NCBI GenBank assembly: GCA_035717865.1
Contig: DASTIE010000177.1
Span: 547-64,546 of the forward strand
Reading direction: 5' to 3'
DNA: 64,000 nucleotides
From: Candidatus Limnocylindrales bacterium
GTDB lineage: Bacteria; Chloroflexota; Limnocylindria; Limnocylindrales; CSP1-4
The notes under the pieces were generated by a model, which worked only from the letters and a program-made list of their open reading frames with translations, had not been told where the DNA came from and did not search any database. Of the stretch, positions 1-64,000 are shown piece after piece. Within the stretch, counting starts at the first letter, position 1; every line of letters starts with the position of its first letter. Both the position numbers and the translations under genes were made by a program.

Positions 1-1965
1 CGGCTGGTGACGCTGGTGGGGGTCGGGGGTGTGGGCAAGACGCGCCTCGCGCTGGAGGCCGCAGGAATCGCGCTCCATGACACCGCCGACGCGCTGGCCT
101 TCGTCGATCTGGCGGCGCTGTCCGATCCGGCAAGCCTCCCGGGCCAGGTCTCGGCGTCGCTCGGCCTTCGCGACGCGCCGCAGGCATCCCTCGGCGAGTC
201 GCTCACGGAGCGCTTCGGCGCGTCGAACGTGCTGCTCCTGCTGGACAACTGCGAGCACCTCCGCGATGCGACCGCCGAGCTCGCGCAGGGACTGCTGAGG
301 AGCTCGCCGGACCTCCGGATCCTCGCCACGAGCCGGGAGGTGCTCGGCGTCGCGGGCGAGGCGCCCTACCCCGTCTCGCCGCTGGCGCTTCCCGGACCGC
401 AGGAGGATCCCGGCGCCGCCCGGAGCAGCGATGCAGTCCGGCTTCTGCTCGACCGCGCGACGCTCACGCGACACGACCTGCGCCTCGACGAAGCTGCCTT
501 TGCCGCCGCGGCGCGGATCTGCCAGGAGCTGGAGGGCCTGCCGCTGGCGATCGAGCTCGCGGCCGCGCGTGCCCGGGCGCTGTCGCTCGACGAGATCGCG
601 CTTCGGCTGCGCGACAGGTTCCAGTTCCTCGTCGCGTGGCGGCGGCTCAGTGCCGCGCGACACCAGACGCTTCGCGAGGCGATGGACTGGAGCTTCGAGC
701 TGCTTCGCCCGGATGAGCAGCAGCTCCTCGCCCGCCTGTCGGTGTTCCCGGCGGGTGCGACGCTCGCCTCCATCAGCGCGGTCTGTCTCGACGGCGATGA
801 AGCCGACGCCGAGGCCGAGCGCCTCGTGGAACGGCTGGTCGACGCCTCGCTGCTGACGCCCGTGTACGCGACGACCGGCACCCGCTACCGATTGCTCGAA
901 ACGGTGCGGCAGTATGCCGCGGAGCGCCTGCCGGCCGCAGAGCTGCTCGCGCTCCAGCGGCGGCACGCGGACCGCGTCCGGGTCATCGCGGAGTCAGCGA
1001 ACCTGGGACTGGAATCCGCCAGCCATGACAGCCACTTCGACGTTGCGCGAGACGAGGTGCCGTCCATCCGCGCGGCGATCCAATGGGCGGACGAGCATGA
1101 CCCCGCCATCGGCGTCCGGATCGCGACCGCGCTGGAGCGGTTCTGGGCCTTGACCCGTGCCCGCGAGGGCATCGCCGTCTTCGACCGCCTCCTCGCGCAC
1201 GAGGACCTCCCGGAAGCACCGCGAGCTGCAGCATTTCGCGCTCGCGGCGGCTCCCGCTACGCCTCCGGTGACTTCGCCGGCGGTATCGGGGACTACGAGC
1301 GGGCGCTCGCCATTCACCGCCGGCTCGGCCAGTCGGCGCATGCGGCGCACCTGACGATGCGGCTGGCAATGGAGGCCCAACGTGTCGGCGCCACCGCCCG
1401 TGCCAAGCAGCTGCTGGACGAAGCGGCGCGGATCGGTGCGAACGGGCGGTTCCCGCCGGACGAGTACGCCGGGATGGCCCTGGAATCCGACCTGGCATTC
1501 GACGCCGGCAGGGACGACGAGGGCTTCGAGCTCCTTGCGCGCGCGGGTGCCCGCGCCGCGGCGGCCGGGGACATCTTCTGGCATCTCAGCTCCCTGCTGA
1601 CCACGGCCGAACGGGACCTGGCCCGGGACCGCGTGGCCGACGCCGGTGCCCCGGCGCTCGAGGCGCTCCGCCTGGCACAGCAGATCGAGGATCGCCAGAC
1701 GATCGTCTGGTCGCTGGCGGTGCTCGCCCAGGTCGCGGCCGCGTCGGGCGCCCAGCAGCTGGCCGGTCGACTGTGGGGCGGGCTGGAGGCCGAGGTGGAG
1801 CGAGGCGGGCACGTCGGCCAATGGGAGGGCGAGGAGGCAACCTACCGCGAGCGGGTGCTTGCTCTCGCCGGGGATGGGTTCGACGCGGGCGTCGCGAAGG
1901 GCCGCTCGATGTCGCTCGGCGAGGTGCTCGCCGAGGCCGAGGCCGGGGCCGACAGCACCACCTGA
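1..1965 (+). CDS. SARP/AfsR-family transcriptional regulator, C-terminal part (NB-ARC ATPase + TPR); 5' end lies outside the window
   Basis: The frame is open from nt 1. P-loop GVGGVGKTRLA at the N-terminus of the fragment, followed by an NB-ARC-like region and TPR-like helical repeats. Paralogous to the C-terminal two thirds of the 23702-26506 protein (LDNCEH..LRILATSR..EGLPLAIELAAAR motifs shared). Confidence 0.7.
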   Translation, partial: RLVTLVGVGGVGKTRLALEAAGIALHDTADALAFVDLAALSDPASLPGQVSASLGLRDAPQASLGESLTERFGASNVLLLLDNCEHLRDATAELAQGLLRSSPDLRILATSREVLGVAGEAPYPVSPLALPGPQEDPGAARSSDAVRLLLDRATLTRHDLRLDEAAFAAAARICQELEGLPLAIELAAARARALSLDEIALRLRDRFQFLVAWRRLSAARHQTLREAMDWSFELLRPDEQQLLARLSVFPAGATLASISAVCLDGDEADAEAERLVERLVDASLLTPVYATTGTRYRLLETVRQYAAERLPAAELLALQRRHADRVRVIAESANLGLESASHDSHFDVARDEVPSIRAAIQWADEHDPAIGVRIATALERFWALTRAREGIAVFDRLLAHEDLPEAPRAAAFRARGGSRYASGDFAGGIGDYERALAIHRRLGQSAHAAHLTMRLAMEAQRVGATARAKQLLDEAARIGANGRFPPDEYAGMALESDLAFDAGRDDEGFELLARAGARAAAAGDIFWHLSSLLTTAERDLARDRVADAGAPALEALRLAQQIEDRQTIVWSLAVLAQVAAASGAQQLAGRLWGGLEAEVERGGHVGQWEGEEATYRERVLALAGDGFDAGVAKGRSMSLGEVLAEAEAGADSTT

Positions 1966-2004
1966 GAGCGCGGGCCGCGCCCGATTCCGGCCCCGCTTGG
2001 GCCA

Positions 2005-2021
2005 TGCCACAAGGATGCAAC
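2005..2021 (+). promoter_or_regulatory. Motif copy 1, TGCCACAAGGATGCAAC, 66 nt upstream of the lipoprotein start at 2088
   Basis: Most divergent member of the 8-copy motif family described in the findings. Confidence 0.35.
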
Positions 2022-2087
2022 GCAGTTCCCGGACCCTCCGCTCGACCGACGCGGAGCGGTACCGCGTCATCGCGCAGGAGACCGGCG

Positions 2088-2552
2088 ATGCGATTGCACA
2101 TGCTCGGGTTGCTTGCTGTCACGGCGCTGTCACTCGCCGCGTGCGCACAGGCCGGCGCCCCAGCCACGACGGCACCGTCCATGCCGGCGGCTGCGTCCGC
2201 GCTCGCGGCGCCGACGGCGTCCCCGCTCCCGACGCCCGTCCCCACGCTGCTCAACCCGGCGCCGCCGGAGATGCTCGGCAAGTGGATGACCGAGTTCGCG
2301 GAGGGCGACATCGGGACGATCACGATCTCGCCGACGGGCATTCGGATCAAGCGCTTCGCCAGCGCGGACGTGCGGCTCGAGGTGTTCGGCGACGAGCTGG
2401 TGCTGTCGCACAGCCAGCTGTGCACCGGCGAGGGCCGCTACCGCTGGTCGATCGAGGGCGACGAGCTCCGCTTCGACTCGATCGAGCCGGACGCCTGCGA
2501 CGGGCGAGCCAAGACCTTCAACGGCGTGACCTTCACGCGCGTTCCCGCCTGA
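2088..2552 (+). CDS. Small secreted lipoprotein (hypothetical)
   Basis: MRLHMLGLLAVTALSLAACAQ carries a signal peptide and lipobox (LAAC). It is followed by an Ala/Pro-rich linker and a ~100 aa domain. The ORF-track start at 1773 is an upstream in-frame extension. Confidence 0.6.
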   Translation: MRLHMLGLLAVTALSLAACAQAGAPATTAPSMPAAASALAAPTASPLPTPVPTLLNPAPPEMLGKWMTEFAEGDIGTITISPTGIRIKRFASADVRLEVFGDELVLSHSQLCTGEGRYRWSIEGDELRFDSIEPDACDGRAKTFNGVTFTRVPA

Positions 2553-2564
2553 GCGCCGCGTCCG

Positions 2565-2581
2565 TGCCACAGATCTGCAAT
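2565..2581 (+). promoter_or_regulatory. Motif copy 2, TGCCACAGATCTGCAAT, 60 nt upstream of the GTG at 2642
   Basis: Member of the 8-copy motif family; variant ending GCAAT. Confidence 0.35.
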
Positions 2582-2641
2582 GAGGATGACCGACGCTTCA
2601 CGACGAGCCACCTCGGCTCGAACACATGGGAGGACCAGCTG

Positions 2642-3916
2642 GTGACGAAGCCACCCGCAATCGTGCGGCGAGAGCACCGCGGCTCGAGCCGCAAGGCATT
2701 GCTCGTTGCCGCCGTCAGTGCCCTCATCGCCGGCGGCATGCCGGCGACTGTCTCAGCGGATACGGCGCCGACGCTCGCCTCCCTCAGCCCGGACACCGTG
2801 AGCGCGAGCGCCGAAGGGCTCGTGCTGCTCGTGAGCGGCGACGGAATCGGCACGAGCTCGTTGCTGCAGTGGCGTGGCGTCGACCATCCGATCACGTTCC
2901 TGGCGGACGTCGGATCGGACGGCGGTACCCTCGGCTCCCTCATCCCGGCCTCGGAGCTCGCCATCAGCGAGGCGTTCCTCACGGTCTCCGTCACCGTCTC
3001 CACGGGCGGCGCCGTGTCCAACCCGCGGCCGGTGACGATCATCGGATCGGGGGTCAGCTCCGCGAGCAGCGCGATCGTCGGTTTCGGAGGGACCGCCACG
3101 GTTGCCACGCCGCGGCTGACCGCGACATACACGCGGGCCGCTGCAGGCTTCGGCACGCTGACGGCCGCGGACTACCTCGTCCCCAGCAGCCCGCCGATCA
3201 TCCCGAGCCCGCCGCCGATCTTCCCCGTCGCGTACGTCGACCTGCAGCTGCTGAATGCCGGCCCTGGCGATTCGCTGGTTGGGACGTTCGTGCCCCCGAA
3301 CCCGATCCTGCCGCCCAACCCCGTCCTGCCGCCGAACCCGATCCTGCCGCCGAGCCCGATCCGTCTTGCGTACTGGACCGGCTCGTCGTGGGATGCCGTC
3401 CTCGGCAGCGGAGGAATCGCGCCGGTCCTGTCGTTCGACGGCGCGACGATGACCGCCACATCCGCCACGGTCACCTTCGACCTCACCAGCGCGCCGCAGA
3501 TCGGTGCGCTCGGCGGCACCGTGTTCGCCTTCGTGACGGCCTACGCCTTCGAGGGGTTCTCGGCGCCGATCGATACCCACTCCACGAACGTCGCGCGCGC
3601 CGGACGAACGATCCCGGCGAAGTGGCTGGTCTACGACCTCGCCGGCAATCCGGTCGAGGGACTGGACCCTGCGACGGTGCAGCTCACCTCGGTTCGCGTC
3701 GACTGCGGCGCCGTCACGGGCGGAAGCGATCCGGTCGAGGCGTACGCATCCGGCTCGTCCGGGCTCATCGAGATGGGCGGCGGGGCCTACCAGTGGAACT
3801 GGGCCACGGAGAAGAGCTGGGCCGGCACCTGCCGGCGGCTGCGGCTGGACCTCGGCGATCGCAACCCGGACGGGACGCCGATCTACCGGACGGCCGACTT
3901 CGAGTTCACGCGGTAA
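2642..3916 (+). CDS. Secreted protein with PxNP(I/V)LPP heptad repeats (hypothetical)
   Basis: A GTG start at 2642 is preceded by GGGAGGA. VTKPPAIVRREHRGSSRKALLVAAVSALIAGGMPATVSA is a plausible signal peptide. Repeats ILPPNPVLPPNPILPPSPI occur at nt ~3295-3365. The long upstream in-frame extension to 1646 overlaps the neighbouring genes and is rejected. Confidence 0.55.
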   Translation: MTKPPAIVRREHRGSSRKALLVAAVSALIAGGMPATVSADTAPTLASLSPDTVSASAEGLVLLVSGDGIGTSSLLQWRGVDHPITFLADVGSDGGTLGSLIPASELAISEAFLTVSVTVSTGGAVSNPRPVTIIGSGVSSASSAIVGFGGTATVATPRLTATYTRAAAGFGTLTAADYLVPSSPPIIPSPPPIFPVAYVDLQLLNAGPGDSLVGTFVPPNPILPPNPVLPPNPILPPSPIRLAYWTGSSWDAVLGSGGIAPVLSFDGATMTATSATVTFDLTSAPQIGALGGTVFAFVTAYAFEGFSAPIDTHSTNVARAGRTIPAKWLVYDLAGNPVEGLDPATVQLTSVRVDCGAVTGGSDPVEAYASGSSGLIEMGGGAYQWNWATEKSWAGTCRRLRLDLGDRNPDGTPIYRTADFEFTR

Positions 3917-5458
3917 CGCCGGCGCCGGCCTCTTCCCGCGGACTTGCCCCTGCGTTCGATGCCCGGGTCGCCTCGCCGTACACGCCGCGCTGGCGCGGCG
4001 GGAGCAGCGCGGCGATCCGGGCCATGATCAGGCGGGTGGCGGCCTCGGTCGCCCGGCGGCCCTTCGTCGGCTGGCCGGTCGCCTCGAGCTCCTCGGGGAC
4101 CTTGAACGGCGTTCCGTAGCGGACCACCACGCGCTTGCCGGACTTCGGCAGGAGGCTGCCCTTCGGCCAGAGGCGGTCGCTGTCGACGACCGCCACGGGC
4201 AGCACCGGCGCGCCGCTCCGGAGCGCGAGCATCCCGGCGCCCTCGCGGACCGACTGCAGCGCTCCGTCCCGGCTGCGCGTGCCCTCCGGAAAGATGGCCA
4301 GCACCTGGCCGGCATCGAGGATCCGCATCGCCGAGCGGAACGCCTCCAGGTCGGCCGCCTCGCGATCGACGGGGTGGATCGCGGCGGCACGGAACGCCCA
4401 GCCCGCGGGCGGCCACTCCACGAGCTCGCGCTTGCCGAGCCAGTTCAGCGGCCGGTCGATGTCCTGGCTGAGGAACGAGGTGATGAGCACGGGGTCCGCG
4501 CTGGAGGCGTGGTTGGACGCGACGATCAACGGCCCAGTGCGCGGGATGGCGTCGAGATCGCCCTCGGATCGGAACCTCGCGATTCCCCGAACGATCGCGC
4601 GCAGCGCGACGTTGCCGAGGCGGTACAGCCAGCTCCGGCCGGTCGCGATGGGCGTCGCGCGCATTGGCTTGCGCTCCGTCCCCGCTCGGCGCGGGCGATC
4701 CGCTTTGGGAGAGGCTGCCCCCTGGTCAGGATCACGCGTGTCCTCGGTCGCCGCGGCGGGCCCGGGCCGGCGCTCTGTGGCCTGGTCCTCCTCGGTGCGC
4801 CGGATGACTTCGACGACCTCGGCCACCGTCTTCTCGAACGTGTTGCCGTCTGTGTGCAGGACCACCGCGTCCGCCGCCTGGCGAAGCGGCGCCACCTCGC
4901 GGGTCGAGTCGAGCCGGTCCCGCCGCCGAAGCTCCTCCAGGATCTCGCGCCCTTTCCGCCCGGCTGGGTCGACACCCCGCTCAACCGCCCGCCGCCGGGC
5001 CCGCTCCTCGACCGAGGCGTCGAGGAAGAGCTTCAGGTCGGCGTCCGGGAGCACGATCGTCCCGACGTCGCGCCCGGCCATGATGATCCGGCCCCGCAGC
5101 GCCAGCGCCCGCTGCCGCTCGAGCAGCGACAGCCGCAGCTCCGCGACCGCCGAGTACGCGGAGACGGCGACGTCCACGTCCGGCAATCGCACGTCGCCCG
5201 TCCGGTCGACGCCGTCGATCGCGACGTGCGCCAGCCGGCCGTCGCCGACGTCGAGCAGCTCGATCTCGCGGACCAGTGGGACCAGTCGTTCGTGCGCCGA
5301 CGCGGCGATGCCGCGATGGAGCGCGAGCCAGGTCACGGCGCGATACAGCAGACCGGTGTCGCAGAACCGGTAGCCGAGCTCCTTGGCCGCCGCGGCCCCG
5401 ACGCTGCTCTTGCCCGACGACGCAGGCCCGTCGAGGGCAACGACGAGGCTCTCTCGGG
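3906..5458 (-). CDS. cmk: Bifunctional cytidylate kinase / 1-acyl-sn-glycerol-3-phosphate acyltransferase (cmk-plsC fusion)
   Basis: The N-terminal half has the CMP kinase P-loop LVVALDGPASSGKSSV and a TGLLYRA motif. A ~60 aa Pro/Asp/Arg linker follows. The C-terminal half has acyltransferase motifs NHASSAD (HxxxxD) and FPEGTRS. It is one continuous ORF. The start is chosen as the GTG at 5458 because GGAGGA lies 4 nt upstream; the ORF-track start at 5774 would run through the intergenic motif. Confidence 0.75.
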
Positions 5459-5538
5459 CCTCTCTCACGGTTCCTCCGGCGTCCGGCACATGGCCGCGAG
5501 CATAGCCGGGGCCCCGCCGCCGTTCGGTGCGGCGCCGT

Positions 5539-5555
5539 TGCCACGGGATTGCAAC
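5539..5555 (+). promoter_or_regulatory. Motif copy 3, TGCCACGGGATTGCAAC (extends to the dyad GTTGC-N9-GCAAC), 55 nt upstream of the ATG at 5611
   Basis: Lies in the cmk / Gly-rich gene intergenic region and is oriented toward the + strand gene. Confidence 0.45.
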
Positions 5556-5610
5556 AGCCATCGGAGACCCTTCGCAGCATGAGCCGTATGCCCGCCCGGA
5601 GGACCGCAGG

Positions 5611-6981
5611 ATGAACCGCAGAAGCAGCTCCGCGCAGCGGCGGCTTGCCGTCGTGACCGTTGCGGGACTCATGGCGCTCGCGCCCGCGCCGTCGGCCTTC
5701 GCAACGGAGCAGGTCACCTTCTCCACGACCGGCGCCGAGCAGACGTGGATCGTCCCCAGCGGCGTCTCAGCCATTCACGTCGTCCTGATCGGGGGCCGAG
5801 GTGGCGATGCGGTGAGCGGCAGCGGCTTCGGCCACGCGGTTTCGGGCGACCTCGCGGTGACAGCGGGCATGACCCTCTACGTTGAAGTGGGCGGCAATGG
5901 AGCCAACTCGATCGGGCTCCCAGGAGCAGCGGGCGGATTCAACGGCGGCGGCGCGGGCGGCTCGGGCACGGGCAATGCCGGAGCGGGCGGTGGCGGCGCC
6001 AGCGATATCCGGACCGTGAGCGACACGGCTCCTGACACCCTTGATTCCCGCCTCATCGTCGCGGGCGGCGGCGGCGGTCGCGGCGGCGGTGCCGGGGCGG
6101 GCGCCGGCCTGGGAGGATCCGCCGGTGCGGCGGGCGGCGATGGACCCTCGACGTTCGGGTCACCCGGACTCGGCGGTGGAGCAGGAACAAGCTCGGCCGG
6201 CGGTGCGGGAGGAGCGGCCGGCGGTACGAGCGACAGTGCCGGGACCGACGGCGCGGAGGGGTCGGGCGGCACGGGAGGCAATCAGACAACCGGCACCGTG
6301 GGCAACAACGGTGGTGGTGGTGGCGGCGGTGGCGGCGGGTTCCACGGCGGCGGCGGCGGCGGAGCCGGTGCAGGTGGTGGTGGCGGCGGCGGTGGTGGGT
6401 CGAGCTACGTCGGCGCAGCCACGGGGGCATTCATCTCGCCAGACACGGCGGGCGTCCCGTCGATCACGATCAGCTATGAGGTCGGTCCGGATACGCCGCC
6501 CGATCCGACGCCGGGCGGCGACACCGGCACCGTTGACGCGGCGATCTCCATGGCCGACGCCGCGCTCTGTCTCGAGCTCTCGACGACGAGCATCGACTTC
6601 GGCGATCGGCAGTTCGGCGACGAGGGCGTCCGGGGGACTCCGGACCTGAACGTCACGAACTGCGGAGAGATGCCGACGACGCTGCTCGCGCGAGGAACGG
6701 ACGCCTCCGCGACGGATGCCTCATGGAACCTCGTGAAGAACAACGCCACGTGCGATGACACGCTCGGCATCGACAACTACCACCTGGCTCTCCAGGAGGG
6801 CGTGTCGGGCAGCACGGCCGTGTGGCAGCTCGGCACGTCGAACACGGAGCTCCTTGAGGTGCCTGCCGGGATCTTCGCGCCCTTCTGGCCGACGATCGAT
6901 GCCGCCTGTCCGGGCAGCTCCGGTGGCGGCCAGGAGATGGAGATGCAGATCGTGTTCGTGGCGACGGAGCCTGCGCCGTGA
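5611..6981 (+). CDS. Secreted glycine-rich protein (ALK/LTK-type glycine-rich domain family-like)
   Basis: The ATG at 5611 is preceded by GGAGGA. MNRRSSSAQRRLAVVTVAGLMALAPAPSAFA is a signal peptide. The EQTWIVPSGVSAIHVVLIGGRGGDA..G-rich pattern is present, with long poly-Gly tracts. A non-repetitive C-terminal domain follows. Confidence 0.65.
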   Translation: MNRRSSSAQRRLAVVTVAGLMALAPAPSAFATEQVTFSTTGAEQTWIVPSGVSAIHVVLIGGRGGDAVSGSGFGHAVSGDLAVTAGMTLYVEVGGNGANSIGLPGAAGGFNGGGAGGSGTGNAGAGGGGASDIRTVSDTAPDTLDSRLIVAGGGGGRGGGAGAGAGLGGSAGAAGGDGPSTFGSPGLGGGAGTSSAGGAGGAAGGTSDSAGTDGAEGSGGTGGNQTTGTVGNNGGGGGGGGGGFHGGGGGGAGAGGGGGGGGGSSYVGAATGAFISPDTAGVPSITISYEVGPDTPPDPTPGGDTGTVDAAISMADAALCLELSTTSIDFGDRQFGDEGVRGTPDLNVTNCGEMPTTLLARGTDASATDASWNLVKNNATCDDTLGIDNYHLALQEGVSGSTAVWQLGTSNTELLEVPAGIFAPFWPTIDAACPGSSGGGQEMEMQIVFVATEPAP

Positions 6982-7034
6982 TCGATCGTCGCACCTTGTC
7001 ATCCGGCCCCGCGGCCGCCCAGGCGCTCGGATCG

Positions 7035-7057
7035 CTATTGCGCACTTGCTCAATTAG
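7035..7057 (+). promoter_or_regulatory. Putative TetR-type operator CTATTG-N10-CAATTAG overlapping the pot operon promoter
   Basis: Near-identical to the perfect palindrome CTATTG-N10-CAATAG at 19072-19093. It is followed by TAGGGT ~15 nt before the potA start. Confidence 0.45.
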
Positions 7058-7074
7058 GGTACTCTCGGCGGGTC

Positions 7075-8244
7075 GTGATGCTCGCGCAGGCGCCTCAGGG
7101 CGACGTCAGGGCTGACCACCGGCCGGAGCCCCAGCCGGAGATCGCGCTCGATCGACTGACCAAGCGGTTCGGCGATGTGGTGGCGGTCGACGACATCTCC
7201 CTGACCATCCGCAGCGGCGAGTTCTTCTCGCTGCTGGGACCGTCCGGCTGCGGCAAGACGACGACGCTCCGGATGATCGGCGGCTTCGACCTGCCGAGCA
7301 GCGGACGGATCGACCTGCGGGGCCGCGACGTGACCCGGGAGCCGCCGGACAAGCGCCCGGTCAACATGGTCTTCCAGAGCTACGCCCTGTTCCCGCACCT
7401 CGACGTCGCGGGCAACATCGCCTTCGGGCTGAAGCGGCGCGGCGTGGACGCCGCGGAGATACGACGTCGCACGGGCGAGATCCTCGAGAAGGTCCACCTG
7501 CCGGGCTACGAGAAGCGGCGCACCAACCAGCTCTCGGGCGGGCAGCCGCAGCGCGTCGCGCTCGCGCGGGCGCTCGTGAACGAGCCCAACGTGCTCCTCC
7601 TGGACGAGCCGCTCGGAGCGCTGGACCTGAAGCTCCGCAAGCGCCTCCAGCTGGAGCTGAAGCGGATCCAGATGGCCGTCGGGATCACCTTCGTCTACGT
7701 GACTCACGACCAGGAGGAGGCGCTCACGATGAGCGACCGGATCGCGGTCATGCATCGCGGGAAGGTCGAGCAGGTCGGGACGCCGGAGGACCTCTACGAC
7801 CGGCCGCGGACGCCGTTCGTTGCCGACTTCATCGGCACGACGAACCTGCTGGCCGGCACGGTGACGGCCCTGCGCGACGGCGAATCCCTGATCCGCCTCG
7901 ACTCCGGCGACACATGTATCGCGGGCGCCGAGCGCTGCGTTCCGGGGCAGTCGATTCAGTTCAGCGTGCGTCCCGAGGCGATCCGGGTCGAGCGAGCGGA
8001 GGACCGCCCGGCCGACGTGTCGGGGGGCAACCGGAGCCGGCTGCTCGGCGCAATCGAGCAGGTCGCCTACCTCGGGTCGGCCGTCCAGTACCACATTCGA
8101 ACGGAAGGAGGCCTCGGCGTGTCGGTGCTCACATCCAGGTCGGGCCCGAGATTCGAATCCGGCAGCAAGGTCGTGCTTGCTTGGTCGCCTGCCGATGCCC
8201 TGATCCTGGGCGATCGGTCCAGCGAGATGGAGGATGCGTCATGA
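7075..8244 (+). CDS. potA: Spermidine/putrescine-type ABC transporter ATP-binding protein
   Basis: Walker A GPSGCGKTT, ABC signature LSGGQ, Walker B LLLDEP, and a C-terminal TOBE-like regulatory domain. Confidence 0.85.
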   Translation: MMLAQAPQGDVRADHRPEPQPEIALDRLTKRFGDVVAVDDISLTIRSGEFFSLLGPSGCGKTTTLRMIGGFDLPSSGRIDLRGRDVTREPPDKRPVNMVFQSYALFPHLDVAGNIAFGLKRRGVDAAEIRRRTGEILEKVHLPGYEKRRTNQLSGGQPQRVALARALVNEPNVLLLDEPLGALDLKLRKRLQLELKRIQMAVGITFVYVTHDQEEALTMSDRIAVMHRGKVEQVGTPEDLYDRPRTPFVADFIGTTNLLAGTVTALRDGESLIRLDSGDTCIAGAERCVPGQSIQFSVRPEAIRVERAEDRPADVSGGNRSRLLGAIEQVAYLGSAVQYHIRTEGGLGVSVLTSRSGPRFESGSKVVLAWSPADALILGDRSSEMEDAS

Positions 8245-9473
8245 CCGGAGACAGCAGGACGCCAGGGCGAGAGACGCCGTTCGACCTCGCGCTCGGGAAG
8301 CGCCTCACGGAGGCGCAATGGACCCGACGCGAGTTCATGGCGCGGGTCGCCGCGTTCGGGCTCACCGCGGCGCTCACCCAGCTCCTGGTCGCGTGCGGCC
8401 AGGCCGGCGCCAGCCCGTCGGCAGCCCCCGCGACGGCGACACCCGCGCCGGCCGGGACGATCGCCGCCGTCGCGACGCCGACGGCCGCACCCACGCCGAT
8501 CCCCGATCCGGAGCCGGAGCTCAACGTCTACAACTGGCTGGACTACATCGGCGACGGCGTCATCGAGTCGTTCGAGGAGAAGTACCCCGTCAAGGTCAAC
8601 TACGAGCTGTTCGACGACATCTACGCCGCGTACGAGAAGCTCGGTGACGACGGCAACGGCTACGACGTGTCCTTCCCGATCGGGGTCGACGTGCCCTCGT
8701 TCCGCGAGGCCGGCACGCTCCTGAAGCTCGACCAGTCGCTGATCCCGAACCTCGCCAACCTGGGACCCGAATGGTCGAACCCGGGCTACGACCCGGGCAA
8801 CCAGTACTCGGTCCCGTATGTCTGGTGGACGACGGGCATCGGCTACGACACGACCCGCCTGGAGGAGGTCCCCACGAGCTCCAACGTTCTGTGGGACCCG
8901 CGCTACAGGAACCACATCTCGCTCATGGACGACTACCAGGAGACGATGGGCCTGACCCTCATCCAGAAGGGCTTCTCTGCGAACACGACGGATCCAGCCG
9001 AGCTGGACCAGGCGATCGCGCGTCTGACCGAGGGCAAGCCGATCGTCCGGACCTGGACGAACGACACCATCTCGGCGATGACCGGCGGGGACATCTGGGT
9101 CGGCATGATCTGGGGCTCGGACCTGTACCAGATCTCGCTCGAGAACGAGAACATCGCGTACTTCATCCCGCAGGAGGGTGGCGTGCGAGGCTCGGACACG
9201 ATGGCGATCTACTCAGGGGCCGAGCATCCCATCGCGGCCCATCTGTTCATCAACCACATGCTCGACGCGCAGGTCAGCGCGGCGAACACGAACTTCATCG
9301 GCTACATGGGCCCGAACCTCGCGGCACAGGAGTTCATCGACGAGGCCATCCTCAACGACCCCGCGGTGAACCCGGACAAGGCGATCCTCGACAAGCTCGA
9401 GGAGCTGCTGGACCTGCCCAACGACGTCGACAAGCTGTACCTGGACCGCTGGCAGGCGTACCGGGCCGGCTGA
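8241..9473 (+). CDS. ABC transporter periplasmic substrate-binding lipoprotein (PotD/PotF-like)
   Basis: ATGA overlap with the potA stop. Signal peptide with lipobox (LLVACG), an Ala/Pro-rich linker, and a PotD-family SBP fold (YNWLDYIGD, WVGMIWGSDL). Confidence 0.8.
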   Translation: MTGDSRTPGRETPFDLALGKRLTEAQWTRREFMARVAAFGLTAALTQLLVACGQAGASPSAAPATATPAPAGTIAAVATPTAAPTPIPDPEPELNVYNWLDYIGDGVIESFEEKYPVKVNYELFDDIYAAYEKLGDDGNGYDVSFPIGVDVPSFREAGTLLKLDQSLIPNLANLGPEWSNPGYDPGNQYSVPYVWWTTGIGYDTTRLEEVPTSSNVLWDPRYRNHISLMDDYQETMGLTLIQKGFSANTTDPAELDQAIARLTEGKPIVRTWTNDTISAMTGGDIWVGMIWGSDLYQISLENENIAYFIPQEGGVRGSDTMAIYSGAEHPIAAHLFINHMLDAQVSAANTNFIGYMGPNLAAQEFIDEAILNDPAVNPDKAILDKLEELLDLPNDVDKLYLDRWQAYRAG

Positions 9474-9519
9474 CGTTGCGGCGCCGATCGACGAGCCATT
9501 CGCACGACCTCGCCGCTCG

Positions 9520-10419
9520 GTGACCTCGACCGCGATCGATTCACCGGGGGCCGCCGGCCTCCGCGAGCGAGCCGGGGATCGCCTGCGCAACGCCCTGCTG
9601 GTCCTGCCCGGGATCGGCTGGCTCCTGCTGTTCTTCGTCGTCCCGCTCGCGTTCATCGTCGTCATCAGCCTCGGGCGGCGTGACGAGCTGCACCGGATCG
9701 TCCTCGATCCGCTGACGCTCGAGAACTACGCGCAGGTCTTCAACCCGATCTTCCTGCCGACGATCGTCCAGTCGCTGTACCTGGCGACAGCGACGACCGT
9801 GGTGTCGCTGGCGATCGGCTTTCCCATCGCGTACTGGATCTCGCGCTACGGCGGGCACCGGAAGACCCTCCTGCTCGTCCTCGTCATGCTGCCGTTCTGG
9901 ACGAGCTGGCTGATCCGGACCTACTCCTGGATGATCGTGCTCCGGGACAACGGCGTCGTGAACCAGGCGCTCCAGGCGGTCGGGCTGACGCAGGAGCCGC
10001 TCATCCTCCTCTACACCGACTTCTCGGTGATCCTGGGCATGGTCTACGGCTTCCTGCCGTTCACGATCCTCCCGCTGTTCGTCTCGATCGACCGGCTGGA
10101 CCCGAACCTCATCGCGGCGGCCCGCGATCTGTATGCGGACGGGCGCCAGGCGTTCCTGCACGTCACGCTGCCGCTCGTGCGGCCGGGGCTGATCGCCGCG
10201 GCGCTGCTGACGTTCATCCCGGCGATGGGCGACTTCGTCACCCCGGACATCCTCGGCGGCGGGCAGGTCACGACGATCGCCAAGGTGATCCAGGAGCGCT
10301 TCCTCGACGGGCGCGACTGGCCGTACGGCTCGGCGCTGGGCTTCGTGCTCACGATCCTGACGCTGCTCGGCACGCTCGTCGCCCTGCGGACGCTCCGGCG
10401 CGAGGTCGTCGGCGAGTGA
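9520..10419 (+). CDS. ABC transporter permease (PotB-like)
   Basis: Six TM helices; permease signature region in the PotB family. Confidence 0.8.
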   Translation: MTSTAIDSPGAAGLRERAGDRLRNALLVLPGIGWLLLFFVVPLAFIVVISLGRRDELHRIVLDPLTLENYAQVFNPIFLPTIVQSLYLATATTVVSLAIGFPIAYWISRYGGHRKTLLLVLVMLPFWTSWLIRTYSWMIVLRDNGVVNQALQAVGLTQEPLILLYTDFSVILGMVYGFLPFTILPLFVSIDRLDPNLIAAARDLYADGRQAFLHVTLPLVRPGLIAAALLTFIPAMGDFVTPDILGGGQVTTIAKVIQERFLDGRDWPYGSALGFVLTILTLLGTLVALRTLRREVVGE

Positions 10420-11231
10420 GCCACGAGCGCAACCGCTGGCTCGCCGCGTTCGCGGTCACGGTCTACGCGTTCCTGTTCGCGCCGATCGTGATCCTGATCA
10501 TCTTCAGCTTCAACGACGCGCGACGGGTTTTCGTCTGGCGCGGCTTCACCACGGAGTGGTACGGCAGGCTGTTCGCGAACGACGATCTGCTCGACGCCGT
10601 GCTGGTCACGTTCCAGGTCGCGGCGGTGGCGGTGGTGGTCTCGACCGTCATCGGCGCTGCACTCGGGCTTGGGCTGGCGCGGTTGCGCGGACGGGGCCGC
10701 GCGCCGGCGGAGATGCTGCTGCTGCTGCCGATCGTCACGCCGGAGATCGTGATGGGCCTGTCGCTGCTGCTGTTCTTCCTGCAGCTGTTCGACAGCACCG
10801 GGTCCTTCGGGCAGCTCTCGATCGCCCACGTCACGTTCTGCATCTCGTACGTGGCGATCACCGTGCGGGCGCGCGCGGCGGGCATGGACCCGCAGCTGGA
10901 GGAGGCCGCGCGGGATCTCGGCGACACCGCGCTCGGGGCGCTGCGGCACGTCACGCTGCCGCTGATCATGCCGGCCGTGGTGGCGGGCGCGCTCCTGGCG
11001 TTCGCGCTCAGCTTCGACGACTACGTCGTGACGGTCTTCAACTCCGGCATTGGCACCACGACCCTCCCGCTGTACATCTACAGCGCGATCAAGTTCGGGG
11101 TCTCGCCGGAGATCAACGCGATCTCGACGATCATCGTCGCGGTGGTGTCGCTCGCGCTGCTGATCGCGTGGCGGCTCGGCGCGTTCCGCGGCGCGGCCCG
11201 CACCCCGGTCGCGGAGCCGGAGGCCGCGTAG
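10416..11231 (+). CDS. ABC transporter permease (PotC-like)
   Basis: Start overlaps the preceding stop; polytopic membrane protein of the PotC family. Confidence 0.8.
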   Translation: MSHERNRWLAAFAVTVYAFLFAPIVILIIFSFNDARRVFVWRGFTTEWYGRLFANDDLLDAVLVTFQVAAVAVVVSTVIGAALGLGLARLRGRGRAPAEMLLLLPIVTPEIVMGLSLLLFFLQLFDSTGSFGQLSIAHVTFCISYVAITVRARAAGMDPQLEEAARDLGDTALGALRHVTLPLIMPAVVAGALLAFALSFDDYVVTVFNSGIGTTTLPLYIYSAIKFGVSPEINAISTIIVAVVSLALLIAWRLGAFRGAARTPVAEPEAA

Positions 11232-11274
11232 GGGCTGCTGCGGCCGCCTCGAGTCCGCGGCACCGCCGCGGGCC

Positions 11275-12459
11275 CTACTTCCCGAGCGGGACCTGCTTCT
11301 TCGCGTCGAGGAATGGGATCGCGGCGCTGGCAGCGGGCCAGAGCTCACCGTCCGGCGCGACGATCTCGAGCTCGGTGCCGGGGCCGGACAGCTCGATCGG
11401 CAGCCAGACGTAGCCGATGTTCTTCTCGAGGCGCGGCGACCAGATGAGGTCGGTCACGGTCCCGACGGGCTCGCCGCGGTGCAGTGCCGGCCGCTTCTCC
11501 GAGAGCTCGAACGGCAGCGGGGCCCCGGGCGCCTCGATTCCCACCAGCTTCCGCGAGACTCCCTTGGCCCGGATCTCCTCGAGTGCGGCCTTGCCGATGT
11601 AGTCGGCCGCCTGCTCCTCGACGAGCCGCTCCAGGCCCATCACCTCGAACGGGTTGTTGTCGATCGTCATGTCCGAGCCGTAGTTGAAGATGCCGGCCTC
11701 GATGCGGCGGGCCTCCACGGGCGCGACCGGCCGGATGTCGAACTCCCTGCCCGCCTCGAAGACGCGATCCCACAGGTCGGCGCCGCGCGCCGGATCGCGC
11801 AGGTAGACCTCGTACCCGACCTCGCCCGTCCAGCCCGTCCGGCTGATGACGACGGGGATGCCGTCGACCTCGGTGGTAAGGGTCCAGTAGTACTTGATGT
11901 TGTCGATCGCCGGACCGAAGACCTTCCGCAGCGTGTCCTTCGACTTCGGGCCCTGGACCTGGATCGGGTAGATCTCGGGCTCACGGACCTTGACGTCCAT
12001 GCCCGAGTTGACCGCGATTCCGCGGGCATACAGGCCGGCGTCGCTGTCGGCGAGCGCCAGCCACCACCGGTTCTCCTCGACCCGGAGCAGCACCGGATCG
12101 TTCACGATCCCGCCGTCGTCCGCGGTGATGAGGACGTACTTGCCCTGCCCGACGGCGCACTTCGTCAGGTCGCGGCACGTCAGGAGGTTCGTGAAGGCGG
12201 ACGCGTCCGGGCCGGTGATCTCGACGATCCGCTCCACCGACACGTCCCAGACGGTGACGCCGTTCAGGAGCGCCCAGTATTCCTCCACCGGGTCGGCGTA
12301 GTAGCCGGGCAGGTACATGTGGTTGTAGATGTCGTAGGCCGAGCAGCCGGCGTCGAGGGTCTTCTCGAAGAACGGCGAGCGGCGGTACCAGGGCCCGAAG
12401 TAGAGGGTGCTGGACGTCGGCCGGGCGGCGGGTCGGGTGACGGTTTCGAGGGCATTCAT
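11275..12459 (-). CDS. GcvT-family aminomethyltransferase (folate-binding; stand-alone)
   Basis: Start taken at MNALETV (12459). GcvT fold motifs (WDVS, the conserved GYTGE motif (here TGWTGEVGYEV), folate-binding C-terminal barrel). Glycine cleavage T protein family, but not in a gcv context. Confidence 0.7.
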   Translation of the reverse strand: MNALETVTRPAARPTSSTLYFGPWYRRSPFFEKTLDAGCSAYDIYNHMYLPGYYADPVEEYWALLNGVTVWDVSVERIVEITGPDASAFTNLLTCRDLTKCAVGQGKYVLITADDGGIVNDPVLLRVEENRWWLALADSDAGLYARGIAVNSGMDVKVREPEIYPIQVQGPKSKDTLRKVFGPAIDNIKYYWTLTTEVDGIPVVISRTGWTGEVGYEVYLRDPARGADLWDRVFEAGREFDIRPVAPVEARRIEAGIFNYGSDMTIDNNPFEVMGLERLVEEQAADYIGKAALEEIRAKGVSRKLVGIEAPGAPLPFELSEKRPALHRGEPVGTVTDLIWSPRLEKNIGYVWLPIELSGPGTELEIVAPDGELWPAASAAIPFLDAKKQVPLGK

Positions 12460-12536
12460 CGGGTGGGCTCCTTTGCGCTGCGTGGCGAGTTGCGCTCCGT
12501 GGCGGGGTGCGCGGGCGTGCTGGCGCCGCGTCGGGA

Positions 12537-14813
12537 TCATCCTTCGGCGCCGCCAGGGTCTTCGTAGTCCCAGGCCGGATCCGCAACGTCCGCGGTGACG
12601 ACCAGCGCATCGACGGCTATGGCACCGCCGGGGCCCGCGATGACCGGGTTGAGGTCCACCTCCAGCCACGTCGGGTTCGCGAGCATCGCCCGGCCCAGCG
12701 CGGCGACCGCCTCGGCGACGGCACGCCGCCTGACGGTCGGCAGGTTGCGCGGACCGTCGAGGATGCGGGCGCCGCGGAGCTCGCCCAGCATCGCGAGCGC
12801 CTCGTCCTCCGTGACCGGGGCAAGGCGCACGGCGACATCGTCGATGGCCTCGGCCAGGATCCCGCCGAGGCCCACCAGCACCAGCGGTCCGAACTGCGCG
12901 TCGCGGCGGCCGCCGACGATCAGCTCGACACCGGGCTTGACCATGGGCTGGACCAGGACGCCGCGCGATGCGGTCGGGTGCATGGCGCGGATCGCGCGCC
13001 CGAGCGTCGTCGGGTCGGCGATTCCGAGGGCGACGCCCCCGGCATCGGTCTTGTGGGCGAAGCCCGGCGCGTCCACCTTGACGACCACCGGCCAGCCGTA
13101 GCCCTGTGCCGCTGCGGTGGCCTCGGCGACCATGGCGTCCTCGTCATCGATCCGGACCGCGGTGGATTCGACCATCGGCAGGCCTGCGGCGCGCAGGAGC
13201 TCAAGCGACTCGCGCTCGGGCATGGCTCGCGGCGTCGCTGAGCTCGGCCGACCCACGCGGCCGTGGATGTAGCGCGGGGTCGCGGACGCGAGGGCGGGCC
13301 ACGCGGCCCGGACGGGGCCGTCGGTGATCCGCGCGGCCCGCCGGCGTTCCCACCACGCCAGCTTCGCGATGGCCCCGAACGCGGTCCGCGTGCCGCGGAG
13401 GATCGGCACCCCGCCCGCGGCGTCCATCTGGGCCTCCACCTCTTGCGTCACGTCGCCGGAGGTGAGCGAGACGAAGACGGGCAGGACCTGCGGCGCCTCG
13501 GCCGTCGCGGCGACGAGCTCCGCGCCCAGCTCCACGGCCAGTGCCACTTCGCCCGGCTGCGAGCGGTACGGGAAATCATGGACCAGTGCGACGACGTCGT
13601 AGGCGCCGCTCGCGACGAACGCCTCGAAGCAGGCACGGTACGTCGGGGCGCCTTCGTCGGCGCCCCACGGGTCCAGCGGGTTCTCGATGTGGGTGAGCGT
13701 CGGGAGGGCCTGGGCGATCCGGGCGCGAGCCTCCGCGGGGATCGGCGGCAGGTCCAACCCGAGCGTGGGCGCGAGGTCGGCGACCAGGGAGCCCTCACCG
13801 GTCGAGACGGTCAGGACGCCCGTCCGTCCCTTCCCCACCCCGCGCCCCAGGCGCCGAGCCCGGCTCGCCAGCGCGGCAGCCTCGATGAGGTCGTCGAGGT
13901 CGTCGAACCGGACGACGCCCGCGGCCCGGAGCGCGGCATCGACCGCGCGGTCGTCGCCGGCGAGGTTGCCGGTGTGGGCCACGGCGGCCGCACGTGCCTG
14001 CGAGCTCCGCCCGACCTTCAGCGCGAGGATCGGCTTGCCCTCCGCCAGCGCCCGGTCCGCGAGAGCCAGGAAACGCTCCGGCCGCTTGAAGCCCTCGACG
14101 AACAGGACGATCGAGTCCGTGTGGGGATCGTCGAGGCATGCGGCGAGGTGGTCGCAGAGGTCGAGGACGGCTTCCGAGCCGACGCTGACGATCCGGCTCC
14201 AGCCGATCCGCGTGCCGGCGTGGACGAACGCGTCCGTCACGCTCCCGGACTGGGCGATCGCCGCGGTGCCGCCGCGGCGCAGGTTCGGCGGCAGGTCGTC
14301 GATGTACGTCGCGGACGGCGCCGTGAGGTCGACGAGGCCCATGCAGTTCGGGCCGAGGAGCGCGATGCCGGCCTCGCGGGCGATCGCGGCGACCTCGCGC
14401 TGCATCGCCGCGGCAGGCTCCCCGCCCTCCACGATCCCGCCGCCCGGGATGATCACGGCGCGTACGCCCGCCGCCGCTACCTCGCGAACGACGCCCGCGG
14501 CGCGCAGCGGGTTCAGGGCCACGACGACCGCGTCGGGCACCTCCGGCAGGCCGGCGAGATCCGGGTAGGCGGGACTGCCGTCGATCTCCTCGTAGCGGGG
14601 ATTCACGAAGAAGCAGCGGGTCTCGCTCCCGACCTTGGCGATGTTGTCCCGCATGGTCCGCGCGAGGTCGGAACGCGGCGACGCGCCCACGACCGCCACG
14701 GAGCGGGGCGCGTACAGCGGGCGGAGGTCGATCTCCGGGTGCCGCGCGGCGCCCGGTGTCGTGGCCTCGCTCGCCTTCGCGGTCTCGCCCGTCGCCCCCG
14801 CCGCCGCGCTCAT
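12537..14813 (-). CDS. Acyl-CoA synthetase (NDP/ADP-forming), fused alpha+beta domains
   Basis: N-terminal CoA-binding domain (VAVVGAS..NPR), a succinyl-CoA-synthetase-like alpha domain and an ATP-grasp domain. ATGA overlap with the upstream ACAD stop. Confidence 0.75.
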   Translation of the reverse strand: MSAAAGATGETAKASEATTPGAARHPEIDLRPLYAPRSVAVVGASPRSDLARTMRDNIAKVGSETRCFFVNPRYEEIDGSPAYPDLAGLPEVPDAVVVALNPLRAAGVVREVAAAGVRAVIIPGGGIVEGGEPAAAMQREVAAIAREAGIALLGPNCMGLVDLTAPSATYIDDLPPNLRRGGTAAIAQSGSVTDAFVHAGTRIGWSRIVSVGSEAVLDLCDHLAACLDDPHTDSIVLFVEGFKRPERFLALADRALAEGKPILALKVGRSSQARAAAVAHTGNLAGDDRAVDAALRAAGVVRFDDLDDLIEAAALASRARRLGRGVGKGRTGVLTVSTGEGSLVADLAPTLGLDLPPIPAEARARIAQALPTLTHIENPLDPWGADEGAPTYRACFEAFVASGAYDVVALVHDFPYRSQPGEVALAVELGAELVAATAEAPQVLPVFVSLTSGDVTQEVEAQMDAAGGVPILRGTRTAFGAIAKLAWWERRRAARITDGPVRAAWPALASATPRYIHGRVGRPSSATPRAMPERESLELLRAAGLPMVESTAVRIDDEDAMVAEATAAAQGYGWPVVVKVDAPGFAHKTDAGGVALGIADPTTLGRAIRAMHPTASRGVLVQPMVKPGVELIVGGRRDAQFGPLVLVGLGGILAEAIDDVAVRLAPVTEDEALAMLGELRGARILDGPRNLPTVRRRAVAEAVAALGRAMLANPTWLEVDLNPVIAGPGGAIAVDALVVTADVADPAWDYEDPGGAEG

Positions 14814-15979
14814 CCGACGACCTTGTCGACCCCGCGCCGCTCAAGCGAGCGCGCGATGATCAGGCGCTGGATCTCGCTCGTGCCCTCCCAGATCCGGTCC
14901 ACGCGGAGCTCGCGCATGTAGCGCTCGGCGGGGTTGTCCCGCATGTAGCCGCGACCGCCGAACACCTGGACGACGCGGTCGGCGCAGATGAACGCGGCCT
15001 CGGAGGCGAAGAGCTTCGCGAGGGACGCCTTCGCGTGGACGACCTTGGGCTCGACGTCCGCATCGGCCATCGCCGCGGCTTCGCGGGTCAGCAGCCGCGC
15101 CGCCGACGCGTCGGCCGCCGAGTTGGCCAGGGGGAACGACACGCCCTGGAAGTCGAAGATCCGTTGCCCGAACTGGACCCGCTCCGTCGCCCACTCGACC
15201 GCGATCGTGAGCAGCCGCTCCATGGCCCCGGTGCAGCGCGCGCCGATGTGGATCCGCTCCGTCACGAACCACTCGTTCGCGAGATTGTCGGCCTCCCCCA
15301 CCCCGCCCAGGCGTGCCGTGTCCGGCACGCGCACGTCCTCGAGCACGAACTGCGGATGCCGATCCGCGAACGTGTGCATGTAGTTCGGGTCGTCCTGCAT
15401 GGTCAGGCCGGGCGCGTCGTAGTCGACCAGGAACAGCGTGGGCCGCCGTTCGGAACCCTCCACGACCATCGCCTGCACGACCATGAAGTCGGTGTTGTCG
15501 GGGCCCGTCACGAACCACTTCTCGCCGTTGATGATCCAGTCGCCGCCGTCCCGCGTCGCCGTCGTCTGCAGCGACCGGGCATCCGAGCCCGCACCCGGCT
15601 CCGTCACGGCATACGCGCCAAAGCGCTCACCGCGGAGTGACGGCTCCAGGTACCGCTTCCGCTGGTCCGCGTCCGCGTGTGCGAGGACCTCGTACGCGCC
15701 CGGAACATACGACCACAGGCCGCCTGTCACCTGCCCGTACTGCTCATGGACGAGCACCTGCTCGAGCACGGACCAGCCACCACCGCCGACCGAGACCGGC
15801 AGCTCGCCGCCGGCGAGGCCCGCCTGGATCGCCGCCTGCCGCAGCTCACGAGCCTGGTGCGGCGGCAGCCGCCCGCCCGCGCGCTCGAACTCGATCTCGA
15901 CGGGCTGCAGGACCTCGACCACGAACCGCCGCGCGCGGTCGCGCAGGGCCTCCTGGGCGGGCGTCAGCGAGAGGTCCAC
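14810..15979 (-). CDS. Acyl-CoA dehydrogenase
   Basis: ACAD N-terminal, middle and C-terminal domain pattern (AYAVTEPGAGSD, GEKWFVTG). Confidence 0.8.
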   Translation of the reverse strand: MDLSLTPAQEALRDRARRFVVEVLQPVEIEFERAGGRLPPHQARELRQAAIQAGLAGGELPVSVGGGGWSVLEQVLVHEQYGQVTGGLWSYVPGAYEVLAHADADQRKRYLEPSLRGERFGAYAVTEPGAGSDARSLQTTATRDGGDWIINGEKWFVTGPDNTDFMVVQAMVVEGSERRPTLFLVDYDAPGLTMQDDPNYMHTFADRHPQFVLEDVRVPDTARLGGVGEADNLANEWFVTERIHIGARCTGAMERLLTIAVEWATERVQFGQRIFDFQGVSFPLANSAADASAARLLTREAAAMADADVEPKVVHAKASLAKLFASEAAFICADRVVQVFGGRGYMRDNPAERYMRELRVDRIWEGTSEIQRLIIARSLERRGVDKVVG

Positions 15980-16000
15980 CTGACGCGTCCGCTCAGGCGC

Positions 16001-17728
16001 TCAGCTGCCGGCCGCCGCGGCGCCGGCCTTCGCCGAGGCGCCCTTCGCCGAGGAACCGGACCCGTTGCCGCTGCCGGCTTTCGCGCGGTCGATCGCCTTC
16101 GCCCGATCCTTGAGCACTGCCTGCGCCGCCAGCTTGCCCGGCGCGCCCATGACACAGCCGCCGGGATGCGTGCCGGAGCCGCACTGGTAGTAGCCGTCGA
16201 TCGGGGTGCGGTAGTTGGCCCAGCCGATTGCGGGCCGCATGAACCACATCTGGGGCGCGAGGAACTCGCCCGCGAAGATGTTGCCCTCGCTGAGGCCGAC
16301 GGTCCGCTCGATGTCGAGCGGGGTCCGGATCTCCCGCTGGAGCACCAGCGAGCCGAACCCGGGGAAGAACGACTCGAGCGTCGCCTGGACGGTGTCGCCG
16401 AGGCCCTCCCTCTCCGTGTCCCAGTCGCTCTCGCGCAGCTCGTACGGCGCGTACTGGACGAAGCAGCTCATCACGGCCTTGCCGGCCGGCGCCATGTCCG
16501 GATCCACGGTCGACTGGATGGCCGTGTCGAGGTACGGCCGCTTCGAGTACCAGCCGTATTTGGCGTCGTCGAAGGCCCGCTCGAGGTACTCCATCGACGG
16601 CCCGATGTTGGTGAACCCGCGGTACTGATCGGTGCGGTCGCCGAGGGCCGGGTACTTCGGAATCCCGTCGAGCGCGAAGTTGACCTTCGCCGAGGTTCCC
16701 TGGAAGCGGAACCGCCGGATCTGGTCCACGAGCTCCGTCGGAAGCTCACGGGGGTCGACCAGCTCCATGAAGGTTCGTCGCGGATCGAGGGCCGAGATCA
16801 CGATCGGGGCGTGGAACTCGGCGCCGTCCGCGAGGGCCACGCCGGTCGCGCGACCCTCGGTCGTGATCACCCGCTCGACCGGCGATTCGAGCCGGATCTC
16901 CACGCCGAAGCTCTCCGCCGCGCGCGCAAGCACCTTCGTGAACCCGCCGTTGCCCTGCTTGTGGAAGGCCCACGCGCCGAACTCGCCGTCGTGCTCGCCG
17001 ATGAGGTGGTAGAGCAGCACTAGCCCGGAGCCCTGCGAGTACGGCCCGACCTTCGTACCGATGATCGCCGTGGATGCGAGGTAGCCCTTCAGCAGGTCCG
17101 ACTCGAAGTAGTCGTCGAGGAAGTCCGCGGCCGAGCCGGTCAGCAGGCGGATCGCGTCGTGCAGGACCTTCCGGTCGAGCTTCCGGAAGCGCGAGCCCAT
17201 CGCGGCGAGGCGGATGAGCTCCTCCGGGTCGTCGCTCCAGAAGTCCGGCGGCGCCTCGTCCATGAGCGGCTTGAGCGCCTGGAGGACGCGGTTGACGTCG
17301 TGGTTGTAGGCGTCGTACGCGTCGGCGTCATGGGCCGAGTGCCGGGCGATCTCCTTGTGGTTCTCGCCGTGATCCTGCCCGAAGAGCATGTAGTCGCCGT
17401 CCTCCTTCGGGCAGAAGGTCGTCGGCATGAGGATCGGCATGAAGCCGTGCTTCACGAGATCCAGCTCGTGGATGATGTCCGGCCGGAGCAGGCTCAGCGC
17501 GTACGAGAAGCTCGTGAACCAGAAGCCCGGCCGGAGCTCCTCCGTGATCGCCGCGCCGCCGAAGATCGGCCGGCGCTCGAGGACGAGCGTCTTCAGGCCG
17601 GCCCTGGCGAGGTAGGCGGCGTTCGTGAGCCCGTTGTGGCCGCCGCCGATGACGATCGCGTCCCAGGTCCGATCGTCGCGAGTGGCCTTCGCGCCGTTGC
17701 CGGCGCTGGACCCGTTGCTCTTCGCCAT
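16001..17728 (-). CDS. FAD/NAD(P)-binding oxidoreductase (phytoene-desaturase/amine-oxidase-like)
   Basis: Start at MAKSNG (17728). Rossmann dinucleotide motif AIVIGGGHNGL. The 915 aa track ORF 16001-18748 is a read-through of two genes. Confidence 0.7.
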   Translation of the reverse strand: MAKSNGSSAGNGAKATRDDRTWDAIVIGGGHNGLTNAAYLARAGLKTLVLERRPIFGGAAITEELRPGFWFTSFSYALSLLRPDIIHELDLVKHGFMPILMPTTFCPKEDGDYMLFGQDHGENHKEIARHSAHDADAYDAYNHDVNRVLQALKPLMDEAPPDFWSDDPEELIRLAAMGSRFRKLDRKVLHDAIRLLTGSAADFLDDYFESDLLKGYLASTAIIGTKVGPYSQGSGLVLLYHLIGEHDGEFGAWAFHKQGNGGFTKVLARAAESFGVEIRLESPVERVITTEGRATGVALADGAEFHAPIVISALDPRRTFMELVDPRELPTELVDQIRRFRFQGTSAKVNFALDGIPKYPALGDRTDQYRGFTNIGPSMEYLERAFDDAKYGWYSKRPYLDTAIQSTVDPDMAPAGKAVMSCFVQYAPYELRESDWDTEREGLGDTVQATLESFFPGFGSLVLQREIRTPLDIERTVGLSEGNIFAGEFLAPQMWFMRPAIGWANYRTPIDGYYQCGSGTHPGGCVMGAPGKLAAQAVLKDRAKAIDRAKAGSGNGSGSSAKGASAKAGAAAAGS

Positions 17729-17730
17729 GG

Positions 17731-19062
17731 TCAGGCCGTCCTTCGCTGCGGGTTGAACAGGGGGAGCTTGGAGACCTCGGCGTCGAAGTACTCGTAGCGG
17801 TGGCGCACGCCCGCCTCCAGCTTGACCTTCGAACCCGGGGCCTGGCGGTCGATTGGCACACGCGCGAGGGCGATGTGCCGCTGGAGCATCGGCGAGTACA
17901 TCTGGCTCGTGGCGTAGCCGAGCTGGTTCAGCTCGTCGTCGTAGACGTAGTACTCGTCCTGGACCGGCGTGTGGTCCTTGGGCGGGATGAGGCCCGCCTC
18001 GTCGTAGATCCGGTCGTAGTCCTTCCAGTCGACGACCAGCCCGGTCATGACCCAGCGCGAGCTCCGATCGTGCAGCTCCCGCTTGATCGCGTCGCGGCCG
18101 ATGAACGCGCGGCCGTTCGGGCTCGAGCCGTTGCCGTTCGACGCGGCCTTCCGACCGCCCGCTCCCGCTGCCCCAGCGGCCCCCGCCGCCGCGCCGGCGC
18201 CGGGCGCGAGATCGCGGAACATCCAGCCGAACCCGAGCTCGATCGGTGTCGAGCGGTCGGCGTCCGTCCAGGCGTACCGCGACGAGTGGAAGTCGACGTC
18301 CAGGAGGATCAACCCCGCCTCGATGCGCGCCATGTACAGCGCGGTCATGCCGAACGGGATCAGCGCGCGCGGCTCGCCGACCTCGAAGATCGCGTCCCAC
18401 ACCCGCAGCGCGCCGTCTGCCGGCGTCCAGACCTCGTAGCCGAGGTCGCCCGTGTAGCCCGTCCGCGACACGATCACGTCCACGCCGGCGATCTTCGTAC
18501 GCGTGAGCGCGAAGTAGTCGAGGGCGGCGATCGCCGGGGCCACGGCGGCGAGAATCTCGCGCGACCGGGGGCCCTGGACGGAGAGGATGCCCCAGGCGTC
18601 CGTGACGTCCTCGATCGCGAGGTCGAGGCTGCCGGCGAGGCCCTGGAAGTAGGCAAGGTTGGGCTCGGCGGCCGTCAGGAGGTACTCGTCCTCGGAGAGC
18701 CGCAACAGGACGCCGTCCTCGATCACGAAGCCGCGGTCGTCGCACCACAGCGTGTATTGCGCCCGGCCCACGGCGAGCTTGCGGGTGTCCCGCGCGAGGA
18801 CGCCGGCGAGGTAACGCTGCGCGTCCGGGCCCTGGAAGCGGTACTTGTAGAGCGGCGACGTGTCAAACGCGCCGGCCGCGTTCCGGATGGCGAAGTACTC
18901 GAACTTCTCGGACATCTGGTAGCGCTGGGCGACGAGGCAGTTCGACCAGTGCTCCCAGAGGCCCGTCTCGTTCCGGGCGCTCGTTCGCTCGTGGAAGGGC
19001 GTCGTCCGGATCACGTCGAGTGTCGCTCCCCTGCCCGCTGCGCTGCGTTGGACCCCAGGCAT
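17731..19062 (-). CDS. GcvT-family aminomethyltransferase, second stand-alone copy
   Basis: GcvT-like motifs (ILSVQGP, SRTGYTGDLGYEV), with a Gly/Ala-rich insertion. First gene of the minus-strand operon. Confidence 0.7.
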   Translation of the reverse strand: MPGVQRSAAGRGATLDVIRTTPFHERTSARNETGLWEHWSNCLVAQRYQMSEKFEYFAIRNAAGAFDTSPLYKYRFQGPDAQRYLAGVLARDTRKLAVGRAQYTLWCDDRGFVIEDGVLLRLSEDEYLLTAAEPNLAYFQGLAGSLDLAIEDVTDAWGILSVQGPRSREILAAVAPAIAALDYFALTRTKIAGVDVIVSRTGYTGDLGYEVWTPADGALRVWDAIFEVGEPRALIPFGMTALYMARIEAGLILLDVDFHSSRYAWTDADRSTPIELGFGWMFRDLAPGAGAAAGAAGAAGAGGRKAASNGNGSSPNGRAFIGRDAIKRELHDRSSRWVMTGLVVDWKDYDRIYDEAGLIPPKDHTPVQDEYYVYDDELNQLGYATSQMYSPMLQRHIALARVPIDRQAPGSKVKLEAGVRHRYEYFDAEVSKLPLFNPQRRTA

Positions 19063-19071
19063 GGTAGAGCG

Positions 19072-19093
19072 CTATTGGACAGTTGCGCAATAG
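19072..19093 (+). promoter_or_regulatory. Perfect palindrome CTATTG-N10-CAATAG in the divergent promoter region between the GcvT-like gene and tetR
   Basis: Inverted repeat 10 nt from the GcvT-like start (19062) and 16 nt from the tetR GTG (19109). Followed by TAGGTG. Confidence 0.5.
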
Positions 19094-19108
19094 GTGTAGG
19101 CTCCGCGC

Positions 19109-19726
19109 GTGGCACGCATGTCCCCCGAGGAGCGGCGCGAGGCGATCGTCGACGCTGCACTCGCCGTGGCGCGGCGCAAGGGACTGGCGGCGACGACGGT
19201 GCGCGACGTCGCGACGGAGATGGGCACCTCGAGCGGCCTGATCCACCACTACTTCAACTCGATGGACGAGGTGCTCGCGGCGGCATTCGAGCGGGTCGCG
19301 CGCGACGACCTCGAGCAGACCGAGGTGCTGCTCCAGGAGATCGGCGACCCCCAGGAGCTGATCCGGGCGTTCCTCGCCTCGTACGCCCCCGTCGGCGACG
19401 ACTGGGCCTTCCAGCTGTGGCTCGACGCCTGGGCCGAGGCGGCCCGGCGCCCCGTGCTCCGCGAGGCCTCGTCTCGGCTGAACCTCGCCTGGGCGGCCCT
19501 GCTCGAGCGTGCGATCAGGGCCGGCGTGGCGGACGGCACGTTCCACTGCGACGACCCCACGGCCGCGGCGTGGCGGATCCTCTCGGTCATCGACGGGCTG
19601 GCCCTCCAGGTGGTCGCACACCGCACCATCCTCGATCGCGCGGACATGCTCGCCTGGGCCGCGACCGCCGCGGAGCGGGAGCTGGCGCTTCCGCCCGGCG
19701 GGCTGCGAGTGGCGCCGCCGCAGTAA
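19109..19726 (+). CDS. TetR-family transcriptional regulator
   Basis: N-terminal HTH LAATTVRDVATEMGTSSGLIHHYF. GTG start. Confidence 0.85.
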   Translation: MARMSPEERREAIVDAALAVARRKGLAATTVRDVATEMGTSSGLIHHYFNSMDEVLAAAFERVARDDLEQTEVLLQEIGDPQELIRAFLASYAPVGDDWAFQLWLDAWAEAARRPVLREASSRLNLAWAALLERAIRAGVADGTFHCDDPTAAAWRILSVIDGLALQVVAHRTILDRADMLAWAATAAERELALPPGGLRVAPPQ

Positions 19727-19805
19727 TCGGCTGCGCCCCGACGAGAGGGCGGTGCGAGGCCGGCGCGAGCGCGACAGCGCACCGGGGCGCGACGTCCGCC
19801 CTCGT

Positions 19806-19822
19806 TGCCACAGGACTGCAAC
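19806..19822 (+). promoter_or_regulatory. Motif copy 4, TGCCACAGGACTGCAAC (dyad GTTGC-N9-GCAAC), 23 nt upstream of the ATG at 19846
   Basis: TACTGT (TANNNT) lies 8-13 nt upstream of the ATG, consistent with a leaderless transcript. Confidence 0.5.
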
Positions 19823-19845
19823 AGGCGATTCCTACTGTCCCGGTC

Positions 19846-20433
19846 ATGCTGACGTTCCATCGCCGCCTCGCCGCGCTTCTGACCGTCGTGAGCCTGGCCC
19901 TTGGCGCCTGTGGCGGTTCCGCGGCCACCAGCCCGCCGGGCGCGGGCAATCCCACTGCAGGTCCGGGTGCGACGCCCGGCGACGCCGCCGGGACGCCCGC
20001 CGGAGTCGCGACCCAGGCTTCCGGTGCTCCTGGCGGTCCCGATGCCGCCACGGACCCGTGCAGCCTCCTGACCGCCGAGGAGATCAAGACGGCCACCGGC
20101 TTCTCGCCCATCAGCGCGACCCCCGGCCCGACGATGGGCGTCTTCGATGTCGGGTGCGAGTGGGAGCTGGACAACGAGGGCAGCGGCGTGCCCTGGAGCA
20201 TCGTGATCGGCCTGCGAGCCGATGGCGGGCGCGAGTACTACGACGACTACTTCGCACCCCCGGTCGGCGAGGGCGAGGTGCTCCAGGGTGTCGGAGACGC
20301 CGCCATCCAGACGGACATCGGCGACGTGAACGCGGTCCGGAACGACGTGATGTTCAGCGTCAGCTACATCGAGTTCCCGTCTCGAAACGACGTGCCCGTT
20401 GCCCTCGCGAAGCTCATCGCGAGCAAGCTGTGA
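19846..20433 (+). CDS. DUF3558-like secreted lipoprotein
   Basis: MLTFHRRLAALLTVVSLALGACGG has a lipobox. A Gly/Pro/Ala linker is followed by DPCSLLTAEEI..GC.W, the motif shared by the paralogs at 20430, 21156, 27037 and 31014. Confidence 0.7.
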   Translation: MLTFHRRLAALLTVVSLALGACGGSAATSPPGAGNPTAGPGATPGDAAGTPAGVATQASGAPGGPDAATDPCSLLTAEEIKTATGFSPISATPGPTMGVFDVGCEWELDNEGSGVPWSIVIGLRADGGREYYDDYFAPPVGEGEVLQGVGDAAIQTDIGDVNAVRNDVMFSVSYIEFPSRNDVPVALAKLIASKL

Positions 20434-21104
20434 GCGACCTCCGAACGACCGGCGCGACCACGAACGGGAAGGCCCGGGCGAGCCTCGTCACCAGCCGTCC
20501 ATCGGCCACGATTGCCGCCTTTGCGGCGGCGCTCCTGCTCGCGGCCTGCTCCGGGGCGCCGAACCCACCCGGCGCCCCCGGCGCGACAGGGGCCCAGGGC
20601 GGGCCCGCCGGAGCCACTGCGGCGCCCGCCGGCCCGACCGCCACGCAGGCGCCCGGCGGCGCTTCCGCGACGGCGGCTCCCGGCGGCCCGGGCGCGACGC
20701 TCGCGCCCGGAGCGAGTCCCAGCACGGACGCCTGCGCGGTCCTGTCCGCGACAGACATCCAGGCCGTCACGGGGGCGACGCTCGTGACGACCGTGCCCGC
20801 CCAGCAGCAGGGAATCTTCACCAACGGCTGCCTCTACGAGCTTAATGACGGGTCGACGACGACCACGGTCAACCTCGGCGTCATGGTGCCCGGCGGTCGC
20901 GCGTACTACGACGCCAACGTCCGCAACGCCGGCTACGGCTCGATCGAGGGCCTGGGCGAGGCGGCGGTCAAGGCCCGCGCGGGCGCAGTGATGGTCCTCG
21001 CCGGAGACGTCCTCTTGAGCGTGCAGTACTTCGGCCCGACCGGGCCGGACGACAGCACGGCCGCGGAGTTCGCGACGAAGATCCTCGCGAACCTCGGGCT
21101 GTAG
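20430..21104 (+). CDS. DUF3558-like lipoprotein, paralog
   Basis: GTGA overlap with the preceding stop. Lipobox LLLAACSG; DACAVLSATDI..GCLYEL motif. Confidence 0.6.
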   Translation: MSDLRTTGATTNGKARASLVTSRPSATIAAFAAALLLAACSGAPNPPGAPGATGAQGGPAGATAAPAGPTATQAPGGASATAAPGGPGATLAPGASPSTDACAVLSATDIQAVTGATLVTTVPAQQQGIFTNGCLYELNDGSTTTTVNLGVMVPGGRAYYDANVRNAGYGSIEGLGEAAVKARAGAVMVLAGDVLLSVQYFGPTGPDDSTAAEFATKILANLGL

Positions 21105-21115
21105 GGCCACATGGC

Positions 21116-21132
21116 TGCCACAGGACTGCAAC
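21116..21132 (+). promoter_or_regulatory. Motif copy 5, TGCCACAGGACTGCAAC, 23 nt upstream of the ATG at 21156
   Basis: Identical core to copy 4. The ORF-track ATG at 21111 lies inside the motif and is rejected as the start. Confidence 0.5.
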
Positions 21133-21155
21133 AGGGCGTCCGTAGCGTTCGGCGC

Positions 21156-21764
21156 ATGAACATCACACCCCTCGCCCGCACCTCCTTCCACGCAGCAGCG
21201 CTCAGCCTCGTGACTGCGCTCGCACTCGCCGCCTGCGGTGGCGGGGGCGGCGCGCCCGGTACCGGCGCCACCGCCAACCCCGGCGGGCCGCTCGCCACGG
21301 CCGCGGCAGGCCCCGCGACCCAGGTCCCGGCTCCCGGGACCACCCAGGCACCGGCCGGTGCGACCGTCGACGCCTGTGCGTTGCTCTCCGATGCGGACAT
21401 CAAGGCCGCCTCCGGGCTCGAGCCCAAGGGCCCGGGCACCCCCGCCCTGTTCGGTTACTACACGGCGGGTTGCCAATGGGACATCGTGAATGAGGGCGCC
21501 GCCGTCGCACCCACCCTCGCTATCGGCGTGCTCCCGACCGGGGGCATGGAGCAGTACGATCGGGACATCGCGCCATTCGGGGTCGAGTACGGCTACGAGC
21601 CCATCGAGGGCCTGGGCGACAAGGCCGTCGACTACGGCGGCGGCGCCGTCCTGGTGCTGACGGGCGACACGCTCGTCGAGGTCCAGTACGCCGCCATCAA
21701 AGCGAACGACGTCGAGATCGCGACCGAGCTCGCGAGGACCGTCCTCAGCCACCTCGGCGGCTGA
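21156..21764 (+). CDS. DUF3558-like lipoprotein, paralog
   Basis: MNITPLARTSFHAAALSLVTALALAACGG has a lipobox; DACALLSDADI..GCQWDI motif. Confidence 0.7.
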   Translation: MNITPLARTSFHAAALSLVTALALAACGGGGGAPGTGATANPGGPLATAAAGPATQVPAPGTTQAPAGATVDACALLSDADIKAASGLEPKGPGTPALFGYYTAGCQWDIVNEGAAVAPTLAIGVLPTGGMEQYDRDIAPFGVEYGYEPIEGLGDKAVDYGGGAVLVLTGDTLVEVQYAAIKANDVEIATELARTVLSHLGG

Positions 21765-21771
21765 GGCGGAC

Positions 21772-23574
21772 GTGACGCCTCGTCTCCAATCCCCCAGGCC
21801 CGGCAGGGCCGCCGCCATCCTCCTCGCGGCGGCGCTGCTCGGGTCCGCGGGGTGCGGCCAGGCGGCACCCTCGAGCTCCTCTGGCTCCGGCGGTGATTCC
21901 AGCTCGCCCGCGACGCCCGATCCCGCCGCGGGCGCGCCGCAGTGGGAGCCGCGAACCCCGTGGGAGCGGGCTGTCGTGGCCGTCGACGAGAACGGCGCGT
22001 ACTCCAAGGCAGCAGCGTTGACGCTCTTCGCGACGGCCTACGGACCGCTGCCCGGCGTGGACGTCCAGCAGGACCTGAACGGCCTCGAGGATCGCACCCT
22101 CGCGATCGATGCCGTCGCCCGCCACCGCGACGAGCTCACGGCCGAGCAGCGCTCCGCCATCGACGCGTATCTGGCCCCGCCCGAGGACGCGATCAGGATT
22201 GACGTCCCGCCGGTCGCCCAGCTCGGGACGATGCGGCTGGTCAATGCCAATCCGGGCCTCGAGGACGCCATCCGCGAGGTCGCCGAGGAGGCTCGGATGG
22301 ACATCGCGGCGAAGATCGGCGACCACGAAGGCTTCATGCACATCTACTTCAAGCCGCGTCCGGCGGACGTCAAGCCGATCGAGGGCATCTACCCCAACGG
22401 CGGGACCGTGGCCGAGTACGACGGCGGCCTCTTCAACGGCTGCAACATCACGATCTACGACGAGGCGACCGCGCAGTCCGGCCTCCAGCTCACGGCACTC
22501 ATGACCCATGAGGTCATGCACTGCTTCCAGGCGGCGGCGCATGGTGATGTCGAGACGCACAACAACGCGCCGGGCTGGATCAACGAGGGCATGGCGACGT
22601 GGGTCGGCATGGAGCTCGGCGGCCCCAGCCCGAACTACGAGCGCTTCTGGGATCTCTACCTCGTCATGCCGCAGATCCCGTTGACGTCCCGGGCCTACGA
22701 CGCCGTCGGCTTCTACGCCCACCTCGAGGACGCTGGGATCGACCCGTGGGGCGTGATCCGTCCAATCCTTGCGGCGGGAACCAACAGCCTCGACGCGTAT
22801 CGCTCTGCGGGTGCCGACTCGGAGGCGTTCGTCGATACCTGGGCATCCAGCGTGCTCCGCGACGGCGGCGCCTGGGACACTGATGGCCCCGGAATCACGA
22901 GCACCGCCTACAAGCCGGGCGTGGCGATCGTGAGCAACGGCGCGGATCTTCCTCTCAGCCAGCCGTTCTTCTCCAACGACATCAGGCGCTACGTCCTCGA
23001 GGCCGACATGGTCGAGATCGAGGTCGACGGCCACGCCCGCCTCCGTGCGGGAGCTATGGACCTCGCGATCCACGGCTCCGTGCGCTACTGCGTGGAGGGC
23101 CACGACTGCTCCAAGGTCTGCCCGGGCTCGGAGCCGCCGCTGACGGACGGAACGGTCCCGTCCTCCGTGCTCCTCGCGACGAGCGGCGGCAGCGAGGGCC
23201 TGGTCGGCCACATCCGGGGCGTGAAGCTCGAGGAGCCGAAGTGCAGCGATCCGCCGTCCGCGGAGCCGACCGACGGCGACTTCTGCCGTCGCTATCGCGA
23301 CTACGTCAGCTGGGCGACGGCGCTCGGGCCCGACACGGACATCACGCAGGAGATCGCGGGCGAGATCGCACGCCGCTTCGACGACATGTACCCGGTCGCG
23401 CCGGCGGAGCTCAAGAACTGGGTCGCTCTCGTGTACCGGATTTACGCGACGTTCGCCAAGATCGAGGAGCCGGCGAACATCCCGGCCACGGGGCAGGTCG
23501 GCGGGATCAGCGAGCTGCCCAAGGCCCTCCAGGCGATGCATACCTACTGCGGCCTGGCCTGGCCTCCCGCCTGA
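21772..23574 (+). CDS. Secreted lipoprotein with HExxH zinc-metalloprotease motif (hypothetical metallopeptidase)
   Basis: Lipobox LLGSAGCGQ; HEVMHCFQ (HExxH) followed by NEGMATWVG. Paralog of 27636-30860; WEPRT.WERA..LFATA.GPLPGVDVQQDL is shared. Confidence 0.65.
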   Translation: MTPRLQSPRPGRAAAILLAAALLGSAGCGQAAPSSSSGSGGDSSSPATPDPAAGAPQWEPRTPWERAVVAVDENGAYSKAAALTLFATAYGPLPGVDVQQDLNGLEDRTLAIDAVARHRDELTAEQRSAIDAYLAPPEDAIRIDVPPVAQLGTMRLVNANPGLEDAIREVAEEARMDIAAKIGDHEGFMHIYFKPRPADVKPIEGIYPNGGTVAEYDGGLFNGCNITIYDEATAQSGLQLTALMTHEVMHCFQAAAHGDVETHNNAPGWINEGMATWVGMELGGPSPNYERFWDLYLVMPQIPLTSRAYDAVGFYAHLEDAGIDPWGVIRPILAAGTNSLDAYRSAGADSEAFVDTWASSVLRDGGAWDTDGPGITSTAYKPGVAIVSNGADLPLSQPFFSNDIRRYVLEADMVEIEVDGHARLRAGAMDLAIHGSVRYCVEGHDCSKVCPGSEPPLTDGTVPSSVLLATSGGSEGLVGHIRGVKLEEPKCSDPPSAEPTDGDFCRRYRDYVSWATALGPDTDITQEIAGEIARRFDDMYPVAPAELKNWVALVYRIYATFAKIEEPANIPATGQVGGISELPKALQAMHTYCGLAWPPA

Positions 23575-23701
23575 CCGAGCCCGGCTGATCCCACGCGAAC
23601 GCCTTCGCGTGGACGACGGTCGTGGCAGCGCGCATTGGCTACTCTCGCGCCACGCCCGCAGCGGGGGTCGCTGACGGCGGGCTCGCCCCCGTGGAGGGTC
23701 C

Positions 23702-26506
23702 GTGGAGCCGCGCGCAACCTCGGTCGAGATTCGATTGCTGGGTCCCGTGGAGCTGCGCATCGATGGACGGGATGTGCCGCTGGGCGGCGCCCGCCAGCGC
23801 GGGCTCCTGGCGCTGCTCGCGCTCCGGGCCGGGCAGGTGCTGTCCGCCGACGAGCTGGTCGAGGACCTCTGGGCGGGCGAGCCGACCGATGGCGCCGACA
23901 CGACCCTTCGAAGCTACGTCTCGCGACTGCGGCGGTCGCTCACGGACGCGGTCTCGATCGAGCGGACGGACCGAGGCTACGCGATCCACCTCCCGCCAGG
24001 CGCCGTGGACGTGCTGGAGTTCGAGCGGCTGGTGCGCGAGGGAGGCGAGACCCTCGCCCGCGGCTCGGCGCGGCGGGCCGGCGAGCAGCTCGCGCAGGCG
24101 CTGGCGCTATGGCGCGGTCGGCCGTTCGGCGAGCTCGGTGGCGAGGGCACGCTCGGCGGCGCGACCGAGCGCCTGGAGGAGCTGCGGCTCCTCGCGGTCG
24201 AGCGGCGCATCGAGGCTGACCTCGACCTCGGGCGCGGTGCGGAGCTGATCGACGAGCTCGAGGCCCACGTTCGCGAGCAGCCGTTCCGGGAGCGACTGTG
24301 GCAGCACCTGATGCTCGCGCTCTACCGGGCCGGTCGCCAGGCGGACGCGCTGGCCGCGTACCACCGCGCGCGCGCGGCGCTGGATGAGCACCTCGGGATC
24401 GAGCCCGGGGAGGAGCTCCGCGCCCTCGAGGCCGCGATCCTGCAGCAGACGGTCCCGCCGCCCGCCGCCGCGGAGGACCGCTCGCCGCTGCCGATCCCGG
24501 TCAGCAGCTTCGTCGGGCGCGAGGCGGAGCTGGCCGCGCTGGCGCCGCGCATTCGCGGGGAGCGGCTGCTCACGCTCACGGGGGTCGGCGGCGTGGGCAA
24601 GACGCGGCTCGCGCTGGAGCTCGCCCAGCGAACCGCCGCCGAGTTCGCCGACGGCGTGGCGTTCGTCGACCTGTCGCCCCTCGCGGACGCCGGCCTCGTG
24701 GCCGGCGAGGTCGCTGTCGCGCTCGGCGTACGGGAGCAGGGCGAGCGCGATCTCGCCGAGCTGGTCGCCGCGCGGGTCCGTGCAGCGGACCTGCTGCTGG
24801 TCCTGGACAACTGCGAGCACGTCCGGGGGGTCGCGGCGTCCCTGGTGGAGCGGCTGCTGCTCGCCGGGCCGGGACTGCGCATCCTCGCCACGAGCCGGTC
24901 GCCGCTCGGCGTTCCGGGCGAGGCCGAGGTGCCCGTCGCGCCACTGAGCGTCGACTCCGACGCCGTGCGCCTCCTGCTGGCCCGGGCCCGCGCGGCGCGT
25001 CCGAGCATCGCGGACGACGCGGCGACGCTCGCCATCGCGGCCCGGATCTGCACGGACCTGGAGGGCCTGCCGCTGGCCATCGAGCTCGCGGCCGCCCGCG
25101 CGCGCTCCCTTTCCCTCGACGACATCGCCCAGCGGCTGGACGACCGCTTTCGCTTCCTCGTGTCCTGGCGTCGGCTCACGACGGCCCGGCACCGGACGCT
25201 CGGCGAGGCGATGGACTGGAGTCACGACCTCCTCGCGCCGGACGAGCAGGAGCTGCTCGCCGGGCTGTCCGTGTTCGCGGGCGGCTTCAACCTCGTGGCC
25301 GTCGCTGCCGTGTGCGCCGGCGGTGACGATGACGCGGCGCTGCGGCGGATCGAGGCCCTGGTTGAGGCCTCGCTCGTCATCGCCGGGGATGGGCCCGGCG
25401 AGACCCGCTACCGGCTCCTGGAGACGGTCCGCCAGTACGCGGCCAAGCGCCTCGAGGCGGCAGGCGCAGGCGACGACGTGCGACGCCGCCATGCGACGTG
25501 GTGTCTCGAGCTGGCCGAGGCGGCCGCGCCCGAGCTGTCCGGCGAGCGCCAGGGAGCGTGGTTCGCGCGGCTCGAAGCGGAGCAGGACAACCTGCGCGTC
25601 GCCCTGGCCTTCCTCGCGGAATCCGGCCTGTGGCGCGAGCACCTCCGCCTGGCGATCGCGCTCACCCGCTTCTGGTACGTGCGTGGCCACCTCCTCGAGG
25701 GTCGCGCGAACCTGGAGCAGGCACTGCAGGGCGACACGGCCCATGACCCGGTGCTCCGCCGCCGGGCGCTGACGGCCGCCGCATCCCTCGCGCTCCTGCA
25801 GGGCGAGCACGCGACCGCGACCTCGTTCGCCGAGGAAGGGCTGGCCGTCGCGCGCGAGACGGGCGAGCAGCACCTCGTCGCCAATGCCCTCAGCAACCTC
25901 GGGGCGATCGTGCTCGCGGGCGGCGACGCGGACCGGGCAGGACCGCTGCTCGAGGAGGCCGTGGCGGTGGCGCGCGGAGCCGGGGACCAGCGGATCCTCG
26001 CGCTCGCGGTGAACAACCGGGGCGACTATGCGCTGACCCGTGGCGATTTCGCGACGGCGAGGCCGCTCTTCGAGGAGAGCCTCGAGCTGCTTCGCGCGCG
26101 CGGCGACACGGCCAACGTCTCGCGGGCGCTGTTCAACCTCGGCGCCAGCGAGCTGGAGCTGGGGCGACACGATGTCGCAGGCGAGCACTTCCGCGAGGGC
26201 CTGGCCCTGGCTCGCGATGCCGGCGACCGCGAGGATCTGGCGTGGCTCCTCGAGGGCATCGGGGCCATCGCGGCCGCGCGAGGCGACGCCGACCGGGCTG
26301 CGAAGCTCCTCGGCGCTGCGGACGGGGTGCTCCAGGCGATGGGCGCCGACCACAAGCCCTACGAGCGCTCGCTGCGCGACCGGACGGACGCTGCCACCGT
26401 GCGCCGCATCGGCGCGGAGGCGACCGCCGCGGCGTTGCTCGAAGGCCGCAGCATGCCCCTCGCGGACGCAATCGAGCTCGCCCTCGAGATCCCACCCGGC
26501 ACCTGA
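23702..26506 (+). CDS. SARP/AfsR-family transcriptional regulator (OmpR-type wHTH + BTAD + NB-ARC + TPR)
   Basis: VEIRLLGPVELRIDG wHTH. BTAD region (RLWQHLMLALYRAGRQADALAAY), P-loop LTGVGGVGKTRLA, and long TPR-like C-terminus. Start ATG 23702 or GTG 23723. Confidence 0.8.
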   Translation: MEPRATSVEIRLLGPVELRIDGRDVPLGGARQRGLLALLALRAGQVLSADELVEDLWAGEPTDGADTTLRSYVSRLRRSLTDAVSIERTDRGYAIHLPPGAVDVLEFERLVREGGETLARGSARRAGEQLAQALALWRGRPFGELGGEGTLGGATERLEELRLLAVERRIEADLDLGRGAELIDELEAHVREQPFRERLWQHLMLALYRAGRQADALAAYHRARAALDEHLGIEPGEELRALEAAILQQTVPPPAAAEDRSPLPIPVSSFVGREAELAALAPRIRGERLLTLTGVGGVGKTRLALELAQRTAAEFADGVAFVDLSPLADAGLVAGEVAVALGVREQGERDLAELVAARVRAADLLLVLDNCEHVRGVAASLVERLLLAGPGLRILATSRSPLGVPGEAEVPVAPLSVDSDAVRLLLARARAARPSIADDAATLAIAARICTDLEGLPLAIELAAARARSLSLDDIAQRLDDRFRFLVSWRRLTTARHRTLGEAMDWSHDLLAPDEQELLAGLSVFAGGFNLVAVAAVCAGGDDDAALRRIEALVEASLVIAGDGPGETRYRLLETVRQYAAKRLEAAGAGDDVRRRHATWCLELAEAAAPELSGERQGAWFARLEAEQDNLRVALAFLAESGLWREHLRLAIALTRFWYVRGHLLEGRANLEQALQGDTAHDPVLRRRALTAAASLALLQGEHATATSFAEEGLAVARETGEQHLVANALSNLGAIVLAGGDADRAGPLLEEAVAVARGAGDQRILALAVNNRGDYALTRGDFATARPLFEESLELLRARGDTANVSRALFNLGASELELGRHDVAGEHFREGLALARDAGDREDLAWLLEGIGAIAAARGDADRAAKLLGAADGVLQAMGADHKPYERSLRDRTDAATVRRIGAEATAAALLEGRSMPLADAIELALEIPPGT

Positions 26507-26559
26507 ACCCCCCGGTATCGCGGGGCGGCGCATCGTGTGACGCTGCGGCAACGGGCGGC

Positions 26560-26576
26560 TGCCACGGAATTGCAAC
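26560..26576 (+). promoter_or_regulatory. Motif copy 6, TGCCACGGAATTGCAAC, 23 nt upstream of the GTG at 26600
   Basis: Consensus copy. Confidence 0.5.
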
Positions 26577-26599
26577 GACGCTCCGCAACCCTTCCGGTC

Positions 26600-27040
26600 G
26601 TGGAAGCACGCACCCCGATCGACGACGCGGCGGCCGATATCGATCGCTCCCGACTCGCCTTCCTTTCGGCGCTCAGCTCCGGCGATGCCGAGGCGGCGGC
26701 CGCGATCTACGCCGACGACGCGACGCTGCTCGCGCCCGCCGCAGACGTGCTCCACGGGCGCCAGGCGATCGAGCGCTTCTGGCGGACCGGCGTCGAGACG
26801 GGGATCGAGCAGGTCGAGCTCGCCGTCATCGACCTCCAGCAGCGGGGTGACGTCGCGTTCGAGGTCGGGCGGTACGAGTTGCACGTGCTGCCGGAATCGG
26901 GTGCGCGGGTGGTGGATCGCGGCCGCTACCTGGTCGTCCACCGCGTGGAGGCGGACGGCCACTGGCGCCGTGCCGCAGAGATGTTCAGCCCGGACACTGT
27001 GCCGGGTCCCGAGACCGTGGATCGGAGGACAAACGAATGA
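26600..27040 (+). CDS. SnoaL-like/NTF2-like (DUF4440-like) small protein
   Basis: GTG start 23 nt after the motif. NTF2-like fold pattern (IYADDATLLAP..GRQAIERFW..). No signal peptide. The ORF-track ATG at 26537 would precede the motif. Confidence 0.55.
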   Translation: MEARTPIDDAAADIDRSRLAFLSALSSGDAEAAAAIYADDATLLAPAADVLHGRQAIERFWRTGVETGIEQVELAVIDLQQRGDVAFEVGRYELHVLPESGARVVDRGRYLVVHRVEADGHWRRAAEMFSPDTVPGPETVDRRTNE

Positions 27041-27639
27041 ATCGTTCGTCGGCGCCGGCTGCTGGGGCCGTCGTTTCCCTGGGGCTCCTGGCCTCGCTCG
27101 TGCTGGGCGCGTGCGGCGGTGGCGGGGCGGCGGCCACGGCCGGCGCACCCGGCGTCGGCGGCGGCACCGGCGGACCAGGAGCGGCAGCCGGCACGGACGC
27201 CCCTGCGCCGGCAGGCCCAACAGCAGCACCGGGCGGCGTGGGTGCCGGAACGGACCTGCCGTATCCCTGCAGCCTCCTGACCCCCGAGGAGATCTCGGCG
27301 CTCACGGGCTACAACGTCGTACGGAGCAGCTCCACGACGGTCAACCTGGGCGACAACGACCTCAGCTGCTCGTGGGACCTCGACGGCCCCGCGGACCTGC
27401 CCGGAGCGGTCGTGGTGGGCTTCCAGCTGACCGGCGGTCGCGACGCCTTCCGGGCACGACAGGACTTCCTCGACGACGCTCCTGCCGTCGAGGGCGTGGG
27501 CGATGCCGCCATCCAGGAGGAAACCCTCGTCGTCAGCGCCGTGAAGGGCGACACCTACCTCACGCTCACGTACATGGAGTTCCCCGAGCCCGAGGGCATG
27601 GCGGCCAAGCTCGCCAAGGCCATCGCGGACGACCTGTGA
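27037..27639 (+). CDS. DUF3558-like lipoprotein, paralog
   Basis: ATGA overlap with the upstream stop; GGAGGA SD. Lipobox LVLGACGG; PCSLLTPEEI..SCSWDL motif. Confidence 0.7.
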   Translation: MNRSSAPAAGAVVSLGLLASLVLGACGGGGAAATAGAPGVGGGTGGPGAAAGTDAPAPAGPTAAPGGVGAGTDLPYPCSLLTPEEISALTGYNVVRSSSTTVNLGDNDLSCSWDLDGPADLPGAVVVGFQLTGGRDAFRARQDFLDDAPAVEGVGDAAIQEETLVVSAVKGDTYLTLTYMEFPEPEGMAAKLAKAIADDL

Positions 27640-30600
27640 ACCGTGGGGCGACGCTCCTGCGTCGCCGGATCGTCGTCCTCCTCGCCGCTGCCCTCCTCGC
27701 CTCCTGCACCCCCGCTGCAACGCCGGACCCGAGCGGCGCGTGGGTCGCGCGCTGGGAGCCGCGCACTGCGTGGGAACGAGCCCTCGCGACTCTCGATCCC
27801 GCAACCGGTACGTTCGCCAGGGACGACGCCCTGCGCCTGTTCGCGACGGCATTCGGGCCGCTGCCCGGCGTCGACGTCCAGCAGGACCTCACCGGAATCA
27901 CCGATCGGACCATCGCGATCGCAGCGGTCAAGGCCTACGAATCGGAGCTGACCGAGGACCAGCGCGCGGCGATCGATGCCGCGATTGCACCCCCACCCGA
28001 CAGCCTGCGGGTCGTGGTGAGCGATGAGGCCGCGGACGCCCGGCCGGCGTCGATCGACAGCAGGCCCGCAACCGGGCTGGTGCCCGTGGCGCTCGCGCGG
28101 GCGCGAGCCGATCCTGCTGCCGCCGGTGTCGGGCTGACCGCGAGCAGCACCTTCGCCCCAGGGCTCAAGGAGGCGATCGAGGAGTCCGTCGCCACGTACC
28201 GCACCATCATCGCGGCCAAGCTCGGAATGAGCCTGTCCGGGAAGATCACCGTGAACCTCGCGCCCCAGCCGAAGAACGAGCCCAATGTTCTTGGTCAGGC
28301 CTGGAGCAAGTGGCCCGGGGGTGTGTTCGGCGACTGCGAGATCACGGTCTTCCCGCTCGCGACGGATCTCGGCGGCGTGGAGACGCTCGACACGCTCGCC
28401 CACGAGGTCTTCCACTGCTTCCAGTTCGACGGGTACCACTCGCTCCTGCAGTATGCCTACGCGCCCCGGTGGGTCATCGAGGGCCAGGCAGCCTGGGTCG
28501 GCGAGACGCTTGCCGGGGGTGACACGGGCGTTCCGTTCAACCATTGGCGGCGGTATCTCACGCTGCCGTGGCTGTCCCTGACCGGGCGCGTGTATGACGC
28601 CATCGGCTTCTATTCGCACCTCGCCGAGTCGGGCATCGATCCCTGGACGCGATTCCGCGCGATGTGGGGGGCGGGCAGCGACAGCGCCGCCGCATTCGTC
28701 AATTCCGACGCCGAAGGCCCGAGCTTCCTGGAGTCGTGGGGCTCCAGCATCGTGCGGGAGGCCGCTCGTGGCGCGTCCTGGGACACCACCGGTCCGAGCA
28801 TCACGGAGGATTCCTACTTCCTGCGACCCGCGGACATGATCGGCGGCGACGACGTCAGGCGGATCGCCACGCCCGAGTTCACCGCCGATGCGTTCCAGTA
28901 CGAGGCCACGGCGGACATGGTCAGGATCAGCATCCCGGGTCAGGCCCGCCTGAGCGACGGAAAGCTGGACACGACCGAGCTCGCCGGAGTCACGTTCTGC
29001 GTCGAAGGCCACGACTGCTCGAAGGCCACCGCCTGCCCGGGCGAGGAGAACGAGCCCCAGGCGAAGGCCGTGATCGGTTCGCGCTTCGTCATCGGCATCA
29101 GCGGCGGTGTCAAGCCCATGACGGGGACCATCCGGGGCATCAGGATCGGGAGTCCCGACGAATGCCCGAGCGCCCCTCCCGAGACCCCGCCGCCGCCCTC
29201 GCGCGCTCCTGGTGCGTCGCCGCCGCGGCCGCCGGCTTCGACCGGCCGCACCCCGTGCCAGTCGAGCTGCGGGCAGTCGAACGGCGACGTGCACATCGAC
29301 ACCTTCGGTGCGTTCGACTACGACTTCCAGGGCGTGGGGGAGTTCGTCGTGGCCCGATCCGCGGACGGCCGCTTCGAGGTCCAGACGCGCCAGGCGCCGT
29401 TCGGCGACTCGAAGGTCGTATCCATCAACACCGCGGTGGCAGTCAAGGCCGGCGGCCAGCGCATGGCCCTGTACGTCGACGTCCGGACGAACACGGTTCG
29501 CCTGTCCGTGAACGGGCTGGACGTGCCGATGGCCGCCCCGGTCGCGTTCGGGGCCGGCCTGATCGTGCCCTCAACCGAGGGTGTCCGCATCGACACGGGC
29601 GACGGCAGCTACGTCGACGTGATCGGCACGAGCCATCGCGGGTTGAACCTGCTGGTCGAGCCGGGCGTGGATCGGCTGGCGGGCATCGTTGGGCTCATGG
29701 GGCTGAACGCGAAGGACAGCCGCTGGCCGGCGCTGCCGGATGGTTCGGCCATCCTCCCCTATCCGTTCGATCGCCACACCGAGTACGCCCAACTCTACGA
29801 GACCCTCGCTCCCGCGTGGCGAGTCACGCCCGCGTCCTCGCTGTTCGACTACGCGCCGGGCGAGTCGACCGACACCTTCACGAACCAGCGCTTCCCGGCC
29901 GAGGTCGACTTCATCTCACTCGCCGACCTGACACCGGCCCAGCGTGCCGCCGGCGAGGAAGCCTGCGCGGGCGTCACCGACCCGGACCTCCACGACATGT
30001 GCGTCTTCGACGTCGGCGTGACGTCGGATTTCGGGTACGGCGATGTCTACGAGACGACCATCCGGCTGCGCGAGACGGGCGAGCTCGGGTTCAGCGGCGA
30101 ACGGGTCCGCATCGTCAACCTGTATGCCAACGACGGCCGCGGCACGGATCTCGACGTGTACGCATGGGCGGGCGACGCGGCCAACCTTGGGGACTCGGGC
30201 ACGGGCCCGGTGCTCGTGACCACGGTGCCGTACGGACAGTCGAGCGATTGGTTCGACCCGGGCCGGATGGCCAACGGACCCTTCGCCCCCGTGACCTGGA
30301 TCTCGGTCCAGCGGCACGGCGAGCCCGTGAACACCTGGCAGCTCAACCTGTTCGACCTGGGCCGTGACGTCCTGGCCGGCCTCGAACGCACGTTCGTCCT
30401 GGCGAGCGATCGCGACGGATTCAGCGCCGTCGGCGGCACCCCTGGGGGTCGCCAGGAGATCCTCGAGCAGGCGCCGGAAAGCTTCTTCCCGCTGATCGAC
30501 GCACCCGCCGGCAAGGCGCTTGCCTTCCTTGATGCCGCGCCGATGTCGGACGTGGACGAGACGCAGCAGTGGGCCGCGAGCGTCGACGGCACGTGCCTCG

Positions 30601-30860
30601 CCGATCCCGACTTCCCGACGCTGGTGCGGACCGCCCTGGGCGACGCGCTCCGGCCGGTGGTCCTCGAGCCCGGTTCCGTCGATATCGCGGTGCACGAGTT
30701 CCCGCCCGGCGCCGACAGCTTCGACCTGAGCTGCGCGCGCCTGCCGATCGTGGCGCGGACCCACGTCACCGTGGCAGCCGGCGATCGCGTCCACCTGTTC
30801 ATCTACGCGGAGAGCGCGACGGCTCCGACCCGCCTCCTGGCCTTGCGGGTCGGCGACTAG
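27636..30860 (+). CDS. Large secreted lipoprotein with HExxH metalloprotease-like N-terminal region, VWD-like domain and C-terminal extension
   Basis: GTGA overlap with the upstream stop. Lipobox LLASCTP; HEVFHCFQ. A VWD-like segment CQSSCGQSNGDVHIDTFGAFDYDFQGVGEFVVARS starts at nt ~29250. The N-terminal ~550 aa are paralogous to 21772-23574. Confidence 0.65.
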   Translation: MNRGATLLRRRIVVLLAAALLASCTPAATPDPSGAWVARWEPRTAWERALATLDPATGTFARDDALRLFATAFGPLPGVDVQQDLTGITDRTIAIAAVKAYESELTEDQRAAIDAAIAPPPDSLRVVVSDEAADARPASIDSRPATGLVPVALARARADPAAAGVGLTASSTFAPGLKEAIEESVATYRTIIAAKLGMSLSGKITVNLAPQPKNEPNVLGQAWSKWPGGVFGDCEITVFPLATDLGGVETLDTLAHEVFHCFQFDGYHSLLQYAYAPRWVIEGQAAWVGETLAGGDTGVPFNHWRRYLTLPWLSLTGRVYDAIGFYSHLAESGIDPWTRFRAMWGAGSDSAAAFVNSDAEGPSFLESWGSSIVREAARGASWDTTGPSITEDSYFLRPADMIGGDDVRRIATPEFTADAFQYEATADMVRISIPGQARLSDGKLDTTELAGVTFCVEGHDCSKATACPGEENEPQAKAVIGSRFVIGISGGVKPMTGTIRGIRIGSPDECPSAPPETPPPPSRAPGASPPRPPASTGRTPCQSSCGQSNGDVHIDTFGAFDYDFQGVGEFVVARSADGRFEVQTRQAPFGDSKVVSINTAVAVKAGGQRMALYVDVRTNTVRLSVNGLDVPMAAPVAFGAGLIVPSTEGVRIDTGDGSYVDVIGTSHRGLNLLVEPGVDRLAGIVGLMGLNAKDSRWPALPDGSAILPYPFDRHTEYAQLYETLAPAWRVTPASSLFDYAPGESTDTFTNQRFPAEVDFISLADLTPAQRAAGEEACAGVTDPDLHDMCVFDVGVTSDFGYGDVYETTIRLRETGELGFSGERVRIVNLYANDGRGTDLDVYAWAGDAANLGDSGTGPVLVTTVPYGQSSDWFDPGRMANGPFAPVTWISVQRHGEPVNTWQLNLFDLGRDVLAGLERTFVLASDRDGFSAVGGTPGGRQEILEQAPESFFPLIDAPAGKALAFLDAAPMSDVDETQQWAASVDGTCLADPDFPTLVRTALGDALRPVVLEPGSVDIAVHEFPPGADSFDLSCARLPIVARTHVTVAAGDRVHLFIYAESATAPTRLLALRVGD

Positions 30861-30914
30861 GTTCGTCGCCAACACGACCGGCCGGACCTCGAGCTCGCGA
30901 CCGTCGCACGGGCT

Positions 30915-30931
30915 TGCCACGGAATTGCAAC
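30915..30931 (+). promoter_or_regulatory. Motif copy 7, TGCCACGGAATTGCAAC, 22 nt upstream of the ATG at 30954
   Basis: Consensus copy. Confidence 0.5.
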
Positions 30932-31013
30932 CGCCGTTCGCGATCCTCCGGCCATGGACCAGCCCACGCACCGCGCCCGGCTCGCCCCGCGCCAGGCCCG
31001 ACAGGAGTTGACC

Positions 31014-31637
31014 ATGTCGCGAATCGAGAACCCGAGCCCCGCGGCGCCACGCACGCTCCGGGCGCTGCCCCTCGCGGCCTTCGTGGCGGTCCTTGCCGGC
31101 CTCGCCGCATGCAGCTCGCCGGCGGACACCGCGCCCGGGACGACCGGGACGAGCACCACGGCAGGCCCGACCGGCACGTCAGGCGTCGCGGGCACGCCCG
31201 CTGCAGGTACGACAACCGGCCCGGCCGCGACCTCCGGCACGGGGAACGGCAACGGCAACGGCGTCACGAACGCACGCGCCTGCGACCTGCTCAGCGATGC
31301 GGACCTCCAGGAGATCACGCAGTCGGCGGTGATCGCGAAGACCGACACCGCGGCGGACACGATCTTCGCGAACTTCTGCCGCTGGAACCTGCCGGGCGCC
31401 GAGATCGACCTCGGCGTGGTCAGTCCGGGCGGCCGCGCCTGGTACGACGAGCACGTCGCGATCCTGAACGGCCTGCAGCCGGTGTCGGGCCTGCCCGCCG
31501 ACGTCGCGGTCCTCCAGGAGCTGACGGGGTCGATCTTCGCCGTGAAGGGCGACACCTACATCGACCTCTTCACCATCGGCGTCCGTGCGCCCGACGAGGA
31601 CCTCGTGCGCCGGGTCCTCGAGAACCTGGGGCAGTAG
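31014..31637 (+). CDS. DUF3558-like lipoprotein, paralog
   Basis: The ATG at 31014 has an AGGAG SD; lipobox LAGLAACSS; ACDLLSDADL..FCRWNL motif. An alternative in-frame start at 30954 lies 22 nt after the motif. Confidence 0.65.
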   Translation: MSRIENPSPAAPRTLRALPLAAFVAVLAGLAACSSPADTAPGTTGTSTTAGPTGTSGVAGTPAAGTTTGPAATSGTGNGNGNGVTNARACDLLSDADLQEITQSAVIAKTDTAADTIFANFCRWNLPGAEIDLGVVSPGGRAWYDEHVAILNGLQPVSGLPADVAVLQELTGSIFAVKGDTYIDLFTIGVRAPDEDLVRRVLENLGQ

Positions 31638-33020
31638 GTGGGCGGCAACCGCGGCCGCCTGGTCGGGAACCACGTTGACCGCGCCCGCGACGACCGCGCC
31701 GGCTGCAGCGAGGGCGGCGGCACCGTCACTCGCCTCCTGGCGGTGATCGCAGCCATCGCCGTGGCCGCCGCGGGCCAGCTCGCGCACCCGTCGCCCGCAT
31801 GGGCGTCATGGGGTGGCTCGATCTCGGTGTCCTTCGGCAACGGGGACGGAGCCGGGCGGGTGACGAGCGACGATGACGGAATCGACTGCCGCTACGCCAA
31901 CGGCGGCGCCTCGGGCGATTGCAGCCAGACCTACATCTTCCCGGACTTCCAGAGCTCGGTCCTGGTGACCATCACCTACACGCCCAGTCAGGGCAGCTAC
32001 CTCTGTGTGGGCAGCGCCGGTGGCTGCGTCACGAGCGGGGCGCCGCATTCCGTGACCCTCGAGTTCCGGCCGGAGTACGGCAATGTGGTCACGCTCACAC
32101 CCAGATTCGAGCTCACGTCGTACCGGCTGCAGGCCAGGATCGACGGTCCGGGGACCATCTCGAGCAACGGCACGCCGTGCTCTCCGAGTACGACATTGGA
32201 CTGGTGTGCGCTCTTCAAGCACGGAACCACTGCCACGCTCACGGCGCAACCGGCCGCCGGCTCGATCTTCACCTACTGGTCCGGAAATCCGTGCACGGGC
32301 TTCGATCCCGTCTGCTCGCTGACCGTGACCGAGGACTCGAACTACCTCGTGGTCTTCGGGAAGGTGAACATCTCCCTCGACATCGAGGGCTCGGGAACGG
32401 CCTGCGCCACGTCGGGGGCCAGGCTGTGCACGGAAGGGCTGATCCCGCCCGTGAGCAACTTCATCGCGGTTGGCACCACGCTGGTGATCGAGGCCAAGCC
32501 CGAGAAGGGCTGGCGCTTCGATCACTGGAACAGCGGGCCGTGTGGCGGCCAGGGCCTGACCTGTACCTTCACCGTGAAGGCCGCCAAATCCCTCGTTGCA
32601 ACGTTCAAGCGAATCCCGACGGCCACACCCACGCCGAAGCCGACACCGAAGCCGACCCCCAGGGCGACGCCGGCAACGGTCGCCACACCACGACCCACGG
32701 CCCCTTCAACTCCGGTCGCGGTGGCGCCGCCCGCCGCCAGCGCGGAACCGGCCCCGACGCTGGGCGCAGGCGAGCAGCCCCTGCCGACGTGGGATCCGCC
32801 GCCGTCGGTGCTGCAGACGGAGGAGCCGGTGGCCCCCGCCGTGACACTCGCGACCTCGCCGGTGCCCTCGTTCGCGACCGTCTCCACCGGGGCGGCCTCG
32901 GTGGCCACCGGGCCCGACGGGTTGATGCTCCTGCTCCTCGTGTTGCTGGCTGCCGGCGCGTTCGCGCTGCTCGGATTCGCCCTCGGTCGGCGGCGAGGGG
33001 CTACGCGACCTCGCGCTTGA
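31638..33020 (+). CDS. Surface protein with tandem divergent InlB-B-repeat-like Cys-containing domains, Pro/Thr-rich stalk and C-terminal TM anchor
   Basis: Signal peptide LLAVIAAIAVAAAGQLAHPSPAWA. Repeated ~80 aa modules with conserved C..C and F.YWSGNPC / FDHWNSGPCGG. PTPKPTPKPTP linker. Ends LLLLVLLAAGAFALLGFALGRRRG. N-terminal start uncertain. Confidence 0.55.
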   Translation: MGGNRGRLVGNHVDRARDDRAGCSEGGGTVTRLLAVIAAIAVAAAGQLAHPSPAWASWGGSISVSFGNGDGAGRVTSDDDGIDCRYANGGASGDCSQTYIFPDFQSSVLVTITYTPSQGSYLCVGSAGGCVTSGAPHSVTLEFRPEYGNVVTLTPRFELTSYRLQARIDGPGTISSNGTPCSPSTTLDWCALFKHGTTATLTAQPAAGSIFTYWSGNPCTGFDPVCSLTVTEDSNYLVVFGKVNISLDIEGSGTACATSGARLCTEGLIPPVSNFIAVGTTLVIEAKPEKGWRFDHWNSGPCGGQGLTCTFTVKAAKSLVATFKRIPTATPTPKPTPKPTPRATPATVATPRPTAPSTPVAVAPPAASAEPAPTLGAGEQPLPTWDPPPSVLQTEEPVAPAVTLATSPVPSFATVSTGAASVATGPDGLMLLLLVLLAAGAFALLGFALGRRRGATRPRA

Positions 33021-34209
33021 TCGTCGTCGAGGCCAGGGCGACGAAGAACAGGGCGATCCCGGCGAGGACGACCAGGTCGACCTGTACGGTGCCGTTCGAG
33101 AGATCGGCGCCCTTGAGCATCACCTCGCGGAGGCCATCGACCGCGTAGGTCAGCGGCAGCACGTGGGCGATCGCCTGGAGCACGTCCGGCAGCTTCTCCA
33201 CGGGCCACAGCAGCCCGGAGAGGAGGCCCTGCGGCACGATCACCAGCGGGATGAACTGGATGACCTGGAGCTCCGTTCGGGCGAAGGTCGACAGGAAGAT
33301 CCCGAGGTTGACCGCGCCGATCGACAGCAGCAGCGCAATGAGGAACGCCAGGTAGGGCGAGCCGGCGGCGTCGACCCCGAGCCCGATCGTGAGCGATGGG
33401 ATCGGGCCGAGCTCCGGCGTCTGGAAGGAGTTCAGGATGAACACGGTCAGGAAGGCGATCTGGATGGTCGCGAAGGTCCCGAAACCGAGGCTGTAGCCGA
33501 GCACGATCTCGGCCCGGGTCACGGGCGTGGCGACGAGCCGCTCCAGCGTGCCGCCGATTCGCTCGCGCAGGAAGCTCACGCCGGTCAGGAGGAACACGAA
33601 GAAGTAACCGAAGAAGCCGAGGAAGATCGGCGCGAAGACGTCCACCTGGTCGGCGTCCGGGGAGAGGTAGACGGTCTCGTGCGCGACCTGAGGAATGACT
33701 GGCGGCTGCGCGCCCGGGGGCACGAGCTCGCGCGCGACCGTGGCCATGAGGGCCTGTAGCTTCCCGAACGCGTCGGCATCGGCTCCCGGCTCGACCCCCT
33801 TGGTGATCACCGTGATGACCGGGCGGCGGCCGGCGAGGACGTCGTCGACGAGCGTGCTGGGCAGCACGAGCCCGAGATCGATGTTGTCGTCGCGGAGCTG
33901 CTGGCGCGCGCCCTCGCGAAGATCGAATCCAGGCTCAGCCTGGTCGGGGTCGCTGAACGACACCACCTCGATCCCGTCCGGGGCCCCGATGGTCGCCTCC
34001 GTGAGCGCATCGACGATCCGTTGGCCGGGCGCCCCCGCCTCATTCACGACCATCACACGAACGAGCGTGTCGTTGGTGTCGCGCAGGACCCAGCCGAGCA
34101 GCGCCGTGATCACGAGGGGCACGACGAACATCAGCGCGAGCGTTCGCTCGTCGCGGCGGAAGCCCTGGGCGATCCGGCGCGCGATGGCGGCGATGCGGCT
34201 CGGGCTCAC
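33001..34209 (-). CDS. ABC-2 family transporter permease
   Basis: Six TM helices at the C-terminus after a large N-terminal extracytoplasmic loop; ABC-2/YhgE-type architecture. Confidence 0.75.
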   Translation of the reverse strand: MSPSRIAAIARRIAQGFRRDERTLALMFVVPLVITALLGWVLRDTNDTLVRVMVVNEAGAPGQRIVDALTEATIGAPDGIEVVSFSDPDQAEPGFDLREGARQQLRDDNIDLGLVLPSTLVDDVLAGRRPVITVITKGVEPGADADAFGKLQALMATVARELVPPGAQPPVIPQVAHETVYLSPDADQVDVFAPIFLGFFGYFFVFLLTGVSFLRERIGGTLERLVATPVTRAEIVLGYSLGFGTFATIQIAFLTVFILNSFQTPELGPIPSLTIGLGVDAAGSPYLAFLIALLLSIGAVNLGIFLSTFARTELQVIQFIPLVIVPQGLLSGLLWPVEKLPDVLQAIAHVLPLTYAVDGLREVMLKGADLSNGTVQVDLVVLAGIALFFVALASTTIKREVA

Positions 34210-35063
34210 GCGTCGGCTCCGTCGGCGCCGGAGGCTCCGTCGGCGCCAGAGGCTCCGTCGGCGCCAGAGACGCCCGAGGCCCCCGGGAGCGGGCGCCCTT
34301 CGGGATCGAGGCCGGACAGCACCAGGAAGGCCGACTCGAGGTTCTCCTGCCCGGCCGTCGCTCGGAGCTCCGCACCGGTCCCCCGCCCGATGACCTTGCC
34401 GCTGCGCACGAACAGCAGCTCGTCGCAGCGATCGGCCTCGTCCATCACGTGGCTCGCGACGAGGATCGTGGTGCCGTCAGCCGCGAGGCGCCGGAAGTGG
34501 GTCCAGAACTGGACGCGCAGCGCCGGGTCCACGCCGACGGTCGGTTCATCCAGGAACAGCACCTTCGGACGGTGGACGAGGGTGCACGCGAGCGAGAGCC
34601 GGCGGCGCATGCCGCCGGAGAGCTGCAGCGCGGGCGTCCCCTTGCGGCCGCTCAGCTCCACGAGGTCGAGGACCTCGTCGATCGATGCCTTGTCCGCATG
34701 CCCTTCGAGCCGCGCGAAGAAGCCGAGGTTCTCGCCCACGGACAGGTCCGGGTAGATCGCCTCGGCCTGGGGCATGTAGCCGATCGAGGCGAGCGCCCTG
34801 CGCGACGGCATCCGCTCGCCCAGGATCCGCGCCTCGCCGGACGTGGCCTGCGCCAGGCCTGTCAGCAGCCGAATGAGGGTCGTCTTGCCGGAGCCGTTCG
34901 GGCCCAGCAGGCCGTAGATACGCCCCGGCCGGAGCGCGAGGTCGATGCCGTTGACGGCGTCGAGCGAGCCGAAGCGCTTGTGCAGGTCCACCGCCTCGAC
35001 GGCCGGCATCGGCGGCGGGGCCGTCGAGCGCATCGCGATGGCGGTCTCGTCCCGGTCCGTCAC
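34206..35063 (-). CDS. ABC transporter ATP-binding protein
   Basis: Walker A GPNGSGKTT, LSGGMRRR, Walker B LFLDEPT. C-terminal (SGADGA)3 repeat. Confidence 0.85.
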   Translation of the reverse strand: MTDRDETAIAMRSTAPPPMPAVEAVDLHKRFGSLDAVNGIDLALRPGRIYGLLGPNGSGKTTLIRLLTGLAQATSGEARILGERMPSRRALASIGYMPQAEAIYPDLSVGENLGFFARLEGHADKASIDEVLDLVELSGRKGTPALQLSGGMRRRLSLACTLVHRPKVLFLDEPTVGVDPALRVQFWTHFRRLAADGTTILVASHVMDEADRCDELLFVRSGKVIGRGTGAELRATAGQENLESAFLVLSGLDPEGRPLPGASGVSGADGASGADGASGADGADA

Positions 35064-35824
35064 GGCCGCAGGCCCGCCAGCGCCGAGGCCACGAGCTCGT
35101 CGACCGCCGCCTCCGGGCTGGGCAGATCGACCGCCCGCTCGATGACGGCGCGCGTCATCAGGTGGAAGAAGATGGGGCCGACGACGGCCTGGAGCGCGAG
35201 GATCGGGGGCATCCGCCGGATCCGCCCCGCGGCCATCTGCCGCGCCATGTAGTCGGCCAGCTGGCCGAGCGTCTGGGCGAAGAGGGGCCCCATGCCGGCC
35301 ATCCCCGGTCCGCTGCGGGCGGTGACCTCGTGGAACACGGCACGCATCAACCCGAACCGCTCGCCCGCCACGCCCACGACGGCCCGCCCGATCTGCGGCA
35401 GGACCACCTCCGGCGGGTCGTCCGGGTGGTTCACGATGATCGCCCGAACCGACTCGAACGGCGAGTACGCCTGGATCAGCGCCGCGAGGAGCGCCGGCTT
35501 GCCGGGGACCAGGCGGTACAGCGTGCCGCGTGACACGTCCGCGGCGACCGCGAGCTCCTCCATCGACAGCTCGGCGAGCGAGGACGTGAGCAGCATGTCC
35601 TTGGCGGCGGCGAGGATGCGGGCCCTGGCGTCCGGTCGGGGCTCCAGCTCGACGCTCCGCAGCAGGGACGCGCGCGAGCCGAAGTGGCGGTAGAACGTGG
35701 CCCGTGAGACGCCCGCCCGATCGGCGATGACCGCGACCGGAGCGCCGGCGTCGCCCGCGAGGACCTCGCGCGCCGCGGACATGACCTGGCGCCGGATGGT
35801 CGGATCCTCGGCGAGGGCTGGCAC
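35060..35824 (-). CDS. TetR-family transcriptional regulator (of the downstream ABC-2 exporter)
   Basis: Two TetR-type HTH-like segments; heads the tetR-ABC-ABC operon. Confidence 0.75.
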   Translation of the reverse strand: MPALAEDPTIRRQVMSAAREVLAGDAGAPVAVIADRAGVSRATFYRHFGSRASLLRSVELEPRPDARARILAAAKDMLLTSSLAELSMEELAVAADVSRGTLYRLVPGKPALLAALIQAYSPFESVRAIIVNHPDDPPEVVLPQIGRAVVGVAGERFGLMRAVFHEVTARSGPGMAGMGPLFAQTLGQLADYMARQMAAGRIRRMPPILALQAVVGPIFFHLMTRAVIERAVDLPSPEAAVDELVASALAGLRP

Positions 35825-35888
35825 GCCGTGAACCTAGATGTGACTCCGTGTCCCGTCAAGTCTCACGGTGTCGCGAATCACGATCGCG

Positions 35889-36515
35889 TCAGAGTCGGAT
35901 CGCGCCCGCCACCACCAGCGTCGCGAGCGCGATCGCGGCGCCGATGAGGAAGGCGAGCCACGTCCGGTAGCGCGGCCCCTCGTCCATCGATCGCAGCAGG
36001 TCGACTTCGTCGAGGATCGTTCGGAACGAGGCCGCGTCCGATTCGGGCAGGTCGCGCTTGGTGAACATCTGCGGCCGCACGACGCGCGAGGTCAGGATGA
36101 ACAGTCGCTGCGTCTCCTGCGCCGTGCGGTACACCGTCCACGGCTGGCGGATCTCCCGATCGGCCACGTGGAGGATCATCCCGGAGGTGTCGGCCTCGAC
36201 CGTCTGGACCATCAGCTCCGGCGCGGCCAGGTACGACCACCAGATGAACGGCAGGAGCAAGAAGCCCGTCCCGATCGCCGCGCTCAGGATCAGCGGCGGC
36301 ACCCACAGATCCGGGTGGACCCCGCGGAACAGGCCGAGCAGCCCGAGGGTCATCAGGAATCCGGCGATGCCCTGCGCGCCGGTCGATCTCGTCGCGCGGG
36401 TGAACACGAGGTCGGCGACGTCGCGGATGGAGATGCGGCTCTCGAACTTGACGTACGGCCCGTCGCGTTCGTCGTCGTCGGACGCCGCCCTGATCAGGTC
36501 CGCGTCCATGGCCAT
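35889..36515 (-). CDS. Membrane protein (YcxB-like, hypothetical)
   Basis: Two adjacent TM helices followed by a cytoplasmic domain. Confidence 0.5.
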   Translation of the reverse strand: MAMDADLIRAASDDDERDGPYVKFESRISIRDVADLVFTRATRSTGAQGIAGFLMTLGLLGLFRGVHPDLWVPPLILSAAIGTGFLLLPFIWWSYLAAPELMVQTVEADTSGMILHVADREIRQPWTVYRTAQETQRLFILTSRVVRPQMFTKRDLPESDAASFRTILDEVDLLRSMDEGPRYRTWLAFLIGAAIALATLVVAGAIRL

Positions 36516-36524
36516 GCGGGCGCC

Positions 36525-37332
36525 TTACCTTCGACGCTTCGGGCGAGGACGCGGCGCCTTCTCGCGGCCCGCGAGCGCCTCGACCTCCGGCGTCTTCAGC
36601 GCCCGGGCCCGGCCGGACGGCAGCGGCCCGAGCTTCACGGGCCCGATCCCGACCCGCACCAGCCGCACGATCGGTGCCTCGACCGCGCCGAACATCCGCC
36701 GCAGCTGCCGCTTCCAGCCCTGCGCGAGGACCGCGCGGTACCAGACGAGGGCCGGGTCCGGCGGCGGGTCGATCGTTGCCGCGACCTCATGGATCTGCTG
36801 TGGCGTCGCCGTCCGGATGGGGCCGGCGAGGCGCGCGAGCCCCTCCTCGAGGCGAATGCCCGCGTTCAGCGCACGGGCCTGCTCGCCGACGAGCGGCGCC
36901 GCGAGGGCCACCGCGTACTCGCGCTCGACGCCGAAGCGCGGATGGAGGATCCGCTCCGCCCAGTCGCCGTCGTTCGTGAGGAGGAGCAGACCCTCGGAGT
37001 CCAGGTCCAGCCGCCCGACCGGGTAGAGCCGGACGCCGTCGGGGGCGAGCGCGGTCGGGACGAGATCGAGGACGGTCGTGTCGGCGTGCCGATCGCGGGT
37101 CGTCGAGGTCACCCCGGCCGGCTTGTGGAGGGCCACGTACGCACGAGTCGCGTTGATGCCCACGAGTGACCCGTCGACCTCGATCCGCGATCGATCGGGG
37201 TCCACCTTCTGCCCGACGCTCGCCGGCTTGCCGTCCACGCGGACGCGGCCCTCCGCGACGAGCGCCTCCGACGCGCGACGCGACGCCACCCCCGCCGCCG
37301 CGAGGACCTTCTGGATCCGCTCCTCCGGCATG
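36525..37332 (-). CDS. rluB: 23S rRNA pseudouridine synthase (RluB family)
   Basis: S4 domain followed by the RsuA/RluB catalytic motif VGRLDLDSEGLLLLTNDG and a basic C-terminal tail. Start at MPEERIQ (37332). Confidence 0.85.
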
Positions 37333-37338
37333 CCCCGC

Positions 37339-38007
37339 TCAGGTGCCGGGCGTGGAGCCGTTGCCGGGGTCGTCCGGCGCGTCCTCGTCGAGCGCCAGCA
37401 GGAGCGCGCCACCCTCCTCCGCGAGGCGCGCCGCGACGTCGGCGTCCAGCGTCGGCAGGTCGTCGAGGGACTCCAGACCGAACCGCTCCAGGAACTCGAA
37501 CGCCGTCCCGTACAGGATCGGCCGACCGGGCGTGTTCGCGCGGCCGAGCTCCACCACGAGCCGGCGATGGAGCAGGCTGCGGACGGTGTGGTCCGAGTCG
37601 ACGCCGCGGATCCGCTCCACCGCGGCCTTCGTGACGGGCTGGCGGTAGGCGACGATCGCCAGCGTCTCGAGGGCCGCGGGCGACAGCCGCACCGCGTCCG
37701 TCCCGACGTACCGCGCGACGAGCGCGCCTGCCTCGGGGGCCGTCGCCAGCTCGACGCGGTCACCGGTGGCGAGGAGGCGGATTCCACGATCGCGGAGGGC
37801 GACCTCCAGGTCCCCGAGGCGCGCATCAACGGTGGCGGCGTCGACGCCGGCGATCGTCGCGATCTCGCGCCGGCTCAGCGGCTTCTCGGCGACGAACAGC
37901 AGCGCCTCCAGGCCGGCCTCGCTCAGCTCGCCGGGGGCGGGCCGCTCCCCCGGCGCCGCAGTGGCCGCCGCGGAGTCCACGTCAGCAAGCAGCTGCTCCT
38001 CGGTCAC
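37339..38007 (-). CDS. scpB: Segregation and condensation protein B
   Basis: ScpB winged-helix motifs (EALLFVAEKPLS, ETLAIVAYRQPVT). GTG start overlapping the scpA stop. Confidence 0.85.
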   Translation of the reverse strand: MTEEQLLADVDSAAATAAPGERPAPGELSEAGLEALLFVAEKPLSRREIATIAGVDAATVDARLGDLEVALRDRGIRLLATGDRVELATAPEAGALVARYVGTDAVRLSPAALETLAIVAYRQPVTKAAVERIRGVDSDHTVRSLLHRRLVVELGRANTPGRPILYGTAFEFLERFGLESLDDLPTLDADVAARLAEEGGALLLALDEDAPDDPGNGSTPGT

Positions 38008-38909
38008 GCGAACGACTCCAGCGACTCGTCGAGCGGCGCCTCGTCGGCCTCCGCCGCCAGTCCGGCCGCGAGCCGCTCCTCGGCCGTCGTGCGGCGGGCG
38101 GTGATCGGGCCGAAGGGCTCCTCCTGCTCGACAACGACCTCGCGGCGCTTCATGAGCTCGAGCATCGCGAGGAACGTGACCGCCACCACGACCTTGTCGC
38201 GCACGCCCTGCAGGAGGTCCTGCAGCACGATCGACGAGGCGCCTCTGAGCGCGAGCCGGATGATCGATGCGCGCTGGGTCAGCGTGATGGTCCGCGGGAC
38301 GACCTCCGGCGGCGGCTCGGGCTCCGGCAGCACGCGGACGAGCGAATCGAGCGACCGCACGAGCAGCCGCGGGTCCGCCGGGGCGGCGGTCGGCGCGGCG
38401 GTCGCGCCCGCGAGCCCCGAGGCGAGCGCCGCCGCGGGCTCCCGCCGGAACAGTCCGACCCGCTCGATCGCCCCGGCCTGGAGCGCGGCGCCGGCGTCGC
38501 GGAACGCCCGATACAGCAGCAGCCGCGCGCGCAGCTCGGCCTCGGGATCGAGGCCCTCGTCCTCCAGCGTGCCCTCGGGCAGCGCCGGTGGTCGCGGCAG
38601 CATCGCCCGGCTCTTGATGAGGATCAGCTGGCTCGCGACGGCCACGAACGCGCTGATCGTCGTCATGCGGTCGTGCTCGATCGTGGCGAGCGCCTCGAGA
38701 TAGGCCTCGGCGAGGCCGCCGAGGGGCACGTCCAGGACGTCCAGGCGGCGCGCCTCGATCAGCGACAGCAGCAGCCCCAGCGGGCCCTCCCACTCGGCGA
38801 TCCGGACGTGCGTGGCCCAGTCTCGCCCGCGACCCGGCTCGATCCGCACCGACGGGGCGCCGTCCAGCCCCAGCGCGAGCGTGCCCGCGCCCGCTGCCTG
38901 CTCCAGCAC
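38004..38909 (-). CDS. scpA: Segregation and condensation protein A
   Basis: EWEGPLGLLLSLIEARRLDVLDVPL kleisin N-terminus. Start chosen at the GTG at 38909, 2 nt after the upstream stop. The track ORF extends to 38978. Confidence 0.75.
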   Translation of the reverse strand: MLEQAAGAGTLALGLDGAPSVRIEPGRGRDWATHVRIAEWEGPLGLLLSLIEARRLDVLDVPLGGLAEAYLEALATIEHDRMTTISAFVAVASQLILIKSRAMLPRPPALPEGTLEDEGLDPEAELRARLLLYRAFRDAGAALQAGAIERVGLFRREPAAALASGLAGATAAPTAAPADPRLLVRSLDSLVRVLPEPEPPPEVVPRTITLTQRASIIRLALRGASSIVLQDLLQGVRDKVVVAVTFLAMLELMKRREVVVEQEEPFGPITARRTTAEERLAAGLAAEADEAPLDESLESFA

Positions 38910-38911
38910 CG

Positions 38912-39415
38912 TCAGCTGGCCTCGTCCGCGAGGCGGAGGCGCTCGCCCGCCTCGGGGTCGCGAGGCGCGTCCTGCCACCGGATCAGGTCCACCGTTCGCG
39001 GCGAGCAGCCGGCGGCCTCGGCGAGCCGCGCAGAGGTCTCAGCGTGTGCCACCAGTCGGTCGAGGGCGGACGCCATGCCCGGGATGCGTCGTGCGAGGCG
39101 GCCCGGCCAGCCCAGCCCTGCCTGGCCGAGCGAGTACAGGACCCGCGGAACGAGCCCCGTGTCGCCCTTGCCGGCGTCGTGGAGCAGGGCCGCGAGCAGC
39201 ACCTCGCCGTCCGTCTCGCCGGCGGCCCGGAGCGCCGCCATCACGTCGAGCCCGTGGCGCCGGTCGGCGACGTGCATGGCATCGAACACCGCGAGCTGCG
39301 CAGCCGTCAGGGACGCCGCGAGGGCGTGCCGCTCCTCCGCGGCCACTCGTGCCAGCAGGTGGCGCTTCGCCTGACGGATCTTGGTCGCCCACCAGCCCAC
39401 GGAGCCGGACTTCAC
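38912..39415 (-). CDS. HD-domain protein (hypothetical phosphohydrolase)
   Basis: An H..D dyad (HVADRRHGLD) is present, with LLHDAGK downstream. Confidence 0.5.
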   Translation of the reverse strand: MKSGSVGWWATKIRQAKRHLLARVAAEERHALAASLTAAQLAVFDAMHVADRRHGLDVMAALRAAGETDGEVLLAALLHDAGKGDTGLVPRVLYSLGQAGLGWPGRLARRIPGMASALDRLVAHAETSARLAEAAGCSPRTVDLIRWQDAPRDPEAGERLRLADEAS

Positions 39416-39422
39416 GCCGGCC

Positions 39423-40079
39423 TCACTGCCCGGTCAGGAGCCGGATGAGCGGGAACAGCACCTCGCTGACGACGATGCCAATCAGCGTGTTGCCCCCGAA
39501 GATCGGCAGGAACATCGCGGCAAGCAGGATCAGCAGGCCGTACTGCTCCAGGGTCGCCCGGACCTGCCAGCCCGTTCGCGGGTCGAGGAAGGCGTACAGC
39601 ACCTTGGAGCCGTCGAGGGGCGGGATCGGGATGAGGTTGAAGACCATCAGCAGGAGGTTGATCACGACCAGCAGCTGCAGGACGCCCGCGAGGAACGGCA
39701 CGTCCATGCCGGTCGCGTAGATGTACCGCAGCGGAATCGCCGCCGCGATCGCGATGACGAGGTTCGAGATGGGGCCGGCGACGGCGATGATCGCCTCGCC
39801 CCAGCGCCCGCCCTGGAGGTTCATCGGGTTGTAGGGCGTCGGCTTGGCCCAGCCGATGCCGAAGCCGGCGATCATCGAGACGGCGAGGATGATCGCGCCG
39901 GCGGGGTCGAAATGCGCCCGCGGATCGAGCGTCAGGCGGCCCATGAGCCGCGGCGTGCTGTCCCCGAGCCGGGTCGCGGCAAGCGCGTGCGCGAACTCGT
40001 GGACCGGGAATGCGACGAGCAGCATCACCGCGAGGACGATGGCGACCTCGAAGAGACGGCCGGTCGAGATATCGAACAT
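39423..40079 (-). CDS. Peptidase M50 (site-2 protease family) membrane metalloprotease
   Basis: HEFAH zinc motif within a TM helix; polytopic; LDGSKVL motif. Confidence 0.75.
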   Translation of the reverse strand: MFDISTGRLFEVAIVLAVMLLVAFPVHEFAHALAATRLGDSTPRLMGRLTLDPRAHFDPAGAIILAVSMIAGFGIGWAKPTPYNPMNLQGGRWGEAIIAVAGPISNLVIAIAAAIPLRYIYATGMDVPFLAGVLQLLVVINLLLMVFNLIPIPPLDGSKVLYAFLDPRTGWQVRATLEQYGLLILLAAMFLPIFGGNTLIGIVVSEVLFPLIRLLTGQ

Positions 40080-40113
40080 CAGGCGGGCTGCCGCTGGCGG
40101 TGCTCGGTCCCGG

Positions 40114-40869
40114 TCATAGCCGGGCGAGCAGGTCCTGCTTCTTGGCCTCGTAGTCCTCGGGGCTGATCGCGCCGCGATCGCGCAGGTCGGCGAGGTTGCC
40201 GAGGGCGCCCGTGATCTCGTCGGACGACATCTCGCGCCTCGCGGGGTCGACCGGCGCCGCGGGCTCGGCCGGCGCGGGCGGAGGTGTCGGCGCCGGGTCC
40301 ACCGACGTCGACTGCATCGGTGACGCGGCGCGAAGCGGCGGCGCGGGAATCTGGAAGGCCTCCTGCTCCAGCCGGTGCTTCTCCTCGAGCATGGTCCGCT
40401 TGAAGGTCTGCGCCTCGGACAGCATCCGGTAGCGATCGACCGACTGCTCGTTGGCGGTCAGGATGTCGAGGTCGCCGTAGCCGAGCATGCGCCCGAAGAC
40501 GCTCTGCTCGAGGACCGCGTCGTTGATCTTCTCGAGCGAGCTGTCCGCCGAGCGCTTCTTGAGGATGCCCTCGACCTTCATCACCCGGCGGTTCGTGATG
40601 ACGTAGTCCTGCGAGTACCAGGTCAGGTAGATCTGGGCCAGCCACGCCAGCCCGACCAGCAGCAGGATGAGGCCCGTCCAGCTGAAGAGCTGCCGCACGA
40701 TCGCCGGCGTATTGGGGGCGAGCTGCGTCACGAGCAGGGTGAGCACGAGCGCGGCGACGAAGATCGCCCAGGCGAGGCGGCCCTCGACCAGGGTCGCCAG
40801 CAGGTGCTGCCGACCCCGAAGGCGAACGCGTTCGCCGTCCGCCAGCAGCCTGTCCGCGTAGCGTGTCAA
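40114..40869 (-). CDS. Membrane protein with bacterial PH (YdbT-like) domain and C-terminal SHOCT motif
   Basis: Two TM helices followed by a PH-like domain and SPEDYEAKKQDLLARL. Confidence 0.55.
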   Translation of the reverse strand: MTRYADRLLADGERVRLRGRQHLLATLVEGRLAWAIFVAALVLTLLVTQLAPNTPAIVRQLFSWTGLILLLVGLAWLAQIYLTWYSQDYVITNRRVMKVEGILKKRSADSSLEKINDAVLEQSVFGRMLGYGDLDILTANEQSVDRYRMLSEAQTFKRTMLEEKHRLEQEAFQIPAPPLRAASPMQSTSVDPAPTPPPAPAEPAAPVDPARREMSSDEITGALGNLADLRDRGAISPEDYEAKKQDLLARL

Positions 40870-40881
40870 GCCTGTCCCTCC

Positions 40882-41826
40882 CTAGGCCCGGGGATGCGCC
40901 CGAGCATAGACCTCGCGGATCCGCTCACCCGTGACGTGGGTGTACAGCTGCGTCGTGCTGATGCTCGCATGTCCGAGCAATTCCTGAACGATGCGCAGGT
41001 CCGCGCCGCCCTCGAGGAGGTGGGTGGCGAAGGAGTGGCGGAGCGTGTGCGGCGAGACGCGGTCGTTCAGGCCGGCGGTCGCGGCTGCGCGCTTCACGAT
41101 CGCCCAGGCCTGCTGGCGCGCGAGGCGCCGCCCGGTGCGCCCAATGAACAGCGGACCGCCGCGGATCGGCGCGACGTGGTGCTGCTCGACGAGCGCCCCG
41201 CGGGGACCAGCAAGCCAGGCCCGGACGGCATCGATCGCGACCTCGCCGACGGGCACGAGGCGCTCTCGATCGCCTTTCCCGATCACCCGGACGAACGCGC
41301 CGTCGAGCGACAGGTCCTCGAGGTCCAGCCGCAGGGCCTCCGAGATCCGAAGCCCCGCGGCATACAGGAGCTCCAGGAGCGCGCGGTCCAGCAGGGCGTC
41401 CTCCGGCGGCGCCCCCAGCAGGCGCTCCGTCTCGGCCTGGGTCAAGGTCTCCGGCAGGAGGCGCGGCATGCGCGGCAGGTCCAGGTGGGCCGCCACGTCG
41501 ATCGGGATGAGGCCTTCCCCGAACGCGAACCGGTAGAACCCCTTGAGCGCGGCGGCGCGCCGGCGAAGGCTGGTCGGGGCGAGGCCGGGATCGTCGCGAC
41601 GGCCGCGTCTCGCACGAGCGGCGAGGTAGCGGAGCACCGCGTCAGGTCCCTCCGACCACCTGCGCGTGACACCGCTTGTGCCGGCGAAGTCAGCCAGATC
41701 CCCGCGGTAGGCGCGGATCGTCGCGGCGGCAAGGCCTCGCTCGACCGCGAGGAACGTGAGGTAGGCCTCGATGGCGCGATCGAGGTCCGAGGTTCCCGGG
41801 CGGCGTGGCGGCGGTGCGACGGCCAC
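40882..41826 (-). CDS. xerD: Tyrosine recombinase XerD
   Basis: The R..HxxR..Y catalytic set is present (RHSFATHLL, ELLGHASISTTQLYTHV). Located in the conserved scpAB context. Confidence 0.85.
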   Translation of the reverse strand: MAVAPPPRRPGTSDLDRAIEAYLTFLAVERGLAAATIRAYRGDLADFAGTSGVTRRWSEGPDAVLRYLAARARRGRRDDPGLAPTSLRRRAAALKGFYRFAFGEGLIPIDVAAHLDLPRMPRLLPETLTQAETERLLGAPPEDALLDRALLELLYAAGLRISEALRLDLEDLSLDGAFVRVIGKGDRERLVPVGEVAIDAVRAWLAGPRGALVEQHHVAPIRGGPLFIGRTGRRLARQQAWAIVKRAAATAGLNDRVSPHTLRHSFATHLLEGGADLRIVQELLGHASISTTQLYTHVTGERIREVYARAHPRA

Positions 41827-41858
41827 GGAAGCGAGATTCGCGCGTGCCCTGGCCGGTC

Positions 41859-43766
41859 TCAGACCGGGACGACGGGTACGACGGGGCGACCGCGCCAGGC
41901 CTCGGCGGCGTCGAGCAGCTCGCGCGCGGCGGCAAGGGCCGCTCCGGCGGCCGGTGGCGGCCCCGCCTCGGCGCTCGCCGCGGTGGCTTCGGCGGCGGCC
42001 TCCGCATCGAGGTCGCCGTCACCATCACCCTCTGGGCCGGGCCCAACGGCGATGAGGCCGCTGTTCGTGGTACCGCTCGGGTCGGGACCGCCGAGGGCGG
42101 GCCCGCCGCCCAGCATCGCGGCCAGCTCCACGATCCGCCCCTCGCGGTCCAGCTGCTCGACCTCCGTGACGGTTCGACCGTCCCGCTCGCGCTTGGCGAT
42201 GCGGAAATGGGCGTCGGCATGGGCTGCGATCTGCGGCAGGTGCGTGACCACCAGCACCTGGTGGTTGCGCGCGAGGGCCCACAGGCTCCGGCCCACGGGG
42301 TCGGCCGTGCGCCCGCCGATCCCGGCGTCGACCTCGTCGAAGACGAGCGTCGGGGTCTCGTCGGCCGCGGCGAGGACCTGCTTGATCGCCAGCGCGACGC
42401 GCGACAGCTCGCCGCCCGAGGCGATCTTCGCGAGCGAGCGCGCGGGCTCGCCGGGGTTCGGCGCGAACCGGAAGACCACCTCATCCGCCCCGGTCGGATC
42501 GAAGGCGACCGCATCGCCGTCCAGCTCGATCGCCGCCTCGTCCTTGTCCGCGGCGCGACGCCCCACCTCGACCGAAAACGCCCCGACACGGAAGCCGAGG
42601 CCTCGAAGGGCCTCGTCTGCCGCGACCCCCAGCGTGGCGGCCGCCGCCCGCCGCGCCCCGGAAAGCTCGGCGGCCGCGAACGACACTTCGGCCAGGAGCT
42701 TCGCGTCGTCCGCTTCACGCCGCCTGCGCTCGCCCTCCAGGCCCTCCAGGCGCTCGATCTCCGCCGCCGCCCGTTCGCCGTGCGCCAGGACCGCGGCCTC
42801 GTCCTCGCCGTAGCGCCGCTCCAGAGAGTAGATGCGGGACAGGCGCTCCTCCGCTGCGAGCACGGACGCCGCGTCATGGTCCAGGCCCTCTGCCAGCCGC
42901 CGCACGTCCGCGGCCGCGTCCTCGAGCTCCGCCTCCAGCCCGGCCAGCCGTGCGGCGACGTCCTCGAAGCGAGCGTCGATTCTCGCCACCGACCGCGCCT
43001 CGCTGACCGCGCTTGCCAACCCCTCGCGAACCCCCGTTCCTTCGCTCGCTCCGGTCCCCTCGCCGTCGAGGGCCGCGCGAATGGCCGCGGCGCCCCGCGA
43101 GATCGCCTCGCCATGGCGCGCCCGCTCCAGCAGCTCCCGCAGCTCCGCGGCCTCTCCGGCACGGAGGCGCGCGCCGCCGATCTCCTCGACCTCGTGCCGC
43201 AGCACCTCCAGCCGCCGCTCTACCTCCCGGGGCTCAAGGGCCACGTCCTCCAGCGCCGATCGGTTCTCGCGCCAGCGCTCCACCGCGCGCGACATGGCGA
43301 GCCGCAGCTCACGGTGGTCCCCGAAGGCATCGAGGAGCTCGCGCTGCCAGCGCTCGTCGAGCAGCCGCGACTGCTCGTGCTGCCCGTGGATCTCCACGAG
43401 CGGCCCGACAGCCTCCGCGAGCCGTGCCGCGGTGACCGCGCCGTCGTCCAGGCGAGCGGTCGAGCGCCCGCTCGCGCCGACCTCGCGCGCGGCGATGAGC
43501 GGCTCCGGCACGCGGTCGAAGAGCGCCTCAACGCGCGCGGCCTCGGCGCCGTGTCGCACAAGGGTCGTATCCGCGCGCGCGCCGAGGGCCAGGCCGAGCG
43601 CGTCGATGAGCAGGCTCTTCCCCGCCCCGGTCTCGCCCGTGAGCACGTTCAGGCCGGGCTCCAGCTGCAGCCGCAGCCGCTCGATCAGCGCGAGATCGCG
43701 AACGGACACCTCGAGCAGCCGGCCCACGCCGTCGCCCGCGACCATCGACTCCCCCGCCCCGCTCAC
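41859..43766 (-). CDS. recN: DNA repair protein RecN
   Basis: Walker A GETGAGKS, a long coiled-coil, and C-terminal signature GGELSRVALA. Start possibly at an internal Met. Confidence 0.85.
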   Translation of the reverse strand: MSGAGESMVAGDGVGRLLEVSVRDLALIERLRLQLEPGLNVLTGETGAGKSLLIDALGLALGARADTTLVRHGAEAARVEALFDRVPEPLIAAREVGASGRSTARLDDGAVTAARLAEAVGPLVEIHGQHEQSRLLDERWQRELLDAFGDHRELRLAMSRAVERWRENRSALEDVALEPREVERRLEVLRHEVEEIGGARLRAGEAAELRELLERARHGEAISRGAAAIRAALDGEGTGASEGTGVREGLASAVSEARSVARIDARFEDVAARLAGLEAELEDAAADVRRLAEGLDHDAASVLAAEERLSRIYSLERRYGEDEAAVLAHGERAAAEIERLEGLEGERRRREADDAKLLAEVSFAAAELSGARRAAAATLGVAADEALRGLGFRVGAFSVEVGRRAADKDEAAIELDGDAVAFDPTGADEVVFRFAPNPGEPARSLAKIASGGELSRVALAIKQVLAAADETPTLVFDEVDAGIGGRTADPVGRSLWALARNHQVLVVTHLPQIAAHADAHFRIAKRERDGRTVTEVEQLDREGRIVELAAMLGGGPALGGPDPSGTTNSGLIAVGPGPEGDGDGDLDAEAAAEATAASAEAGPPPAAGAALAAARELLDAAEAWRGRPVVPVVPV

Positions 43767-44614
43767 GACGGCAGCAGCTCGACCTTGCGGCGGACGAGGT
43801 CCCAGAACGGCAGCGAGCCCTCCGGCTCGACCAGCCGCACGGGCCGCTCGATCGCGCGCACCTCGACGATGTCGCCGACCCGGACCGGGATGTCCTCACG
43901 CCCGTCGACCGACACGAGCGCCTCGTGGGCATCGACGATCCGCGTCCGTACCACCGCCTCTGGGCCGACCACGACCGACCGAATCGTGGTGAGATAGCCG
44001 GCGATCGGGGTGACGACGAGGTTCCGCGCGGTCGGGCCCAGGATCGGGCCTCCGGCAGAGAAGGAGTAGCCGGTCGACCCGGTCGGGCTTGCGACGACGA
44101 GGCCATCGGCCACGAACGACGCGAGGTGGCTCTCGTCGATGCTCGTGTCGAGCCGCACGACGCGTGCCAGCGCGCCGCGTGCGACCACGATGTCGTTCAG
44201 GGCCACGAGCTGGTCGCCCGGCAGCGGGCTGCCGCCGCGGAGGATCCGGCCCTCCAGCGCCATCCGCGGCTCGAGGATGAACTCGCCCCCGAGCAACAGC
44301 TCGAGGACCTTCTCGAGATCCGTCGCCTCGACCTTCGAGAGGAAGCCGACCTTGCCGACGTTGATGCCGAGGAGCGGCACGTCGTCGCGCACGACGGCGC
44401 GCGCAGCGCGCAGGAACGTTCCATCGCCACCGAGAACGACGAGCACGTCCGTGTTCGGGAGCTCGCGATGCAGGTCCTCGCGATCCGCGGCGGGCTCGGC
44501 CCAGTGGTCGACGTCGTGACGCGCCGCCCAGGCCATCGCCCGGTCCTTCAGCTCGACCGCGGGCTCGCTCGTCGGGTTGAAGGCGAAGCCAACGCGCTTG
44601 ACGGCCGCGCTCAC
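43763..44614 (-). CDS. nadK: NAD kinase
   Basis: GGDGT motif (VVLGGDGTFL); NE/D short motif. GTG start overlapping the tlyA stop. Confidence 0.85.
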   Translation of the reverse strand: MSAAVKRVGFAFNPTSEPAVELKDRAMAWAARHDVDHWAEPAADREDLHRELPNTDVLVVLGGDGTFLRAARAVVRDDVPLLGINVGKVGFLSKVEATDLEKVLELLLGGEFILEPRMALEGRILRGGSPLPGDQLVALNDIVVARGALARVVRLDTSIDESHLASFVADGLVVASPTGSTGYSFSAGGPILGPTARNLVVTPIAGYLTTIRSVVVGPEAVVRTRIVDAHEALVSVDGREDIPVRVGDIVEVRAIERPVRLVEPEGSLPFWDLVRRKVELLPS

Positions 44615-45465
44615 GCCGCGAGCCCCTGGCCAACCGCGTCGAGCCGCCGCGCGATCGCTGCCTGGAGCGCCGCGGGCCGCTCGAGGTTCGCCGCCCGTCG
44701 CGCTGCCGGCGGCACCCGGAGATGCAGCAGGAACTCGCGGTTGCCCTCCGGTCCAAGGATGGGCGAGGCGATGGCGTCCAGCGGCTCCAGCCCCGCCGCG
44801 AGCGCCGCGCCGGCGACAACGTGGAGGACCCGGGTGTGGATCGCCGGGTCGCGGACAACGCCATCGCGGACCTCGCCGCGGCCGGCCTCGAACTGCGGCT
44901 TGACGAGCGGCACGATGTCGCCGCCGGCCTGCTCGAAGGTCGAGGCGATCGGTGCAAGGACGTGGCGGAGGGAGATGAACGAGACGTCGATGCTGGCCAG
45001 CGACACCCGCTCCGGGAGCGAATCCGGCGTGAGCGCGCGGGCGTTCGTCCGCTCCATCGAGATGATCCTCGAATCGCGCCGGAGTGTCTCCGCCAGCTGG
45101 CCGCGCCCGACGTCGACGGCGTAGACGCGGCGCGCGCCGCGCTGCAGCAGCACGTCCGTGAACCCGCCCGTCGAGGCGCCCGCATCGAGGCACACGCGAC
45201 CTGCCGGCTCGACGCCGAACGCGTCCAGCGCCGCCGCGAGCTTGTGGCCCCCGCGGCTGACGTACGGCTCCGGCGTCGCGACCTCCAGCGGGATATCCGG
45301 ATCCACCTGGTCGCCGGGCTTCCGATCGAATCTCGCCGCATCGCCGGCGCCCACCCGGACCTTGCCGGCAAGCAGCAGGGCCTGGGCACGGGAGCGCGAT
45401 TCGGCGAGCCCCCGCTCGACGATCAGCTGGTCCAGTCGAACCCGGGAGGTGCGCACGCCGCTCAC
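44611..45465 (-). CDS. tlyA: TlyA-family rRNA 2'-O-methyltransferase
   Basis: S4 domain followed by an FtsJ-like methyltransferase (LDAGASTGGFTD). Conserved tlyA-nadK-recN order. Confidence 0.85.
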   Translation of the reverse strand: MSGVRTSRVRLDQLIVERGLAESRSRAQALLLAGKVRVGAGDAARFDRKPGDQVDPDIPLEVATPEPYVSRGGHKLAAALDAFGVEPAGRVCLDAGASTGGFTDVLLQRGARRVYAVDVGRGQLAETLRRDSRIISMERTNARALTPDSLPERVSLASIDVSFISLRHVLAPIASTFEQAGGDIVPLVKPQFEAGRGEVRDGVVRDPAIHTRVLHVVAGAALAAGLEPLDAIASPILGPEGNREFLLHLRVPPAARRAANLERPAALQAAIARRLDAVGQGLAA

Positions 45466-45570
45466 CGGGCCATGGTCGCATATGCCACTTCACCCGGACT
45501 CACCGGTCGCCGGCGAATCGCTCCCTGCCTCGTATGTCCCGCGGCGTCTCCACCGCGGTGGCCCGCGCTG

Positions 45571-47076
45571 TCAGCCAGCGGTTTCGTCGGCCCCTTCGTG
45601 CTCACGCCGCCGGTTCGTCGGGGCGGCGACGATCAGGCTGCCGGCCAGCACGCCGAGCGCGGCGAGCAGCAGCCAGGGGAGGTTCGGGGTCCGCCCGCTC
45701 CGAGGCTCGCCGAGGGTGTCCGTCTGCGGCCCGGTCGTCTCATTGGAAACAGAGCCGGCAAAGCTCGTCGTCGTCGTGGCGGCGCTCGATGTCGAGGAGT
45801 TCCCTTGGGACGTCGACGACGAGGTCTCGCTGCTCGACGAGTCGGTCGTCGACGACGTCTCGGTGGTCGACGACGAGTCGGTGGTCGTGGAGCTGACTGA
45901 CGTCGATGCGGTATCGGACGTGGTGGTCTCGGTGACCGTCGTTGTCTCGGTGGCCGTCGTTGTCGTGGTCGAGGCGGTCTCCGTGGTCGTTGACGACTCC
46001 GTCGTGGTTGAAGACGTGGTCGTGGACGAGGTCGTCGTCTCCTCGACGATCGTGTACGACTGGTACTCGGTCTCGCTGTCCTGGAAGGTCGTGCCCTCGG
46101 CGGCGGAGTAGCAGACCGCGAAGATCCAGTCGGACGGCGTGTCGAAGGTCTCCTGGAACGAGGCCTTGCCCTCGGCGTCGAGGGGGCCGGATGCGATCGG
46201 CGAGCCCATGCCGCAGAAGCCGCCGATGATGATCGCGACGTTGCCCTGCGGGGTTGTGCCCGATGCTGCGGTGACGACGACGTCGAAGGTCACCGTGCCG
46301 CCGGCGTACTGCTGGTCGGCGGGCGTGATGGTGAGCGTCGGGGTCGTGACGTTGTCGACGATCTTGTACGACTGGTACTCGGTCTCGCTGTCCTGGAAGG
46401 TCGTGCCCTCGGCGGCGGAGTAGCAGACCGCGAAGATCCAGTCGGACGGCGTGTCGAAGGTCTCCTGGAACGAGGCCTTGCCCTCGGCATCGAGGCCGCC
46501 GAAGGCCAGCGGCGAGCCCATGCCGCAGAAACCGCCGGTCATGATCGCCACGTTGCCCTGGGGGATCGCGCCTGAGGCGGCCGTGACGGCGACGTCGAAG
46601 GTCACCGTGCCGCCGGCGTACTGCTGATCGGCGGGCGTGATGGTGAGCGTCGGGGTCGTGACGTTGTCGACCACGGAATACGGGAGATCGCCTGAGATGC
46701 TGCTCTGGAACGCGCTGTCCGCTGGCGGGCCGTAGCAGGCGGTGAGCTGGTACTCATACGGCGCCACGAAGGTATAGGTGAGGGACGCCTTGCCCTCGGC
46801 GTCCAGCGTGCCAGACACCAGTGGCGAGCCGAACAGGCAGCCCGACGTGTGGATGTAGACGGGCCCCTGGGGGATCGCGCCCGATTCGGACGTCACGGTG
46901 ATGTCGAAGGTCGTCGTGCCACCCGTGTACTGCACGTCGGCGGGCGTGATCGTGAAGGTCGTGGTGGTCGGGTCTTCACCCGCAGCGACAACCGGCGCCG
47001 CTGAGCCGGCCATTGCGGCAATCAGGGTGGCGAGAACGAGTGCGCGGCGAGGGGATCGGCGATCGAAGGTTGACAT
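45571..47076 (-). CDS. Cell-surface protein with three Ig-like repeats, Thr/Ser-rich stalk and C-terminal TM anchor
   Basis: Signal peptide ALVLATLIAAMAGSAAPVVAAG. Three ~104 aa repeats, of which two are near-identical. ~120 aa of T/S-rich low complexity. Ends LLLAALGVLAGSLIVAAPTNRRRE. Confidence 0.65.
   Translation of the reverse strand: MSTFDRRSPRRALVLATLIAAMAGSAAPVVAAGEDPTTTTFTITPADVQYTGGTTTFDITVTSESGAIPQGPVYIHTSGCLFGSPLVSGTLDAEGKASLTYTFVAPYEYQLTACYGPPADSAFQSSISGDLPYSVVDNVTTPTLTITPADQQYAGGTVTFDVAVTAASGAIPQGNVAIMTGGFCGMGSPLAFGGLDAEGKASFQETFDTPSDWIFAVCYSAAEGTTFQDSETEYQSYKIVDNVTTPTLTITPADQQYAGGTVTFDVVVTAASGTTPQGNVAIIIGGFCGMGSPIASGPLDAEGKASFQETFDTPSDWIFAVCYSAAEGTTFQDSETEYQSYTIVEETTTSSTTTSSTTTESSTTTETASTTTTTATETTTVTETTTSDTASTSVSSTTTDSSSTTETSSTTDSSSSETSSSTSQGNSSTSSAATTTTSFAGSVSNETTGPQTDTLGEPRSGRTPNLPWLLLAALGVLAGSLIVAAPTNRRREHEGADETAG
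46054..46677 (-). repeat. Two near-identical 312-bp tandem repeats inside the surface-protein gene
   Basis: Long identical DNA stretches at 46054+ and 46366+. Period 312 bp = 104 aa. A third diverged copy follows. Confidence 0.7.
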
Positions 47077-47098
47077 GGCCCGAGGCTATGGGCCCGCT

Positions 47099-47115
47099 GT
47101 TGCAATTCCGTGGCA
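47099..47115 (-). promoter_or_regulatory. Motif copy 8 (minus strand), TGCCACGGAATTGCAAC, 22 nt upstream of the start at 47076
   Basis: Consensus copy, the only one on the minus strand. It is oriented toward the minus-strand surface-protein gene. Confidence 0.5.
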
Positions 47116-47166
47116 CTCGGCGGCGACGTGATGGTCGATGCATCGTCGGCATCGGCCCAGATCGGC

Positions 47167-49170
47167 TCAGCCGGCCGGCGACGTCACCACAGCCTCATGC
47201 CGAACCGCGAGCTGGAGCAGTCGCTCAACGGCCTCGGCGAGGGCCCACCCGAGCACACCGCAAGCGACGGACACGCCGAGCAGGAGCGTGACCGACCAGC
47301 TGAGCGTGCCGCCGAGACCGATCGTCAGCCCGACCGCGAGCGTCGCCAACGCAGGCAACGCTGCCGCGGCGACGCGGGCGCGCCATCGAGGTTTCACCAG
47401 CCGAACGAGCCCGTCGACCGCCAGTCCGGTGAGCAGGGCGCCCGGGAGGAATCGCCACTGGTCGCTCGGGATCGCGGCCGCGAGGACCACGATCAGCAAC
47501 GCCACCGTGAACGACCCCACCGGCGCGCCCAACGCGATCAGCACCAGCGCCACCGCCGCGAGCGCGAGCCCGAAGACGAGCGATTGCGCCGCGGCGAAGT
47601 CCTCGCGGACCCAGCCGGAGTTCACCGGATCCTGGAACGCGGCGTTGCCGTAGGCCAGGCGGGTCCCGTCCGGCGCCCAGCTCATGCTCCAGTTGCCATC
47701 CAGGTGGTGCGGGTGGTTGGTGAGGTTCTTCGGGTCCGAGCCGTCGGTCGCCATCGACCAGATCTCGGGCTCGCCGGTCCGATCGGACACGAACGCGAGC
47801 CGCGAGCCGTCCGGGAAGAACACCGGCACCCAGTCGCCACCGGGCTCGGCCGTGAGCTGCTTCGGGGGCGTGGCGCCGCCGGAGTCCACGACGTGGATCT
47901 CGTCGTCGCCCGACCGGTTCGACGTGAACGCGAGCGATGCGCCGTCCGGCGACCACGCGATCCCCCAGTCGTCGCCCGAGCTCGGCACGACGGCGATGTC
48001 GTCGGTCAGGCCGTCGTCCGTGACCGCCGCGACGTGAATGCCGGGCTGGCCACCCGAGGCTCGCACGTACGCGATTCGCGAGCCGTCCGGCGACCATGCA
48101 GGCCCGAATCCGTCGCCGCCCTCCGGGGTCAGGCGGCGCGCCTCCGTTCCGTCCGGTCGGACGAGCCAGATGGCCGCGCCGCGAACCGACGACGGCGGTC
48201 CGGCCTGGCCCGGCGCTGCATTCGGCGGCGCCTGCGCCGGCGGCTGGTTCGAGGTCGTCGCGTGCGGGCTGAGCGTGAATGCCAGCCACTGCCCGTCCGG
48301 CGACCAGGCCGGGATCCAGGCGTCGGCCCTCCCGTCCTGGGCCCTGGCGCCGTCGAAGACGAGCCGTCGATCCGTGCCGTCCGCAGCCATCGTCCAGATC
48401 GCGGCGGTCTGGTCGTCGTAGCGGATGTTCTGCTTCGCGCCGTTGTCGTTGGTCCAGGCGGTGTACGCGATGCGGGCGCCGTCGGGCGACCATGCCGGCA
48501 GCGAGTAATCCACGCCGTCCCCGACCGCAACCAGCAGCCGCGTCTGGGCGGAGCCGTCCGGCGCCATGGTCCAGATCTCCGAGAGATCCGTGGCCGGCAG
48601 GTAGGACCAATCCTGAACGGGAGTCTGGATGGGGTTGAAGGCGGTCAGGGTGAGCGCGCCACCGATGAGGCCGGTTGCCACGACCCCCGCCCAGCGGATC
48701 AGCCGCTCGCCCGGCTGCAGGCCACGTTCCGCGCGGAGCGCCACGGCCTCGCGGAGCGGGCCTGCCGCGAGGAGCGCCAAAGCAACGGGAATGAGCAGGC
48801 GAGTCGGGGCGAGCCCGCTCTCGATGCCGGGGCGGACCCCCAGGGTGTCGCGCCAGATGGGATCGAGGACCACCCAGGCCAGCAGGAGGACGAAGGCCAG
48901 GCCGAGCCCGCCATACAGCGGCGGGAAGGCCTCTCGCCATCGACCGCGGCGAAGGGCGCGGAAGAAGGCCCAGGCGACGTAGAGCGCGAGCACGAGGAGC
49001 GCCGCATAGCCCACGAAGTGGTACGGCGAGATCGAGATGTCGTCGATGAGCCCGAGCGTGTTGGCCCGGGTGACGACCAGGACGCCGAGCATGATCCAGC
49101 CGGCGAGCCCGACGACCAGCCACGCGCGCAGCCAGGGACGGTCCGCGAGGACAGCACGTCGGTCGGACAC
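47167..49170 (-). CDS. Polytopic membrane protein with central TolB-like beta-propeller (PD40 repeats)
   Basis: N-terminal TM bundle, followed by repeated AWSPDG..IAY/LAF PD40 motifs, followed by a C-terminal TM bundle. Confidence 0.65.
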   Translation of the reverse strand: MSDRRAVLADRPWLRAWLVVGLAGWIMLGVLVVTRANTLGLIDDISISPYHFVGYAALLVLALYVAWAFFRALRRGRWREAFPPLYGGLGLAFVLLLAWVVLDPIWRDTLGVRPGIESGLAPTRLLIPVALALLAAGPLREAVALRAERGLQPGERLIRWAGVVATGLIGGALTLTAFNPIQTPVQDWSYLPATDLSEIWTMAPDGSAQTRLLVAVGDGVDYSLPAWSPDGARIAYTAWTNDNGAKQNIRYDDQTAAIWTMAADGTDRRLVFDGARAQDGRADAWIPAWSPDGQWLAFTLSPHATTSNQPPAQAPPNAAPGQAGPPSSVRGAAIWLVRPDGTEARRLTPEGGDGFGPAWSPDGSRIAYVRASGGQPGIHVAAVTDDGLTDDIAVVPSSGDDWGIAWSPDGASLAFTSNRSGDDEIHVVDSGGATPPKQLTAEPGGDWVPVFFPDGSRLAFVSDRTGEPEIWSMATDGSDPKNLTNHPHHLDGNWSMSWAPDGTRLAYGNAAFQDPVNSGWVREDFAAAQSLVFGLALAAVALVLIALGAPVGSFTVALLIVVLAAAIPSDQWRFLPGALLTGLAVDGLVRLVKPRWRARVAAAALPALATLAVGLTIGLGGTLSWSVTLLLGVSVACGVLGWALAEAVERLLQLAVRHEAVVTSPAG

Positions 49171-49266
49171 GGAGCGCTCCCTCCCTCGGCCCGCTCCCGC
49201 GGGCGTCGTCGGTGCATCCTATCGCGCCGGATTCGCGCGCTACGCGGAAATTCCGCCGCGCGGCGA

Positions 49267-51360
49267 TCAGACGGCGCGGGCGGTCTCTCTGGCGCGCGGC
49301 GGGTGGGACGGCACGAGGGCGAGGGTCGAGATGGCCTCGCGAACCTGCTCCTCGAGACCCGGGACGTCCAGTCGCAGCATGCGTCGCAGGTCCGCGACGG
49401 CGCCGTGGTCCACGAAGCGATCTGCCGGGATGCCCAGGATCCGCACCGTCGTCTCGCGGAGTGCCGGCTCCAGCAGCCGCGCCTCCTCGACCGCCTCCAG
49501 GACGGCCCCGCCGAAGCCGCCGCTCACGACGGACTCCTCGAAGGTCACCACGAGCCGCTTGCCGCGTGCCTGATCGAGGACCAGCTGGCGATCGAGCGGC
49601 TTCGCGAACCGCGCGTTGACCACGCCGACGGACCAGCCGTCGGCGGCGAGCCTGTCCGCGACCTCGACCGCTCGCACCGTGATCGGCCCGAAGCCGACGA
49701 ACAGGATGTCGTCGCCCTCGCGCAGCACCTCCGCCTGCCCGACCGCGATCGGCTTCGGCTCGACCGGCGGCAGCCCGAACCCGGGGTCTCGCGGGTAGTG
49801 CAGCGCGAACGGGTGCTCCTGCCCCATCGCCGTCCGGATGAGCCCGCGGAGCTCCTGCTCGTCCTTCGGGCTCGCGATGACGAGGAAGGGCAGCTGGCGC
49901 TGGGCGGGGATCGCGAACATCCCCTGGTGGGACGTGCCGTCCTCGCCGACGAGCCCCGCTCGGTCGACGGCGAGGAGCACGGGCAGGTCGTTCTGGCAGA
50001 CGTCGTGGACGGTCTGGTCGAAGGCCCGCTGCAGGAAGGTCGAGTACAGCGCCACGACCGGCCGCATGCCCGCGATCGCGAGGCCGGAGGCCATGGTGAC
50101 CGCGTGCTGCTCGGCGATGCCGACGTCGTGGAATCGCGTCGGGAAGGCCGCCTGGAACTTGGAGAGGCCGGTGCCGGTGGGCATCCCGGCGGTGATCGCG
50201 ACGATCCGATCGTCGGCCTGCGCCAGCTCGATGAGCTCGGCGGAGAAGATCGAGGTGTAGCTCGGGTTCTTCGGCGCCGATGCAGGTGTCGGCGGCGCGA
50301 GGGCGTCGCCGTTCGAGCCGGCGCCGTGCGGGCTGCCCGGCCGGATCTTGGCCGGCCGGTCCTGCGCGGCTGCGGGACCGCTCGCGAGGTTCGCGGCGGA
50401 CCTCGCTCCCGTGCCGTCGAAGGCGTCGGCCTGCGGTGCGAGCTCCATGGGCGGCAGGGCCGCGCCGTGGAACGACACCTGGTCCGTCTCGGCGGGCCGA
50501 TAGCCGCGGCCCTTCTGCGTCCGCACGTGGACGAGCACCGGGCCGGACAGCTCGAGCGTCCGCTGGAAGACCTGCAGCAGCGCGTGGATGTCGTGGCCGG
50601 GGACCACGCCGATGTAGGTGATCCCGAGGTCCTCGAACAGCTGGCCCGGGCTCGCGAGGTTGACGATGGAGCGGCGCAGCCGCTGGCTCCACATGACGAT
50701 CCCCCGGCCCACGATCGGGATCGCGCCCCAGAATTGGTCCCAGATGGACTTCGAGGACTGCCAGGCGCCGGAGAGCTTGATCTTCGAGAGGTAGGTCGAG
50801 AACGCACCGACCGTGGCGCTGATGGACATCTCGTTGTCGTTGAGCACGATCAGGAGCGGCGTCCGGCGATGGCCGATGTCGTTGAGCGCCTCAAGGCTGA
50901 GGCCGGCCATCAGGGCCGCGTCGCCGACGACGACCGCGATCTTCTCCGTGGAGTGGCGGATGTCGCGGGCGGCGGCGAGACCCTCTGCGATGGACAGGCC
51001 CGTTCCCGCGTGCCCGCCGTCGAACACGTCGTGCTCGCTCTCGGAGCGGCGCGGGAAGCCCCCGATGCCGTCGATCTGGCGGAGCGTGCCGAAATGCCCC
51101 AGTCGCCCGGTCAGCAGCTTGTGCGCGTAGGCCTGGTGGCCCGTGTCCCAGACGATCCGGTCGCGCGGCGAGTCGAGGAGGCGGTGGAGCGCGATCGCGA
51201 TCTCCACCACGCCAAGGCTGGACCCGAGGTGCCCGCCCGTCTTCGCGACGGTCGAGATGATCGTGTCGCGGATCTCCTGGGCGAGCGTCTCCAGCTGCTG
51301 CTCGGAAAGGCGCTTGAGGTCCCCGGGCCCGTTCAGCGTGGGGAGGATCTGGGCGGACAC
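49267..51360 (-). CDS. dxs: 1-deoxy-D-xylulose-5-phosphate synthase
   Basis: TPP-binding motif GDG..N and a transketolase-like pyrimidine-binding domain. A ~80 aa low-complexity insertion is present. Confidence 0.9.
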   Translation of the reverse strand: MSAQILPTLNGPGDLKRLSEQQLETLAQEIRDTIISTVAKTGGHLGSSLGVVEIAIALHRLLDSPRDRIVWDTGHQAYAHKLLTGRLGHFGTLRQIDGIGGFPRRSESEHDVFDGGHAGTGLSIAEGLAAARDIRHSTEKIAVVVGDAALMAGLSLEALNDIGHRRTPLLIVLNDNEMSISATVGAFSTYLSKIKLSGAWQSSKSIWDQFWGAIPIVGRGIVMWSQRLRRSIVNLASPGQLFEDLGITYIGVVPGHDIHALLQVFQRTLELSGPVLVHVRTQKGRGYRPAETDQVSFHGAALPPMELAPQADAFDGTGARSAANLASGPAAAQDRPAKIRPGSPHGAGSNGDALAPPTPASAPKNPSYTSIFSAELIELAQADDRIVAITAGMPTGTGLSKFQAAFPTRFHDVGIAEQHAVTMASGLAIAGMRPVVALYSTFLQRAFDQTVHDVCQNDLPVLLAVDRAGLVGEDGTSHQGMFAIPAQRQLPFLVIASPKDEQELRGLIRTAMGQEHPFALHYPRDPGFGLPPVEPKPIAVGQAEVLREGDDILFVGFGPITVRAVEVADRLAADGWSVGVVNARFAKPLDRQLVLDQARGKRLVVTFEESVVSGGFGGAVLEAVEEARLLEPALRETTVRILGIPADRFVDHGAVADLRRMLRLDVPGLEEQVREAISTLALVPSHPPRARETARAV

Positions 51361-51832
51361 AGCGGCGGAGGCGCTCCTGTGGCGGGCTTGCGAGACGACC
51401 GCGAGAGGCCCGCATGTGACGCGACGGTTGAGGCGCGGTTCGCGCGGCCTTCGCGCAACCGTTCAGCGCGACGAGTGTAGTCGCGGCCCATTTCGCCGGT
51501 TATTTGATACCACGCCCGCGCACGTTTCGCCCGCCGGACCCCGCCGGAGCCAGACCGCTCCGCCGCCGACCACCCGCCCAGGCGGGTGCGCCGGACACGG
51601 CGCACTCGACAGACATGCAACCTCATATCCGCCTGCCGCCGGTCCAGCGGCGCCGCTCAGCCCCTATTCGCGCCGCAGACGGCGGAACCAACGGCTGCCG
51701 GCGCAACTGGCCGCCAAACGAAGCGACGCACGTGGCCTTCCGACGTCGAATGCGTCGTTTGTGGCGCATGCGTGTAGCACGGCCCAGAACGCGGCACACT
51801 CGGGGCCGCCCGCGGCTCCGTACGCTGTGAAG

Positions 51833-52729
51833 ATGCAACACGAGCTGTTCGATATCGGCGGCGCACCGCTTCTCGACGTGGCCGGGACATCGCTCTTCGT
51901 GCGTCGCTGGGGGAAGCCCGACGGACGGCCGTTGCTGTTCCTGCATTCGCTCGGGCCGGCCGCCTCTGCTGAGCTGCTCGCCCCCGGCGTCGCTCCTCTT
52001 GCCGACGCCGGTTGGTCCGTCGCGGCGCCGGACATGCCGGGCTTCGGAGAGTCGCCGCCGATCGAGGTCGATGGCTACCGCGCGGAGCGCCTCGCGGACC
52101 TCGCCTGGTCGATCGCCGACGGGCTCGGGTGGGATCGCCTCGCCCTCGCCGGTCACAGCTGGGGCGGCTCCGTGGCGGTTCATGCCGCTGCGGCGCGGCC
52201 GGAGCGCGTCCGGGCCCTCGTGCTCGTCGACAGCGGCCACATCGACTACGCCGACCAGCCCGGCCCTCGCCTCGACGAGACGCTCGACGAACTCACCGAC
52301 AAGATGGAGGCCGCCCGCGTCCGGCCGAAGGATCGCGCGGAGGTCGCCTCGGACCTCGGGCTGCCGATCGACGATCCCGTCGTCGACGCCTACATGGCCG
52401 GCCTGATCGAGGACGGTGCCGGCGGGCTCGTCTCGCGGACGACTGGTGCCAGTCGGGCCAAGGCGATGTACCACCTGATGCGCGCCCGCCAGAGCGACCA
52501 GTGGGCAGCGCTCGCCGCCGCGGAGTTCCCCATCCTCCTGCTGCTGGCCACGAAGCCGGACGACCTCCGGACCACCAACGCGGCCGCAGCGGCGCGTTTC
52601 GGCGCCGCGGTTCCGAGGGCGGACATCCGGTTCGTCGAGGGCGCCACCCACTCCCTCATCACCGACCTCCGCGACGAGTTCGGCGCCACTGTTCGGGACT
52701 GGCTTTCGTCGCTCACGCGTCGCGACTAG
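51833..52729 (+). CDS. Alpha/beta-hydrolase fold protein
   Basis: Start at MQHELF (51833). GHSWGG nucleophile elbow. The track ORF 51143 upstream extension is rejected. Confidence 0.7.
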   Translation: MQHELFDIGGAPLLDVAGTSLFVRRWGKPDGRPLLFLHSLGPAASAELLAPGVAPLADAGWSVAAPDMPGFGESPPIEVDGYRAERLADLAWSIADGLGWDRLALAGHSWGGSVAVHAAAARPERVRALVLVDSGHIDYADQPGPRLDETLDELTDKMEAARVRPKDRAEVASDLGLPIDDPVVDAYMAGLIEDGAGGLVSRTTGASRAKAMYHLMRARQSDQWAALAAAEFPILLLLATKPDDLRTTNAAAAARFGAAVPRADIRFVEGATHSLITDLRDEFGATVRDWLSSLTRRD

Positions 52730-53151
52730 GGCATGCAGTCTCCGGGAGTCCCCGGACCTGGCGCGGGGCCACCGACGGGCCCGCCTGCCCACATGTCGAA
52801 GCGACCGCACGACAGATCGACGCGGCCGAGCGCGCCGCTGATCTGTGTCGATCCATCCGGCAGCTGCCTCCTGAACACCTGTCCGGGCTGCACGTCCATC
52901 GATGTCAGAAGTCGGCCGGTCGTCGTCCTCGCCTCGACGCTCCAGGGCAGCGGCGGCAGGACATTGACATCGATCTCGTCGCCGACGCCCGCTGCAAACC
53001 GCCCGGCCTCGATGCCGTTCACGGTCACGATGACCGCAAGATCGGTGCCGTTGGAGACGCCCAGCGGCGGCCGTTCCCCCGACTGCAGCAGGCTGCATGC
53101 GGCGACGGCCGCGACCAGGACGACGCCGGCGAGACGGGCAACCATGGTCAA
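52726..53151 (-). CDS. Small lipoprotein (hypothetical)
   Basis: Lipobox VAACSL; ~120 aa mature domain. Confidence 0.5.
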   Translation of the reverse strand: MTMVARLAGVVLVAAVAACSLLQSGERPPLGVSNGTDLAVIVTVNGIEAGRFAAGVGDEIDVNVLPPLPWSVEARTTTGRLLTSMDVQPGQVFRRQLPDGSTQISGALGRVDLSCGRFDMWAGGPVGGPAPGPGTPGDCMP

Positions 53152-54176
53152 TCGGGCCAGCGAACCCTGATCGGCCTCTTCAGGCCGGGGAGTGGCATCG
53201 TCGCGGCGTCCGATTCGACCGCCAGTCGTTCGCTCGCCGTCATCCTCCGCCAGGGGTCGATCGTGACGTCCGGCCCGGCTCGGCGCCAGACGCCGGAGAT
53301 CTGGCCATCCACCAGCAGCGCGCCCGGCCAGACCCGCGAGGTCCAGAGCTCAGCGCGACGGGTCGCGTCCGGGACGAGCAGCTCGCGATCCGCGCCCCAG
53401 AACATGTAGAAGGGGTCGCCGCTGGGGAGGAATCTCGCCGGAGCCGTGGGTCCCGGCTTGGCGCGCATGTCGACCTCGTCGGTCGCGAGGAGCCAGCCGT
53501 CGCCGATCGGCGTTCGCACCGCGACCAACCCGCCGCGGTCGCCGGCGAGCCGATCGAACGCTTCGCGACCCTGCGCCGCGCCGACACCCGCCCAGTGAGC
53601 AAAGGCCGCCTCCTTCGATGGCCCGAAGACGTGCAGGAAGCGGCGCGCCAGCTCGATTCGCGCATCCAGCGGCGAGATCTCGGGTCGCGGCACGGTCCAG
53701 ACGAGCGGCGCGCGGGCGCCCTCCCAGCGGATTCGCAGGGTGCCGGTCGTCGTGCCGTAGCGCATGCCGTTGCCGAGGCCGGTGGCCGCGCTGATCGCTC
53801 GATCGGTCAGGCGCCTGCCCTGGAGGTGATCGGCGACCTTCGCCGCCATGTCTTCCGCAACGCGACGGCCGCGCGCGTCGTCCGGGTATCGACCGACCGT
53901 GAAGATCGGCACGTCCTGCGCCGGGACCACGAAGGCGCTGAACCGCGGCCCCCAGATCTGGGCGAGCGCTGGATCCGCCCACGTCTCCGGCTCCGTGCCT
54001 GCCACCCGGGCGTGAATCGCGAGGACCGCCGCGCGCGGCATCGAGTCCTGGATGCCGGCCCACGCCGCGACGCGAAGCGATCGGGCGCTCATTGGAAGCC
54101 GCTCGTCGAGCGCCTGGACGCGCCGCCGGAAGGCGAGGATCTGATCGCGGTCGACCTTGAGCGGCGCCTTCGTCAC
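53148..54176 (-). CDS. Winged-helix DNA-binding domain protein (YcaQ/AlkZ-like, DUF1006)
   Basis: Length and motif pattern are typical of crosslink-repair glycosylase-like wH proteins. Assignment tentative. Confidence 0.45.
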   Translation of the reverse strand: MTKAPLKVDRDQILAFRRRVQALDERLPMSARSLRVAAWAGIQDSMPRAAVLAIHARVAGTEPETWADPALAQIWGPRFSAFVVPAQDVPIFTVGRYPDDARGRRVAEDMAAKVADHLQGRRLTDRAISAATGLGNGMRYGTTTGTLRIRWEGARAPLVWTVPRPEISPLDARIELARRFLHVFGPSKEAAFAHWAGVGAAQGREAFDRLAGDRGGLVAVRTPIGDGWLLATDEVDMRAKPGPTAPARFLPSGDPFYMFWGADRELLVPDATRRAELWTSRVWPGALLVDGQISGVWRRAGPDVTIDPWRRMTASERLAVESDAATMPLPGLKRPIRVRWPD

Positions 54177-54207
54177 CGTTCGAGTGTGACGTCAGTCCCG
54201 CGCGAAG

Positions 54208-54924
54208 TCAGCCGTTCACCGACGAAACGACGAGAGATCCCGAACTCACCGATCGCCGGATGGCCTCGAGGAGCTGGTCGAACGGTTGACCATCGAGGGT
54301 CGCAGGGTAAGGACCGAGTGCCTCCTCCCAGCCCTCCGGACCCGCGATCACCTTCACGACGCCGTTGATGTTCCGAAGCACGGCCTGATAGCCGTTCGGA
54401 CGGGTGTAGTAGAAGCGATCCGAAGCATCGCCGAACAGGCCATTGCCGCCGGACTCCTCGGCGAGCTGCTCGTAGTTCTTCAGGAAGATGACGATCTCCT
54501 CGCGCGGGAGCTCGCTCCGCTCCTGCCCCATCGAGCCGAGCCGAGTGACCAGGACTGCACCGGGCTGGAGGATGTTCGGGACGCCCTTCAGGACCTCGTT
54601 GATCGTGATCACACCGAAGGTGACGGGTCGTGCTGTCAGTTCGCCGCCGGGATCCTCCACCGGCAGAGCCTCGTGTTCCTGCGTGCCCACCACCCTGCCG
54701 CGGACGATCAGGTGGGCATCGGCGGTGATCTCATCCAGTGACTCGTAGCGAAACGCAGTCGGACTGAACTGGGAGTTCGCCTCCCAGAACTGGTCCGAGA
54801 TCCCGATCTCCGTCGGCCCCATCCTCGGCGCTTCCGGCGAGCCAGGAGCGGGGCTCTCCGCTCGCTCCGCGCATGCAGACACCAGCAACGCGAAGGTCGG
54901 CACGACGAGCCAACGACCGTTCAA
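54208..54924 (-). CDS. Lipoprotein (hypothetical)
   Basis: Lipobox LLVSACAE. Confidence 0.5.
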   Translation of the reverse strand: MNGRWLVVPTFALLVSACAERAESPAPGSPEAPRMGPTEIGISDQFWEANSQFSPTAFRYESLDEITADAHLIVRGRVVGTQEHEALPVEDPGGELTARPVTFGVITINEVLKGVPNILQPGAVLVTRLGSMGQERSELPREEIVIFLKNYEQLAEESGGNGLFGDASDRFYYTRPNGYQAVLRNINGVVKVIAGPEGWEEALGPYPATLDGQPFDQLLEAIRRSVSSGSLVVSSVNG

Positions 54925-54959
54925 CGCTCAGTCGCGAGCTGTCACGCGACCAAAGCCGT

Positions 54960-55418
54960 TCATGGCCGGCTGCCGCCGCCGTCGCTCGGCTGTCGCAAAC
55001 GGGGGTCGATCGGAGTCGGGACATCGAGACATCGATCGGTCGATGTCGCGATCGAACCGGTCAGGACGGATAGCTCGGTCGTCATCCCGGAAACATCTGG
55101 CGGTTCGAGGTACATCTGCCCGCCCTCGAAAAACGAGTTGTTGCCCTTGCCAAAGACGGAAGTCCCGATCTCGCGACAGTTCTGGTCGACCATGACGGCT
55201 CGATCGACATTGAGCGATCGGTCCAACAGCACCAGGCTGTTCCGGGGCAGCGCGAAGTCACGAAACGCGCCACTGACGAGAACGAGCCGAACCACGGCGT
55301 CTTCCTCGGTCCGGTTGACGCCTGCCATCGTTGGCTCTCGTCCGAACTGGCACGCGGCCACAGTGAACGCGACAGCCAGCAACAGCCCGATACGCGCCGC
55401 ACCCCTTCGAACGGTCAT
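54960..55418 (-). CDS. Lipoprotein (hypothetical)
   Basis: Lipobox VAACQF. Confidence 0.5.
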   Translation of the reverse strand: MTVRRGAARIGLLLAVAFTVAACQFGREPTMAGVNRTEEDAVVRLVLVSGAFRDFALPRNSLVLLDRSLNVDRAVMVDQNCREIGTSVFGKGNNSFFEGGQMYLEPPDVSGMTTELSVLTGSIATSTDRCLDVPTPIDPRLRQPSDGGGSRP

Positions 55419-55453
55419 CGTGGAGCCTTCGCACCGCCCTCAGTCAGCGCTTG

Positions 55454-55726
55454 TCACTCGGTGTCGCGGGCGGTGTCGGGTGCGACGTCGATGGTTTCGA
55501 GGGCGCCGCCGGCGCGGGTGACTAACTGCTGGACCTTGAGCTCGGCCTCGGTGAGCTGCTTTGCGAGGTGCTCGTGCAGGGCGGTGCCGCGCTCGAACAG
55601 GGCCAGCGCGCGCTCCAGCGGCAGCCCGCCGGTCTCGAGCTCGGCGACCGTGCGCTGGAACGCGGCGAGAGCGTCGTCGAACGAGAGCTCGGCGATGGGC
55701 GGCCCGTCAGTCGGCTCGGTCACGAG
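55454..55726 (-). CDS. xseB: Exodeoxyribonuclease VII small subunit
   Basis: LSFDDALAAFQRTVAELETGGLPLERALALFERGTALHEHLAKQLTEAELKV is typical XseB. A GTG start is assumed. Immediately downstream of xseA. Confidence 0.75.
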   Translation of the reverse strand, partial: LVTEPTDGPPIAELSFDDALAAFQRTVAELETGGLPLERALALFERGTALHEHLAKQLTEAELKVQQLVTRAGGALETIDVAPDTARDTE

Positions 55727-55881
55727 GATCCTCGTCGTCGTCAGCATCGGCGCGGTCGAACAGCCGCCCGAGCCGTGGCGCGACCACGATACCCAACCCG
55801 ATGCCGATGGCAACCGCGACCGCCGCGATCACGAGCACGACGGCGATCGCGAGCAGCATCGTCAGGGCTTCGATCTTCCGA

Positions 55882-57282
55882 TCACGTGTCGGCCTCGTGG
55901 CCCGCGGTCGCCGGGAACTCGCCACGCGCGACGCGGACACGGAGGCGAGAGCCGCCACTCACCTCCGCCGGGTCACGAACGATCGAGTCGTCTGCCGCCT
56001 TTCGGACGATCGCGTAGCCGCGCTCCAGCGTCGCCTGCGGCCCCAGCACGGCGAGGGCCGCGGCTGTCTCCTGGAGGAGCGCGCGGCGCTGGCCGAGCAG
56101 CCGGGCTGCGAGGTTCGGGAGCGCGTCCGCGAGGCGCTCCTCGGTCGTCGAGGCGCTCGCGAGCCTGACGCGCACCGCGCGGGTTGCGCGATCCAGCAGG
56201 TCGCTCGCGAGCTGGCGCGTGGCGGCGAGGCGCACGGCGGGATTCAGCCGGTCGAGCACCCGGCGCTCCGCCTCGAGGTCGCGCCGTGCGGCGACCAGCA
56301 CGCGCGTGCCCGCGACGCGCATCCGATCGGCGCCGCGAGCCAGCGCGCTCGCGTACTCGACCCGGTCTGGGATCACGAGCTCCGCCGCCGCGGTGGGAGT
56401 GGCGGCGCGCACGTCCGCGGCGAAGTCCGTGAGCGTGACGTCCACCTCGTGACCCACCCCGCTCACGACCGGTAGCGAGTGCCCAACGATCGCGCGCACG
56501 ACCCGCTCGTCGTTGAACGACCAGAGGTCCTCCATCGAGCCGCCGCCGCGTGCGACGATCGTGACCGCGGGCGCCTCCGCCGCGCGACCTTCCGCACCCA
56601 GCGCCGCAACGTGCTTCTCGATCCGTCGGAGCGCCCGGACGATCGACTCCGCCGAGCCGTCGCCCTGGACCTGGCACGCCACGAGCACCACCCTCGTCAG
56701 CGGCCACCGCCGCGCGAACACCTGGCAGACGTCCTTCCAGGCCGCGCCCGTCGGCGACGACACGACGGCGACGACACGGGGGCGAGACGGCAGCGCGCGC
56801 TTTCGCTCCGACGCGAACAGGCCCTCCGCCGCGAGGTTCGCCTTCAGCTGCTCGAACCGGATCGCGAGGTCCCCCACCCCGCTGGGCTGGATCGAGTCGA
56901 CGTACAGCTGCAGCGCGCCCTGCGCCTCGTACACGTCCACCCGGCCGTGCGCGACGACCCGCAGGCCCGTTTGCGGCTGGAACGGCGATCGAACGCGATC
57001 GTCCCGGAACCACACGCACTGGAGCTGCGCGCGCTCGTCCTTCAGCGTGAAGTACGCATGGCCCGCCGAGGAGATCGTGACGCGCCCGACCTCGCCCTCG
57101 ACCCACAGGTCGCGAAGCTGCTCGTCTGCCCTGACGGTCGACGCGATCGCGCGTGCCGCCTCGCCGACCGAGAAGATGCGCAGTGCGTCGGGTGGGGCGG
57201 CGCCCGCCCCCGTAGTGACGGCGCCGCCTGCGCCGGGGACGGTCCCGCCCGCTCCCGGTGCCGCGCCTGCTCCGGTCTCCAT
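55882..57282 (-). CDS. xseA: Exodeoxyribonuclease VII large subunit
   Basis: OB-fold N-terminus (GEVGRVTISSAGHAYFTLKD) followed by the catalytic core and a coiled-coil C-terminus. A Gly/Ala-rich N-terminal extension is present. Confidence 0.85.
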   Translation of the reverse strand: METGAGAAPGAGGTVPGAGGAVTTGAGAAPPDALRIFSVGEAARAIASTVRADEQLRDLWVEGEVGRVTISSAGHAYFTLKDERAQLQCVWFRDDRVRSPFQPQTGLRVVAHGRVDVYEAQGALQLYVDSIQPSGVGDLAIRFEQLKANLAAEGLFASERKRALPSRPRVVAVVSSPTGAAWKDVCQVFARRWPLTRVVLVACQVQGDGSAESIVRALRRIEKHVAALGAEGRAAEAPAVTIVARGGGSMEDLWSFNDERVVRAIVGHSLPVVSGVGHEVDVTLTDFAADVRAATPTAAAELVIPDRVEYASALARGADRMRVAGTRVLVAARRDLEAERRVLDRLNPAVRLAATRQLASDLLDRATRAVRVRLASASTTEERLADALPNLAARLLGQRRALLQETAAALAVLGPQATLERGYAIVRKAADDSIVRDPAEVSGGSRLRVRVARGEFPATAGHEADT

Positions 57283-57325
57283 TTCGTGATCCTACGGCGG
57301 CAAGCGGCCCGCTATCGTCGCCTGG

Positions 57326-58660
57326 ATGTTCACGGAGTTCGAACGGCTCGCCGGAACGGAGCTCCTGGTGTCCGTCGCCCTTGCGGTTTTCATCGTCCCG
57401 GCGGTCTTCCTCGCGAGCGTGGCGTTCGCCGCGAGCCGGCGGATGCAGGGCCGCGAGATCGGGCCGCGACTGGCCGCGGAGCTGTGCGTCGCCGGTGCCG
57501 CGAGCCTGGGCACCATGGTGCTGTTCGCGCCGGACGTGGCGATCGCCACGCCGCTCGTCGTCGTCCTCGGGGCGATCGTGATCGGGCGGTGGCGGGCGGG
57601 CCGGCGGGCGCAGGCCGGCTGGCTGATCCTGGGCGCCGGGTTCCCGATCCTCGTTGCGTGGATCCTCCTCCTGCTGTCCCCGACGCCCTCGTCGGGCGCC
57701 ATGACCGAGGCGGGGTGGCTCTGGCTCGCCGGGGGCGCCGTGACATGCCTCGTCGGGCTGGCACTCGCCGCCCGCGGTGATCCGCCACCGGCCGCGCCGG
57801 ACATCGCGGCGCCGGCCGGCCAGCCCGGGTCGCGCGCCCTCGGCTCGATCGCGATGGCCATCCGCGAGCCGGGGATGGTCGGGCCGTTCGGGCTGCCGGA
57901 GCTGTCGATGCTCGGCGCCTTCGTGCTCGTCTGGATCGTCGTCCCGTTCCTGATCCCGCGCGACGCCCACCTGCTCGTCCAGCTCGGGCTCCCCAGCCTC
58001 GTCGCGTCGGTCGTCGCCACCGAGGCGTACGTCCGCTCGATGCCCGCGCGCAGCCGCCGCGCGTTCGAGGCCTTCAGCTGGCTCGGCGAGTGGGAGCTCG
58101 CGCGTGCGCGCCAGGTCACCGGCCGATCCGTCCCCACGTCCCGCGACGCCGCGCTGCGCTGGCTCGCCGAGCGGCCCGAGCGTGTCGACAGGCTGGACGA
58201 GGCGGCCCTTCGCGTCGAGGTGCTGCTGCTCGCGGAGCAGCTCGACGAGGCGGGCCGGCTGGTCGACAGGATGGACGAGCGCGCCACGACGCCGTGGGAG
58301 CGCTTCGAGGTCGCGGCGCTCAAGGACCTCGTGAGCTGGCGCGCGGGCGGCGGCGGTGATCTCCCGGCCCTCCACGTCGCGGCCGAGGCGATCCTCCCGC
58401 GAGATTCGGACGATCGCCTGCGCGCGGAGGTCACCGTGGCCGTCGCGCAGGTGCGCCGCCGCATGGCCGACGGCAGGAGCGTCGCCGGCGACGCGGCACA
58501 GCCGCTGCTGGACGTGCGCGAGCGGCTGGGCGATCGCGCGAAGGGGCAGGTCGGGCGGGCGCTCAGGCCACGGCTGCTCCCGATGCTGCTGCTGCTCGCC
58601 GCCGTGTTCGCGTTGCTGACGTACGGCCTAGGGGCGCTCGGAGGCGGCTCGGCCGCCTGA
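57326..58660 (+). CDS. Polytopic membrane protein (hypothetical)
   Basis: ~7 TM helices at the N-terminus, a soluble helical C-terminal domain and a final TM helix. Confidence 0.5.
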   Translation: MFTEFERLAGTELLVSVALAVFIVPAVFLASVAFAASRRMQGREIGPRLAAELCVAGAASLGTMVLFAPDVAIATPLVVVLGAIVIGRWRAGRRAQAGWLILGAGFPILVAWILLLLSPTPSSGAMTEAGWLWLAGGAVTCLVGLALAARGDPPPAAPDIAAPAGQPGSRALGSIAMAIREPGMVGPFGLPELSMLGAFVLVWIVVPFLIPRDAHLLVQLGLPSLVASVVATEAYVRSMPARSRRAFEAFSWLGEWELARARQVTGRSVPTSRDAALRWLAERPERVDRLDEAALRVEVLLLAEQLDEAGRLVDRMDERATTPWERFEVAALKDLVSWRAGGGGDLPALHVAAEAILPRDSDDRLRAEVTVAVAQVRRRMADGRSVAGDAAQPLLDVRERLGDRAKGQVGRALRPRLLPMLLLLAAVFALLTYGLGALGGGSAA

Positions 58661-58710
58661 TCGGCGCGCGCCAGCGACCCGAGGTGTCGAACCGTCTTGA
58701 CGAGCGCCTG

Positions 58711-59439
58711 CTAGGGGTCGCAGCGCACTGGTTTCGCCTCCGGGTGCGCCTCTTCGTGCGCCGCGGGCCTTTCACCGTTGGGCTTCGCGATGACCATCGT
58801 CTTCGGGACCGTGCCATGCGGGCCCTCCGAGGTCTGGAGCACGAGCTGCTCGGCCGTTTCCCGGAAGGCCGCGTCGAGCGACGTGACGTGTCGCTCGACC
58901 TCTGCCATGCGGTACTCGAAGAGGCGGTCATCGCTGGTGAAGACCTGGACCGTCGTCCCAACCAGCGCGCGGCCGCCGGCGACCATGGACGCTTCGAGGA
59001 TGGGGAGGAACATGCCGGCTCGCGCATGCGCGTACAGGAATGTCGTGCCGGGCCGCCCCGGCACTGACAGCGTCGGGAGGAACTCCGCGACGTTGCAGTA
59101 CGGGTAGTGCGCGGGGTCGGCCGGCGGGTCGACGACGGGAAGGTCGATCCCGAGGTCGCGGATCCGCACTCGTGTGGGGACACGATCGCGGATCGACTCC
59201 GGGAGCAGCGTCGGCAGCGCCATGCTGTTCGCCGCGAGCGCGCTCATGGTGTTGTCTGGGGCGCGGGCGGCCGACGCGAACGTCGACGCCTTGGGCGGGG
59301 AGACAGTGGCGTCCGCGCCCGCTCCGGTTGCCCAGCCGCAGCCGATCGTGACTGCTGCCAGCAGGCCCGCGGCGAGGACTCGCGCCGCAACAGCGCGGCG
59401 GCCTGGCGAGGGAAACGGTGGGTCGATCGACCGGCTCAC
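58711..59439 (-). CDS. Sortase-fold-like protein with Ser in the position of the catalytic Cys (hypothetical)
   Basis: N-terminal TM anchor. PTRVRIRDLGIDLPVV, TTFLYAHARAG (His motif) and LVLQTSEGP where sortases have LxTC.P. GTG start with GTGA overlap. Confidence 0.4.
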   Translation of the reverse strand: MSRSIDPPFPSPGRRAVAARVLAAGLLAAVTIGCGWATGAGADATVSPPKASTFASAARAPDNTMSALAANSMALPTLLPESIRDRVPTRVRIRDLGIDLPVVDPPADPAHYPYCNVAEFLPTLSVPGRPGTTFLYAHARAGMFLPILEASMVAGGRALVGTTVQVFTSDDRLFEYRMAEVERHVTSLDAAFRETAEQLVLQTSEGPHGTVPKTMVIAKPNGERPAAHEEAHPEAKPVRCDP

Positions 59440-60275
59440 GAGATGACGGCGACGTTGTCGACGGCGATCCAACCCGCGGGGCCTTCCGGCGACAGGATGC
59501 ACAGCGAGTCTGCCGCCCCCGTGACCGTAAGGTCCAGGTGGAGCCAGTCGGTGGTGCCCTGCAGGCCCGGGGTCGGGGTGTTCTGCGCGACCTGGATGGC
59601 GCCGTTCTCCGAGGTGACCTCCATCGTCCCCTCACGTGTGCTGACTGCGGCAATCGTGGTGTCACCTTCGGCAACGTTGATGACGGTCGCGCCGTCCGGG
59701 ACCGCCGGTCCCAGCAAAACGTCGAGCGACACCTGGATCACGCGTTCCTCGGGCGTGGCGACGGCTCGGCACACGAACGAGGCGTCCCCGCTCGGGCTCG
59801 AGGTCAGCCGGAGGCTCCGGTCGACACTCGTGGGAAGCGGCACGACTGCGGCCGCGCCACCGCCACTCGACGTCCAATCCGATGGTGGGCCGCTGTCGAT
59901 CGGCAGCGAATCGAACGTCTCGACGTCCTTAGTCAATCCGCCGACGGCCTGTCCCGGGCTCTCGAGATCCTCCCACGCGACCGTCGGTGCCGGCGCTGCG
60001 ACGCCCTGGGGCTCACGCTCCAAAACGAGGGAGCCGCCGGTCAGCCAAAGCACGGCCGCAACGAACGCCATGCCGGCGGCCAGGACGATCCCTGCCGGCG
60101 CCGTCCGCTCCACGAGCTGGACCCACGTGACCCGTGCCGGCGCAGGGCGCACCTCGACGGCCTTCGGTGTCCGCGAGGGGCGTGCGTCGCTGGCCTTCGG
60201 TGCCGGGGGCGCGGCCGAGCCTCCCGACGTCCGGGTCGATCGGCCGGCCCTGGCCGTCCTGCGTCGCGATGCCAT
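59436..60275 (-). CDS. Membrane-anchored secreted protein (hypothetical)
   Basis: Basic N-terminus followed by a single TM helix and an extracytoplasmic domain. Confidence 0.45.
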   Translation of the reverse strand: MASRRRTARAGRSTRTSGGSAAPPAPKASDARPSRTPKAVEVRPAPARVTWVQLVERTAPAGIVLAAGMAFVAAVLWLTGGSLVLEREPQGVAAPAPTVAWEDLESPGQAVGGLTKDVETFDSLPIDSGPPSDWTSSGGGAAAVVPLPTSVDRSLRLTSSPSGDASFVCRAVATPEERVIQVSLDVLLGPAVPDGATVINVAEGDTTIAAVSTREGTMEVTSENGAIQVAQNTPTPGLQGTTDWLHLDLTVTGAADSLCILSPEGPAGWIAVDNVAVIS

Positions 60276-60278
60276 GGC

Positions 60279-61673
60279 TCAGTCCCGCCGCGCGGAGCCC
60301 CACCTGCGGCCGCGGAGACTCCTCGGGCGCAACGCCCAGGCACCGGTCGCCGCGCCCGCGAGCGCGGTCAGGACGACCAGGAGCAGGGGCAGCGCTTCCA
60401 TGCCGTGCCCCGCCATCGCATCGGTCGCGGGAGCGGCGACATCGGATGGAAACTTGTCCGGCATCTGGCCGGCGATGCCGGTCGCGAGCGCCTCGCCCGC
60501 GTCGAACATGTGGCTGTACCCCTCGCGCATGATCGCGTAGCTCTTGTCGTAGTCCGCGGCCTCGAACGCGTCGACCTGCGTGATGAGGTGACGGGCGTGC
60601 TCGCGGAACATCGCTGAGAGGTCATTCGCGTCGAAGCGCGGGTTGGCGCCGGCGAGGAAGCCCGCGATCTGCGCGACGTACTGGTCGACCTGGTCAGTTG
60701 CCGCCGCCTTGCCCGCCGCGTTGTTCGCCCGAGCCGCCTGGATGTACTCGACGTATGCCGTGATGTGGCTGTCCCAGAGCTTCCGGAACGAAGCGGCCGC
60801 CGCGTCGTTGTAGGCCGCGCCGATGAGGCCCTCGAGGTCCGCGGAGTTACCGCTGACAGCAGCGGCGCCCGCCTCGAACGACGGATCGTTCGCGATCCCG
60901 GACCGCATGACCTCGGCGGCCAGGAAGGCGTGCTCGGCGAGCACGCGGTCGAGCGTGACCCGCAGGGTGCCGGCAGCGCTGTACGCGACGTCGACCCCGC
61001 TGAACTCTTCGGGGAACCGATTCGCGATCACCTTCGCCAGCGCGTCGCCGACGTGGAACATGTGCGGGTAGGCCTCGCGCTCGATGTCGTATGCGCCGGC
61101 ATGGTCGCCCTGGTGCTCGGCGTCGATGAATGCGATGAGCTGCGCGGTGTGCATGTCGAGCGCGTCGGTGATCCCACCGAGGTCGACGCCCGGATTGGCG
61201 TCGGTCAGGAACTTGGCGATGCGTTGGCGGTAGACGGCGAGGCCGTCCACCGCCTGCTCGGCGGCGTCAGGGTCGTCCTTGCCGATCGCGACGGCGTAGT
61301 CGACCAGGTGGCCGATGTGGGCCCGCCAGATCTCGCCGAACGGCTCGATCGCGGCATCGCCGTAAATCGAGCCGATCGCCGCGGCGACGTCGGTCGAGTT
61401 CGCTTCGACTGCCTTCGCCGCGGCCGCGAGGTCCGGGGCGTGGGTCAGGCCGCTCCGCATCTGCTCGATGGTCAGGAAGGCATGCTCCGCGAGCAGGCGG
61501 TCCAGCATGACGCGCAGCTCCGCCGCAGGGCTGCTGAGCGACGAGCTGCCGGCCTCGCCGCTGCCGTGCTCGTGATCCATGCTCGGGACTGGGCTGGCCG
61601 CGAACGCGGGCTGGGCCGCGATCAGGAGGGCCGCGGCGCACAGGCCGAAGACGTACCGGATGCGCGTCATGTA
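60279..61673 (-). CDS. Secreted protein with internally duplicated helical domain and C-terminal TM anchor (hypothetical)
   Basis: Signal peptide MTRIRYVFGLCAAALLIAAQPAFA. Two ~180 aa homologous halves (LDRLLAEHAFL..). Ends LPLLLVVLTALAGAATGAWALRPRSLRGRR. Confidence 0.5.
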   Translation of the reverse strand, partial: YMTRIRYVFGLCAAALLIAAQPAFAASPVPSMDHEHGSGEAGSSSLSSPAAELRVMLDRLLAEHAFLTIEQMRSGLTHAPDLAAAAKAVEANSTDVAAAIGSIYGDAAIEPFGEIWRAHIGHLVDYAVAIGKDDPDAAEQAVDGLAVYRQRIAKFLTDANPGVDLGGITDALDMHTAQLIAFIDAEHQGDHAGAYDIEREAYPHMFHVGDALAKVIANRFPEEFSGVDVAYSAAGTLRVTLDRVLAEHAFLAAEVMRSGIANDPSFEAGAAAVSGNSADLEGLIGAAYNDAAAASFRKLWDSHITAYVEYIQAARANNAAGKAAATDQVDQYVAQIAGFLAGANPRFDANDLSAMFREHARHLITQVDAFEAADYDKSYAIMREGYSHMFDAGEALATGIAGQMPDKFPSDVAAPATDAMAGHGMEALPLLLVVLTALAGAATGAWALRPRSLRGRRWGSARRD

Positions 61674-61843
61674 CCGGTCCTCCTGTCCCACTAGCGCGAC
61701 CTGGAGGCGGTCCACATGCATCGGGCTGCCGCGGACGTTGCCAGCATCAATGTGCGTCCGCGCACCATGAAGATGGCGGCAACGAACGCCGCGTCCCGTG
61801 TCGCGAGTCTTTCAGACGCGCCTCGCGCGCGCCCGCCGCGAGA

Positions 61844-62401
61844 TCAGAGCCGGGTCTGGTACTCGCCCGTCCGGGTGTCGACGCGGATCGTGTCACCCTC
61901 GCTCACGAAGAGCGGCACCTGGACCACGAGGCCCGTCTCGGTCGTCGCCGGCTTGCGGGCGCCCTGGGCGGTGTCGCCGGCGAAGCCGGGCTCGGTGGTC
62001 TCGACCTTGAGGTCGATGGTGACCGGCAGCTCGACGCCGATCGTCTCGCCGTGGTAGCTCGTCCGGTCGAGCGTCATGCCGTCCTTCATGAACTTCGTCG
62101 ACTCGCCGAGCTGGTCCGCGCGGAGCATGAACTGGTCGTACGAATCGGTGTCCATGAAGTGGTAGTCGTCGCCGTCGCGGTACAGGAACTGGACGGGCCG
62201 GTTCTCCATCTGGGCGCGCGGCCACTTCGTGCCGGCCTGGAACGAGCGCTCGATCGTCTGGCCGCGACGGACGTTGCGGAGCGTGATCCGGACCTGGGCA
62301 GAGCCGCGGCCCATCTTGATGTGGTGGTAGTCGAGGATCTGCCAGAGCTCGTTGTCGAGCTCGATGGTCACGCCCTTGCGCAGCTCGCCGGTGCTGATCA
62401 T
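61844..62401 (-). CDS. efp: Elongation factor P
   Basis: Full-length EF-P (KGVTIELDNELWQILDYHHIKMGRGSA..). Confidence 0.9.
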   Translation of the reverse strand: MISTGELRKGVTIELDNELWQILDYHHIKMGRGSAQVRITLRNVRRGQTIERSFQAGTKWPRAQMENRPVQFLYRDGDDYHFMDTDSYDQFMLRADQLGESTKFMKDGMTLDRTSYHGETIGVELPVTIDLKVETTEPGFAGDTAQGARKPATTETGLVVQVPLFVSEGDTIRVDTRTGEYQTRL

Positions 62402-62493
62402 GGTCGGGTGGGCTCCAGTGGTTCAGGAGGAGGGCGCGCGGCGGCGCCGTCTCGTGGTCGATTCGGTCGGCGAATTGTACGCGGGCGGGAGTG

Positions 62494-63774
62494 TCAGACC
62501 CCGACGACGACCTCGTCGCGCGGGAACTGCGTGACCCGGTCCACGCGGCCGGCATCGACGTCGACGACGACGAGATCCTCGATCCGCACGCCGGTCTCGC
62601 CCTCGAGATAGATCCCGGGCTCCACGGAGAAGACGGTGCGCCGAGGGAGCGGCTGGTCCGGGCTGCGGCGGCCGAGGCCGGGCAGCTCGTGCGTCGCGAG
62701 CCCGATTCCGTGCCCGAGGCCGTGGCCGTAGACCGGGAACCGCCCGTCGGCTTCGATGAGGTCGCGCGCCAGCTGGTCCATCTCCGGGCCCGTGGGCATC
62801 TCCTCGCCGCGCTGGGCTGCCGCCACGGCCTCCTCGAGTCGGTCGAACACGATGTCCTGCGCCGCCGCGACCACGCGATACACCTCGCGGTCCCGCTCCT
62901 GCGGCTCGCCGACGAACAGCGTTCGCGTCATGTCGCTGCGGTAGCCCTCCACCTGGGCGCCGAAGTCGAACAGCAGCACCGCGCCGGATTCGACCTGCCG
63001 GCGGCCCGGCGCCCCGTGCGGCAGCGCCGCCTCGGCGCCGGCGAGGCAGGCCACGTCGAAGGCGAGCCGGTCGGCGCCGGAGGTTCGCATCCGCCACTCC
63101 AGGTCCAGCGCCAGCTCGATCTCGGTCACGCCCGGTCGGATGGACGGCAGCAGCGACGCCAGGGCTCGGTCCGCGACGGCGCTCGCGGCGGCGACGCGCT
63201 CCAGCTCGCTCGGCTCCTTGTGCTGGCGCTGGGCCTCGACCCAGCCCTCGACCGGCACCAGCTCGACCTCCGGCGCGGCCTGCTGGAGCCGCTCCCAGGT
63301 GAGATGCGGCACGGTCATGGCCTCGATCGCGACGCGCTTCACGCCGGCCCTCGTCACGAGGTCCCGCCAGAACTCGTGGAGCTGCGCGAAGACCTCGTAC
63401 AGGGTCGTGTCGGGCGCCTCGCGCCGGGCGGCGATCGTGTAGCGCGAGTCGGCGACCAGCCAGACCTCGGACATCCCGATGAGGAACTTGCCCGACTCGC
63501 CGGAACCCGCGACCTCGCTCTCGTCGAAGGGCAGGCCGGTGAGGTAGCGCATGTGCTCCCAGCGCAGCCCGAAGTAGCCGTCCACGCCCTCGCGGCCCAT
63601 CCGCTCCCGCAGCCGTGCGAGGCGCTCCGGCCTCGCCGCCCGATCCGCCTCTGCCCAGCGCTCGCGATCGGCCGCGGTCGGCGGCGCCGGGAAGTCGGCG
63701 GGCGTCGGCCACGCGTCAGGCAGGAGCATCCGGAGGCGCTTCCCGAGCTGGAGCCGGTCGGTCGTCTCGGTCAT
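62494..63774 (-). CDS. pepP: Xaa-Pro aminopeptidase (M24 family)
   Basis: M24 metal ligands (HGLGHGIGL, VEPGIY). Conserved efp-pepP pairing. Confidence 0.85.
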   Translation of the reverse strand: MTETTDRLQLGKRLRMLLPDAWPTPADFPAPPTAADRERWAEADRAARPERLARLRERMGREGVDGYFGLRWEHMRYLTGLPFDESEVAGSGESGKFLIGMSEVWLVADSRYTIAARREAPDTTLYEVFAQLHEFWRDLVTRAGVKRVAIEAMTVPHLTWERLQQAAPEVELVPVEGWVEAQRQHKEPSELERVAAASAVADRALASLLPSIRPGVTEIELALDLEWRMRTSGADRLAFDVACLAGAEAALPHGAPGRRQVESGAVLLFDFGAQVEGYRSDMTRTLFVGEPQERDREVYRVVAAAQDIVFDRLEEAVAAAQRGEEMPTGPEMDQLARDLIEADGRFPVYGHGLGHGIGLATHELPGLGRRSPDQPLPRRTVFSVEPGIYLEGETGVRIEDLVVVDVDAGRVDRVTQFPRDEVVVGV

Positions 63775-63784
63775 CGAATGGGCC

Positions 63785-64000
63785 TCACAGGTAGCCGTAC
63801 TTGCGGAGGTTCGCGTTGTGCTGGGACAGCGTCTTGGCGAACGCGTGCTCCTTCGTATCGGGAATCGCGACGAAGTACAGGTAGCCGTCCTCCTGGTCCG
63901 GCTCGAGCGCGGCGTCGATCGATTTCAGGCTGGGGGTCGAGATTGGGCCCGGGATGAGGCCGCCGACCTGGTAGGTCTGGTAGCCGCGGAGCGCCTTGTC
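63785..64000 (-). CDS. mltG: Endolytic murein transglycosylase MltG/YceG, C-terminal fragment (continues beyond the window)
   Basis: Translation ends ..YQTYQVGGLIPGPISTPSLKSIDAALEPDQEDGYLYFVAIPDTKEHAFAKTLSQHNANLRKYGYL, the conserved YceG C-terminus. Confidence 0.6.
   Translation of the reverse strand, partial: DKALRGYQTYQVGGLIPGPISTPSLKSIDAALEPDQEDGYLYFVAIPDTKEHAFAKTLSQHNANLRKYGYL

Follow-up and report, generated by a model that had tools for sequence, protein, structure and literature searches.

What organizes the genes around a large AfsR-like regulator in an uncultured soil bacterium, Candidatus Limnocylindrales (Chloroflexota)? In the window – the whole 64,000-nucleotide stretch of DNA analyzed – four small operons, encoding lipoproteins and two zinc-protease-like enzymes (MP1 and MP2), surround an activator gene of the SARP family (Table 1). 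The initial annotation saw duplicated protease cassettes flanking the SARP gene. Its genes, overlaps, paralogies and motif copies are all where it had placed them, but the organizing principle appears to be a different one: a regulon around the SARP gene. Genes between 19846 and 33020 were called by GC3 frame analysis; the starts agree with those of NCBI, and nine proteins are identical to PGAP calls (HET9852786–95; 67,470-bp contig, ‘Candidatus Limnocylindrales bacterium’ MAG). NCBI annotates the system's proteins as hypothetical and the literature searched on SARP regulators in Limnocylindria/Chloroflexi holds no account of the system, in line with the earlier failure to recognize it as a characterized one.

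Table 1. Boxes, genes and protein landmarks in the window, by position.
Feature	Position	Strand	Remarks
Second, paralogous STAND regulator, 3′ part	7–1965	+	N-terminus lost at window edge
Degenerate box	2005–2026	+	GACCCT at −10 offset; before lipoprotein 2088–2552, 43-nt leader
Degenerate box	2565–2586	+	GACGCT at −10 offset; before secreted PxKF-domain protein 2642–3916
Exact box	5539–5560	+	GACCCT at −10 offset; before Gly-rich secreted protein 5611–6981
Box 1	19806–19827	+	TGCCACAGGAC TGCAACAGGCG
Box 1 −10-like hexamer	19833–19838	+	TACTGT; ATG of B 7 nt on
Lipoprotein B, 195 aa	19846–20433	+	HET9852786.1; predicted leaderless
Lipoprotein C, 224 aa	20430–21104	+	HET9852787.1; GTGA overlap with B; paralog of B/D/E/F
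Box 2	21116–21137	+	Conserved in L204
Box 2 −10-like hexamer	21143–21148	+	TAGCGT; ATG of D 7 nt on
Lipoprotein D, 202 aa	21156–21764	+	HET9852788.1, ‘DUF3558 family protein’
MP1, 600-aa lipoprotein, gluzincin-like	21772–23574	+	HET9852789.1; HEVMH at 22507–22521, Glu272 at 22585–22587
Large SARP, 934 aa	23702–26506	+	HET9852790.1; proposed box-binding activator
Box 3	26560–26581	+	54 nt past SARP stop codon; orthologous boxes in L205, L001, L003
Box 3 −10-like hexamer	26587–26592	+	AACCCT; GTG of SgcJ-like gene 7 nt on
SgcJ/EcaC-family NTF2-like (SgcJ/SnoaL-like) protein, 146 aa	26600–27040	+	HET9852791.1; first gene of operon after SARP
Lipoprotein E, 200 aa	27037–27639	+	HET9852792.1; ATGA overlap with SgcJ-like gene
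MP2, 1074 aa	27636–30860	+	HET9852793.1; GTGA overlap with E; HEVFH at 28401–28415, Glu282 at 28479–28481
MP2 VWD-like domain	29280–29627	+	
MP2 C-terminal domain X	about 30057–30860	+	
Box 4	30915–30936	+	Conserved in L121
Box 4 −10-like hexamer	30942–30947	+	GATCCT
Lipoprotein F, 207 aa by PGAP	31014–31637	+	HET9852794.1; alternative start 30954 (227 aa, leaderless)
G, surface protein	31638–33020	+	HET9852795.1; abuts F directly
Exact box	47094–47115	−	TAGCCT at −10 offset; before Big_3_5 Ig-repeat surface protein 47076–45571

The box preceding each operon is 22 bp long and comprises two 11-bp direct repeats: TGCCACRGRAY plus TGCAACNNNNN or, more broadly, TGC(C/A)AC(G/A)G(G/A)A(T/C) then TGCAACnnnnn. 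The exact motif, TGCCACRGRAYTGCAAC, is present at boxes 1–4 and at two sites outside this region (5539 and, on the minus strand, 47115); two degenerate copies complete the set. These eight sites compare with 0.39 expected, and none of 100 shuffles contained eight or more. All are intergenic and oriented toward the downstream gene. The layout on the 3′ side consists of 5 nt, a −10-like hexamer (nAnnnT), 7 nt and, usually, the start codon: the A and T at positions 2 and 6 of the hexamer (offset +27) are present in 8/8 window sites and, with relatives included, in 16/16 non-redundant sites. Information content is ∼2 bits per position in both TGCMAC hexamers as against 0.6–1.7 bits in the intervening 5 nt. 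No conventional σ70-type −35/−10 promoter was found across 19000–33500.

The motif is not specific to the cassettes: it also heads four other secreted-protein genes in the window. Moreover, the proposed first cassette is not one unit but two transcription units, because it carries two promoter boxes. A candidate promoter box with SARP-box geometry that would also drive four other secreted-protein genes therefore argues for a regulon rather than two duplicated cassettes; on the best reading, the cassettes belong to a single set of co-regulated cell-surface genes. We consider it probable that a SARP regulon has its core in this region, with SARP-activated, largely leaderless transcripts for tethered surface proteins. 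It would comprise four transcription units (B–C, D–MP1, SgcJ-like–E–MP2 and F–G). Together these would encode five lipoproteins of the DUF3558 family, each on a long P/G/A/T-rich tether; two zinc metallopeptidase-like enzymes, lipid-anchored and from an undescribed gluzincin family (HExxH plus Glu); one cytoplasmic NTF2-like protein; and one C-terminally anchored repeat protein. If so, it defines a co-regulated cell-surface programme in a monoderm Chloroflexota bacterium.

The putative activator has the SARP-NOD-TPR architecture: an OmpR-type wHTH plus BTAD, an NB-ARC/NOD ATPase and TPRs (Pfam BTAD, Trans_reg_C, NB-ARC/AAA and TPR). Its N-terminal 250 aa match EmbR (2FEZ, 3e-39) and AfsR (8HVR/8K60, about 1e-35), with S71 and R75 aligned to the base-contacting T88 and R92 of AfsR. 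It is not an AfsR ortholog: with the NCBIfam AfsR equivalog model, whose cut-off is 1430, it reaches 220 bits. The STAND regulator at the window edge is 51% identical to its NOD. At SARP-dependent promoters the direct repeats recur at 11-bp intervals and 8 bp separate the 3′ repeat from the −10 element; the afs box lies at −40 to −19 (centre −29.5) of a promoter with a poor −35 (PMC10936776; PMC10972967). The boxes described here fit this rule (8-bp core, 8 bp, −10 hexamer) and, if +1 is assumed at the start codon, take up the position that the AfsR box holds in the afsS promoter. The SARP may bind the box as a side-by-side dimer; lying 5 nt ahead of an nAnnnT hexamer of the housekeeping −10 type, the box would stand in for the −35 element, and RNA polymerase would be recruited as by AfsR at the afsS promoter. 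Transcription would start ∼7 nt past the hexamer. Leaderless mRNAs would result for B, D and the SgcJ-like gene, whose PGAP start codons (independent calls) coincide with the predicted +1; four or five other genes would have 32–60-nt leaders with Shine-Dalgarno sites. The Big_3_5 surface protein gene is also predicted to be leaderless, with a start (47076) called in this analysis alone.

In other Limnocylindria contigs the box recurs ahead of the orthologous genes for lipoproteins, SgcJ-like proteins and MPs, often with a SARP gene adjoining. In L204 (MP 89% identical) it lies 40 nt ahead of the D homolog; in L205 (46%) boxes precede, by 39–40 nt, the called starts of the SgcJ-like gene directly after the SARP gene and of two lipoprotein genes, one of them leading into MP. 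L001 and L003 (40%) have a variant, TGCAAC-N5-TGCAAY, between the SARP and SgcJ-like–MP genes, and L029 and L038 a box 40–41 nt ahead of the MP gene. Five box matches were found over 83 MP loci, versus 1.05 in shuffles, and none in a 22-kb housekeeping locus of a relative. The most recurrent neighbor of MP genes is a large SARP (7–9 of 83 loci, in Chloroflexota and Actinomycetota). Several observations count against a SARP regulon: the SARP gene itself has no box; the boxes at 5539 and 47115 are 18–21 kb away from it; no SARP gene lies within the 9–11 kb examined at the box-bearing L029 and L038; and the PGAP start of F is 60 nt downstream of the leaderless start.

Could the lipoproteins be partners of the proteases? 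B, for example, has a lipobox (Cys22), a PGAT-rich linker and a DUF3558-like globular domain with two Cys. D and E pass the Pfam DUF3558 cut-off of 34.1 (35.8 and 35.3 bits), but B (31.5) and F (21.5) fall below it and C has no match; the earlier family assignment thus holds by HMM for two proteins, and B–F are divergent members. The Cys pair of the domain is 32–33 residues apart, not ∼45 as first reported, and its first Cys lies 47–62 residues past the lipobox Cys, beyond the P/G/A/T-rich linker. The SgcJ-like protein (TIGR02246 at 42 bits, above cut-off) has no signal peptide; Pfam finds SnoaL_2/DUF4440, as its description as SnoaL-like implied. G, recognized earlier as an InlB-B-repeat protein, matches Flg_new_2 (InlB B-repeat; 8e-14) and adds a Pro/Thr-rich stalk and a C-terminal TM anchor.

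One possibility, which we doubt, is a duplicated protease/accessory-lipoprotein module in which each MP has the neighboring lipoprotein as its own inhibitor, chaperone or substrate; such a module would be compatible with SARP control. A lipoprotein gene lies directly upstream of, or is translationally coupled to, both MP1 and MP2; the same arrangement recurs in L204, L205, L004 and the P0007 contig; and L003, L005 and L027 encode fusions of a DUF3558-like domain with a ∼260-aa homologue of the MP2 C-terminus (about 808–1074), a Rosetta-stone-type link. However, B–C and F–G are lipoprotein units without an MP, and box-driven MP genes in L001, L003, L029 and L038 have no free-standing lipoprotein. 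The adjacency is largely confined to the nearest clade: the lipoprotein is not an obligate partner of the MP family, because a DUF3558-like gene adjoins MP at 7 of 83 loci, mainly in the closest Chloroflexota relatives. Elsewhere, DUF3558 proteins are found in other settings altogether, among them the M. abscessus SigM/ESX-4 regulon (PMC13491425).

It is less likely that a factor other than the SARP reads the box, the adjacency of the SARP gene being incidental. The geometry of the box would also suit OmpR-family response regulators, whose 11-bp direct repeats likewise occupy the −35 position, and is by itself not diagnostic of a SARP; PhoP-type repeats overlap that position, and in Streptomyces boxes are shared by AfsR and PhoP. 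An ECF-type sigma would find a −35 ‘GGAAT/GGAC’ inside the box, where the 5 nt between hexamers are often GGAAT, GGAAC or AGGAC; envelope proteins are typical ECF targets, and an ECF sigma gene lies about 9 kb upstream in a syntenic relative. Yet this stretch is the least conserved (GGTTT, CGGAT and AAGGA also occur), information content peaks in the two TGCMAC hexamers, and the downstream one would fall in the normally unconserved ECF ‘spacer’. The TAnnnT-like −10 indicates housekeeping sigma, whereas most ECF promoters are of CGT/GTC type. Against any other factor, in L205, L001 and L003, as in the window, a SARP gene is followed immediately by the box, and some sites (L004, L070) have three repeats 11–12 bp apart, like classical SARP sites (PMC10972967).

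MP1 and MP2 both carry a lipobox, in agreement with their proposed export as lipoproteins, and share 39% identity over 487 aa (E = 9e-92); the common region measures about 490 aa rather than ∼550, and contains the peptide motifs quoted for it. MP1 has an N-terminal helical domain, a catalytic domain (about aa 140–370), a β-sandwich (aa 383–484) and a helical C-terminal bundle of its own (about 110 aa), which the initial annotation lacked. MP2 is extended by domain X and a VWD-like domain just below the Pfam threshold (21.0 versus 22.9). A family profile search recovered 2563 cluster representatives, 1171 at E<1e-30. HExxH-(14–21)-WxxEG persists in 164 of 172 members, even at about 25% identity, and H250, E272 and G273 do not vary among 70 diverse members, as expected for a working metal site. 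The third zinc ligand is supplied, on prediction, by the invariant Glu of WxxEG, 21 residues past HExxH on the next helix. AF2 models (pLDDT 85–86) order a β-sheet, the HExxH helix and the Glu272 helix, a predicted gluzincin-like topology; zincins predominate in the Foldseek top list for the catalytic domain (M3, M48, M1, M30, M4), but structure searches, Foldseek included, gave no significant match to a solved structure. No curated model covers the family: Pfam and NCBIfam matches, all below threshold, are to zincin families only (BSP, DUF2268, DUF6055, M1, SprT-like, MXAN_6640), the nearest being Pfam BSP (PF04450), DUF2268, DUF6055 and NCBIfam MXAN_6640_HExxH. Like gluzincins (clan MA(E)), the proteins have a β-sheet subdomain preceding the active-site helix and a Glu ligand ∼20 residues on, in the (W)xxEG motif of the next helix; unlike gluzincin models, they carry a signature made up of HExxHCFQ, whose Cys is invariant, a further invariant Cys (Cys224) and W368, together with a helical domain at the N-terminus, a β-sandwich rich in disulfides and a C-terminus that is either helical or a VWD plus X extension. 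We regard them as putative zinc metallopeptidases of an undescribed gluzincin family. That they are instead structural or adhesive surface proteins with a relic HExxH is improbable: the sub-threshold peptidase matches, the structural result, the loss of HExxH in 7 of 172 members and the VWD and other non-catalytic domains of long forms would suit a relic, but the conservation of HExxH and the downstream Glu would not.

A σ54 (−24/−12) promoter resembles the motif superficially (TGGCAC-N5-TTGCW versus TGCCAC-N4-TTGCA) and can be set aside with near certainty, given GC in place of the −24 GG in TGCCAC sites (GC or GA overall), spacing short by 1 nt, CTGCA rather than TTGCA at 19806 and 21116, a start codon just ∼25 nt past the GC with a conserved TAnnnT between, and a neighboring SARP rather than an NtrC-type enhancer-binding protein.

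The SARP regulon that we propose invites comparison with AfsR of Streptomyces coelicolor. Both regulators are large SARPs with SARP-NOD-TPR architecture and homologous SARP domains (about 1e-35); here as at the afsS promoter, two 11-bp direct repeats cover the stretch from about −40 to −19, the −10 is suboptimal and lies 8 bp from the core of the 3′ repeat, and a usable −35 is lacking. The AfsR target afsS lies directly downstream of afsR in the same orientation, and the SgcJ-like gene follows the SARP gene in the same way. In contrast, the TGCMAC repeat is unrelated in sequence to the afs box; the host belongs to Chloroflexota (Limnocylindrales), not Actinomycetota; in place of antibiotic pathway genes, the targets comprise exported lipoproteins, zincins and surface proteins; and several transcripts are predicted to be leaderless.

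The lipoproteins resemble Actinomycetota DUF3558 proteins (PF12079) in being small (about 180–225 aa), with a lipobox and a globular domain containing two conserved Cys; as in the Mycobacterium abscessus SigM/ESX-4 system, multiple paralogs appear to be under a dedicated transcription factor. They differ in their occurrence in Chloroflexota, in their long P/G/A/T linkers, in having a SARP-type box rather than SigM and zincins rather than ESX substrates as neighbors, and in that only D and E pass the Pfam threshold. Finally, class II activation by PhoP at the PHO box (OmpR family) shares the use of 11-bp direct-repeat units in place of a −35, but the boxes described here are linked to a SARP gene and not to a response-regulator gene.

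The 22-bp box TGCCACRGRAYTGCAAC occurs eight times in the window at up to three mismatches, against 0.39 copies expected. Four copies lie among the lipoprotein and metalloprotease genes and the rest at 2005, 2565, 5539 and 47115 (-); all eight are intergenic and each points at a gene for an exported protein. In an alignment of 19 sites, made up of the window copies and sites from relatives, the TGCMAC cores are exactly 11 bp apart, which is the direct-repeat periodicity of SARP sites. The first six bases of each 11-bp repeat are near-invariant (TGC[C/A]AC, then TGCAAC), and five non-conserved bases separate the second repeat from a hexamer in which A2 and T6 never vary (TACTGT, TAGCGT, GACCCT etc.), which in most aligned sites is followed, after a further 6–7 bases, by the start codon. 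At 2005, 2565, 5539 and lipoprotein F (PGAP start) the start codon is farther off: there a Shine-Dalgarno sequence is present and the offset of the −10-like hexamer is unchanged. Because the hexamer keeps its offset even where the start codon moves away, we take the fixed partner of the box to be a −10 element, and this constancy marks the box as a feature of promoters rather than of an RNA or a peptide.

SARP sites are direct repeats spaced 11 (or 22) bp, of which the first 8 bp of every 11-bp repeat are contacted by the protein, with 8 bp between the 3′ repeat and the −10; the afs box occupies −40 to −19 of a promoter with a poor −35 (PMC10936776; PMC10972967). The same spacing rule (8-bp core, 8 bp, nAnnnT) holds in all aligned sites, and the box covers −40 to −19 exactly, provided that transcription begins at the start codon. 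A scan for sigma70-type −35/−10 pairs over 14.5 kb found no promoter, in keeping with promoters that depend on an activator and have no −35.

Other identities for the motif fare less well. A sigma-54 promoter (TGGCAC-N5-TTGCW) comes near in sequence, but TGCCAC has GC for GG, the spacing is 1 nt shorter, and CTGCA in two sites further disfavors it. A palindromic (TetR-type) operator is rejected, the box being a direct and not an inverted repeat; the TetR gene lying upstream, although syntenic in relatives, is without a box. An RNA element is rejected: no Rfam family matched in the window, and what stays constant relative to the box is the −10 hexamer rather than the start codon.

The central regulator carries the full architecture of a large SARP: winged helix plus BTAD, NB-ARC/NOD ATPase and TPR. 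Its N-terminus matches Trans_reg_C (6.8e-11) and BTAD (7e-45) in Pfam, and residues 7–250 match the structures of EmbR (2FEZ, 3.4e-39) and AfsR (8HVR, 1.5e-35); the center and C-terminus match AAA_22, NB-ARC, TPR_12 and TPR_MalT, with a visible Walker A motif (GVGGVGKT). The base-contacting T88 and R92 of AfsR (residues named in PMC10936776) align with S71 and R75 in RSYVSRLR. Against the NCBIfam AfsR equivalog NF053617 the protein scores 219.9 bits, the cut-off being 1430. Judged by sequence, the regulator is thus a member of the SARP family and not an AfsR ortholog. A box lies 54 nt 3′ of its stop codon, ahead of the SgcJ-like gene. The order SARP, box, SgcJ-like gene echoes the afsR–afsS arrangement.

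The genes of the region, modeled in a window of 72% G+C, are listed below. Exact protein matches exist in NCBI (PGAP HET9852786-95, from a TPA MAG of Candidatus Limnocylindrales bacterium), where MP1, MP2, B, C, F and G are labeled 'hypothetical'; the DXS gene of the window has its best named matches in Limnocylindrales/Limnocylindria (82–88% identity), which places the organism in Chloroflexota and not among the actinomycetes. The gene overlaps reported in the initial annotation (GTGA, ATGA and GTGA) are all present in the sequence, and InlB B-repeat domains were found in G.

Genes of the SARP region, modeled from GC3 frame plot and translation (window positions)
Feature	Position	Strand
TetR gene	19109-19726	+
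Lipoprotein B	19846-20433	+
Lipoprotein C	20430-21104	+
Lipoprotein D	21156-21764	+
MP1 (HExxH metalloprotease-like lipoprotein)	21772-23574	+
SARP, 934 aa	23702-26506	+
NTF2-like (SgcJ-like) protein	26600-27040	+
Lipoprotein E	27037-27639	+
MP2 (HExxH metalloprotease-like lipoprotein)	27636-30860	+
Lipoprotein F	31014-31637, or from 30954	+
Surface protein G	31638-33020	+

The NTF2-like protein belongs to SgcJ/EcaC (TIGR02246), scoring 42 bits against an NCBIfam cut-off of 33.95, and also matches DUF4440 and SnoaL_2 in Pfam. It is cytoplasmic, without a signal peptide, and its gene (orthologs in the homologous loci L001, L003 and L205 and the contig of homolog P0007) is the most conserved first gene 3′ of the SARP, predicted to be co-transcribed with exported proteins. 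At the other end, the TetR gene adjoins a divergent block (11275-19071, -) of GCV_T-like, acyl-CoA dehydrogenase and CoA-ligase-like genes; the block is syntenic with the P0007 and L205 contigs, has no box, and is probably a separate unit at the border of the regulon.

Elsewhere in the window, a second paralogous STAND/SARP-like regulator (7-1965, +), whose NOD shares 51% identity with the NOD of the central SARP, is cut by the left edge. Degenerate boxes come next, at 2005-2026 and 2565-2586, and are predicted to drive a small lipoprotein (2088-2552) and a secreted PxKF-domain protein (2642-3916): the same layout of regulator, box and exported protein. An exact box at 5539-5560 (+) is predicted to drive a Gly-rich secreted protein (5611-6981) with no Pfam match. 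Exactly where transcription from this box is predicted to start, an 11-codon ORF (5579-5614) opens; it may be a leaderless mini-ORF or meaningless. An ORF at 3906-5774 (-), judged by eye from its translation only, is an apparent fusion, cytidylate-kinase-like at its N-terminal end and an acyltransferase (PlsC-like) at its C-terminal end. The remaining box is predicted to drive a Big_3_5 Ig-repeat protein (47115-45571, -) that has a stalk rich in Ser/Thr and is anchored by a C-terminal TM segment, and whose gene sits between a PD40/Tricorn-like gene beside DXS and a TlyA-NadK-RecN-XerD block. In a relative (L206; DXS 90% identical) this block lacks the Big_3_5 gene and the 22-kb housekeeping locus contains no box; a regulon member seems to have been inserted here in a strain-specific way.

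The box recurs in relatives. In L204 (MP 89% identical) it lies 40 nt ahead of the D homolog, and in L205 (MP 46% identical) three exact boxes each stand 39–40 nt ahead of an independently called start codon. L205 keeps the synteny (TetR, DUF3558, MP, lipoprotein, SARP, SgcJ-like, InlB-repeat protein), and its gene order is shared by the P0007 contig. At 40% MP identity, L001 and L003 have SARP, box, SgcJ-like gene and MP, without a DUF3558 gene and with the box variant TGCAAC-N5-TGCAAY; in L029 and L038 the box is 40–41 nt directly ahead of the MP gene. Overall, the full pattern was found 5 times across 83 MP loci, as against 1.05 in shuffles. Neighbor clustering makes a large SARP the most recurrent neighbor of MP genes (7–9 of the 83 loci), and the SARP-adjacent loci include Ilumatobacteraceae, Acidimicrobiales and Ktedonobacterales. 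When metagenomes were scanned for the exact box, 120 contigs matched, most of them by chance and in low-GC DNA; the combined geometry of box, −10 and start codon appeared only in a small number of contigs of high GC (L105, L121, L135 and some others).

Repeats of other kinds were also seen, in SARP-adjacent MP loci of other classes. The SARP-adjacent MP locus L044 has tandem arrays of 12 bp x2.9 and 13 bp x2.8 (9681-9715 and 9795-9830), the latter a perfect array, CGTTCGAGACGGA, containing the classical SARP heptamer TCGAGAC; L021, also SARP-adjacent, has an intergenic 10-bp x3.8 array (9688-9725), and L057 has TGGCGT-N5-TGGCGT ~84 nt upstream of MP. Such repeats may serve as SARP boxes specific to their clades, a reading that is suggestive only; their periods are not the canonical 11 bp. 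Three TGCAAC-like repeats 11–12 bp apart occur in each of two other MAG contigs, L004 (1263-1290, +) and L070 (~558, -), and resemble three-repeat SARP sites.

The two metalloprotease-like lipoproteins are 39% identical over 487 aa. Beyond the shared region MP2 has a VWD-like domain (PF00094, 21.0 against a gathering threshold of 22.9; matched in eight long-form homologs, down to 5.2e-13) and a C-terminal domain, X. A word-index search with 30 matches had given MP1 the appearance of a rare family, a view overturned by an exhaustive profile search, which retrieved 2563 cluster representatives (1171 at E<1e-30). In a scan of genomes, 252 loci came from MAGs of Chloroflexota and Actinomycetota and from Kutzneria, and a genome commonly carries several paralogs.

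No Pfam or NCBIfam model reaches threshold on the MP proteins (BSP 21.6 vs 23.8; MXAN_6640_HExxH 22.4 vs 140), and the sub-threshold matches are all to zincin families (BSP, DUF2268, DUF6055, M1, SprT-like, MXAN_6640_HExxH), with weak BSP matches in 23 of 32 and 20 of 70 members. The signature HExxH-(14-21)-WxxEG is kept in 164 of 172 members, with Cys after the second His in 162; H250, W269, E272 and G273 (MP1 numbering) are invariant in 70 diverse members. H246, E247 and H250 lie in a predicted helix (237–257), and the third zinc ligand, on which the protease assignment of the initial annotation had been made to depend, has a candidate in E272 of WINEG, on the following predicted helix (268–283), at the ~18–25-residue distance typical of gluzincins, and invariant in both alignments. 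AF2 models (pLDDT 85–86, pTM 0.87 for the domain) place a beta-sheet, the HExxH helix and the Glu272 helix in order, then a disulfide-rich beta-sandwich and a helical bundle. A sequence search of solved structures with the MP profile gave spurious matches only (Turandot A, IgaA) and no PDB relative. Foldseek of the models against the PDB likewise gave no significant match, although the top of the list for the catalytic domain, below significance, consists almost entirely of zinc metallopeptidases; we therefore regard the MP proteins, on their models, as a new family of probable gluzincin kind, of a known clan and with putative activity. HExxH is lost in seven of the 172 members (P0022, P0051, P0062, P0095, P0101, P0130 and P0158), which may be pseudo-enzyme branches.

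The five lipoproteins are paralogs, as first proposed: each of B–F (195–224 aa) has a lipobox, L-[AG]-[AG]-C, at residues 22–40, a P/G/A/T-rich linker of 47–62 residues, and a ~125-aa domain with two Cys 32–33 residues apart. Their assignment to DUF3558 stands in part: against the PF12079 threshold of 34.1 bits, D (35.8) and E (35.3) pass, B (31.5) and F (21.5) fall below, and C has no match. 'DUF3558 family protein' is the PGAP name of both D and E, and Pfam assigns no other family to the lipoproteins. Taken alone, the globular domains give weak DUF3558 matches only (13 of 14); a profile built from them retrieved 51 proteins, 34 of which carry PF12079. A sequence search of solved structures with the lipoprotein profile found nothing.

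With the globular-domain HMM, a DUF3558-like gene was detected in 8 of the 83 MP loci, adjacent to MP in seven. In L003, L005 and L027 a DUF3558-like domain is fused to a homolog of MP2 residues ~808–1074 (domain X), so that module X appears attached either to the zincin or to a lipoprotein. These fusion genes (L003 11864-13255, L005 11619-13034, L027 11410-13200) lie directly downstream of the MP gene, and their X portion (~260 aa) has no Pfam match. Adjacency and the X fusions support some functional relation within the Limnocylindria clade; with seven of 83 loci adjacent, an obligate pair across the family is not supported. On DUF3558, the sole literature that we found describes the family as enriched in the M. 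abscessus SigM/ESX-4 regulon (PMC13491425).

Taken together, the two paralogous cassettes of the initial annotation are real and more coherent than was held there, and are read instead as a candidate SARP-type regulon that, in a genome of Chloroflexota, would comprise tethered surface proteins, with at least eight predicted promoters in the window and transcripts predicted to be largely leaderless. A wider joint reading, which we think rather unlikely, is that a STAND-type SARP in Limnocylindria would switch the surface proteome, not antibiotic synthesis, via leaderless promoters without a −35, and that undescribed lipid-anchored gluzincins and DUF3558 proteins would be dedicated partners (substrate-presenting, inhibitory or anchoring) sharing an exchangeable domain X. 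If true, it would provide the first functional context for DUF3558.

The locus makes several matters testable: AfsR-type "sigma adaptation" outside Actinomycetota and on leaderless promoters; what Limnocylindria, an abundant uncultured soil lineage, display on their surface under a single regulator; and the roles of two sizeable uncharacterized families, DUF3558 and the HExxHC...WxxEG lipoprotein zincins, the latter with >1100 clusters at 50% identity and no curated model. With the box as a simple handle, more members of the regulon can be sought in genomes of Limnocylindria. The literature presents SARPs as regulators that control antibiotic gene clusters in Streptomyces/actinomycetes, and a review calls them "genus-specific" (PMC10972967). 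Here, a clean multi-promoter case in another phylum combines a predicted box, predicted starts and non-biosynthetic targets: the proposed mode of regulation is a known one, here in a new phylum and on new, predicted targets.
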